A stretch of DNA of 32,000 nucleotides from Acaryochloris marina MBIC11017 (GCF_000018105.1 NC_009925.1:2550001-2582000); one strand, 5' to 3'. Shown: positions 1-32,000, counted from the first letter of the stretch. The notes: a model not told the origin generated them from the sequence alone. Program-made: numbers and translations.

Positions 1-788
1 TTCGGCAATGGTATAAACGCTCCCACCGAGAAGAAAATATCTTGCGCGGCCGCGAGATGCTGGAAAAAGCCCTGGGCAAAAAAGGCTTTGATGCCTTATT
101 GAAATCAGAGCCCATGCAGATTGTTGCCAATCGATGCAATTACCAAACCCCTGACGATCTCCTAGCTGCCCTCGGCTACGGTGAAGTGACCCTCAATTCC
201 GTCGCCAACCGGCTGCGAGAAACCATTCGGAGTCAGCAAGCCGAGGCCGAGCCTGCGACCTCAGACCTAACCGACGTTAATTTACCCACCCAAGCCAGCC
301 CCAGGCCCCTCCCCAGCTCCGGGGACTCTCCCATTACCGGGGTTGAAGGGTTGGTCTACCATATGGCGGGTTGCTGTCATCCCGTGCCGGGTGAACCGAT
401 TATTGGAGCGGTCACCCTCAGTAACCGAGGGATTTCCATTCACCGCCAAGGCTGTAAGAATATCGGCAATATCCCAGGCGATCGGCTGATTCCCGTCAGT
501 TGGAACCCGACCCACCCTTCCCAACAAAGTCGCCGCTATACCTACCCCATTGAAGTTCAAATTGAAGTCATCGATCGGGTCGGCATTCTCAAAGATATTT
601 TGACCCGTTTAACCGACAGTAAAGTCAACGTCCATAATGCCCAAGTTAAAACCTTCCCAGGTCAGACTGCGGTGATCAATCTGGGACTAGACATCGAACA
701 TTGCAATCAATTAGACCAAATTTGCGCACAAATCCGAAAAATGAGTGATGTTCTCAAACTAAGGCGTCTCAGCCAGGTTGAAGACTGA
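1..788 (+). CDS. spoT: RelA/SpoT-family (p)ppGpp synthetase/hydrolase, C-terminal part only (5' end outside window)
   Basis: Frame 3 is open from base 3 (RQWYKRSHREENI precedes the first Met at 42), so the gene enters the window truncated. It has the conserved Cys/His motif HMAGCCHPVPGEPIIG...IHRQGCKN of RSH C-terminal regions and an ACT-like tail (IEVQIEVIDRVGILKDILTRL). Stop at 786-788. Confidence 0.88.
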   Translation, partial: RQWYKRSHREENILRGREMLEKALGKKGFDALLKSEPMQIVANRCNYQTPDDLLAALGYGEVTLNSVANRLRETIRSQQAEAEPATSDLTDVNLPTQASPRPLPSSGDSPITGVEGLVYHMAGCCHPVPGEPIIGAVTLSNRGISIHRQGCKNIGNIPGDRLIPVSWNPTHPSQQSRRYTYPIEVQIEVIDRVGILKDILTRLTDSKVNVHNAQVKTFPGQTAVINLGLDIEHCNQLDQICAQIRKMSDVLKLRRLSQVED

Positions 789-1066
789 AATACAGCCATG
801 GACGCTTCCATAATCAATGAGGTGGCGAAATCAGCAGTGCCATGGGTTATGATGGAGCGAAAATCGTTAATTTTTACTAAACCTTTGCTGAGTCACCTCT
901 CAAAGATTTTAGTAAGCATTAGTACTTAGCAAGACTATGCTAACCTACTGGAAACGTGGGTATAGCCCGTTGGAAATCGCTAAGGAATGTGGACCTGCAC
1001 TCAGGTTCTATGGTCGGGGGGTTTATAAAAATGCAATTTATCACTCCTAATTTCGAGAAAATCTAA

Positions 1067-1729
1067 ATGATTGGACAACCAGAATTCGTTGAAAACCCTG
1101 AGAATCGTTGCCCCGTTATTTTATTGGTGGATACTTCTAGCTCCATGAGCGGTGCGCCCATGGATGCGTTGAATAGTGGCCTAGATGCCTTCAAAGAAGC
1201 GGTCATTCAGGATGAACAAGCCGCCTTACGGGTGGACGTGGCAATTGTCAGTTTTGGACCAGTAGAACTCGTCCAAGATTTTGTCACCATTGATCAATTT
1301 GTGCCACTGCAGCTAGAGGCTCATGGCCTGACGCCCATGGGTGAAGCCCTCAGTTATGCCTTGGATTTGCTAGAAACTCGCAAAGCCACCTATCGCAACA
1401 ATGGCATTCAATATTATCGGCCTTGGGTTTTCTTGATTACGGATGGTGCCCCCAATCCTGATTCTCCTTGGCAGCAAGCTGCTGAACGTCTGAAGAATGC
1501 TGAAGCTCAGCGGAAGTTGTCCTTTTTCGCCGTGGGTGTCCAGGGTGCAGATATGGCCATCTTGAACCAAATCACCCCTCCCGAGCGTCCCCCCCTCATG
1601 CTGAATGGGCTAGATTTCCGGTCCATGTTCCTCTGGTTGAGTGACTCGATGGTGCGCGTGTCTAGCAGCACCGTCGGCGGAGATATGGTTGCTTTACCCC
1701 CCGTCGGTTGGGGACAAATCGCCACTTAG
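1067..1729 (+). CDS. von Willebrand factor A (vWA) domain protein, TerY/YegL-like
   Basis: 220 aa. MIDAS motif DTSSS in VILLVDTSSSMSGAPMDAL (nt 1130-1144), later LITDGAPN. The N-terminal layout resembles TerY (..LLVDTSGSMSG..). It is the first gene of a co-directional triad. Confidence 0.85.
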   Translation: MIGQPEFVENPENRCPVILLVDTSSSMSGAPMDALNSGLDAFKEAVIQDEQAALRVDVAIVSFGPVELVQDFVTIDQFVPLQLEAHGLTPMGEALSYALDLLETRKATYRNNGIQYYRPWVFLITDGAPNPDSPWQQAAERLKNAEAQRKLSFFAVGVQGADMAILNQITPPERPPLMLNGLDFRSMFLWLSDSMVRVSSSTVGGDMVALPPVGWGQIAT

Positions 1730-1836
1730 ACATTAGAGACGGAGACTTGTGAGGGGGCTGCAAACATTGATGTTTGTTGCCTCTCCAGCTTCCGCATCCT
1801 ACCTATCGTTATTTTTCGCCCCCAAAAGGAGAGGTT

Positions 1837-2646
1837 GTGGCCTGGAGAGCAATCGTTCATTCTGCAATTGGAACTCGTCATCAACAGAAACAATTGCCTT
1901 GCCAAGATTATGGCAATTATCTGGTGCAAGCAGATACCATCATTGGTGCCGTTTCTGATGGTGCCGGCAGTGCCAAATTCTCAGATGTTGGGTCTAAGCT
2001 CGCCGTTAAAACAGCGTTGGCCATCCTGGAGAGCAGACAAGAAGACTGGTCAGCGGTTGACTTAGACACCATTCATGCTGAGGCTCCAAGTCTCTTCACT
2101 GAGATGGTTGAAGCGGTGGTTACGGCCTTGCGATCGCAAGCCGAGAGTGGTGAGTATCCTTTGCGAGAGCTAGGATGTACATTATTAGGCTTTATTTCCA
2201 CTCCCCATTGGCTGGCCTGTATGCAGATTGGCGATGGCTTTATTGTCACCCAAGCCCAGCAAACAGCCCCCGAGTCCTCTGAAACTGAACCCGTACCGTC
2301 CTTTGACCTGCTCTTCGAGCCAGTTAAAGGCGAATACATTAACGAAACAGTGTTTGTCACTAGCGATAATGCGGTAGAGCATATGCAAATTGCTGTGCGT
2401 GCGGATCATCATCCCTTTGTCTGTGCGGCTACGGATGGCCTCGAGAAAGTCGCCATTCGATTTCAGGATTGGCAAGCATTTCCACCTTTCTTCAAGCCTT
2501 TCTTAGACTGTTTACGCTCGATTTCCGATCCTGAGGAACGCCAAACCTATTTAGAGATGTTTTTAGAATCAGATCGGTTAAATGCCAAGACGGACGACGA
2601 CAAAACTTTACTGCTTTGTCTATTTAGGCCAGAGGCTGACGAATGA
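1837..2646 (+). CDS. PP2C-family Ser/Thr protein phosphatase (YegK/PphC-like)
   Basis: The ORF is open from 1774. A GTG at 1837 lies 5 nt after an AAAGGAGAG Shine-Dalgarno-like string and gives the start VAWRAIVHSAIGTRH..CQD typical of this family. PP2C-like Asp/Gly motifs: GAVSDGAGSA, MQIGDGF, AATDGL, DDKTLL. The stop overlaps the kinase start (ATGA at 2643-2646). Confidence 0.8.
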   Translation: MAWRAIVHSAIGTRHQQKQLPCQDYGNYLVQADTIIGAVSDGAGSAKFSDVGSKLAVKTALAILESRQEDWSAVDLDTIHAEAPSLFTEMVEAVVTALRSQAESGEYPLRELGCTLLGFISTPHWLACMQIGDGFIVTQAQQTAPESSETEPVPSFDLLFEPVKGEYINETVFVTSDNAVEHMQIAVRADHHPFVCAATDGLEKVAIRFQDWQAFPPFFKPFLDCLRSISDPEERQTYLEMFLESDRLNAKTDDDKTLLLCLFRPEADE

Positions 2647-5039
2647 CCGTTCTCAAATGCCAAGTTTCGGGTCGCACACTATCCCTGACGAAGCAGATCG
2701 CCAGTAGTGGGGAGGGTACGGTTTGGAAAACTAGCTATCGGGGTTTTCTCGCCAAGCTCTATCACGAACGCACACCGGAGCGGTTTCAAAAATTACGGGT
2801 GATGATTGCCCATCCGCCTCAAGATCCGACCCTAGGGCAAAATCATATTTCCCTGGCTTGGCCGAAAGATTTGCTGGAAAACCAGCAGGGCCAGCCCATG
2901 GGGTTCATCATGCCGGAAGTGGGGGAAAGCGTTAAGTTATCCACCATCTACAACCCCCGGCTTCGCAGTCGCAAAGCACCTCGATTTAACTGGTATTATC
3001 TCCATACCGCAGCCCTTAATATTGCATCCAGCATGAATGCGGTGCATAAAGAAGGGTATGTGGTTGGGGATGTCAAACCCCAAAATATCTTGGTCAATAA
3101 CCAAGCCCTGATTTCGATTATTGATACGGATTCGTTTCAGGTCCAAGACCCACACACTCGGGAAGTGTTTCGGTGTTTGGTGGGTTCAGAAGGGTTTACC
3201 CCCTCCGAATTATTAGGCAAGGATTTAGCCTCCGTTGACCAGACCGAACTCCATGATCGGTTTCGATTAGGGGTAATTGTTTTTCTCCTCCTCTTCGGCG
3301 ATCAGCCCTTCAAAGGGAAGTGGATTGGTCGAGGAGAGTCCCCCCAGCCCACCACTCTGATTGAAAAAGGATTCTGGCCCTACGCCCCCCAAAGCCTGAT
3401 TCGTCCCGGTCCCAACACCATACCCCTGTCAATTTTGCACCCCCAGCTGCAGTCCTGCTTTCATCAGTGCTTTACCCAGGGCCATGGCCAATCCCATTTG
3501 CGCCCCTCTGCCAATCAATGGATGACCGCCCTGCAGAAAGCCATTGAGAACCTCAAGACTTGTAATTTGGAGTCCAACCACCATTACAGCCAAAGCTATG
3601 GCCATTGTTACTGGTGCGATCGCAACTCTCGCCTAGGGGTTGATATCTTCAGTCCTAATCCGGTGATTCCCAAGCCTGCCCCCAAACGTCGCCAGCAAAA
3701 AAAGAGGAAGAGTCCTTGGGCCACCCAGCCTCCCAGCCAAGCCAACCCGGCGTTAGCAGCAGCCTATGCCCAACGGATGCAGCAGCTCCAGAATATGCAA
3801 ATTCCGAATTCTGGCATCACCCGCTCGATTCTGCAGATGCCCTTAGTCCAGCGGACGAGTTGGCCACCCTCCATTTCCAATTCAGTCCTAGGGCTGATTT
3901 TATGTGGCTTTAGTTTTTTGGGATTGGGGTTACTCTTGGCCCCAGAACTGAATCCTCAAACCTTTAGCTATTGGTCTAAATCCCTGGAACGCGCCGTCGA
4001 TCAGTGGCTCGTCTCCAAGCTCGGCACCACCTTGTCAGGGCCACCTATCGCTCAGCTCCCCCCTCCCGGCCAAGCAACCACAGGTCAAAGCATTGCTGCC
4101 CCGGTAAACGGTCAAAAAGGCCATTGGGACACGATCACGACCTTATCGATTAGTCCAGATAGTGGCACCCTGGTCAGCGGTAGTCGAGACTTTACCCTCA
4201 AAATCTGGGATTTAAAGACGGGGCAATTGCTCAATACCTTATCGGAACATTATGAGCCCGTGGTCTCTAGCCATATTATTGACGATGGCCAGTCCCTGAT
4301 TAGCAGCAGCATTAGCGGTAAAGTCTTGCAGTGGGACTTGACCACGGCCACCCTAAGTCGCAGCTTTGTCAATTACACTGCCATGCGCCCTGAAGGTGGG
4401 ATTCGGGCCACCGTCATTGATCCCAAAAAACGCATTATGGCTAGTAGTGCCTGGGGCGGCTCCATTCTCCTCTATAACTTAGCGACAGATAAAGTCACCC
4501 GCATCCCCTCGCAATTAATGGCCTCTGAACAAACCATGGTGCTGAGTCCAGATGCGAAAAGTTTGGTGACCAGCAACAGTGACGGCCAAATTCAACAGTG
4601 GAATGTTCAGACGGGTAAATTAGTCAGACGCTTGCCCAATACCCAGGGGTGGCAGTCTTCTGAACTCACCAGTGCCATCGCCTTAAGTCCCCAAGGGAAT
4701 ACCCTAATTACGGGAAGTTGGGGCGGGAATCTTGGGTTATGGAATTTTCAAACCGGTAAGCTGATTAAAAACTTTAAGGCCCATGAGAAACGGGTGGCTT
4801 CGTTGGCCGTGAGTACCGACAACAAATTTCTAATCAGCGGTGGAGAGGACCAGACCATCAAGATTTGGAGCCTCAAAACCGGCCAGCTGATCCAAACCCT
4901 GACGGCTCACCAAGGCAGCATTTCGACCTTAGCCATTAGTCCCGATAACCGCTGGTTGGTGAGTGGGAGCAGCGATCGCAGTATCAAAGTCTGGAATTTA
5001 AAGACCGGAAAGCTTCTGCGCACCCTACTCAACTCTTAG
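2643..5039 (+). CDS. Ser/Thr protein kinase (YegI/TerY-P type) fused to Zn-ribbon, TM helix and seven WD40 repeats
   Basis: 798 aa.
- Kinase: Gly-loop SSGEGTVWKT, AKLY lysine, catalytic loop GDVKPQNILV (Asp at 3069-3071), IIDTDSF in place of DFG, GSEGFTPSE.
- Zn-ribbon: CNLESNHH..YGHCYWCD.
- K/R-rich linker: KRRQQKKRK.
- Hydrophobic helix: SVLGLILCGFSFLGLGLLLAP (3882-3944).
- Seven blades ending KIWDL, LQWDL, LLYNL, QQWNV, GLWNF, KIWSL, KVWNL. Confidence 0.87.
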   Translation: MTVLKCQVSGRTLSLTKQIASSGEGTVWKTSYRGFLAKLYHERTPERFQKLRVMIAHPPQDPTLGQNHISLAWPKDLLENQQGQPMGFIMPEVGESVKLSTIYNPRLRSRKAPRFNWYYLHTAALNIASSMNAVHKEGYVVGDVKPQNILVNNQALISIIDTDSFQVQDPHTREVFRCLVGSEGFTPSELLGKDLASVDQTELHDRFRLGVIVFLLLFGDQPFKGKWIGRGESPQPTTLIEKGFWPYAPQSLIRPGPNTIPLSILHPQLQSCFHQCFTQGHGQSHLRPSANQWMTALQKAIENLKTCNLESNHHYSQSYGHCYWCDRNSRLGVDIFSPNPVIPKPAPKRRQQKKRKSPWATQPPSQANPALAAAYAQRMQQLQNMQIPNSGITRSILQMPLVQRTSWPPSISNSVLGLILCGFSFLGLGLLLAPELNPQTFSYWSKSLERAVDQWLVSKLGTTLSGPPIAQLPPPGQATTGQSIAAPVNGQKGHWDTITTLSISPDSGTLVSGSRDFTLKIWDLKTGQLLNTLSEHYEPVVSSHIIDDGQSLISSSISGKVLQWDLTTATLSRSFVNYTAMRPEGGIRATVIDPKKRIMASSAWGGSILLYNLATDKVTRIPSQLMASEQTMVLSPDAKSLVTSNSDGQIQQWNVQTGKLVRRLPNTQGWQSSELTSAIALSPQGNTLITGSWGGNLGLWNFQTGKLIKNFKAHEKRVASLAVSTDNKFLISGGEDQTIKIWSLKTGQLIQTLTAHQGSISTLAISPDNRWLVSGSSDRSIKVWNLKTGKLLRTLLNS

Positions 5040-5058
5040 CCCGGAGGGTGTCTGCCGA

Positions 5059-6168
5059 CTATCTGCCCTGAAGATAATTGACGATGCCTTGGGCAATGGC
5101 TTCGGCCAACCGTTTGCGATGGGCTGCTGTTCTTAATTTTGCCGCATCAGTGCTGCCCGTTACAAACCCAAGTTCCACGAGAGCGGCGGGCATGGAGGAT
5201 TTTCTTAAGACATAGAAGCGGGCTTGGCGAATGCCGCGATCGCCGACGGATACAGTCCGACGAATGCTGGTATGAATGGCGCGGGCCAAACGGTATCCCG
5301 TCACATAATAGTAGGTTTCTAAACCGTTGACTTCAGGACGGCTCAGGCTAATGGCATTGGCATGAATACTGACAAACACGTCGGCGCGAGCCCCTTCAGC
5401 TTTGGCCACTCGTGGCGGTAAGTCAACTTCGCGATCGCCCGTCCGTGTCAACACCGCATTAATCCCCCGCTTTCGCAGCAGGTTATGCACTTGCGTCGAC
5501 ACATCCAAGACGACTCGTTTCTCCTGGAGACCACCAATGCCCACGGCACCTGGATCCGCCCCCCCATGGCCCGGATCAATGACGACGACTTTTGCCCCGG
5601 ATTTGACGGGTTTAGAAACGATGGGTCCCGGTGAAGAAATAGAAGGCTTGGGGATTTTGGGGGGCGGAACTCGCACGGCAATGGTTCGCCGAGACGACTT
5701 TTTAGCATCCTTGAGGGGGAAAAATTTAGGCAGTTGCACATACCAGCGATTCGGGGCAATCCCCCGCACCAGAACTCGCCGGGGGCTCAAGGTGTATTTT
5801 TTACTCAGCTCAACTACCACCCGCGTGGTCTTACGATTATGCTGAGCGACCCGCACTTCTCGAACATATTTGCTAATTTTGCGGCGGGCTTTGAGTTTAC
5901 GGAAGGTGGTGTTGGGAAGGTCAATCACCAACCGGGTCGGGTTCATGACGACTTTTGCCCGCGGCTTCGTCGCTGAGTTCGTAATCAGGTCAATGCGACT
6001 TTGCTTAGAATTAAACTTCCAGTAGGTCAGTTGACCCGCTGATGCACTGTCTGCCCAGCAGAATAGACTCAAAGCGAGGGGCAATACCCAACCGGCTTTC
6101 CTTATCTTGCAATTCCACAGTCGTCTCTGAGCAGGCAAATCTTTAGTCTCGATTAGGTGGGGGGTCAA
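5059..6168 (-). CDS. amiC: N-acetylmuramoyl-L-alanine amidase (Amidase_3) with N-terminal AMIN domain, AmiC-like
   Basis: 369 aa. Signal-like N-terminus (WVLPLALSLFCWADSASA). AMIN-like segment LTYWKFNS..RIDL...TRLVIDLPNT. Catalytic domain VVIDPGHGGADPGAVG ... FVSIHANA ... ETYY ... LVELGF. Confidence 0.9.
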   Translation of the reverse strand: MTPHLIETKDLPAQRRLWNCKIRKAGWVLPLALSLFCWADSASAGQLTYWKFNSKQSRIDLITNSATKPRAKVVMNPTRLVIDLPNTTFRKLKARRKISKYVREVRVAQHNRKTTRVVVELSKKYTLSPRRVLVRGIAPNRWYVQLPKFFPLKDAKKSSRRTIAVRVPPPKIPKPSISSPGPIVSKPVKSGAKVVVIDPGHGGADPGAVGIGGLQEKRVVLDVSTQVHNLLRKRGINAVLTRTGDREVDLPPRVAKAEGARADVFVSIHANAISLSRPEVNGLETYYYVTGYRLARAIHTSIRRTVSVGDRGIRQARFYVLRKSSMPAALVELGFVTGSTDAAKLRTAAHRKRLAEAIAQGIVNYLQGR

Positions 6169-6392
6169 TCCCTCTTGACTGGTCGGAGTGCGATCAAGTT
6201 TCCTGGGCAGATGTTTTGCCCAGAGAAAGATGATGCGTATCGCCCGCCATCATCATGGATCATTGCTGCAGACGCAAGTCTTATGAATCAATAGTGATAA
6301 AGATATGGGCTGAAATCCTTTGCTAGAAAGTAATAACACCTAATTTATTGTTTTCCTGACTGCTTTGCGTTTCTTAAATGTTTCGCCGGATG

Positions 6393-7970
6393 CTAAGTGT
6401 CTTCTACCCCTTGGGAGAGACGAATCGGTGCCAGGGGATAGTGATACCACTGGCGTTGAAAGCGTTCTGCAATCAGAGGACGCAGGATAAATTTAGGGGG
6501 CGTTCCGGCCTGGACATCAATCCGGAGCCCGGAATAGGGGCGATGTTTTTGAGACCCCTGTCCATGGCGGCTAATAAAGAGTTGCGATCGCGCCACGCAT
6601 CGCTCGGATCCGCTATCCACCAACTCCCACAAGTCAGGGCCTTCGGGGCGTTGTCGCCGCAGACTAAATCCACTGCCGCCACACACCACACAATTGATAT
6701 GGGAATCGGCATGGCCCGTATCGCCGGTTTTCAAAACCTCTAGACAGTGGGCATGGCCATTGAGGATCAAATCCACCAGGGGACGACCAGCCGTTTGCTC
6801 TCCCACGGCCTGCTGGACCTGATCTAAAACCTGGCGCAAATGACGGCGGATGGCCAGAGTTTGGCCCTGATACCATTTACTGGCCTCGGTGACATAGGGA
6901 GGGTGATGGAAAAATAAGACGCGTCCTCTCACCTCGGGGGTGGACCAGGACTCAATTAACCGCTGTTTTAGCCACACCAACTGTTCGATATCTAAGCGAA
7001 GGTCAGGGTCATCCGCCAATTGCTTATCAATATCTAAAATTTGCTCGTCTAATTGCTCAACTTTAGTATAGGTATCGCTGTCATCATCCTCTGAGCGAGA
7101 CTCATACTGGCGCAACGCTGCTGCCAATGCCCGACTTCTGGCATTGATCAGGGCTTGGCGATCGGCTTTGAGTTGTCGTCGTCGCAATCGGCCCGTTTTA
7201 TCTTTAGGAATGGGCAGTGGGGTATTTAAGGTATTCGAGTCCAGGGCAAAGAAATCAATCCCGCCCTGACGAAACTGATAGTAACGGTTGGGTAACCGCG
7301 TAAACACCCCAGGTTGATAGCGCAAGCAACGCTGGCCACGAAAATCAGCAGTGTAATGGGCCTCAATATGCTGGCGAAGCTCAGCCGTTGTCAACCGCTG
7401 GAGATAATCTAAAAACGCTTGGGCATAGGCATCCCCTTTATTGGACCCATGCCAGCCCAGATCGAGATCGAGCTGGCGCTGAAACAGATTACGGATCGGT
7501 AAAGTGGCCTGCGCAATCAGCCCCACACACCAGGGTAAATCATAGTAATCATGGTTGCCCGGTACGGCAAACAGAGGCACCTTAAAGACCATTTGATCGT
7601 AGGCAATCTGTTGAGGCCGCTCACCATTGACCAGCCACTCTCGATACGGGCGAATAAAATTATCAAAATATTGCTCCTTCGACCCCACCAGGTACACCAC
7701 ATCCCCCGTATGGAGCACAAAGTTGCTGCCCTGCCCATGGGCTAACAATTGCTCCATCACGCGTCGCTGAGGACTATCGCCACGATATTGTCCGGTGCCA
7801 CTATCCCCAATCACCAAAAAGGAAAAATCGGGACTATCCGACCGGTCATCATCCACCACTAATCGGGTTTGATCAATCCCTCTAGCCTGTAGAACAGGAT
7901 GCTGCCAACATACCCGCTCCTGCATTTTGGCAATTTTGACGGCGACGGCAGGATCCGCAATCAACTTCAT
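6393..7970 (-). CDS. calcineurin-like metallophosphoesterase with a long charged/coiled-coil insertion
   Basis: Motifs FLVIGDSGTG, HTGDVVY, GNHDYY, FFHHPPY, NGHAHC. The track ORF runs to 8090 but would overlap the rhomboid gene by 113 nt. The ATG at 7970 (MKLIADP..) sits 7 nt after the rhomboid stop and removes the overlap. Confidence 0.85.
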   Translation of the reverse strand: MKLIADPAVAVKIAKMQERVCWQHPVLQARGIDQTRLVVDDDRSDSPDFSFLVIGDSGTGQYRGDSPQRRVMEQLLAHGQGSNFVLHTGDVVYLVGSKEQYFDNFIRPYREWLVNGERPQQIAYDQMVFKVPLFAVPGNHDYYDLPWCVGLIAQATLPIRNLFQRQLDLDLGWHGSNKGDAYAQAFLDYLQRLTTAELRQHIEAHYTADFRGQRCLRYQPGVFTRLPNRYYQFRQGGIDFFALDSNTLNTPLPIPKDKTGRLRRRQLKADRQALINARSRALAAALRQYESRSEDDDSDTYTKVEQLDEQILDIDKQLADDPDLRLDIEQLVWLKQRLIESWSTPEVRGRVLFFHHPPYVTEASKWYQGQTLAIRRHLRQVLDQVQQAVGEQTAGRPLVDLILNGHAHCLEVLKTGDTGHADSHINCVVCGGSGFSLRRQRPEGPDLWELVDSGSERCVARSQLFISRHGQGSQKHRPYSGLRIDVQAGTPPKFILRPLIAERFQRQWYHYPLAPIRLSQGVEDT

Positions 7971-7977
7971 GGAGGGC

Positions 7978-8697
7978 CTAATCTTCAGCAGAAAGCACAG
8001 CGCTATCTGCTTTGCTAAATAACCCCAGAAGCGGCCCCAGAATTGCGCCAAATACAAATCCACCGGCATGGGCCCAATAGGCAATTCCACCCGCTTCCAT
8101 ACCGACAGTGACGGGAGCGTCTAAACTGGCAACACCGTAAAAAGCTTGCTGCAAAAACCAAAATCCCAGGTAGAGAATCGCGGGAATTCTAAAGGTAGTC
8201 AGATAGATGCCCAAGGGGACTAGGGTTAGAATTCTGACTTGGGGGAAGCGAAAGATATAGGCCCCCATCACCCCTGCGATCGCACCGCTGGCTCCTAAGG
8301 ATGGCACCACCGACAGGGGGTTGAAAAACCATTGGGTTAGAACTGCCAAAGCCCCGCAGGCTAAATAAAAGAGCAGAAACCGTATACGTCCCAGCTGCTC
8401 TTCCACGTTATTGCCAAAAATCCATAGGTAGAGCATATTGCCCGCCACATGCAAAAAACCGCCATGGAGAAATTGGGAGGTAATCAAGGTGCCCCACTCT
8501 CCGGCATCCACCGCAGAAAAGCCGCCAAAACTCGCAGTCAGTTCGATGGGAACCACCGCCCAATGCTGCATAAAGAGGCTGAGCTGTCCCGGAGACAAGC
8601 TCAACTCATAGCCAAAGATCAATACATTGAGAACAATCAGGCCATAGGTCACATAGGGCGTGATTTGAGTTGGATTTTCATCGCGAAGAGGAACCAC
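7978..8697 (-). CDS. rhomboid-family intramembrane serine protease
   Basis: 239 aa, polytopic. Motifs FLHGGFLHVAGNMLYLWIFG, catalytic GASGAIAGVMGAY and HAGGFVFG. Confidence 0.9.
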   Translation of the reverse strand: MVPLRDENPTQITPYVTYGLIVLNVLIFGYELSLSPGQLSLFMQHWAVVPIELTASFGGFSAVDAGEWGTLITSQFLHGGFLHVAGNMLYLWIFGNNVEEQLGRIRFLLFYLACGALAVLTQWFFNPLSVVPSLGASGAIAGVMGAYIFRFPQVRILTLVPLGIYLTTFRIPAILYLGFWFLQQAFYGVASLDAPVTVGMEAGGIAYWAHAGGFVFGAILGPLLGLFSKADSAVLSAED

Positions 8698-8760
8698 TTG
8701 TACAACCTCGCTGGGGGGACTACTATGCAGCTTAGTTTATTTATCCCGTGAACGGGTGTG

Positions 8761-9162
8761 TTATCCCTGAGTCTTAGCAGGTTCAATGCGCAGCGTTATC
8801 AGAAACCCCATCAGAGCAATAAAGTAGAGTACTACGACAACCGCAAATCCAGCGACTGGGGGCGTACAGTCAGCTCCCTGCTTAAAGCCAAAGCAATCCC
8901 TGGGGCTCGCGAGCAGGACCAACCCCTGGCAAATCAGGCTCCCCCACAGCCAGATCTCGCGATACCTGAGCTGGCCATGGGGATGCTTAATTGCACAGAC
9001 GATCAGGTAGAGGAGACCCACACCATATCCAGGCAGTACCAGCATGAAGAATGCGATCGCAACTGGAATGGTAAAGGCCAGCAGATTATGGATGATAAAG
9101 CTGCCGATTGCATATAGCCCAAACCAAAGGGCAAATGTCTTGATAGAGATGGTTGAAGACAT
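8761..9162 (-). CDS. hypothetical small integral membrane protein (about 4 TM)
   Basis: 133-aa ORF, strongly hydrophobic, no recognised motif. Co-directional with neighbours. Confidence 0.5.
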   Translation of the reverse strand: MSSTISIKTFALWFGLYAIGSFIIHNLLAFTIPVAIAFFMLVLPGYGVGLLYLIVCAIKHPHGQLRYREIWLWGSLICQGLVLLASPRDCFGFKQGADCTPPVAGFAVVVVLYFIALMGFLITLRIEPAKTQG

Positions 9163-9232
9163 CTTTCATATCCCACGGTGGCGATCTGCCCAACTGGATC
9201 AACAGCAGGCATAGCTCAATCATAGAAGCGGC

Positions 9233-9700
9233 TTAAGGAGATGCCAACTGTATCTCTACAGGACGAATCACCCATCGGGAAGCTGAGCTACCAACCGTGT
9301 TCACCTCAACCGTTCCCTCCACCCTGACGGTCTGCTGATCAAACTGGTCGGCTTCTGCAGGGGAGCGCAAAGATTGCTTATGGGTCGGAGGATAAAGGAA
9401 GACAGAGGTCCCATCGTTCAAAACTATCGTGGCTCGGATATGGGGAATGGGCGGTTGCTCGGGATTCCAGATGCCTGCGCTCGTGATATCTGGTATTTGT
9501 TTTTGGGCAACGTAGCGCCCTTGCAAGGTCACCGTTTGGCTCCCATATTTTTGCAGCGTTTTTTGATCCTGGATGAGAGGCATATGGTTAACGGTTGGGT
9601 CGTATTTTTGAGGCAGTTCACAAGCCATCAATGGATATCCTGACAGGGTCAACCCCAAAATTCCTAAGCTATACCCTACGACTTGTCCTAGTTGCGGCAT
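9233..9700 (-). CDS. hypothetical protein, possible lipoprotein
   Basis: 155 aa. Hydrophobic N-terminus ending in the lipobox-like LMAC. No recognised domain. Confidence 0.5.
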   Translation of the reverse strand: MPQLGQVVGYSLGILGLTLSGYPLMACELPQKYDPTVNHMPLIQDQKTLQKYGSQTVTLQGRYVAQKQIPDITSAGIWNPEQPPIPHIRATIVLNDGTSVFLYPPTHKQSLRSPAEADQFDQQTVRVEGTVEVNTVGSSASRWVIRPVEIQLASP

Positions 9701-9837
9701 TGAATTAGATGACTTGATTATCTTTCAGTTTAAAAATACCCACCGACGATCCACCCATTTCTTTCTAGAGAAAAATAGGCACTGGTCTGTTAGCAGGATC
9801 TAGCTATAATGCCTTCGACGGAACCTGATGTAGATCA

Positions 9838-10152
9838 ATGGAATGCCCATACTGTCAAAGTGAGAAGATCCTTAAGCGTGGCTTTGATAGTCTGCAAGAT
9901 GGGACATTAGTCCAGCGATATCAGTGTAAGGATTGCAATCGTCGTTTCAACGAACGCACAGGCACCCCAATGGCTCGTTTACGCACCGCTAGTTCAGTGG
10001 TGAGCTATGCCATCAAAGCTCGCACCGAAGGAATGGGGGTCCGTTCAGCAGGTCGTACCTTTGGTAAATCTCATACCACCATTATGCGTTGGGAAAAACG
10101 CCTAGCAGACCAAGCACAGAACTGGTCACCCCCCCGCACCAGCAGCCTCTGA
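9838..10152 (+). pseudogene. IS1-family transposase, N-terminal segment (Zn finger + HTH, InsA-like)
   Basis: CPYCQS...CKDCNRRF zinc finger and an HTH-like segment (GMGVRSAGRTFGKSHTTIMRW). The frame ends just after a C7 tract (10129-10135). The reading continues in the next frame as DVTVEGDEVYTRVGKN. Confidence 0.8.
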
Positions 10153-10190
10153 TGTGACGGTAGAAGGGGATGAAGTATACACTCGTGTAG

Positions 10191-10835
10191 GCAAAAATCT
10201 TCCCCCCCAGCCAGTCCCAGGGCTGGACCATCCACTTCCTTGAACGCGAAAGCCGCTATTGGTTGACAGCACTAGCTGGCCTCAAGGATGCACAACTTTT
10301 TGCAAATGGCGTTTACTCAGCTTGGGAGTGGGTGAAAGCCTGTGATGGGATTCGATGGTTTACCGATGGTGAAAGGCGTTATGGACAAGAACTTTGGCAG
10401 CTTGCCAGTGTCTATCTCAAAGGTGATGAGTGTCATCCTGACTATGGGCATCGCAAGGTTTGGCGAGAAGGGTTAGAAGTCGTGATGAAAGTTAAAGGGT
10501 CTCAGGGGAATCGGCGAGTAGAGTGGGTGAAAGCAGAGCATCCCTTTACCGCTATCAGTCCAGGGTCTGAGATCCATGCCAATCATAATGAGGCTCACAA
10601 TGCTGCCTTGAGGAGACGATGTAGTGCTTATCGAAGGCGGCAGAATCTCTACGCTAAGAAGCGGTCGGCGTTACAGCGAGTGCTAGACGTACAACGCCTG
10701 ATTCATAACTGGGTTAGACCCCATTGGGAACTCAGTAAGCAGACCACACTAGCCATGGAGATGGGATTTTGTTCTCGCCCACTGAGTACTTTAGAACTCC
10801 TCACCAATAAAGGGTTTAGGTATGTGCCCTGTTAG
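10191..10835 (+). pseudogene. IS1-family transposase, C-terminal DDE segment (InsB-like)
   Basis: The frame is open from 10191 (the track starts at TTG 10263). GWTIHFLERESRYW, FTDGERRYG and the tail HNEAHNAALRRRCSAYRRRQNLYAKKRSAL resemble the IS1 InsB end ([25 protein letters not shown]). It is reached from the middle segment only by a second shift at a C7 tract (10202-10208). Confidence 0.8.
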
Positions 10836-10922
10836 TAGACCAGTGCCTCTCGCCCACTGAGTACTTTAGAACTCCTCACCAATAAAGGGTTTAGGTATGT
10901 GCCCTGTTAGTAGACCAGTGCC
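10773..10922. repeat. perfect 2 x 75-bp tandem duplication of the IS right end
   Basis: 10773-10847 and 10848-10922 are identical base for base (checked by hand). Each copy holds the last codons and stop of the transposase plus the right inverted repeat. Confidence 0.95.
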
Positions 10923-11373
10923 GAAAAATAGTAATGTTGAACATTGCGACAACTTGAGAGTTGCTATCCTTCTTAATCATATTTGTCCTTAATCAACACC
11001 TCCAAATGCTCAGGATAATTTAAATCAAAGATGGCTAACTATGGCCAGCTATCTTTGGATATCTGACCTGCGGTTGAAATTGCTACATTTCTTTTTTAGC
11101 AGGCTTTCTAGACTCAAAACCCTTTGAAAATCCTAATAAAAAAAGAAAGATATTTTCATACACAAAAATAAATTAGGATCTAAATTCTTGTAATTTTATA
11201 GACTACTTTTGGCAAAATATTTTTCTCTATGATGTGTTTTTTTTAGTCAAGGGCAATCTAGGGCATGGCCCATAATGCCCTAGCAATCCGATAGAAAGCT
11301 AGCGCATGAACCTCTGAGAATCTAATGCAATATTTCGATCAGTTACTAGTTCTCTATACACAAACTATTTGAT

Positions 11374-12504
11374 ATGAAAGCAATGATTTTGGCGGCTGGT
11401 AAAGGCACCCGCGTTCGCCCAATAACGTTCACGATTCCCAAGCCCATGATTCCGATCATGCAGAAACCTGTAATGGAGTTTCTAGTCGATCTACTTCGGC
11501 AACATGGTTTTGATGAAATCATGGTGAACGTAAGCCATTTAGCAGATGAAATTGAAAGCTATTTTAGAGATGGCCAAGGTTTTGGCGTGGATATTGCGTA
11601 CTCCTTTGAAGGGCGAATTGAAGACGGCATGCTGATCGGAGATGCCGTTGGTTCAGCAGGAGGGATGAAGCGGATTCAGGACTTTTCGCCATTTTTTGAC
11701 GATACCTTTATTGTGCTCTGTGGTGATGCCCTGATTGATCTAGATTTAACGGCTGCAGTGGAATGGCATCGACAAAAAGGCTCCATGGCCACCATCATTA
11801 TGAAAACCGTCGATCCAAATGATGTTTCTAGCTATGGGGTTGTCGTCACGGATGAAGAAGGCCGAATCAAATCTTTCCAGGAGAAACCTACGGTTGATGA
11901 GGCCCTCAGCAACACCATCAACACAGGTATTTATATTTTTGAGCCTGAGATTCTAGATTTGATTCCCTCTGGAGAAGAGTTTGATATTGGGGGGGATCTT
12001 TTTCCCAAACTGGTGTCGATGAATTTACCGTTTTATGGCGTTGCCATGGATTTTCAATGGGTGGATATTGGCAAGGTTCCCGATTATTGGCATGCCATTC
12101 GTAGCGTATTGAAAGGCGAGGTCAAAAATGTGGCGATTCCAGGTCGTGAAGTGAAGCCTGGTATCTATACTGGCCTGAACGTTGATGTCAACTGGGATAA
12201 GGTCGATATTCAAGGTCCGGTATACATTGGCGGCATGACTCGTATTGATGACGGGGTAAAAATTATTGGCCCAACCATGATTGGACCGAACTGTCATATT
12301 TGTAAGGGCGCAACGGTAGACAACAGCGTGATCTTCGAGTACTCTCGCCTGGGTCCTGAAGCGAATCTAGTCGATAAGTTGGTGTTTGGACGCTACTGTG
12401 TGGATAAAACAGGTGTATCCCTCGATGTTCGCACAGCCGCTTTGGATTGGCTGATTACGGATGTTCGCCAAGATGCTCATGTTCCCGCACCTGTGATGAT
12501 CTAA
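11374..12504 (+). CDS. NDP-sugar pyrophosphorylase (nucleotidyltransferase + left-handed beta-helix); likely CugP-type UDP-glucose pyrophosphorylase / mannose-1-P guanylyltransferase-like
   Basis: 376 aa. N-terminal MKAMILAAGKGTRVRPIT..PKPMIPI signature of sugar-1-phosphate nucleotidylyltransferases. C-terminal hexapeptide-like region (GPVYIGGMTRIDDGVKIIGPTMIGPNCHI). Confidence 0.85.
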   Translation: MKAMILAAGKGTRVRPITFTIPKPMIPIMQKPVMEFLVDLLRQHGFDEIMVNVSHLADEIESYFRDGQGFGVDIAYSFEGRIEDGMLIGDAVGSAGGMKRIQDFSPFFDDTFIVLCGDALIDLDLTAAVEWHRQKGSMATIIMKTVDPNDVSSYGVVVTDEEGRIKSFQEKPTVDEALSNTINTGIYIFEPEILDLIPSGEEFDIGGDLFPKLVSMNLPFYGVAMDFQWVDIGKVPDYWHAIRSVLKGEVKNVAIPGREVKPGIYTGLNVDVNWDKVDIQGPVYIGGMTRIDDGVKIIGPTMIGPNCHICKGATVDNSVIFEYSRLGPEANLVDKLVFGRYCVDKTGVSLDVRTAALDWLITDVRQDAHVPAPVMI

Positions 12505-12770
12505 GCTGGTACTTCTGCTCACAAAAGGACCAGCACAGTCCTTGGTCTTGATCTTCCTCAGAAGATTTTGACCGAATTTAGAACTATCGAGATAATCGCT
12601 TGTTCTCTCAGAGTTGCTGGTCAATATGAGGAACATTGTCAGCAAAATCATACTGACAGTTTCGAGAATACGGTGCATTTGACTTCATTCATCTTAAGGC
12701 AAGAAAGGGATAAGACTTCGTCAGGGTCCGATAACACTCGATATTCCTCGAAAACCTGTGCTACTCTTTT

Positions 12771-12790
12771 TATAGTACATATGCACTATA
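12771..12790. promoter_or_regulatory. LexA-box-like palindrome (AGT-N8-ACT) immediately upstream of umuD
   Basis: TATAGTACATATGCACTATA is a 20-bp palindrome with one mismatched pair. Its core AGTACATATGCACT fits the cyanobacterial LexA motif pattern AGT-N8-ACT / RGTAC-N3-DGTWCB with one deviation. It ends 3 nt before the umuD ATG and contains TATAGT/TATAAA -10-like hexamers. Confidence 0.5.
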
Positions 12791-12793
12791 AAA

Positions 12794-13225
12794 ATGCTCA
12801 TTTGCTCAGTTCATGCTGTCTCTTGGGCAGATTCTCTGTGTCTGCCTTGTCTATCTGTCCCAGTCCCTGCTGGGTTCCCTTCCCCAGCCGATGACCATTT
12901 ACAGAACAATTTGAATCTGCAAGAAGCGCTCATTCCTCGCCCTGCTGCGACGTTTTTGATGCGTGTCAAAGGAGATTCGATGGAAGGCTGTGGAATCTTC
13001 TCGGGGGATTTATTGATTGTGGATCGCTCCCTAACCCCCGTCGATGGGGCCGTAGTGATTGCTGTCTTAAACGGCGAGTTTACGGTGAAACAGCTGCGAT
13101 TATCGCAAAAAACAATTTTATTAGCTGCCGCCAATGCAGACTATACCCCCATCGTCGTCAAAGCCGGAATGGAATTTCAGGTGTGGGGTGTGGTCACCTA
13201 TGTGGTGCATGGGTTGCAGGTTTGA
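12794..13225 (+). CDS. umuD: UmuD-like S24 peptidase, DNA polymerase V accessory subunit
   Basis: VPAGFPSPADD aligns with E. coli UmuD VQCGFPSPAADY, giving an Ala-Gly cleavage site at 12869-12874. Catalytic Ser in VKGDSMEG and Lys in GEFTVKQL. The tail VWGVVTYVVH is like UmuD VFGVVIHVV. Confidence 0.9.
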   Translation: MLICSVHAVSWADSLCLPCLSVPVPAGFPSPADDHLQNNLNLQEALIPRPAATFLMRVKGDSMEGCGIFSGDLLIVDRSLTPVDGAVVIAVLNGEFTVKQLRLSQKTILLAAANADYTPIVVKAGMEFQVWGVVTYVVHGLQV

Positions 13226-14487
13226 AACAGCGTCTAATCGGGCTGTGTGACTGCAACTCGTTCTATGCCTCCTGTGAAATGGCGCTCAATCCCCACTTGC
13301 AACATAAGCCGGTTGTGATCGCTTCCAATAATGATGGGGTCGTTGTGACCGGCAATGCTGCGGCGAAAGCCTTAGGCTTAGGCATGGGGGTGCCGCTGTT
13401 CAAGGCCCAAGATCTGATTAAAAAGCATGACGTACGAGTCTTTAGCTCCAACTACGCGTTGTATGGTGACCTCTCCCAGCGGGTGATGGCAGTCTTGGAG
13501 CAGCACACACCTGAACAAGAAATCTACTCCATTGATGAGTGCTTTATCCGTATGCCGGAATTTGCTGAGGCCACGACCTATGCCCGCAACATCAAAGAGA
13601 CGGTGAAAAAATGGACGGGGATTCCAGTTTCGATGGGGATGGCCACGTCCAAAACGTTAGCGAAAATTGCCAACCACGTTGCTAAAAAACAGAAGGGATA
13701 TGATGGCGTCTTTGATCTGTCCACGGCCCGCAATGCGGAAGGGATTCTGGCCACCTTTCCTGTGAAAGAGATTTGGGGAATTGGACGGCAATACAATAAG
13801 TGGCTACTCAGCCAGGGCATTGAAACGGCAAAGGAACTGCGAGATGCCAATGAAGGGATGATCCGTCAGAAAATGGGGGTGGTCGGTGTGCGGATAATTC
13901 ATGAGCTTCAGGGAATTTCTTGTCTGCCCCTAGAGCTGGTGGCCAAGCCCAAAAAAGAAATTTGTGTGTCTCGCTCCTTTGGTCAGCCCGTCACAGAGTT
14001 GGCGGATTTGCAAGATGCGATCGCAGCCTACGCATCAAGAGCGGCAGAGAAGCTGCGCCAGGAACAGCAGGTGGCAGAGGCCATGGTTGTATTCGCCCGC
14101 ACCAGCCCTTTTAAGTCAGGATATTTTCGCCAATCCGCAACAGTGCAGTTCCCTATTGCCACTAGCTATACGCCCGCCATAGTCGAAGCGGCCCGCAAAG
14201 CCATGGAGCGACTCTACGAACCGGACCGGGAATTTCAGAAGGCAGGTGTGCTGATGGTGGGTCTTTGTTCTGAAACGACTATCCAAGGGCATCTCTGGGA
14301 GAAAGATGAGGGTTGGGAGAAACGAAAGAGACTGATGTCGATTATGGATGAGGTGAATACTCGGTTTGGCCGAGGCACGATCGGCATTGCAGCGTCGGGG
14401 GCAAAGCAGACCTGGAAAATGCAGTCAAAGTGGCGATCGCCGAGGTATACAACCTGCTGGGCAGAGTTACCTGTGGCGAGTTGTTGA
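13222..14487 (+). CDS. umuC: UmuC, Y-family translesion DNA polymerase V catalytic subunit
   Basis: GLCDCNSFYASCEMALNPHLQHKPVVIASNNDGVVV..AKALGLGMGVP..FSSNYALYGDLSQRVM..IYSIDECF parallels E. coli UmuC (ALCDVNAFYASCE..KPVVVLSNNDGCVI..FSSNYELYADMS..IYSIDEAF). The track start is GTG 13183. TTG 13222 overlaps the umuD stop (TTGA) and gives an N-terminus of UmuC-like length. Confidence 0.9.
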   Translation: MKQRLIGLCDCNSFYASCEMALNPHLQHKPVVIASNNDGVVVTGNAAAKALGLGMGVPLFKAQDLIKKHDVRVFSSNYALYGDLSQRVMAVLEQHTPEQEIYSIDECFIRMPEFAEATTYARNIKETVKKWTGIPVSMGMATSKTLAKIANHVAKKQKGYDGVFDLSTARNAEGILATFPVKEIWGIGRQYNKWLLSQGIETAKELRDANEGMIRQKMGVVGVRIIHELQGISCLPLELVAKPKKEICVSRSFGQPVTELADLQDAIAAYASRAAEKLRQEQQVAEAMVVFARTSPFKSGYFRQSATVQFPIATSYTPAIVEAARKAMERLYEPDREFQKAGVLMVGLCSETTIQGHLWEKDEGWEKRKRLMSIMDEVNTRFGRGTIGIAASGAKQTWKMQSKWRSPRYTTCWAELPVASC

Positions 14488-14620
14488 AGGAGATAGCCTC
14501 AGGCTAGTGGCTTGCAGTTTCACTCCCCTCGATTAGATAGGTGCCAAACCCCAAAGAAGTTCAAGGTGTTTTCGCTGATTGGGTTCTACTGACACCAGCT
14601 CACCAAGCACAAGACCATCA

Positions 14621-15097
14621 TTACTGATGCTTGATATGTAAAAAGGATTGAATAAGCCTTACTCCCTGTTGAGCCTTTTCTATGGAAAGTGAGTTATCTC
14701 CACATAAGTGTAAGGTTTTTCTATTCAAGAGAATTAATTTAATTCCATAAAATATTTGATCGGATTCTTGCTCAATATCGACCTTATAAATTTCTTTTAA
14801 TAAGTAATCATGACTACTTGGACCTAGCAGTCCCATCTTATTGACCGTAAGTATGCCATCTCTCTTATTAAAGCTCCATGTATTGATTTTTACTGAATCA
14901 AAAACACAAATAAATATGATGCACAACCCTAAAATAGCCCCAGCAGCAATGTGTCCTACTAGTAGCTCATCCGCACTATTGGCAGGAAGAAATAGACCGA
15001 TTAATCCTAGTAGAATAAAGGCACTGAAGAAAACCCAGCTATGAATTGGATAATATTGAATTACTAATTTTTCATTATTATGATCAATAATTCTCAT
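14621..15097 (-). CDS. hypothetical membrane protein (two TM helices plus soluble C-terminal domain), AT-rich
   Basis: 158-aa ORF with visibly AT-rich codon usage compared with the flanking umuC. No recognised motif. Confidence 0.5.
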   Translation of the reverse strand: MRIIDHNNEKLVIQYYPIHSWVFFSAFILLGLIGLFLPANSADELLVGHIAAGAILGLCIIFICVFDSVKINTWSFNKRDGILTVNKMGLLGPSSHDYLLKEIYKVDIEQESDQIFYGIKLILLNRKTLHLCGDNSLSIEKAQQGVRLIQSFLHIKHQ

Positions 15098-15117
15098 ATT
15101 TTTTATCTATTAAGCTT

Positions 15118-15163
15118 GTCTTAAAGTGTTGTCAAAAAAATGATTGTAGCAACACTTTAAGAC
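15118..15163. promoter_or_regulatory. perfect 14-bp inverted repeat with 18-nt spacer in a divergent intergenic region
   Basis: GTCTTAAAGTGTTG (15118-15131) and CAACACTTTAAGAC (15150-15163) are exact reverse complements. The repeat lies between the divergent starts at 15097 (-) and 15303 (+), so it is not a terminator position. Confidence 0.6.
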
Positions 15164-15302
15164 TGATAATTCTGTCGATTTTAGATGTAAGTTATGCTTC
15201 ATGATTGCCTCTACAAGCACAATCTAACCCACCAAACTGATAAAACAACGTACACTCATTGGTAACACGCATTTGCGTTTGACCATTAACTCTCCGTGAC
15301 CA

Positions 15303-15845
15303 ATGACTCAAAGCTCAGGGTTCTTTAATCAACGCTATGTAAATAACTTTGTGCCCTTGCCAGGGAAAGGAGAGCCTGCAGTGGGGCGGCTGGCGCCAGA
15401 CTTTGAGCTACCTCGAATCGGTGGAGACTCGGTCAAACTGTCGGACTATCGTGGACAGCAGCCCATCTTTCTCGCCTTTACTCGTATCTTTACCGAAAAA
15501 CTTTTTTGCCCCTTTTGCTATCCCCATATTCAAGACTTAAAACAGCGCTACTCCGAGATTGTGGATCGAGGGGCAGAGCTGCTGATGATTTCCAGTACGG
15601 ATCAAGTGCAGAGTGAGCAAATCGTCTCTGACTTAGATCTGCCTTACCCCTTTTTATACAATCCGAAATGTGAAAGCTTCCGCAACTATGGAGCAGGACA
15701 AGCCCTTGGTGCCCCATTACCTGCTCAATATATTGTGGATGTAGACGGCACAATCCGCTTCCGCCATATGTTTTCGTTCGTCGATCACAATGCAGGAATG
15801 GATGAAGTACTCACTATTCTTGAGGGTTTAATCCCCCAGGGCTAA
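15303..15845 (+). CDS. thioredoxin-fold AhpC/TSA (peroxiredoxin-like) family protein
   Basis: 180 aa. GRLAPDFELP...VKLSDYRGQQPIFLAF is the typical peroxiredoxin/redoxin N-terminal pattern. CPFC Cys pair in LFCPFCYPH. Confidence 0.75.
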   Translation: MTQSSGFFNQRYVNNFVPLPGKGEPAVGRLAPDFELPRIGGDSVKLSDYRGQQPIFLAFTRIFTEKLFCPFCYPHIQDLKQRYSEIVDRGAELLMISSTDQVQSEQIVSDLDLPYPFLYNPKCESFRNYGAGQALGAPLPAQYIVDVDGTIRFRHMFSFVDHNAGMDEVLTILEGLIPQG

Positions 15846-16807
15846 ACCAAAGTTGCCCCTTGAAATGCCCCGATGGGTGCGATCTCATCCAGGTTTCGCA
15901 ACGTTTCTGCACTTAACTGAATACCAAGAGCCGCAAGATTTTCATCGATACGGGATTTTTTGCGACTCCCTGGAATCGGAATGATATTGTCACCTTGGGC
16001 AATTAACCAAGCCAGGGCAAGCTGTGCAGGCGTAATGTTCAAATCAAGAGCAATCTTTTTGATGTCCTCAAGACGCTGAAGGTTTTTGCTGAGATTCTCG
16101 CCTTGCATTTTAGGATTATTAGTGCGGAAATCACCGTCATCTAACTGCTTAACAGTACCTGTTAGGAATCCAGCGCCAAGGGGGGACCAACAAACAAGGG
16201 ATGCGCTGATACTGTTAATGGCTGGCAAAATATCAGTCTCCGCTTCACGTCTAAATAAGGAATATTCGTATTGAACCGCTGAAATGGGATGGACCTGATT
16301 TGCTTGAATAATTTCCTCAGCGGTTACATTAGACAATCCAATCGCTTTCACCTTGCCCGCTTGAACAGCTTCTGCCATGGCAGAGACCGTTTCTTCCAGG
16401 GAGGTACTGGGATCAAGGTAGTGTGCATACAGTAAATCAATTTGATTGACACCCAGGCGCTCAAGGCTGTTGTCAATCGCACGTTTAACGTAGGACCGAG
16501 TGCCGTTGATGGTGAGGGGAAATCCCCAACCGGTGTCTATTTGATGGCCCGTTTGATCTTCTTCAAATACAATGCCGAACTTGGTTGCCACAAAAGGCGT
16601 TTGGGTGGATTGCTGTATGGCTTGTTTAAGTAAGCTTTCGTTATGTCCTGCACCATAGGCATCAGCCGTATCGATCATCATATTCTGCTCAATGGCATAG
16701 GTCAGGGTTTCTACTGCCGTTTGATCTTCGCTGGCACCGTAGTAACCTTCCAATACCATGGCACCATAGCCGATTTGCTTGATTGGCGTTGAATTAATGG
16801 TCAACAT
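15842..16807 (-). CDS. aldo/keto reductase
   Basis: 321 aa. IGYGAM.L...YG, DTADAYG.GHNE, ATKFG, IDLLYAHY.D, GLSN, PIPGSRK are all canonical AKR motifs. The stop overlaps the convergent peroxiredoxin-like gene by 4 nt. Confidence 0.9.
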   Translation of the reverse strand: MLTINSTPIKQIGYGAMVLEGYYGASEDQTAVETLTYAIEQNMMIDTADAYGAGHNESLLKQAIQQSTQTPFVATKFGIVFEEDQTGHQIDTGWGFPLTINGTRSYVKRAIDNSLERLGVNQIDLLYAHYLDPSTSLEETVSAMAEAVQAGKVKAIGLSNVTAEEIIQANQVHPISAVQYEYSLFRREAETDILPAINSISASLVCWSPLGAGFLTGTVKQLDDGDFRTNNPKMQGENLSKNLQRLEDIKKIALDLNITPAQLALAWLIAQGDNIIPIPGSRKKSRIDENLAALGIQLSAETLRNLDEIAPIGAFQGATLV

Positions 16808-16857
16808 AATTTACTCCTAGGGAGATGCTTATAGTTACGATTGAATGGCTCTGCCAC

Positions 16858-18078
16858 TTAAATAATTAGCCAGGTTACTAAACCCCAAAAAGGCACGAAT
16901 CGCAGCCACCGTTTTTTAGGATTAGTTTCTACAGCACCTAGCAGAACAATCTGAAAAAGCGTAAAGAAGACAAAGTCCACACAGAAGGCAGCGGAGACCC
17001 GGTTTATCGTTACCTGAGTCCCGAAATAGTTAAGTCGCTCTGCCACAGTGCCAAATTCTGGTCCAATAAACCCAAACCAGAACAGCGCCATCCCACTCAC
17101 CAAAAACCCTATCCAACCAAAGGCCCGAGCTAAAAGCCCTTTCGAAGGCGATGGTATGTCTTCAGGGAGGGGCATGGCAGCTCTCATGGCCATATACGGA
17201 ATCATAAAAGCATTCGTCAGAAAGAGCGCCATACTCCAAATCGGCACTTTGGGTAGCTTTTGGCTACGCACATCAGCTAACAGTAAGGGCAAGAAAATAA
17301 AAATCCAAGCAATGGCAAAGTTGAAAAAGGCTTGGTCTACCGGATGAACCAGAGGCGCTTCCAGGTAGTGAATGCCTAGCATGTTAGCTAAGGGCAAGAT
17401 AAAGAAGAAGTTGAGGGACTCATTCAGCACTTCCTGCCAGGTTTCCGCTTGAATCGCCCATACTGGTTCTCCAGGCATCAGTTGTCCTGGTGGAGAGAGA
17501 AACAGGATATAAATATAGGCTCCAGCCAAAAGCCAGAGCAGTCTGGATATCCACGGCTGAGACGAATCTGGCGGGCTGGCTGAAGACTGAAGTGATGTTT
17601 CCCCAGGCTCAGCGGGTTTCAGTAGCAGCCGCACTAAGGGGGCAATCAAGCGCAGAATCAAAAATGCGCCTTTACCAGGCTTGATCACAGGTTCAACCAA
17701 ATCCCGGGCAAAGATCAGTTTTCCAGTTTTCTCAGATAGTCGGCAAAAGCTAACCCCTCGTCCATTGGGTAGGGGAATACCACCCAGCTCCACATGCCAG
17801 AGAATACCTACCGCAAGAGCATCACCTTCCGTAATGTCGTCCACCACAAATAACAAGTCTGCAGGCATCCCTTTACAAGATTCAGTGAATAGCTCCCCCA
17901 CTGCTGCTTTCCCTTGAAAAGGTATCGGAAAATTTAGGTCTTGATAACAACAGTCTGGATCAACATATTCCAGGGCTTTGGCAACATTGCGCTCATTAAT
18001 GGCCTCATACATGGCCTGAATGAGGAGATGGGCTGGGAGTGTCATGGGGTTCAGGACATAGAGGAGAACATCGGTCAT
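16858..18078 (-). CDS. NTF2/SnoaL-like domain fused to a polytopic membrane domain (hypothetical)
   Basis: 406 aa. The N-terminal ~130 aa (LIQAMYEAINERNVAKALEYVDPDCCYQD...GRGVSFCRL..GKLIFARDLVE) has the SnoaL/NTF2-like pattern. The remainder has about 6 hydrophobic helices. Confidence 0.6.
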   Translation of the reverse strand: MTDVLLYVLNPMTLPAHLLIQAMYEAINERNVAKALEYVDPDCCYQDLNFPIPFQGKAAVGELFTESCKGMPADLLFVVDDITEGDALAVGILWHVELGGIPLPNGRGVSFCRLSEKTGKLIFARDLVEPVIKPGKGAFLILRLIAPLVRLLLKPAEPGETSLQSSASPPDSSQPWISRLLWLLAGAYIYILFLSPPGQLMPGEPVWAIQAETWQEVLNESLNFFFILPLANMLGIHYLEAPLVHPVDQAFFNFAIAWIFIFLPLLLADVRSQKLPKVPIWSMALFLTNAFMIPYMAMRAAMPLPEDIPSPSKGLLARAFGWIGFLVSGMALFWFGFIGPEFGTVAERLNYFGTQVTINRVSAAFCVDFVFFTLFQIVLLGAVETNPKKRWLRFVPFWGLVTWLII

Positions 18079-18219
18079 CTGGGCAGTTGAGCAGCAGACA
18101 TACTGTCAACAAAGCCAGCCTTCTGACACTGATGCCCGCCCAAACGCTCGGCCAAGAGCGACCGACAGCTTCATTTTACTCAAGGTTAGCGAGTCCCCTC
18201 ATGCTTTATACCCTCCCTC

Positions 18220-18789
18220 TCAGAGTTCTTGAGGAACTCGTATGTCTGGGAAGGGAAACGACGAATATCGGGCAGTAACCAATTTGCCTTCTGGATTAAA
18301 ACTGATGAAGATTGCATCACAGTCTAGAAGTACGTTATGGGGGTCAACTAGATAGAGCTTTTTGGAAATACCAACTTTCTTTTCCTCCTGATTCGGCCTC
18401 CAATTCTCTTCACTGGGTAATCGGAAAGACGTACCCGCATAAGTTTGTGTAACGGCAGCTCTCACTTCTGGGAGGGTCATATCTGGATGCAGAGAAAAGT
18501 AAAAGCTCACAAAAGGCCTAACCGGTGACCAGAAGAAGAAGGTAACTAGGACTGCCAGGGGCTGAATCAGGAAAAGATAACGCCACCTTTGCCATCTAAA
18601 GGCAAACACTGTCGTCATAGAGAAGAGAAGTGAAGTTAACCATAGTAAGAACCAAAACCCGAGAGCAATTGAGTCACTCACGAGGTATATCAAGCAGCTG
18701 TAACAGATGGAGATGAGCAAAAGCCAGATAAAAAAAATTGGTGTCATCTTCGAACTCATCTCTTCAGGCTCTGATAGAGTGCCATACAA
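18220..18789 (-). CDS. hypothetical membrane protein (about 4 TM plus soluble C-terminus)
   Basis: 189-aa ORF with a hydrophobic N-terminal half. No recognised motif. Confidence 0.5.
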   Translation of the reverse strand: MYGTLSEPEEMSSKMTPIFFIWLLLISICYSCLIYLVSDSIALGFWFLLWLTSLLFSMTTVFAFRWQRWRYLFLIQPLAVLVTFFFWSPVRPFVSFYFSLHPDMTLPEVRAAVTQTYAGTSFRLPSEENWRPNQEEKKVGISKKLYLVDPHNVLLDCDAIFISFNPEGKLVTARYSSFPFPDIRVPQEL

Positions 18790-18937
18790 ATGCTATGAAA
18801 CTATCGTGCGATCGCAGCTTGTATATGCATCAGGATCAGCGCATTATGTCGACGCTATTTCCCTGAGTACCACAGCACGAATCAGCGTCTGATACCCTTT
18901 CACTCAGCTTTTTGCTAAATACTGAACCCCGCTGTTT

Positions 18938-20158
18938 TTATAGGAGAGACTGGGTGAGTTGCTCTTGCGTCGGTATATCAGCAGGCAAAAACGTTCTTAA
19001 ATCATCCTTAGTCGGTCTGGCTAAAGCAGCCAAACGGCCACATTGCATTGCAACACAACGATCAAAAAGGTTTCTCACAAAGCGGCCGTTTCCCAATTCG
19101 CCGATTTGGGTTTCATATTGTCCAATTAAATGACGCATGGACTTCAAGGTTTGTGCAGAGAGAAGATAGCCATGCTGTTCACAAATCGCTTTAAAAATAT
19201 CAGCTAACTCAGATGGGGCATAATCTTCAAAATGGATCGCTCTAGAAAACCTGGACTTTAAACCAGGGTTGGAATCAATAAAACGAGACATCTCTTCTTT
19301 ATAGCCTGCAACCACCACCACCAAGTCGTTTCTGTGGTCTTCCATCATCTTGAGGAGTGTATTGATTGCCTCTTGTCCAAAGGCATCTCCACGACCATCT
19401 GCAACCAGTGCATAAGCCTCATCAATAAAAAGCACCCCTCCTAGTGCTGATTCGATCACTTGGGTGGTTTTAGGCGCTGTTTGACCCACATATTCAGCGA
19501 CTAAATGACTTCGATCAACTTCGATAAAATGTCCTTCTGACACCACACCCAAATGTTTATAAATCTTTCCCAGCAGCCTCGCGACCGTGGTTTTGCCCGT
19601 TCCAGGATTGCCCGTGAATACTAGATGTCTTGTGATTCCAGGAGACTTGATGCCCACTTTCGCCTGCATCTGAGATACCTTGGCGATGTTGACTAACTCT
19701 TGCACTGTAGATTTAACCGTATCTAAACCCGTTAGGGCATAAAGCTGATTGAGAGCGTGTTGCAATTCCTCTTGATTACTAATTTTTTTCGTCTGATCAG
19801 GCGAAGTCTCAGCATGCTTGCTTTTTTGATTTTGTGGATTGCGATTTGTGCACTGGGGTGGCTTTGGGACTAAAGATTTTCTCCGAATTCTCTCCAAAGT
19901 CCGAACGGTTTCTTGATCCTTAGACCATTGGTATTCCAGTAAGTCTTTCAGACCAGGATTCCAACCTTTCCGAAATCCCAAGCGTCTGGCAAGTTCTTCC
20001 AATTCATCCTTTTCAAGCGGGAACTCTTGATTCAATTGTCCATAAACCCAGCCTTCCGAGAGACATAAGTGGAGTTTTTGACGAATAAGTATAGAAAGAT
20101 ATTGGTCGACGTCTTGGCGCATTGGAACGAATTTCCCCAACATTGAATTTTTAATCAC
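18938..20158 (-). CDS. AAA+ ATPase of the CbbX/SpoVK/EccA-like clade with an uncharacterised ~170-aa N-terminal region
   Basis: Walker A LVFTGNPGTGKTTVARLLG, Walker B GGVLFIDEAYAL, then FGQEAINTLLKMMEDHRNDLVVVVAGY and NPGLKSRFSRAIHFEDY, characteristic of CbbX/SpoVK-type ATPases. Confidence 0.85.
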   Translation of the reverse strand: MIKNSMLGKFVPMRQDVDQYLSILIRQKLHLCLSEGWVYGQLNQEFPLEKDELEELARRLGFRKGWNPGLKDLLEYQWSKDQETVRTLERIRRKSLVPKPPQCTNRNPQNQKSKHAETSPDQTKKISNQEELQHALNQLYALTGLDTVKSTVQELVNIAKVSQMQAKVGIKSPGITRHLVFTGNPGTGKTTVARLLGKIYKHLGVVSEGHFIEVDRSHLVAEYVGQTAPKTTQVIESALGGVLFIDEAYALVADGRGDAFGQEAINTLLKMMEDHRNDLVVVVAGYKEEMSRFIDSNPGLKSRFSRAIHFEDYAPSELADIFKAICEQHGYLLSAQTLKSMRHLIGQYETQIGELGNGRFVRNLFDRCVAMQCGRLAALARPTKDDLRTFLPADIPTQEQLTQSLL

Positions 20159-20612
20159 TTGGGATAGGGTTTATTCATCCCAGATTCATGAAAAATGTAA
20201 TGAGTCTATGCTGAACGATAGATAACACCCGAAAAATTGAGATCAGAGATTGATCGAAGAAATAGCATAATTTCTCTATAAACTCTAAATATTTGAATCA
20301 ACAAAAGAATCCATACTATTTTTTTCAGTTTGGATATAAATACTATGCTATTCATTCTCAGAAGACTGTTTTCGCCCTTGAGGCAACAGCCCAATGCCAA
20401 CAAGACAAGATCGTAAAGCGAATATTCTGGTCAATGAAATAGGCGTTAGGTGTTCGCCATTTCTAACCCATTGATTTACATATTCAATCTCTTTCTGAAT
20501 GGCCGAGCCTAGAGTTCATTTCTAGATTGCCCAATACAGGACGGCAGCGTATCAGTGTAATTTTTCAGGATTGTCTAATGGATGGAGTCGCAAAATTTTA
20601 GGCCATGCAAAT

Positions 20613-21908
20613 CTACGGCGAAGGAGTTTGCATCATGACCTTGACATTGTTATCTACTTTATCTCCAGCGCCACTGAAAATAACATCCACGGCCTTTGGA
20701 TCTTGGAGAACTGTCGCTCGAAGAAATAATGCTGTCCAAGTCCCAATCGTTTTGATTGCCAGCGCTTGAGGCATATCTTGCACCTTAGGATCCCGGATAA
20801 TAGCTGGAACCACAGCAGGCGTATTGACTGGGTTATTGGGTGCATTGCTATTCGTAATGCCAAAATGATTGGCCCCTGTGACGGATACCAGCACCTTCGT
20901 CGGATTTCCCAACTGCTGATAGGTTTCCTTTGTCTTCTCGGGAAACGAGCGCCCATCTTTTTCACCAAAGATTAAAGCGGTGGGTATCGTGTCGTTATTA
21001 ATGGGGGGAACGGGGTCACCCGTATAGGGCTTAAGGTGAGTGCCATAGAAAACAGCAGCAACCAATGCTTCTGGCTGCTTGAATTCACCATAAAGGCATT
21101 TAGGCATGGAACATCCTCCCTGAACAGCGTTTAATCCTGCAGCCCCTCCTAAAGAATGGCCTAGCAGTACCAATTGCTCCGGGTTGATGACCTCTGCCAC
21201 AGGAGAGGCAGCCGGATCTTTGATGAAATTCCAGACCTCATTGATCAGTTTCAACTCAGGGTAATACCCTGTCGTGGTTGGCGCAGGAGGTGGTACAGGC
21301 CAAAGTCTTAAGTTATTGGGAATGACGACTACAAAGCCATAGCTCGCAACCACTTTGGCATATTCGGAGTAGTGAGATTTGTCTACATTAGCGCCCTGAA
21401 GCAACAGCGCCACCGGAAAAGGCTTGGCAACCGAAGCAGAGTTGACACTTCGAGGAACAAAAATATCTGCGACATCTCCACTAGACGTAATCACCGTCTC
21501 TAACTGCTGAATCCCAGAGAAGAGGGGAGCAGGTAAGGAGGAAATTTTCAGCACCTCATCTTGTTTAGAACTCTCTATCCTGCCATCAGTTCTAAGGTCA
21601 TCTTCACCGTTATTCTTGCCGATATTTTCTCGTTCTATTTCTGCTATTACGTAGCTAGGATCTTTGCTACCAAAAGTGAAATGATGCCTATCAAACGTCC
21701 CATCAATTACACTGACAAAGTTGGCTTTTTCACTCACATTTGTATCGGTATAAAGCGTTTTCTGAGTCAAATTAGAAGCGTAAATCTGTTTGGCCAAGGC
21801 TTTCTGATGGCAGTCTCCCACTGCGAATAACGCTGATAAACCGATGCCTATGGCTCCAGGGTAAATGACAGTTAACGCGATCTTTTTATGCACAACGACA
21901 CTCTTCAA
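20613..21908 (-). CDS. alpha/beta hydrolase (chlorophyllase / PAF-acetylhydrolase-like) with N-terminal signal/anchor and ~140-aa extension
   Basis: 431 aa. Hydrophobic N-terminus. FPVALLLQGANVDKSHYSEYAKVVASYGFVVVIPN and the nucleophile elbow LLGHSLGGAAG. Confidence 0.75.
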   Translation of the reverse strand: MKSVVVHKKIALTVIYPGAIGIGLSALFAVGDCHQKALAKQIYASNLTQKTLYTDTNVSEKANFVSVIDGTFDRHHFTFGSKDPSYVIAEIERENIGKNNGEDDLRTDGRIESSKQDEVLKISSLPAPLFSGIQQLETVITSSGDVADIFVPRSVNSASVAKPFPVALLLQGANVDKSHYSEYAKVVASYGFVVVIPNNLRLWPVPPPAPTTTGYYPELKLINEVWNFIKDPAASPVAEVINPEQLVLLGHSLGGAAGLNAVQGGCSMPKCLYGEFKQPEALVAAVFYGTHLKPYTGDPVPPINNDTIPTALIFGEKDGRSFPEKTKETYQQLGNPTKVLVSVTGANHFGITNSNAPNNPVNTPAVVPAIIRDPKVQDMPQALAIKTIGTWTALFLRATVLQDPKAVDVIFSGAGDKVDNNVKVMMQTPSP

Positions 21909-22547
21909 TTAAGTGAATTAAATAATTGATGCAGAAATAAAAACCACAAAAAATGATGGTTCAATTTCTTTCAATATTGCACTTTATGGCAAGAGAAGAA
22001 AGAAGACTGGATTACCATACAGGTTCTACCTGAAAATCAATGCCTATGAGAACAGTTGTGGGTCCTCTATCGCCTATCGAGGGTCGCCACTACGATCATC
22101 AAAAGGCATAACTGCTGTAATTAGGCTTTATCAATCCCTTTTCCATGTCTATCTGGTCCATATAAACGAATGGGCCAGCAGGAACATCTTGGGTTGATCA
22201 TCCATCCACATCCCCCTCCTGAGTCCACTCTTGAAGTCGCCTTGTCTCTTGGCAGTTATGATTGACGCCAATGCCTGGCACAGAAAGATGTGCTGGAGAA
22301 TATACACGCTTGAGAAGGTATTTCTTTCCAGTCAGTACCTCTGGTCATACCGAACATGTTGCAATTAGGCCACAACCACAATTCTTCTCAAGAAAAGTTA
22401 CCGTCGGGTTTGCGCCTTCTAAAGTTCGTGCATAATACCAAAACAAAGGGAAAGCCATGCTGGGAAAGGTATTACACACTTTGCTCAGTCAACTTCCTGG
22501 ACAATGCATTAAGCCAAAAATTATTCGGTATATAGGTAAATAAGGGT

Positions 22548-23294
22548 ATGGGGCGTTACTTAATTCTCGTATATGGCATTTTCTCCTATTTGATTGGTCT
22601 GGGAGGACTGGTCTTCTTTATTCTGTTTATTGGGGGTTGGGAGTTTATGCCTGTTCATATCGACTCAGGAACGCCTGGCCCACTGGGGATTGCATTGCTG
22701 ATCAACGTCGGATTAGTGCTGCTATTCGGACTACAACATTCTGTGATGGCCCGCTCTGGATTTAAGAAAACTTGGACCAAATTGATTCCTAAAGCGGCAG
22801 AACGAAGTACCTATGTTTTGTTGTCGGGCATTATTTTGTGCCTGATCGGTCTGTACTGGCAAACTTTGCCTGGAACCCTTTGGCAGATCGATAATTCGAT
22901 TGCTCGAACCATTATTATTGCTTGCCAGCTGGTGGGTTGGGTCTTGCTGGTTCTGGCATCATTTGTGATTAACCACTTTGAATTATTTGGTTTGCAGCAG
23001 GTCTATTTCAACTTTGTGAATAAGCCAGAACCAGCCCCGAACTTTACCGATCGGTTTATCTATAAGCTGGTCCGTCATCCGATCCAACTGGGTGTTCTCG
23101 TTGGTATTTGGTTGACACCGACGATGACTATGACACATCTGATGCTATCTAGCATGATGAGCAGCTACATCTTTATTGGCTTGTACTACGAGGAGAAGGA
23201 TCTAATAGCCACTTTGGGACAAGAGTATAAAGACTATATGGAGCGGGTCTCCAAACTTCTGCCCATCCCCAAAAAAGCGACTACAGCCGAATAG
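22548..23294 (+). CDS. ICMT/PEMT-family integral membrane methyltransferase (MddA-like)
   Basis: 248 aa, polytopic. C-terminal signature ..LVRHPIQLGVLVGIW...YEEKDLIATLGQEYKDYMERVSKLLP matches the isoprenylcysteine carboxyl / phospholipid methyltransferase pattern (RHP.Y.G ... E.E..L...FG..Y..Y...V....P). Confidence 0.7.
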   Translation: MGRYLILVYGIFSYLIGLGGLVFFILFIGGWEFMPVHIDSGTPGPLGIALLINVGLVLLFGLQHSVMARSGFKKTWTKLIPKAAERSTYVLLSGIILCLIGLYWQTLPGTLWQIDNSIARTIIIACQLVGWVLLVLASFVINHFELFGLQQVYFNFVNKPEPAPNFTDRFIYKLVRHPIQLGVLVGIWLTPTMTMTHLMLSSMMSSYIFIGLYYEEKDLIATLGQEYKDYMERVSKLLPIPKKATTAE

Positions 23295-23436
23295 TGTTGG
23301 CGTTTAAGCTTTCAGTGACATTCAGTAAGAAAGACTAGGCATCTGTTGCCTACAGCAAGGCCATCCCCATGTGCCTTGCCCTTGTTTATGGGACGATAGC
23401 TTTAGGGCTGTGGATATCAAGTTTGGAGTTGGAACA

Positions 23437-23715
23437 ATGAGTCAATTCGACGTTGTTAACAAAGAATTTTATGCAATTTACGAGCGGGACAGTGGTAAAC
23501 CCCTGGTTCGCCGGATCAAAGCAGAAGATCACGATAATGCTTGGGACGTTGCTGAGGCTTTGGGGCAGAATCTTGTGGATGTCGTAGATATCCCCCCAAC
23601 AGGCGATGTCGAGTTTGCAGAGGACGACATTGCCCCTAAAACGTGGCAAATGGATCGGCAGGACTTAAGCGTTGAGTGGAACGAACGGATTGCTAACAAG
23701 ATTGATGGGGCATAA
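23437..23715 (+). CDS. small acidic hypothetical protein
   Basis: The ORF is open from 23371. The ATG at 23437 follows GGAGTTGGAACA (SD-like GGAG). 92 aa, no recognised motif. Confidence 0.45.
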   Translation: MSQFDVVNKEFYAIYERDSGKPLVRRIKAEDHDNAWDVAEALGQNLVDVVDIPPTGDVEFAEDDIAPKTWQMDRQDLSVEWNERIANKIDGA

Positions 23716-23770
23716 CTTTCGATGAGGAATGTTCTTCCCATCCACCCCTACGCCCCATTAATAAGCGAGC

Positions 23771-23807
23771 AAAAAAAGGCTCCCTTTCACACTGTGGTGA
23801 GGGGAGC
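23771..23807 (-). terminator. candidate Rho-independent terminator (minus strand)
   Basis: The minus-strand RNA reads GCUCCCCUCAC-CACAGU-GUGAAAGGGAGC then C-UUUUUUU. It has a 6-bp GC-rich basal stem (GCUCCC/GGGAGC) plus a 3-bp distal stem, followed directly by a U7 tract. No U tract follows it on the plus strand. Confidence 0.45.
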
Positions 23808-24060
23808 GGTAACTACTCATTCTTGGATTATACGAGGAATTAGGAGTGAGATGATTTCTGATCCACTGCGATTCCCCATTCTTGAACAGAACACAAAGTT
23901 GTAAGCTCTATTCTGATAAGAACGGTTTAGGTTCTTGATGTTGTTCAGAAAAGCCACAATAGGCTCTCTTACAAAGGCCGCCCACCCTCTAGGGTCTTTG
24001 TCTATTGGTAGGAACAATCATACAGATATGACTTTTACCCAAAGGCAACTTTGCAGCATC

Positions 24061-24312
24061 CTAATAATCTAGCAATTGATTCACAGTCACATCATAAATG
24101 CGTTTGAGGTGATAGCCAGGCACCATAATCATCCAGTTCACTCCCATATCAATGGACTGGTGATGGGCATAGCAAAGCGATGTGCGGCACTCAGAGTATT
24201 GTGCACGCGCTTTGCTATCCCTTGACATTTCCTCTGCCGTAGATATTTTATGGCGTTTAGGATGGACTACAGTCTCATTTGGGGTAAGGGTCAGTTGATG
24301 TTGCGTACGCAT
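24061..24312 (-). CDS. hypothetical ORF, doubtful (possible gene remnant)
   Basis: 83-aa ORF divergent from the DUF4157 gene, overlapping its probable start by 15 nt. No motif recognised. Confidence 0.2.
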   Translation of the reverse strand: MRTQHQLTLTPNETVVHPKRHKISTAEEMSRDSKARAQYSECRTSLCYAHHQSIDMGVNWMIMVPGYHLKRIYDVTVNQLLDY

Positions 24313-26859
24313 GCTTCTCCGTTAGAAAAAAAGCCTTCGCAGATAGTCACCCGTTCTAAAGTAGCGAATTTAACGCAATCAACAGCACCTGTTCCTCCTA
24401 CCGTTCAGGCCAAGTCCAATGAAGAAGGTCTAGCTGAATGGGCAGCCCAGCTACAGAAGTGGGATCGATTGGGAACACCCTGGATGGATAAGGCTCCAAA
24501 TTTATCTGGGGAGTTAGTACAGCCATGGATTCAGCAGAAGGTAACACTTAGTCCGCCAAGAGATATACATCAACAAGAGGTGGATAGAGGCGCTAAGAAA
24601 GCTGTGCAACCTATCCATTCACCTGTTTGCAATAACAGCTCCAATGCATTGTCTGGTGAGCCTGTTCAGCAAAAGCCTATCGATACTAACATCACACAAC
24701 GATTTAGTCCGGTGGAAGGAGGGGAGATTTCTGCAGATCTTGAAGCTTCAATTCAGCAAGCCCGCTCTAGTGGGCGTCCGTTGGATACCAATATTCGCAG
24801 ATCCATGGAGCAATCATTTGGAGCTGACTTTAGCAATGTGCGCGTTCATACCGATAGTCAAGCCGATCGTTTCAACCGCGACTTACACTCTCGAGCCTTC
24901 ACCACAAAAGAAGATTTATTTTTTAAACAGGGTGAATATCAACCAGGTAATACAGACGGTCAAACGCTATTGGCCCATGAGCTAACGCATGTATTGCAGC
25001 AAAAAGGCACATCTTTGCAGACCGGCAACTCGATACAACGAGATGATGAAAAACCCAACAAACTAAGTGAGAAGGAAAAGTATAACGAAAAACAAAATAA
25101 AAAAATTAATGAATATCGGAACAAAAAAGGGGAATTACATTCGAAAAACTTTAGCTCCAAGCTGAAAGGTGGTTTTCTAGGGGACATGGAATCCAAGATG
25201 GTAGGCATTGTCAAAGATGTCCAAGATAAAGAGGGATCAATTCAGCAAGCAGATAATTATATCCATGGAGATGCCGCAGTTAATGCATTTCTGCTACAGA
25301 AACTCTTAGAGTCAAAAGAAAAGAAAGACCAACAGATTGTTGACACATTTGCTAAGCAAGTTCTGACAAAGAAATATAGAAAAAGCTTGCTATTTAACGA
25401 TAAGCTTGATAGCTCATTTGTTTTATCTAATAAAAATAAGTCTCTAGAAACTGCGCGAGTCAGCAAGAAAAGAGTTGAAGATACGGCTGGTGACCGAGTC
25501 ATTATTGAAATGTACTATAACCAGATCGAAAAATTACGTAAGGGAAAACATACTCAAAAGGATAAAGAGAAAGCTGCAGATATTTATAAATTCACAAAAA
25601 ATCGCCAATTTGACATTACTAAGAGAGCAGAAGCTCAGAAAGAAGAACGAAACAAATTGGAGGATGAAGGACGAATCTCAACAGCTGTAGTGCGAGCCCT
25701 TCAAGCAACACAGCATGCAGTATATGGCACAGTGTTAAAGGTTCTAACGCTTGGATTTGTCACCACCAAAAAGAATCGTGACAAACGAGGTTGGGTGTCA
25801 GATAAAGATTTCACGCTGGATTTAGAAACAGGTACATCAGTTGAAGAAGAATTGAACTCGAAAAAGAGAAATTTCGACTTCCAGTCTCCTGTGGAAAAAA
25901 TACGCGAGATTGTGAATGAGTATAAAGCCAAAGTAGCGGATAGGAAAGGGCTTGGCAAAGCTAAGTTGTTTTCTACTCTCTCTCTAGGGTGTGAAGTATT
26001 AAAGCGGTTTTTGGGACTTGTACAAGGCGTGTTTACCTCTGCTGCATTATGGGCCGCTGGACTAAGTTTGATTCCAGGTGCTCAGATTCTCGCTGTTATG
26101 GCTGCATTCTGTAGCACAGTCTCCTATTATCTTGGCTTAATTATGACGAGCATTAGTTCTTTAAGAACAATGCTAGACGGATTGGTCCAGCTTCTCAATA
26201 AAAATCCACTACTATTTGCTCAACTTTCTGGAGAAACGCTAAAGTCTGGCCTGAATACTGTTACAGAATCACTAGCCTACGGCACTGGTACATTAGCCAA
26301 TTTTGGCCGGGAACAGATTACGGGTCAGAACCGCTTTGACACTGAAGGGATCTACGATCCGAAGTCAACCTTTAACAATCACAAGGATTTAAATACTAGT
26401 CAAGGCCCAGACACATTCAGTAGTAAAGGGCTAGGTGATAAAAGTGTCGTTGGCAGCACTGTGGGGGTCGGCAGTGGAATCATGGGAATTAATGCAGGTG
26501 GAACCGCTGGCATCCAATCTACAGATGATAATGATATGACCTACACCCAGACTGTGAATAAGAATCGTAGAATTGGGAAGAAATCAAAAATGACTTCTAA
26601 TACTTCCAATAAAGAGCTTCAATCCATTTTGGAAGCATATGAGACGACTAAAGAAAAAGCACAGAAGACAGGATCAGAATTTACTAAGGCAGTGGTTAAG
26701 TTGTCATCTGAGAAGCCACCCAAGTCAAACGTCAAGAAGAATACTGAAATACCAAAAGATGACAGTGAAAATCTGAAGAGACTACCTCTAATTAGCAAAC
26801 TAAAGAATGAAGTACTTGGCGATTTCAAAGATGGAATTGAGGAATTAGGAAAGGCTTAG
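24298..26859 (+). CDS. DUF4157 (HExxH zincin-like) domain protein with Lys-rich helical region, TM hairpin and glycine-zipper tail; polymorphic-toxin/effector-like
   Basis: SSGRPLDTNIRRSMEQSFGADFSNVRVHTDSQADRFNRDLHSRAFTTKEDLFFKQGEYQPGNTDGQTLLAHELTHVLQQ is a near-textbook DUF4157 signature (HExxH at 24976-24990). The ORF is open from 24250, but the ATG at 24298 gives MLRTHASPLEKKP, the usual N-terminus style of these proteins. Two adjacent hydrophobic helices at 26011-26163. GSTVGVGSGIMGINAGGTAG at 26452-26511. Confidence 0.85.
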   Translation: MLRTHASPLEKKPSQIVTRSKVANLTQSTAPVPPTVQAKSNEEGLAEWAAQLQKWDRLGTPWMDKAPNLSGELVQPWIQQKVTLSPPRDIHQQEVDRGAKKAVQPIHSPVCNNSSNALSGEPVQQKPIDTNITQRFSPVEGGEISADLEASIQQARSSGRPLDTNIRRSMEQSFGADFSNVRVHTDSQADRFNRDLHSRAFTTKEDLFFKQGEYQPGNTDGQTLLAHELTHVLQQKGTSLQTGNSIQRDDEKPNKLSEKEKYNEKQNKKINEYRNKKGELHSKNFSSKLKGGFLGDMESKMVGIVKDVQDKEGSIQQADNYIHGDAAVNAFLLQKLLESKEKKDQQIVDTFAKQVLTKKYRKSLLFNDKLDSSFVLSNKNKSLETARVSKKRVEDTAGDRVIIEMYYNQIEKLRKGKHTQKDKEKAADIYKFTKNRQFDITKRAEAQKEERNKLEDEGRISTAVVRALQATQHAVYGTVLKVLTLGFVTTKKNRDKRGWVSDKDFTLDLETGTSVEEELNSKKRNFDFQSPVEKIREIVNEYKAKVADRKGLGKAKLFSTLSLGCEVLKRFLGLVQGVFTSAALWAAGLSLIPGAQILAVMAAFCSTVSYYLGLIMTSISSLRTMLDGLVQLLNKNPLLFAQLSGETLKSGLNTVTESLAYGTGTLANFGREQITGQNRFDTEGIYDPKSTFNNHKDLNTSQGPDTFSSKGLGDKSVVGSTVGVGSGIMGINAGGTAGIQSTDDNDMTYTQTVNKNRRIGKKSKMTSNTSNKELQSILEAYETTKEKAQKTGSEFTKAVVKLSSEKPPKSNVKKNTEIPKDDSENLKRLPLISKLKNEVLGDFKDGIEELGKA

Positions 26860-26869
26860 CATTAAGTGA

Positions 26870-27826
26870 ATGAGAGTTATTGAACCTGAAATTAATCTTT
26901 CCTCTGGCTTGGTCACCTTACGCTTCCCAATCACAGACTTAGAGTTAAAAGAAATTAGACATCAACAGATTTTTAATTTTCAAGAGGTTCTATTCTCAAC
27001 AGACATACCCACCACTTCATTTCAGGAAGCTTTCATAACAATTATTTCCGAATCAAAGAATTTGGATGGATATGGCGAGGATACTAGCACCAATGCAAAT
27101 ATTGAACTTGAATTGGAATCTGAGAAATGGCAGATCTTAAGCCTAGAAATTGATGGTATCGTCTACCCTACGTTTTATTTTCTGAGAACGCAGGGTCAGC
27201 TTCAAGGTTCTTTAATTCAAGCAATGATGCATTTTGCGGTTGATCGAGCTACTCAGGATGAGAACTTATCTATCCAGTCTAAAACCCTAGTCAGTGAAGC
27301 AGTGTCTGGCTTTCTTTCTCTTGGAATCGATGGACTCAGCGATGAACATAGGTTAGAGAAAAGTCTTAAACAGGTACTTTCTAGAATTAGTCATGTATAC
27401 ACTCACGATCAATATCAGTCAGTCATTGAACAGTTCTTAAAGGCAAAGGATATTCCATTTGATCGTGAGGAAGACTCCTACTATTTTTCTGTCAATACTT
27501 CAGAATGTCGTTGGGGAGTAGAGCTAAACTTACTCGACGATACTGAAGGTATAATCCTATATTCCTATTTTCAGGTAGAGCTTGACGAAGGTAGTGTGGA
27601 TAGTCTATTGAGAGATCTCAACTCAATTAATCAATCTCTCTTGCTCGGAAACTTTCAATTTAGTATTGAAGAGCACGTACTCTATTATCGGAACCATCTT
27701 AATCTCCAGGTCTATGATTTAGAGAAAAGTCTAGACAACTTATTTCAAGATAACTACGACTCCATTCAGAGCATTTCCTTACTTATAAAAGACAAGTATC
27801 ACAATCAAATCAAAATTATTGATTGA
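26870..27826 (+). CDS. hypothetical protein with YbjN / T3SS-chaperone-like C-terminal domain (candidate chaperone or immunity partner)
   Basis: 318 aa, starting 10 nt after the DUF4157 gene stop. The C-terminal region DSYYFSVNTSECRWGVELNLLDDTEGIILYSYFQVELDEGSVDSLLRDLNSINQSLLLGNFQFSIEEHVLYYRNHL follows the YbjN-family pattern (f.f......w.v.v....... l.l......v.....ll..lN.lN....g.f......l.). Confidence 0.6.
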   Translation: MRVIEPEINLSSGLVTLRFPITDLELKEIRHQQIFNFQEVLFSTDIPTTSFQEAFITIISESKNLDGYGEDTSTNANIELELESEKWQILSLEIDGIVYPTFYFLRTQGQLQGSLIQAMMHFAVDRATQDENLSIQSKTLVSEAVSGFLSLGIDGLSDEHRLEKSLKQVLSRISHVYTHDQYQSVIEQFLKAKDIPFDREEDSYYFSVNTSECRWGVELNLLDDTEGIILYSYFQVELDEGSVDSLLRDLNSINQSLLLGNFQFSIEEHVLYYRNHLNLQVYDLEKSLDNLFQDNYDSIQSISLLIKDKYHNQIKIID

Positions 27827-27884
27827 AGTTATCAATTAATGCCAGCCACAACAAGGTGTCGTTCAACATAAAAGCACTGCTCGT

Positions 27885-30800
27885 TTATGCTGCAGGTTGC
27901 AAGCCAGTTTCAGATATTATGCGAGCAGTTTTCCGATGAATGAGCAGAAAGATACAGGGCACAAAATATAAAGCAAGAATGGTAGCCCCCAATAAGCCCC
28001 CCGCAATCGTAATCGCCAAAGGTGGCCAAAATCCCGTCTCATCCATCATCAGGGGCACTAAGCCCACAATGGTGGTCAGTGTCGTTGCCACCACATGTCG
28101 AGCAGAGGACAATACCACCCGCTCAATCGCTCGTCGCGATCCCTGATAGGCCCGTTCATCCTCTCGCAGAGCGGCTAACACCACAATCGAATCATTGATC
28201 GCTAAACCGATTAAACCCAACATACCCAAAATCGCGGTAAAGCCAAAAATAGACTGAAATGCCCATAGGGCAAAGGCTCCCAACCCGATACTAAGCAGTG
28301 CAATCAGGCCAATGAGACCTGCCAGCAAAAACGAGTTAAAGGATAAGACAAGGGTCGCGGTCATCAAAATCACTAACAAGCCAACAGTGGCTAATAAATT
28401 CCCCACTGCACTTCCACGAGCATCCGCTTCGCCGCCATAGGTCAAGGAATAGCCAGGTGGGAGTTGAAACTCGCTCTGTTCTAGTCGCGTCTGGAACTGT
28501 TTGAGTACCGTATCGGGCAGGGCTCCTGCTTGCAAATAGCCTTCCACCGTATTGAACCGTTGACCATCCCGGCGGGTAATGGTGGCGAGGTTGGGTACTA
28601 GATTTATGTCTGCGATCGCACTCAACGGTACCTGCCCATCTTGGCTCCCCAGCAACTCCAGAGAGGTCACCGAGGATAAATCCGCCCGATCCGTATCGGA
28701 CAGGCGCACCCGTACGGGTAAATCTTCCGTGGATTCCAGGAGTGAACCACCCGTATTGCCATCCAAATAAGCATTGAGCTGACGGGCAATAGCTTCATTA
28801 CTCAACCCCACCCGTCGAGCCTGGATTTCATCCACATCTAAGGCCAGTTTCGGCAGGGCTTCATCAATCACCGCCCGCGTTTGCACCACCTCTGGTTCTT
28901 GGGCCAAGAGGGTGCGGAGTTCATTGCCCAACTGCCGCAGAGTTTCCATATCGGGACCAAAGACTTCAATCTCAATCGGCGCACCAAAGGGAGGGCCTTG
29001 TTCCAACTGTTTGACCAAAATCTGCGCCTGGGGAAAGGCGGCATCCAGTTCCATCTGTAAGGTCTGAATCGTCTGACTGAGATTTTTAGTGGAGGCCAGC
29101 TGGACAATCCCCTGGGCAAAATCCGGGACATTGGTACGGATGCTGTTGATGTTGTAGAAAAAGCGCGGCGCACTTTCGCCAATAAACCACTGGACTTCCG
29201 CCACTTCAGCATGGGCTAGCATCCGATCCCGCAGATCACGCACGGTTTCTGTGGTTTGGGTAATTGTAGAGGAGGTGGGCATTTCCACCTGAATTTGGAT
29301 TTGGTCCCGATTGGTGGGTGGGAAAAACTGCTGGGGTAGGGAGGCAAACTGACTAAAGCCCACCACAGGCAACAGCAGGGATAGGCCAATCCCCAAAATC
29401 GGCTTGGCTAAGGTGAGCCGCAGCAGATGCCGAAAGCCCTTAGATAGAGCTGGGCTAGACACCCCTTTATGCAACCAGCGAGGCCCTTGAGTGCCAGCCT
29501 GACCAACGCCAATAATTGCGGTTAGAGCTGCAATGATCGTCAGGGACACGGCCAGAGAGCTTAAGAGAGCCAGGATAACCGTTAAACCAATCGTGCCAAT
29601 AAATTCCCCGGTACCGCCTTTGGACGTGGCAATGGGGACAAAGGCAAATACGGTGGTCAGGGTCGAGGCCAGCAGCGGAATGCCCAGATGCTGGACAGTT
29701 TCACGCACGGCAATCGCACCTCGTAACCCCTCCCGCAATCGATGCTGAACTTCATCCACAACAATAATGGCGTTATCAATCAGCAATCCCAGGGCAATAA
29801 TCAAGCCCGTAATCGACATCTGATGGAGGGGAATCCCCAGTCCTTGCATCCAGCCAAACACCGCCAGCGTGACCAGGGGTAAGGCCGTGCCCACAATCAG
29901 AGCTGCCCGCCATCCCAGCATCACTACGGAAATGCCAATCACCAAGACCGAACTCACCACCAGATTGGTAATTACCCCGTTCAGCCGCTGACGAACATAC
30001 TGACTTTGCTCTTGGATCACCTCCACACTCATCCCGTCCGACAGATTGGCCTGAAACTCTTGGATCTGCTGACGAGCGAGCTGCGACCACTGATCGACTC
30101 GCTCTTGAGATTCGACCGTGGCGGAGAGGGTAATGCCTGGCTTACCGTTGATCAGGGTGAGGCTATCAAGGGGAGCGCGGATGCCTTTGGTGACCTGGGC
30201 AATATCCTGCAGTTGGGTCACCTGTCCTGCATCCCCCAATTGGATCGGAATCGTCTTAATTCGAGCCAGGGTTTCCAGTTGGGTATCCACTTCTAGCAAA
30301 AACTCATCTGCCTCGCCCCGTAAAGTCCCTGCTGAAACCTTGGCATCACTGGCCTGCAATTGCCGTGCCACTTCAGCCGGGGTTAATCCCAAATTCACCA
30401 GCTCAGCCTGGTTAATCTCCACCAGAATTTCTTCCTGGGGGTCACCAAATACCTCCACTTTGTCCGTCCCTGGAATGCCGCGCAGTCGGTCTTCCAGCCC
30501 TGCCGCCACCCGCGTCAAAATCGTGTAGTTGGGGTCACCTTCCAAATCCCAGGTCAAGGCCACAATTAAGGCCGAAGCTTTGAGGTCACTCTGGTCAAAC
30601 TCTGGCTTTAGAGTATCGGGGGGAAGGGCTGGGATCGTATCTTCCACCTTGCTCCGTACCTGAGCCCAGATCGGATCCACATCTGGAACCGCATCACTCA
30701 GTTCCACCACCACCACGGACACTCCCAAACTGGAGGTGGAGTCAATTTCCTCAATCTCTTCGATTTCCTGTAGCTCCGTCTCAATCCGTTCTGAGACCAG

Positions 30801-30977
30801 CGACTCCACCCGCTCGGCACTCGCCCCCGGCCAGAAGGTGGTCACCGTGGCAAATCGAGGCGTAATTTCCGGGTCTTCCAACCGAGGCAAGGTCAGAAAA
30901 GAGGACAAGCCCCACACCACAATCAGGGCAATCGACAGAATCAGTAACTGACGGTTGCGGTAGAACAGGTTCAACAT
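27885..30977 (-). CDS. RND efflux transporter permease (AcrB/HAE1-like)
   Basis: 1030 aa. 12-TM / two large periplasmic loop layout. The N-terminus MLNLFYRNRQLLILSIALIVVWG..LPRLEDPEI and motifs such as GLLIDNAIIVVD are typical of AcrB-family pumps. Confidence 0.95.
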   Translation of the reverse strand: MLNLFYRNRQLLILSIALIVVWGLSSFLTLPRLEDPEITPRFATVTTFWPGASAERVESLVSERIETELQEIEEIEEIDSTSSLGVSVVVVELSDAVPDVDPIWAQVRSKVEDTIPALPPDTLKPEFDQSDLKASALIVALTWDLEGDPNYTILTRVAAGLEDRLRGIPGTDKVEVFGDPQEEILVEINQAELVNLGLTPAEVARQLQASDAKVSAGTLRGEADEFLLEVDTQLETLARIKTIPIQLGDAGQVTQLQDIAQVTKGIRAPLDSLTLINGKPGITLSATVESQERVDQWSQLARQQIQEFQANLSDGMSVEVIQEQSQYVRQRLNGVITNLVVSSVLVIGISVVMLGWRAALIVGTALPLVTLAVFGWMQGLGIPLHQMSITGLIIALGLLIDNAIIVVDEVQHRLREGLRGAIAVRETVQHLGIPLLASTLTTVFAFVPIATSKGGTGEFIGTIGLTVILALLSSLAVSLTIIAALTAIIGVGQAGTQGPRWLHKGVSSPALSKGFRHLLRLTLAKPILGIGLSLLLPVVGFSQFASLPQQFFPPTNRDQIQIQVEMPTSSTITQTTETVRDLRDRMLAHAEVAEVQWFIGESAPRFFYNINSIRTNVPDFAQGIVQLASTKNLSQTIQTLQMELDAAFPQAQILVKQLEQGPPFGAPIEIEVFGPDMETLRQLGNELRTLLAQEPEVVQTRAVIDEALPKLALDVDEIQARRVGLSNEAIARQLNAYLDGNTGGSLLESTEDLPVRVRLSDTDRADLSSVTSLELLGSQDGQVPLSAIADINLVPNLATITRRDGQRFNTVEGYLQAGALPDTVLKQFQTRLEQSEFQLPPGYSLTYGGEADARGSAVGNLLATVGLLVILMTATLVLSFNSFLLAGLIGLIALLSIGLGAFALWAFQSIFGFTAILGMLGLIGLAINDSIVVLAALREDERAYQGSRRAIERVVLSSARHVVATTLTTIVGLVPLMMDETGFWPPLAITIAGGLLGATILALYFVPCIFLLIHRKTARIISETGLQPAA

Positions 30978-31006
30978 GGTAGCCCCGGTATCGTTTCGGT
31001 ATCGCG

Positions 31007-32000
31007 CTAGTTTTTGGTGTTGGCAACTTTGACCAGTTGGCCAGGAGCCAGACGGTGAGTGCCTTTGGCAATCACTTGCTCTTGGGAATTCAGCATGCCG
31101 CGAACATAGATGCGATCGCCCGCCGTATGCAGCACTTCCAGATCGCGTCGAGCCACACTAAACACCTGATCTTGATCTGTAGACTTCAACACAGAGGCCG
31201 ACCATAGGCCCCGCTCTCCTGCAATCACCGCCGTTGAGGGCAGCCAAAATCCCGGTTGAGTTTGCCGTTGAGCCAACACCAGCTTGGCCGTTTGCCCCAT
31301 CGAGACTGCAGCATCCTTGGGTAAGGTCAACACCGCCATCACCGTTCGGCTTTGGTTATCCACTTCCGGTAGCAGGGTTTTTACCTGCCCCTGATAACGC
31401 TGATCGCCGACTTGCACCGGATAGGTCTGACCGGGCTGCATTCGACTCGCCATCGCCTGGGGAATGCCAATTCGGGCCTCGATCTTCGAGGTTTCCACCA
31501 GCCGCAAAATTGGTTGGCCTCCGTTTAAGACCACCCCTTCATCCATAAGGCGCTGCGCCACCTGTCCCGTAAAGGGCGCTCGCAACACACTTTTAGATCG
31601 CTGAATATCTAAGGCTTTTAGACGGGCATCAATTTCGGCCAGCTGGGCGGACTGGGACTCCACCTGCTCTACCCGCGTTCCCGCCAAGAGTTCTTCTAAC
31701 CGCTTCCGAGCTTGGCCCTGACGTTTTTCCAAGGCTTGAGCGGCAAAATATCGTTCTTCAAAGGACTCACGGGAAATAGCGCCTTGCTTATATAGGTCTT
31801 GACGACGCTTACTCTGCTTTTCCGCCAGCAACCGCTGCTGACCTAAATCCTCCACTGCTGCCCGAGCCGCCCCAATCTCTTCCGTTCTTGGTCCAGTTTT
31901 CAATTCTCGGAACTGGGCTTGGGCCTGGGCTTTTTGGGCTAAAAGCTGCTGACGCTGGGCGGCTAGGCTGCGCGTATCTAAACGAGCTAGGGGCATCCCT
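31007..32000 (-). CDS. RND efflux periplasmic adaptor (membrane fusion protein), 5'-truncated by window edge
   Basis: Coiled-coil hairpin (AQRQQLLAQKAQAQAQFRELK...), then beta-barrel/MP-proximal regions (VLRAPFTGQV..., RIYVRGML...GQLVKV). It lies 29 nt upstream of the permease. The lipoyl/anchor N-terminus is missing, so the gene continues beyond 32000. Confidence 0.9.
   Translation of the reverse strand, partial: GMPLARLDTRSLAAQRQQLLAQKAQAQAQFRELKTGPRTEEIGAARAAVEDLGQQRLLAEKQSKRRQDLYKQGAISRESFEERYFAAQALEKRQGQARKRLEELLAGTRVEQVESQSAQLAEIDARLKALDIQRSKSVLRAPFTGQVAQRLMDEGVVLNGGQPILRLVETSKIEARIGIPQAMASRMQPGQTYPVQVGDQRYQGQVKTLLPEVDNQSRTVMAVLTLPKDAAVSMGQTAKLVLAQRQTQPGFWLPSTAVIAGERGLWSASVLKSTDQDQVFSVARRDLEVLHTAGDRIYVRGMLNSQEQVIAKGTHRLAPGQLVKVANTKN

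What the first reader, a model, noticed from the sequence alone, without database searches (positions are those of the whole stretch)
1067..5039. vWA - PP2C - Ser/Thr kinase triad (TerY-P / YegL-YegK-YegI type) in a cyanobacterium, without any ter genes
Seen:
- Three co-directional genes with a short gap and an ATGA overlap (2643-2646).
- The vWA protein has an intact MIDAS DTSSS motif.
- The PP2C has its Asp/Gly motifs.
- The kinase has the atypical catalytic loop GDVKPQN and IIDTDSF.

Established: this gene triad was defined computationally as the TerY-P triad (Anantharaman, Iyer and Aravind). E. coli yegI/yegK(pphC)/yegL belongs to it. Its physiological input and output remain unresolved.

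Inference: no terD/terZ/terB-type genes are in this window. The triad here is a stand-alone phospho-switch, plausibly a stress, envelope or phage-sensing module.
Basis: partly seen in the sequence, partly recalled or inferred. Interest (0 to 1): 0.6.

Follow-up and report, generated by a model that had tools for sequence, protein, structure and literature searches.

The report
YegL-PphC-YegI type kinase triad
Three neighbouring genes in Acaryochloris marina encode a metal-binding adaptor-like protein, a phosphatase and a membrane kinase with a WD40 propeller; they are clear relatives of the E. coli YegL-PphC-YegI module, a known but functionally unexplained signalling cassette, so this is an ordinary new member of it.

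Summary
Window 1067-5039 holds three co-directional genes:
- a 220-aa vWA protein with an intact MIDAS site;
- a PP2C_2 phosphatase;
- a 798-aa Ser/Thr kinase whose ATG overlaps the phosphatase stop (ATGA, 2643-2646).

They match E. coli YegL (50% identity), PphC (33%) and the YegI kinase core (33%). The same gene order occurs in 19 of 20 assessable cyanobacterial loci, and all three genes are under purifying selection.

- The phosphatase most likely starts at GTG 1837 (269 aa).
- The kinase is more than a kinase domain. It also has an invariant CHCC zinc-ribbon-like motif, a disordered linker, one predicted transmembrane helix and a seven-bladed WD40 propeller.

The DTD motif is not a sign of a dead kinase. 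E. coli YegI is active with DSD, and changing it to DFG abolishes activity.

No ter genes lie in the window. The locus sits in a conserved spoT-triad-amiC arrangement, not in a defence island.

The window matches A. marina MBIC11017, where these genes are already annotated generically. Verdict: a new member of a known, functionally unresolved module. Interest is low to moderate.

The parts
849..866 (+). Conserved non-coding block TATGATGGAGCGAAAATC in the spoT-vWA spacer. Possible promoter or regulatory element of the triad.
   Evidence: Nearly invariant (one substitution, in L005) across five Acaryochloris loci although synonymous sites are saturated. Function not tested.
1015..1066 (+). Conserved leader directly upstream of the vWA start (GGGGGGT.TATAAA.ATGCAATTTATCACTCC...GAGAAAATCTA).
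   Evidence: Alignment A3. Function not tested.
1067..1729 (+). YegL-type vWA protein, 220 aa, with an intact MIDAS site (D22, S24, S26, T89, D126). Also has conserved N-terminal PEFxENPExRCP and C-terminal LPPVGWGQ tails.
   Evidence: Pfam VWA. 50% identity to E. coli YegL. Invariant residues. AlphaFold model pLDDT 79, with generic vWA domains as best Foldseek matches. Lowest dN of all genes compared.
1130..1144 (+). Codons for the MIDAS motif D-T-S-S-S.
   Evidence: Sequence read directly. D22, S24 and S26 are invariant.
1826..1831 (+). Shine-Dalgarno-like AAGGAG, 5 nt before GTG 1837.
   Evidence: Sequence.
1837..2646 (+). PphC-type PP2C_2 phosphatase, 269 aa from GTG 1837 (the longest ORF starts at TTG 1774).
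   Evidence: Pfam PP2C_2, 1e-46. 33% identity to PphC. Motif alignment. Called as 269 aa in public assemblies.
2643..2646 (+). ATGA overlap of the phosphatase stop and the kinase start (translational coupling).
   Evidence: ORF coordinates. The same 4-nt overlap is described for pphC/yegI in E. coli B (10.1101/819920) and is seen in L027.
2643..3647 (+). YegI-type Hanks kinase core, aa 1-335. Features: SGEGTVW loop, K38, catalytic loop GDVKPQN (nt 3066-3086), DTDSF in place of DFG (nt 3123-3137).
   Evidence: Pfam Pkinase. 33% identity to YegI aa 11-337. Conservation. AlphaFold pLDDT about 90.
3561..3617 (+). CHCC zinc-ribbon-like motif (C307, H313, C322, C325) at the end of the kinase core.
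   Evidence: Invariant in 30 homologues and present in YegI. The model shows two short strands and a helix. Metal binding not tested.
3660..3878 (+). Basic, low-complexity disordered linker (about aa 340-412).
   Evidence: pLDDT below 50. Highest dN.
3879..3935 (+). The single predicted transmembrane helix (about aa 413-431).
   Evidence: The only hydropathy peak in the protein. Helix 413-431 in the model.
4134..5027 (+). Seven-bladed WD40 beta-propeller (aa 498-795), predicted to lie on the far side of the membrane from the kinase.
   Evidence: Pfam WD40 and beta-propeller families. 28 strands in the model. Foldseek TM 0.92-0.93 to seven-bladed propellers, including a prokaryotic (Thermomonospora) WD40 domain, 5yzv.

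Best explanation
This is a chromosomal, vertically inherited operon of the YegL-PphC-YegI (TerY-P-like) kind: a self-contained Ser/Thr phospho-switch.

Shown here:
- The domain make-up of the three genes.
- Homology to the E. coli proteins.
- Retention of every residue that was shown to matter in YegI and PphC.
- Co-conservation of the three genes.
- Purifying selection on all three.

Inferred by analogy with E. coli:
- The kinase autophosphorylates on the D-T-D-S loop.
- The translationally coupled PP2C resets it.

Inferred from anatomy:
- The kinase is receptor-like. A cytoplasmic kinase plus zinc-ribbon-like motif is followed by a disordered linker, one membrane helix and a seven-bladed WD40 propeller on the other side of the membrane. 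The propeller would bind the input ligand and control kinase clustering.
- The vWA protein is the most constrained of the three. It is the conserved partner of the kinase and phosphatase. It most likely acts as the phospho-acceptor or adaptor that carries the output, using its metal site and its conserved tails. The invariant Ser cluster W190-L-S192-x-S194...S199 is a candidate acceptor site.

The signal and the downstream target are not known.
For: Homology to YegL, PphC and YegI. Pfam domains.

Catalytic and metal residues are invariant.
- K38, D143 and the D-x-D loop correspond to YegI K39, D141 and DSD. Each of these is required for YegI activity.
- The window kinase keeps the canonical K and N of the catalytic loop, which YegI itself lacks.
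- PphC dephosphorylates YegI (10.1101/303594).

The triad is widely conserved.
- It is present in 19 of 20 assessable genome loci.
- It accompanies kinases with TPR, ARC6-like IMS or two-helix C-termini.

dN is far below dS for all three genes. The vWA gene has the lowest dN, 0.016-0.045, lower than the SpoT C-terminus next door.

Topology evidence:
- One hydropathy peak and one model helix lie between the kinase and the propeller.
- A paralogue with the same single-helix layout carries an ARC6-like IMS domain. To my knowledge that domain type lies in the intermembrane space or periplasm.

The spoT-triad-amiC order is conserved across Acaryochloridaceae and Thermosynechococcaceae. GC content is like the surroundings.
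Against: - No experiment exists on any cyanobacterial member. The physiological role is unknown even in E. coli, where no condition that induces expression was found.
- The side of the membrane on which the WD40 domain lies is not settled. E. coli YegI is two-pass with both ends in the cytoplasm. In the Trichormus plasmid homologue the WD40 domain precedes a C-terminal hydrophobic anchor, which would leave it in the cytoplasm. The helix in the model has low confidence (pLDDT about 50-57).
- That the vWA protein is the substrate or adaptor is inference only.
- One relative has vWA plus kinase without a PP2C (L032), and one has the kinase alone (L020). The triad is therefore not obligatory.
Confidence: 0.7

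Rival explanations
1. It is an anti-phage defence system of the TerY-P kind. Infection would be sensed, kinase activity would rise, and phosphorylation of host or phage proteins would stop the infection.
For: TerY-P-like triads were reported as stand-alone defence systems against T7-like phages (Gao et al. 2020, as summarised in PMC7699616 and PMC11090510).

Some relatives sit in mobile or defence-like settings:
- a conjugative Trichormus plasmid, next to an integrase and an HNH endonuclease;
- next to a large STAND/HerA-like NTPase (L030);
- next to an SNF2 helicase (L027);
- in Pseudomonas aeruginosa ATCC 27853, as strain-specific genes close to a type I restriction gene.
Against: - Here the triad lies between spoT and an amiC-type amidase, in an order kept across two cyanobacterial families.
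- The vWA gene evolves more slowly than the neighbouring spoT C-terminal segment, and GC content is unremarkable.
- No defence gene lies next to it.
- The defence versions described carry an OB fold on the kinase. This one carries a membrane helix and WD40 repeats.
- PADLOC gave no match, but that is uninformative. It also missed classical TerY and E. coli YegL.
Confidence: 0.12
2. It is a metal or tellurite stress module working with Ter proteins encoded elsewhere in the genome. The vWA metal site would act as the metal sensor.
For: The vWA protein is a distant homologue (30-31% identity) of TerY in ter operons. COG4245 is named after the R478 tellurite region. The triad has been hypothesised to be a metal-sensing phospho-switch (Anantharaman 2012, as quoted in PMC11090510).
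Against: - No TerD, TerB, TerC or TelA domain occurs in any ORF of at least 100 aa in the 32-kb window, nor in the gene tables of five relatives' loci, L027-L031.
- The window proteins are much closer to YegL and YegI, which are not ter-linked in E. coli, than to the ter-plasmid set.
Confidence: 0.08
3. The kinase is a pseudokinase because the DFG motif is degenerate, so the three genes form a scaffold without phosphotransfer.
For: DTD replaces DFG, and there is no clear alpha-C glutamate. Pfam Pkinase matches only aa 115-225, with a modest score.
Against: - E. coli YegI with DSD is active, and restoring DFG or DSG kills it.
- The window protein keeps K38, D143, K145, N148, D161 and D163, all invariant or nearly so.
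- A PP2C with intact metal-binding motifs is translationally coupled to it. That would be pointless without phosphorylation.
Confidence: 0.05

Closest known systems
E. coli YegL - PphC (YegK) - YegI
   Same: - Same three protein families in the same order, with the same ATGA overlap of phosphatase and kinase in E. coli B strains.
- 50%, 33% and 33% identity.
- The same unusual kinase motifs (VGD... catalytic loop, D-S/T-D-S instead of DFG) and a CHCC motif after the kinase.
- A membrane-anchored kinase.
   Different: - YegI has two membrane helices and a cytoplasmic C-terminal region. The A. marina kinase has one predicted helix followed by a WD40 propeller.
- The A. marina catalytic loop is more canonical (D-V-K-P-Q-N against D-V-N-Q-N-S).
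- The flanking genes differ (spoT and amiC here; yegD and mdtABC in E. coli).
TerY-P triad of ter plasmids and of CoCoNuT type II / III-A systems
   Same: A vWA (TerY-like) protein, a PP2C and a Ser/Thr kinase in one operon. The kinase is followed by a zinc-ribbon-like element, as described for the CoCoNuT-linked triads.
   Different: - Only 30% (vWA), 25% (PP2C) and 20% (kinase) identity to the ter-plasmid set.
- No ter genes and no McrBC, helicase or nuclease genes nearby.
- The YegL-type N-terminal tail PEFxxNPExRCP is absent from TerY.
TerY-P anti-phage system (Gao et al. 2020)
   Same: The same three domain types acting as a stand-alone cassette.
   Different: The kinase there is fused to an OB fold. 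Here it is fused to a membrane helix plus WD40 repeats. The context here is a conserved housekeeping neighbourhood.
Bacterial Ser/Thr kinases with C-terminal propellers (Thermomonospora curvata PkwA with WD40; M. tuberculosis PknD with an extracellular NHL propeller)
   Same: A Hanks-type kinase joined to a propeller. The WD40 model superposes on a prokaryotic Thermomonospora WD40 domain (5yzv, TM about 0.9), which to my knowledge is PkwA. The kinase - single helix - propeller layout is that of PknD (own knowledge).
   Different: The kinase core belongs to the YegI family, not the PknB-like family. It comes with a dedicated vWA partner.
Sulfolobus ArnA/ArnB with ArnC/D kinases; Deinococcus DRA0331-0334
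   Same: A vWA protein encoded with Ser/Thr kinases and phosphatases. In Sulfolobus the vWA protein ArnB is itself phosphorylated (own knowledge). The Deinococcus operon holds a vWA protein, a membrane kinase, an FHA protein and a PP2C.
   Different: Those systems include FHA proteins. There is none here, and they are not close sequence relatives.

Membership tests
YegL-PphC-YegI triad (COG4245 / PP2C_2 / COG4248) | Small stand-alone vWA protein homologous to YegL with an intact MIDAS site | tested here: met
   50% identity over 213 aa, E 1e-66. D22, S24, S26, T89 and D126 are invariant. Homologues are named YegL by JGI.
YegL-PphC-YegI triad (COG4245 / PP2C_2 / COG4248) | PP2C_2 phosphatase homologous to PphC that keeps the metal-binding Asp (PphC D46) | tested here: met
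   Pfam PP2C_2, 1e-46. 33% identity to PphC. SDGAGS aligns with the ADGAGS segment of PphC, which contains D46 by residue count.
YegL-PphC-YegI triad (COG4245 / PP2C_2 / COG4248) | Kinase with YegI-type motifs: VGD catalytic loop, D-S/T-D in place of DFG, conserved Lys | tested here: met
   33% identity to YegI aa 11-337. K38, D143 and D161-T-D163-S164 are conserved. The motif description is in 10.1101/819920.
YegL-PphC-YegI triad (COG4245 / PP2C_2 / COG4248) | Gene order vWA, PP2C, kinase on one strand, with phosphatase and kinase overlapping | tested here: met
   The overlap in E. coli B is described.
YegL-PphC-YegI triad (COG4245 / PP2C_2 / COG4248) | Kinase anchored in the inner membrane | tested here: inconclusive
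   One hydrophobic helix is predicted, against two in YegI. There is no topology experiment.
YegL-PphC-YegI triad (COG4245 / PP2C_2 / COG4248) | Kinase autophosphorylates and is dephosphorylated by the PP2C | not testable with these tools
   Needs biochemistry. Shown only for the E. coli proteins.
TerY-P triad linked to ter or CoCoNuT systems | TerY-like vWA protein, PP2C and Ser/Thr kinase encoded together | tested here: met
   Distant homology to the ter-plasmid TerY (30%), PP2C protein (25%) and kinase (20%).
TerY-P triad linked to ter or CoCoNuT systems | Neighbouring terZABCDE-type genes or McrBC/helicase/nuclease genes | tested here: not met
   No such domains in any ORF of at least 100 aa in the window.
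TerY-P triad linked to ter or CoCoNuT systems | Zinc ribbon after the kinase domain | tested here: inconclusive
   An invariant C307, H313, C322, C325 motif with a strand-strand-helix model. No HMM match and no metal data.
TerY-P anti-phage system (Gao 2020) | Kinase fused at its C-terminus to an OB fold | tested here: not met
   The C-terminus is a membrane helix plus a WD40 propeller.
TerY-P anti-phage system (Gao 2020) | Match to defence-system profile models | tested here: inconclusive
   No PADLOC match for the vWA protein or the PP2C. The control with classical TerY and E. coli YegL also found nothing, so the library seems to lack such models.
TerY-P anti-phage system (Gao 2020) | Protects against phage | not testable with these tools
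   Needs infection assays.
WD40-bearing bacterial Ser/Thr kinases (PkwA-like architecture) | Hanks-type kinase joined to a C-terminal seven-bladed WD40 propeller | tested here: met
   28 strands in aa 498-795. TM 0.92-0.93 to seven-bladed propellers, including 5yzv. This is a shared architecture, not shared kinase ancestry.

The most novel reading that the evidence does not exclude
In cyanobacteria the YegL-PphC-YegI module is not a mobile defence or tellurite cassette. It is a housekeeping receptor-kinase system. Its kinase exposes exchangeable sensor domains outside the cytoplasm (WD40 here; ARC6-like IMS or MORN after a single helix in paralogues). Its very strongly conserved vWA protein is the phospho-regulated output. 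The conserved position next to spoT and an AmiC-type cell-wall amidase would then hint at envelope or peptidoglycan surveillance coupled to growth control.
Probability: 0.2. Interest if true: 0.55.

Novelty: new member of a known kind. Interest (0 to 1): 0.25.

Why it matters
The triad is widespread, yet its input and output are unknown even in E. coli, where no condition that induces it has been found.

The cyanobacterial members add three useful facts:
- The module can be a stable, vertically inherited chromosomal locus.
- The vWA subunit is the most constrained part. It is 50% identical between a cyanobacterium and E. coli.
- The kinase swaps its C-terminal module (WD40, TPR, ARC6-like IMS, MORN, or a plain two-helix anchor) while the core triad stays the same.

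This points to the vWA protein as the place to look for the output and to the C-terminal modules for the input. None of this changes how the module is classified. The genes are already annotated in A. marina MBIC11017, so the finding itself is ordinary.

Tried and rejected
1. **PADLOC scan.** It found nothing for the vWA protein or the PP2C, even at E 10. A control with ter-plasmid TerY, E. coli YegL, PphC and the Trichormus vWA protein also found nothing. I treat the negative as uninformative, not as evidence against defence.

2. **PDB sequence search with the vWA protein.** It returned only TAL-effector repeats at aa 70-91, with no single stretch passing on its own. This is an artefact of the short 'AHGLTP' string matching many TALE repeats. 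The PP2C found no solved relative. The kinase found only distant eukaryotic kinases.

3. **The Anantharaman, Iyer and Aravind 2012 paper (PMC4104200).** It is not held. Its content is cited only through later papers.

4. **Rfam and tRNA scans of the window.** Nothing found.

5. **A possible small upstream ORF** starting at ATGATGGAG (about 851). Rejected because indels break the frame in the other Acaryochloris loci.

6. **Promoter and terminator consensus scans.** No more sites than in shuffled sequence.

7. **A recurring neighbour.** Cell-wall genes appear near several triads: AmiC here; Beta-lactamase2 in L027 and L028; SpoIID and a PBP in L029; SH3_3 in L030. An Hsp70/DnaJ pair appears in L030, recalling E. 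coli yegD. Positions and families differ, and no statistical test was possible. This is kept only as a weak lead.

8. **dN/dS.** dS is saturated (above 1, sometimes not computable), so only the ranking of dN is used.

9. **Foldseek on the full kinase model.** It was dominated by WD40 hits and said nothing about the kinase domain.

Full report
**What is in the sequence**

The region holds three co-directional ORFs: 1067-1729 (220 aa), 1774-2646 (longest reading) and 2643-5039 (798 aa). Their Pfam assignments are:
- VWA, E 5e-10.
- PP2C_2, E 1e-46.
- For the third protein, a protein kinase domain (E 3e-11, aa 115-225, when the N-terminal 500 aa are scanned alone) and a long list of WD40 and beta-propeller families over roughly aa 497-796.

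- DTSSS at aa 22-26 of the vWA protein (nt 1130-1144).
- GDVKPQN at aa 142-148 and IIDTDSF at aa 159-165 of the kinase.
- The phosphatase stop and the kinase start overlap as ATGA at 2643-2646.

The phosphatase most likely starts at GTG 1837. That codon is preceded by AAGGAG at 1826-1831. It gives 269 aa, the length called in public assemblies. It is also where E. coli PphC and the Trichormus homologue begin to align.

The exact vWA and kinase sequences are those of Acaryochloris marina MBIC11017 (ABW27523.1 and ABW27525.1). There they are annotated as a putative vWA domain protein and as 'WD40 repeat protein / protein kinase domain-containing protein'.

**Relation to known proteins**

Against the E. 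coli K-12 yegI-yegL region, BLASTP gives:
- vWA against YegL: 50% identity, E 1e-66.
- PP2C against PphC: 33%, E 3e-39.
- Kinase aa 9-336 against YegI aa 11-337: 33%, E 1e-43.

Public homologues carry the JGI names 'uncharacterized protein YegL' and 'DNA-binding helix-hairpin-helix protein with protein kinase domain'. These agree with the names of COG4245 and COG4248. [quoted passage not shown]

A protein search of plasmids found more than 2,000 records with matches at about 30% identity, mostly enterobacterial. Some of those listed are annotated TerY or lie beside TerD-family genes. In one such plasmid the TerY genes are followed by a further vWA protein, a PP2C-containing protein and a kinase. 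These are 28%, 25% and 20% identical to the window proteins.

The window triad is therefore a close relative of the YegL/PphC/YegI branch and a distant relative of the ter-linked TerY-P set.

**Is the kinase likely to be active?**

In an alignment of 30 family members these positions are invariant or nearly so:
- K38.
- G142, D143, K145 and N148.
- D161, D163, S164, F165 and Q166.
- The TP-x-E segment.
- C307, H313, C322 and C325.

Rajagopalan and Dworkin showed the following for E. coli YegI (10.1101/819920):
- It autophosphorylates and prefers Mn.
- It needs K39 and D141.
- It carries DSD instead of DFG, and conversion to DFG or DSG inactivates it.
- The serines in and next to this loop are autophosphorylated.

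The same group showed that PphC dephosphorylates YegI (10.1101/303594).

The A. marina kinase keeps all the corresponding residues. It even keeps the canonical Lys and Asn of the catalytic loop, which YegI has lost. The 'degenerate DTD' is thus the family signature, not a sign of a pseudokinase.

The PP2C keeps SDGAGS, MQIGDG, TDG and TDDDKT in register with PphC.

**Architecture of the kinase**

The AlphaFold model, built on a 30-sequence alignment, shows:
- a confident kinase fold over aa 1-335, ending in two short strands and a helix that carry the CHCC residues;
- a disordered basic linker, aa 340-412;
- a helix at aa 413-431, which coincides with the only hydropathy peak of the protein;
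- a second helix at aa 438-460;
- 28 strands between aa 498 and 795, that is seven four-stranded blades.

Foldseek superposes the propeller on seven-bladed WD40 proteins with TM 0.92-0.93. These include a prokaryotic WD40 domain from Thermomonospora (5yzv).

With a single membrane helix, the propeller would lie on the opposite side of the membrane from the kinase, in the periplasm or possibly the thylakoid lumen. Evidence in favour: a paralogue with the same single-helix layout carries an ARC6-like IMS domain after the helix. To my knowledge that domain type lies in the intermembrane space or periplasm.

Evidence that calls for caution:
- YegI is two-pass with both ends in the cytoplasm.
- In the Trichormus plasmid homologue the WD40 repeats come before a C-terminal hydrophobic tail.
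- The helix in the model has low confidence.

**Conservation and context**

A scan of one genome per species found 23 loci. In 19 of the 20 loci with enough upstream DNA, the vWA and PP2C genes precede the kinase in the same order. One locus (Leptothermofonsia) has the kinase alone.

Further contigs show the same triad with different kinase C-termini:
- TPR repeats (L027).
- An ARC6-like IMS domain (L028).
- Two terminal helices (L029-L031).
- One contig lacks the PP2C (L032).

Among the 120 best kinase hits, 7 carry WD40, 16 TPR, 2 ARC6-like IMS and 1 MORN. The rest have no recognised C-terminal domain.

Around the A. marina-type loci the order spoT, vWA, PP2C, kinase, amiC-type amidase (opposite strand) is kept through Acaryochloridaceae and Thermosynechococcaceae. 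GC content matches the surroundings.

Non-synonymous divergence among Acaryochloris relatives ranks as follows (dS is saturated, so only the ranking is used):
- vWA, 0.016-0.045.
- SpoT C-terminus.
- Kinase core.
- Amidase.
- WD40.
- PP2C, 0.09-0.23.
- Linker.

All three genes are clearly constrained, and the vWA protein most of all. Its predicted-disordered N- and C-terminal tails are invariant. They are shared with E. coli YegL but not with TerY, which suggests docking motifs.

**What is not there**

- No TerD, TerB, TerC or TelA domain in any ORF of at least 100 aa in the window.
- No defence gene beside the triad.
- No Rfam family and no tRNA.

**Interpretation**

The best-supported reading is a functional YegL-PphC-YegI type phospho-switch in which:
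- the kinase is receptor-like;
- the PP2C is its translationally coupled reset;
- the vWA protein is the conserved partner, substrate or adaptor.

Only the first layer is shown here: domains, homology, conserved catalytic residues, co-conservation and selection. Activity is inferred from the E. coli work. Topology and the role of the vWA protein are inferred from anatomy.

The anti-phage reading (Gao 2020) cannot be excluded. It fits some relatives in mobile settings. It fits this locus poorly, because of the stable syntenic position, the slow evolution and the different kinase C-terminus.

A ter-linked metal role and a pseudokinase scaffold are less likely, for the reasons given above.

**Novelty**

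- The triad is a known, computationally defined module. The E. coli enzymes have been characterised biochemically.
- The A. marina genes are already annotated.
- WD40-bearing kinases in a vWA-PP2C-kinase operon are annotated in RefSeq for Trichormus.

This is therefore a new member of a known kind. The parts worth keeping are the exchangeable C-terminal modules, the probable extracytoplasmic WD40 domain, and the exceptional constraint on the vWA subunit.

Noticed in passing
window 24250-27826 (+): An 869-aa protein with an eCIS_core domain (PF13699, aa 177-254) is followed by a 318-aa YbjN-like protein. Both lie in a low-GC patch (0.38-0.41 against about 0.50 elsewhere). They look like a horizontally acquired toxin or effector with a chaperone or immunity partner.
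   Followed up: no
window 789-1066: The spoT-vWA spacer holds strongly conserved non-coding blocks: TATGATGGAGCGAAAATC at about 849-866, and a roughly 50-nt leader at 1015-1066. They are conserved across Acaryochloris loci whose synonymous sites are saturated, so they are probably regulatory. No Rfam match.
   Followed up: partly
window 12794-14487 (+): A umuD-like (Peptidase_S24) and umuC-like (IMS, IMS_C, DUF4113) gene pair with overlapping ends: an SOS-type translesion polymerase operon.
   Followed up: no
window 6393-8697 (-): The longest ORF of a 565-aa calcineurin-like phosphoesterase (GTG at 8090) overlaps the 3' end of the upstream rhomboid protease gene (7978-8697) by 113 nt. The true phosphoesterase start is probably further downstream.
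   Followed up: no
window 1067-1729, aa 1-16 and 203-220 of the vWA protein: The N- and C-terminal tails are predicted disordered (pLDDT below 50) yet invariant in 31 cyanobacterial homologues. They are shared with E. coli YegL but absent from TerY, which makes them candidate docking peptides. A Ser cluster (W190-L-S192-x-S194...S199) is conserved in both YegL and TerY.
   Followed up: partly
L027, L028, L029, L030 and window 5059-6168: Cell-wall-related genes recur within a few kb of the triad in unrelated contexts: an AmiC-type amidase, Beta-lactamase2-family proteins, SpoIID, a PBP transpeptidase and an SH3_3 protein. This may be chance and was not tested statistically.
   Followed up: partly
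L025 (Trichormus variabilis 0441 plasmid), 7995-11512: A second kind of WD40 kinase triad lies on a conjugative plasmid. Here the WD40 repeats follow the kinase directly and the hydrophobic segment is at the extreme C-terminus. It sits near an integrase and an HNH endonuclease. This suggests that WD40 was fused to this kinase family more than once.
   Followed up: partly
L032, 5297-7485: In one metagenomic contig the vWA gene is followed directly by the kinase, with no PP2C gene between them: a two-gene variant of the module.
   Followed up: no
window 18938-20158 (-): A 406-aa AAA+ ATPase with an AAA_lid_6 domain (CbbX/SpoVK-like) lies next to unannotated ORFs at 18220-18789 and 16858-18078 (SnoaL_2, 406 aa). 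Function not examined.
   Followed up: no

What the first reader, a model, noticed from the sequence alone, without database searches (positions are those of the whole stretch)
24298..27826. Orphan two-gene DUF4157 effector-like module with no secretion or injection machinery nearby
What the sequence shows:
- An ~850-aa protein carries an almost canonical DUF4157 zincin-like domain (HELTH at 24976-24990).
- Its N-terminal leader has repeated xQxK motifs (VQAK, IQQK, VQQK).
- After the domain comes a ~330-aa extremely Lys/Glu-rich helical region, then a two-helix hydrophobic hairpin and a glycine-zipper segment.
- 10 nt downstream is a 318-aa gene with a YbjN/T3SS-chaperone-like C-terminus.
- The pair is markedly AT-rich. 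Hand counts of G+C: 13/60 at 25081-25140 and 21/60 at 27001-27060, against 32/60 at 29521-29580 in the RND gene.
- The pair lies in a HIP1-free stretch.

Established knowledge: DUF4157 is typically the N-terminal module of polymorphic toxins and cargo of extracellular contractile injection systems, with variable C-terminal toxic domains.

Inference: no eCIS, T6SS or other delivery genes are in this window, and I do not recognise the C-terminal part as a described toxin family. The pair may therefore be an uncharacterised membrane-targeting effector with a chaperone or immunity partner.
Basis: partly seen in the sequence, partly recalled or inferred. Interest (0 to 1): 0.78.

Follow-up and report, generated by a model that had tools for sequence, protein, structure and literature searches.

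The report
Distal injection-system cargo with chaperone-like partner
The two genes are a remotely encoded cargo protein, and its conserved helper, for a phage-tail-like injection machine whose sheath, tube, cap and loading-ATPase genes lie elsewhere on the same Acaryochloris marina chromosome, so the pair is an ordinary kind of system carrying an undescribed membrane-inserting payload.

Summary
Every sequence-level observation holds: DUF4157/eCIS_core domain (E 1.7e-31), HELTH, xQxK leader motifs, K/E-rich helices, one hydrophobic hairpin, Gly-rich segment, a YbjN-like downstream gene, and low GC.

The pair is 100% identical to A. marina ABW27548.1 and a 'YbjN domain-containing protein'. It is orphan only locally. 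The same chromosome encodes a contractile injection system (CIS): sheath ABW25357.1, tube ABW25358.1, cap ABW25352.1 and AAA+ ATPase ABW25349.1.

Cargo genes beside that ATPase share ORF A's leader plus DUF4157 from residue 1 (47% identity, E 4e-64). At least 20 other cargo clusters with different C-termini share it too.

The ~600-aa C-terminal region is one conserved, unannotated module with about 22 representatives, mostly Bacteroidota. The ORF B homologue accompanies it in all 13 complete loci. Two of those loci lie beside CIS genes.

ORF B's C-terminal domain has the YbjN/T3SS class-I chaperone fold.

Best reading: a horizontally acquired payload-plus-partner cassette fused to the resident CIS loading leader. 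The payload probably inserts into membranes and the partner probably acts as a chaperone; immunity is not excluded.

It is a new member of a known kind, of moderate interest.

The parts
24222..24249 (+). Promoter-like site (TTGACA-16-TATTTT) about 50 nt upstream of the 24298 start codon
   Evidence: 10 of 12 matches. The number of such sites in the region is no higher than in shuffles, so this is weak evidence.
24298..26859 (+). ORF A, 853 aa: leader, DUF4157 domain and C-terminal payload. It equals A. marina ABW27548.1 / WP_012163007.1.
   Evidence: 100% identity.
24298..24777 (+). N-terminal leader, aa 1-160, with [IVLM]Q[RAQK][KR] motifs at aa 36, 78 and 123. It is the putative system-specific loading sequence.
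   Evidence: Shared at 44-57% identity by at least 20 cargo clusters with other C-termini. Shared with CIS-adjacent cargo of A. marina. Motif enrichment. Composition is 61% disorder-promoting residues.
24778..25011 (+). DUF4157 / eCIS_core zincin-like domain, aa 161-238, with HELTH at 24976-24990
   Evidence: (E 1.7e-31).
25045..26856 (+). C-terminal payload module, aa 250-853. It is one conserved, unannotated unit of about 600 aa.
   Evidence: Alignments A2 and A3. About 22 representatives each carry the whole unit. No Pfam, PDB or fold match. GC 0.393.
25768..25833 (+). Nearly invariant 'KKNRDKRGW...DFTLDLETG' segment, aa 491-512. Its C-terminal part overlaps a predicted beta-hairpin (model strands correspond to ORF A aa 504-508 and 513-517).
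   Evidence: Invariant columns. Strands in the AlphaFold model (low confidence).
26008..26154 (+). Two-helix hydrophobic hairpin, aa 571-619, with turn 'SLIPGAQ'
   Evidence: It is the only region with family-mean KD above 1.2, and its hydrophobicity is conserved in 20 of 21 representatives.
26395..26532 (+). Gly-rich segment, aa 700-745, 24% Gly
26870..27826 (+). ORF B, 318 aa: the conserved partner. It equals the A. marina 'YbjN domain-containing protein'.
   Evidence: 100%. A homologue is adjacent in 13 of 13 complete loci. It co-diverges with the payload, r 0.84, Mantel p 2e-4.
27407..27799 (+). YbjN / T3SS class-I chaperone-like domain of ORF B, aa 180-310
   Evidence: AlphaFold pLDDT 70-87 with alpha-beta3-alpha-beta2-alpha topology. 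Foldseek hits: YbjN 6vu7 (E 2.7e-4, TM 0.74), SicP, ExsC, SycH, CesT and VecA.

Best explanation
ORF A is a cargo (effector) of the contractile injection system (CIS) that Acaryochloris marina encodes elsewhere on its chromosome. ORF B is its dedicated accessory protein.

**Proposed steps (all inferred unless marked shown).**
1. The roughly 160-aa leader, probably disordered, addresses the protein to the CIS. The leader is shared with the cargo genes next to the CIS loading ATPase (sharing is shown).
2. The Afp15-like AAA+ ATPase then unfolds the cargo and loads it into the tube. This rests on analogy with AlgoCIS.
3. The DUF4157 zincin-like domain travels with the cargo. Its role is open: processing or refolding.
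4. The 600-aa C-terminal module is the payload. It has long amphipathic K/E-rich helices around a single conserved hydrophobic helical hairpin and no conserved catalytic His or Cys. It therefore most likely inserts into a target-cell membrane, as a pore-former, a membrane disrupter or a membrane-anchored effector.
5. ORF B is a cytosolic protein with a T3SS class-I chaperone/YbjN fold (fold is shown). It most likely binds the payload in the producer cell and keeps the hydrophobic hairpin soluble and loading-competent until the ATPase strips it off.

**Origin.** The payload-plus-partner cassette was acquired horizontally, probably from a low-GC Bacteroidota-like lineage. It was joined just after the HExxH domain to a resident leader-DUF4157 module.
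For: **Shown.**
- The architecture of leader, DUF4157 and variable C-terminal region is the one demonstrated for AlgoCIS cargo Cgo1/Cgo2. There the N-terminal region is needed for loading and DUF4157 is dispensable (bioRxiv 10.64898/2026.05.27.728243).
- DUF4157 is the signature domain of eCIS toxins (PMC8213781; PMC11297309).
- Anabaena CIS effectors Alr3311/3312 carry DUF4157 (PMC8894136).
- The same genome has CIS genes. Sheath ABW25357.1, tube ABW25358.1, cap ABW25352.1 and AAA+ ATPase ABW25349.1 all lie on the 6,503,724-bp MBIC11017 chromosome.
- The CIS locus can be read in strain MBIC10699, which carries an identical ORF A (BDM82285.1).
- CIS-adjacent cargo shares ORF A's leader from residue 1: 47% identity, E 4e-64, and 46% identity, E 8e-53.
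- The leader is shared by at least 20 clusters with different C-termini.
- In Acaryochloris contigs L023 and L024, leader-bearing cargo lies directly after the ATPase.
- Payload-family members lie beside a sheath, a Pvc16-type cap and other DUF4157 cargo in L017 (cyanobacterium) and L020 (Bacteroidota). L017 also has the AAA+/WHD ATPase and a GerE regulator.
- The partner is adjacent in 13 of 13 complete loci, usually with a gap of 55 nt or less.
- The partner has a chaperone fold.
- The hydrophobic hairpin is conserved.
- GC falls from 0.466 in the leader to 0.393 and 0.368 in the cassette. The closest relatives lie on contigs of 0.34-0.37 GC.
Against: - No experiment or structure shows that ORF A is loaded, secreted or toxic.
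- The C-terminal model is poor (pLDDT 53.6), so membrane insertion rests on hydropathy alone.
- The chaperone role rests only on fold class. A gene directly downstream of a polymorphic toxin is more often an immunity gene. Other Acaryochloris cargo genes are followed by CdiI_5 or Barstar immunity genes.
- Baseplate, spike and tape-measure genes were not seen in the 10 kb I could read beyond the tube genes.
- A published survey scored Acaryochloris 0 of 2 genomes as eCIS-positive. The machine may therefore be split or incomplete.
- Some family members lack DUF4157 and have no CIS gene within 7-10 kb.
Confidence: 0.65

Rival explanations
1. The cargo reading is the same, but ORF B is an immunity protein. 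It would neutralise the membrane-active payload in the producer and its kin, rather than acting as a loading chaperone.
For: - The polymorphic-toxin logic fits: a constant leader plus DUF4157 with swapped C-termini.
- Neighbouring Acaryochloris cargo genes are followed by recognised immunity genes, CdiI_5 and Barstar.
- ORF B is strictly linked to the payload and co-diverges with it, while evolving faster (15-97% against 26-100% identity). That pattern is typical of immunity proteins.
Against: - ORF B has no signal peptide or transmembrane segment. Immunity to membrane-inserting toxins is normally provided by membrane proteins (established knowledge of pore-forming colicins and T6SS membrane effectors).
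- Its confident domain has the T3SS class-I chaperone/YbjN fold.
- At 290-318 aa it is large for an immunity protein.
Confidence: 0.22
2. The protein is not injected. It would act in the producer's own membranes, for example as a holin-like lysis or release factor for the CIS or as a membrane-remodelling protein, with ORF B as its cytosolic regulator. Alternatively it leaves the cell by a CIS-independent route.
For: - The pair is not in the CIS locus.
- Family members without DUF4157 sit in sugar-utilisation loci with no CIS gene nearby.
- eCIS release needs lysis, and eCIS toxins have been suggested to contribute to it (PMC8213781 discussion).
- Anabaena CIS is linked to ghost-cell formation (PMC8894136).
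- YbjN-family proteins are also described as regulators (6vu7 and AmyR).
Against: - The leader is homologous from residue 1 to that of CIS-adjacent cargo.
- The payload family is mostly fused to DUF4157 and occurs inside cargo islands beside CIS genes.
- There is no signal peptide, and no T1SS logic: the adjacent RND/HlyD genes are on the opposite strand and of the AcrB type.
Confidence: 0.09
3. The pair is a stranded, non-functional remnant of horizontal transfer that is no longer used.
For: Low GC, a HIP1-free context and a patchy distribution.
Against: - Both ORFs are intact.
- ORF A is 100% identical in two A. marina strains and is seen on 12 contigs. Further full-length 853-855-aa cluster members include one 98% identical.
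- The HExxH motif is intact, and a promoter-like site lies upstream.
Confidence: 0.04

Closest known systems
AlgoCIS cargo proteins Cgo1/Cgo2 (Algoriphagus machipongonensis)
   Same: Three-part layout: a disordered N-terminal loading sequence, a DUF4157 domain and a variable C-terminal effector domain. The N-terminal regions are similar among cargos of one system, as found here among Acaryochloris cargos.
   Different: [quoted passage not shown] ORF A is encoded in a separate locus. The C-terminal regions are unrelated. No YbjN-like partner appears in the passages of that preprint I read, and no indexed paper combines YbjN with contractile injection.
Anabaena thylakoid-anchored CIS (tCIS) and its putative effectors Alr3311/Alr3312
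   Same: Cyanobacterial CIS with two cap proteins (Cis16A/B), matching the two Pvc16_N genes of 182 and 436 aa in A. marina. Its DUF4157 effectors are detected in purified particles.
   Different: The Anabaena effectors are adjacent to a contiguous 15-gene cluster. The thylakoid anchor (Cis13 transmembrane domain) is reported only in filamentous cyanobacteria, and Acaryochloris is unicellular (own knowledge). The A. marina baseplate genes were not located.
eCIS-associated toxins (EATs) with DUF4157 (Geller 2021; Danov 2024)
   Same: N-terminal DUF4157 with an unannotated C-terminal part, as in 983 of 1130 predicted DUF4157 EATs. A long region follows the domain, and small accessory genes lie downstream.
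   Different: 88% of known EATs lie within ten genes of the operon, and this one does not. Its payload family has not been tested or named.
T3SS class-I chaperones (SicP, SycE, SycH, CesT, ExsC, VecA) and the YbjN family
   Same: The fold of ORF B aa 180-310 matches (Foldseek probability 1.0, TM 0.65-0.74). ORF B is encoded next to its presumed client.
   Different: ORF B is 318 aa with an additional N-terminal half of unknown fold. T3SS chaperones are about 130-aa dimers. Cyanobacteria have no T3SS (own knowledge). Client binding is untested.
T6SS Eag/DUF1795 chaperones of effectors with transmembrane helices (from my own knowledge, not tested here)
   Same: The proposed logic is the same: a cytosolic chaperone shields hydrophobic helices of a CIS-delivered effector before loading.
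   Different: Eag proteins have a different fold family, bind N-terminal prePAAR transmembrane helices and load onto VgrG. Here the hairpin is in the payload and the cargo is presumed to travel in the tube lumen.
Pore-forming colicins and T6SS membrane-disrupting effectors (VasX, Tse4, Ssp6; own knowledge)
   Same: A hydrophobic helical hairpin embedded in amphipathic helices, and no obvious catalytic residues.
   Different: No sequence or fold similarity was detected. The partner is not a membrane immunity protein.

Membership tests
DUF4157 / eCIS_core (PF13699) | Profile match above Pfam's gathering score | tested here: met
   108.7 bits against a cutoff of 22, E 1.7e-31, profile positions 1-78 of 79.
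DUF4157 / eCIS_core (PF13699) | HExxH zinc-binding motif | tested here: met
   HELTH at aa 227-231, nt 24976-24990.
CIS cargo / eCIS-associated toxin | N-terminal region ahead of DUF4157 that is system-specific and shared with other cargo of the same system | tested here: met
   47% and 46% identity to the two cargo genes next to the A. marina CIS ATPase, from residue 1. Shared by at least 20 clusters.
CIS cargo / eCIS-associated toxin | N-terminal region intrinsically disordered | tested here: inconclusive
   Only composition was examined: 61% disorder-promoting residues and no hydrophobic segment. No disorder predictor or structure model was run on aa 1-160.
CIS cargo / eCIS-associated toxin | Encoded within about ten genes of a CIS operon (true of 88% of known EATs) | tested here: not met
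   No CIS gene in the 32-kb window. The window shares only leader DNA with the CIS loci. Protein accession numbers lie about 2,000-2,200 apart.
CIS cargo / eCIS-associated toxin | Host genome encodes a CIS | tested here: met
   Sheath, tube, cap and AAA+ ATPase of MBIC11017 and MBIC10699. Baseplate, spike and tape-measure genes were not located.
CIS cargo / eCIS-associated toxin | Physically loaded into the tube and delivered; toxic in a target cell | not testable with these tools
   Needs mass spectrometry of purified particles and expression or delivery assays.
YbjN / T3SS class-I chaperone-like (PF10722 and its clan) | Profile match above the gathering score | tested here: met
   31.8 bits against a cutoff of 22, E 1.9e-7, aa 185-279.
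YbjN / T3SS class-I chaperone-like (PF10722 and its clan) | Alpha-beta3-alpha-beta2-alpha fold | tested here: met
   Model pLDDT 70-87 over aa 180-310. Foldseek hits to 6vu7, 1jyo, 3kxy, 4gf3 and 5z38.
YbjN / T3SS class-I chaperone-like (PF10722 and its clan) | Binds its client effector and keeps it secretion-competent | not testable with these tools
Polymorphic toxin with immunity pair | Constant N-terminal trafficking part with interchangeable C-terminal domains | tested here: met
   same leader and DUF4157, with C-termini diverging right after HExxH. The payload is also found behind other N-termini.
Polymorphic toxin with immunity pair | The downstream gene is a cognate immunity protein | tested here: inconclusive
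   The gene is conserved, adjacent and co-diverging. However, it has a chaperone-type fold and no membrane segment.
Pore-forming colicin-like toxins | Sequence or fold similarity to a known pore-forming domain | tested here: not met
   No Pfam hit. No PDB sequence hit. Best Foldseek E-value 0.12, to generic long-helix proteins (on a low-confidence model).
Pore-forming colicin-like toxins | Hydrophobic helical hairpin within amphipathic helices | tested here: met
   aa 571-619, conserved in 20 of 21 representatives.

The most novel reading that the evidence does not exclude
ORF B founds a class of dedicated cargo chaperones for contractile injection systems. It would be a T3SS class-I-like domain, fused to a second domain, that shields a hydrophobic hairpin and hands the cargo to the AAA+ loader. 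The 600-aa payload would be a new family of membrane-inserting (pore-forming) CIS effectors. The cassette would move as a unit between Bacteroidota and Cyanobacteria and plug into whatever leader the recipient's system reads.
Probability: 0.35. Interest if true: 0.6.

Novelty: new member of a known kind. Interest (0 to 1): 0.4.

Why it matters
**Cargo is not confined to the operon.** Cargo of a contractile injection system can be recognised far from the operon by its system-specific leader. Operon-centred effector surveys therefore undercount cargo. They can also miss whole systems: Acaryochloris was scored eCIS-negative although it has sheath, tube, cap and ATPase genes.

**A testable effector family.** The analysis defines an unannotated 600-aa payload family with an obligate T3SS-chaperone-like partner. 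This is a concrete candidate for how hydrophobic effectors are kept soluble before being loaded into a CIS tube. That question bears on engineering these particles for protein delivery.

**Limits.** The biology is otherwise an expected variation on DUF4157 cargo. Both genes are already annotated by domain in NCBI.

Tried and rejected
**Searches on the C-terminal module that found nothing usable.**
- PDB sequence search with the family profile gave only a chance hit at E 0.43.
- Foldseek of the AlphaFold model gave nothing below E 0.1, only generic filament proteins, and the model is poor.
- A Pfam scan of 12 family members gave no consistent hit. The weak Pput2613 deaminase match (E 0.03-0.04, below the cutoff, in 1 of 12 members) was rejected.
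- NCBIfam gave nothing for either protein.

**Candidate machinery in the window, rejected.**
- The AAA ATPase at 18938-20158 shares only 29% identity with a CIS ATPase over the AAA core. It has AAA_lid_6 and no winged-helix domain.
- The adjacent RND/HlyD genes are of the AcrB type, on the opposite strand.

**Context checks that did not help.**
- Acaryochloris plasmid paralogues have no CIS gene within 20 kb.
- A sheath tblastn against plasmids placed no Acaryochloris record among the best hits. The system is chromosomal.
- I first took the published survey (Acaryochloris 0 of 2 genomes with eCIS) as support for a true orphan. Searches then contradicted it.

**Tool failures.**
- Look-ups of P0014 and P0412 were not on record.
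- The Chen 2019 supplement is not held.
- No paper mentions both YbjN and contractile injection.
- No tRNA or Rfam element is present in the window.

Full report
**1. Observation check**

The region holds two co-directional ORFs 10 nt apart. ORF A runs 24298..26859 (853 aa; an in-frame ATG at 24250 would give 869 aa). ORF B runs 26870..27826 (318 aa).

- ORF A matches Pfam PF13699 (eCIS_core, the former DUF4157) at aa 161-238 with E 1.7e-31.
- ORF B matches PF10722 (YbjN) at aa 185-279 with E 1.9e-7. Both matches are above the curated cutoffs.
- The xQxK motifs are at aa 36, 78 and 123. That is three observed against 0.09 expected from shuffles.
- K+E make up 26% of aa 250-550. The only strongly hydrophobic stretch is aa 571-619. 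aa 700-745 is 24% Gly.
- GC is 0.393 in the C-terminal module and 0.368 in ORF B. The 17 other genes in the window average 0.495 with sd 0.037.
- The HIP1-free stretch is real but spans 9.8 kb (18809-28611), so it is not specific to the pair.
- The window holds no tRNA, no Rfam element and no injection or secretion genes. The neighbours are an AcrB/HlyD efflux pair on the opposite strand, an NnrU-like protein, a hydrolase and a CbbX/SpoVK-type AAA ATPase.

**2. Identity**

- ORF A is 100% identical to ABW27548.1 / WP_012163007.1 / BDM82285.1, annotated 'eCIS core domain-containing protein [Acaryochloris marina]'. It lies on the 6,503,724-bp MBIC11017 chromosome.
- ORF B is 100% identical to the A. 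marina 'YbjN domain-containing protein'.
- Paralogue alignments starting at residue 1, and DNA similarity starting at 24288, support the 24298 start.

**3. The protein is a chimera of two evolutionary units**

*The leader unit (aa 1-245).* This is the leader plus DUF4157.
- It is shared at 44-57% identity with at least 20 other protein clusters. These include proteins named as Acaryochloris marina MBIC11017 and Acaryochloris sp. CCMEE 5410, and their sequences diverge completely just after HExxH.
- The conserved leader reads roughly M-R-T-H..KK..IQAKSNEEGLAEW.AQ.QKW.R.GTPWMDKVPN.SGEL.QPWIQRKLT.G.PGDKYEQEADRVA.
- The [IVLM]Q[RAQK][KR] motif class occurs at 0.96 per 100 aa upstream of DUF4157, against 0.07 downstream, in 111 homologues. 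That is 183 observed against 13.9 in shuffles. These sequences are related, so this is a family feature and not a count of independent events.

*The payload unit (aa ~250-853).* This is a single conserved module.
- A search of 1.84 billion representatives found about 22 clusters at 50% identity. Each carries the whole ~600-aa unit.
- Most clusters place it behind a Bacteroidota-type DUF4157. Some place it behind other N-termini, or behind short N-termini without DUF4157.
- It has no Pfam, NCBIfam or PDB relative and no fold match.
- Its AlphaFold model is confident only for the long helices at module residues 10-220 (ORF A aa ~259-469), with overall pLDDT 53.6.
- The hydrophobic hairpin is conserved in position and hydropathy in 20 of 21 representatives.
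- No His or Cys is invariant, which argues against an enzyme. This last point is inference.

**4. The partner is obligate**

- Thirteen loci carry a complete payload gene that is not cut by a contig end. Every one has an ORF B homologue of 290-318 aa next to it. In 11 loci it follows within 55 nt or overlaps. It lies 229 nt downstream in L008 and upstream in L020. A fourteenth locus is truncated.
- Pairwise identities of payload and partner co-vary (r 0.84, Mantel p 2e-4).
- The partner family was found only in this context.
- The ORF B model has a confident C-terminal domain, aa 180-310, with pLDDT 70-87 and alpha-beta3-alpha-beta2-alpha topology.
- Its best Foldseek matches are E. coli YbjN, AmyR and the T3SS class-I chaperones SicP, ExsC, SycH, VecA and CesT (E from 2.7e-4, TM up to 0.74).
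- The N-terminal half is not confidently modelled.
- ORF B has no hydrophobic segment.

**5. The delivery machine exists, but elsewhere**

*Other genomes.* A scan of one genome per species with the payload-only alignment found eight loci.
- In L017 (a marine cyanobacterial MAG) the payload gene and its partner lie beside a sheath gene, a GerE response regulator, a Pvc16-type cap, an AAA+/winged-helix ATPase and a second DUF4157-ADP-ribosyltransferase cargo.
- In L020 (Bacteroidota) they lie beside a sheath and a cap gene, with another DUF4157 gene downstream.

*Acaryochloris.*
- Two leader-sharing paralogues, P0011 and P0024, lie directly after tube, sheath, cap, two-component regulator, cap and AAA+ ATPase genes. 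Their contigs have flanking genes at least 90% identical to A. marina proteins.
- Exact-sequence cluster look-ups then showed that MBIC11017 itself encodes the sheath (ABW25357.1), a tube protein (ABW25358.1, AM1_0272), a DUF4255/Pvc16 cap (ABW25352.1, AM1_0266) and the 664-aa ATPase (ABW25349.1). All are on the same chromosome as ORF A.
- Identical proteins occur in strain MBIC10699 (BDM80251-80260), which also holds an identical ORF A.
- The MBIC10699 locus was read directly (AP026075.1, 3.546-3.586 Mb). In order it holds an IRK channel gene, a TPR protein, a 683-aa DUF4157 cargo, a 543-aa ORF, an IS1 transposase, a 672-aa DUF4157 cargo, the AAA+/WHD ATPase, two small ORFs, a 436-aa cap, a response regulator and a histidine kinase. 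On the other strand follow a 182-aa cap, the sheath, three tube genes, small ORFs and DUF6760.
- The two cargo genes next to the ATPase share ORF A's leader and DUF4157: 47% identity from residue 1 with E 4e-64, and 46% with E 8e-53.
- Apart from about 300 nt of leader-coding DNA, the window shares nothing with these loci.
- Accession numbers place ORF A about 2,000-2,200 genes away. This distance is inferred from accession order.

**6. Comparison with the literature**

- DUF4157 is the signature of eCIS-associated toxins. It usually sits at the N-terminus with a variable C-terminal toxin (PMC8213781).
- 88% of known EATs lie within ten genes of the operon, and most DUF4157 EATs have no other annotated domain (PMC11297309).
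- In AlgoCIS the disordered N-terminal region is required for loading, DUF4157 is dispensable, and N-terminal regions resemble each other only within one system (bioRxiv 10.64898/2026.05.27.728243).
- The Anabaena CIS has two cap proteins and two DUF4157 effectors (PMC8894136). The A. marina locus likewise has two Pvc16_N genes.
- Geller et al. list Acaryochloris as 0 of 2 genomes with eCIS, which contradict. A likely reason is that no baseplate, spike or tape-measure gene follows the tube genes in the 10 kb I could read. A Pseudanabaena plasmid shows the same split look.
- Whether A. marina has a complete machine therefore remains open.

**7. Mechanism**

*Shown.* The domain content, the leader shared with CIS-adjacent cargo, CIS genes in the same genome, the payload-partner linkage, the chaperone-type fold, the conserved hydrophobic hairpin and the compositional break.

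*Inferred.*
- The leader addresses ORF A to the CIS ATPase and tube.
- The payload inserts into a target membrane through its hairpin.
- ORF B keeps the payload soluble and loading-competent, by analogy with T3SS class-I chaperones, which mask membrane-localisation regions. T6SS Eag chaperones are a further analogue (own knowledge).
- The cassette came by horizontal transfer from a low-GC lineage and was recombined behind a resident leader-DUF4157 module. Its closest relatives are on contigs of 0.34-0.37 GC, including a Chitinophaga MAG. The CIS-adjacent cargo shows the same drop from leader to C-terminal part, 0.458 to 0.312.
- The main alternative is that ORF B is an immunity protein. These tools cannot exclude it.

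**8. Verdict**

'No delivery machinery' is true only of the window.

This is a distal member of the known class of DUF4157 CIS cargo. It carries an undescribed payload family and an unusual chaperone-like partner. Novelty: new member of a known kind. Interest: moderate (0.4).

Noticed in passing
window 1067-5039: Three adjacent co-directional genes: a VWA-domain protein (220 aa), a PP2C phosphatase (290 aa) and a 798-aa protein with C-terminal WD40 repeats. The trio looks like a vWA/PP2C signalling or conflict-type module.
   Followed up: no
window 16858-20158 (- strand): A CbbX/SpoVK-type AAA ATPase (AAA + AAA_lid_6, 406 aa) lies next to a 189-aa ORF with no Pfam family match and a 406-aa SnoaL-like protein. 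It shares only 29% identity with a CIS ATPase over the AAA core and has no winged-helix domain, so it is not part of the injection system.
   Followed up: partly
window 12794-14487: A 143-aa ORF overlaps a Y-family DNA polymerase gene (IMS, IMS_C, DUF4113), arranged like a UmuD/UmuC pair. Low-GC patches flank it at about 10.5-12 kb and 14.5-15.5 kb.
   Followed up: no
window 18809-28611: A 9.8-kb stretch has no HIP1 (GCGATCGC) site, although the window holds 13. It covers the AAA ATPase, hydrolase and NnrU-like genes as well as the pair. Any foreign-DNA signal is therefore broader than the two genes.
   Followed up: partly
L029 (A. marina MBIC10699 chromosome AP026075.1, 3564098-3585798) and L031 (Pseudanabaena plasmid): The CIS locus has two cap genes, a sheath, three tube genes and DUF6760. 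No baseplate, spike or tape-measure gene lies in the 10 kb read beyond the tubes; a kinase/PBP-like 731-aa gene follows instead. The Pseudanabaena plasmid looks split in the same way. This may explain why Geller et al. 2021 scored Acaryochloris as 0 of 2 genomes with eCIS.
   Followed up: partly
L025 17366-18210 and L012 8344-9210: Transposase genes (IS1; DDE_Tnp_1) sit between or next to Acaryochloris DUF4157 cargo genes. On the CCMEE 5410 plasmid a cargo gene is followed by a CdiI_5 immunity gene and lies near a 4,296-aa RHS toxin.
   Followed up: no
P0003, P0127, P0128, P0140, P0141, P0143, P0144 (proteins): Many members of the payload family carry a further conserved, unannotated module between the N-terminal region and the payload ('..FGAKFK.FFG..TFT.LK..V.KYN...WL.KH..'). 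It is absent from the A. marina protein.
   Followed up: no
L001-L007 (lake metagenome contigs, Bacteroidota-like): Payload-plus-partner pairs without DUF4157 start with 'MWFFNKKSKS'. They sit between a sodium:solute symporter gene and a glycoside hydrolase family 2 gene in a sugar-utilisation locus, with no CIS gene in the 6-10 kb read on either side.
   Followed up: partly
Genome-contig scan: The one-genome-per-species scan did not return an A. marina locus, although MBIC11017 and MBIC10699 carry the gene. Either the species representative is a strain without the cassette (a strain-variable island) or the scan missed it.
   Followed up: no
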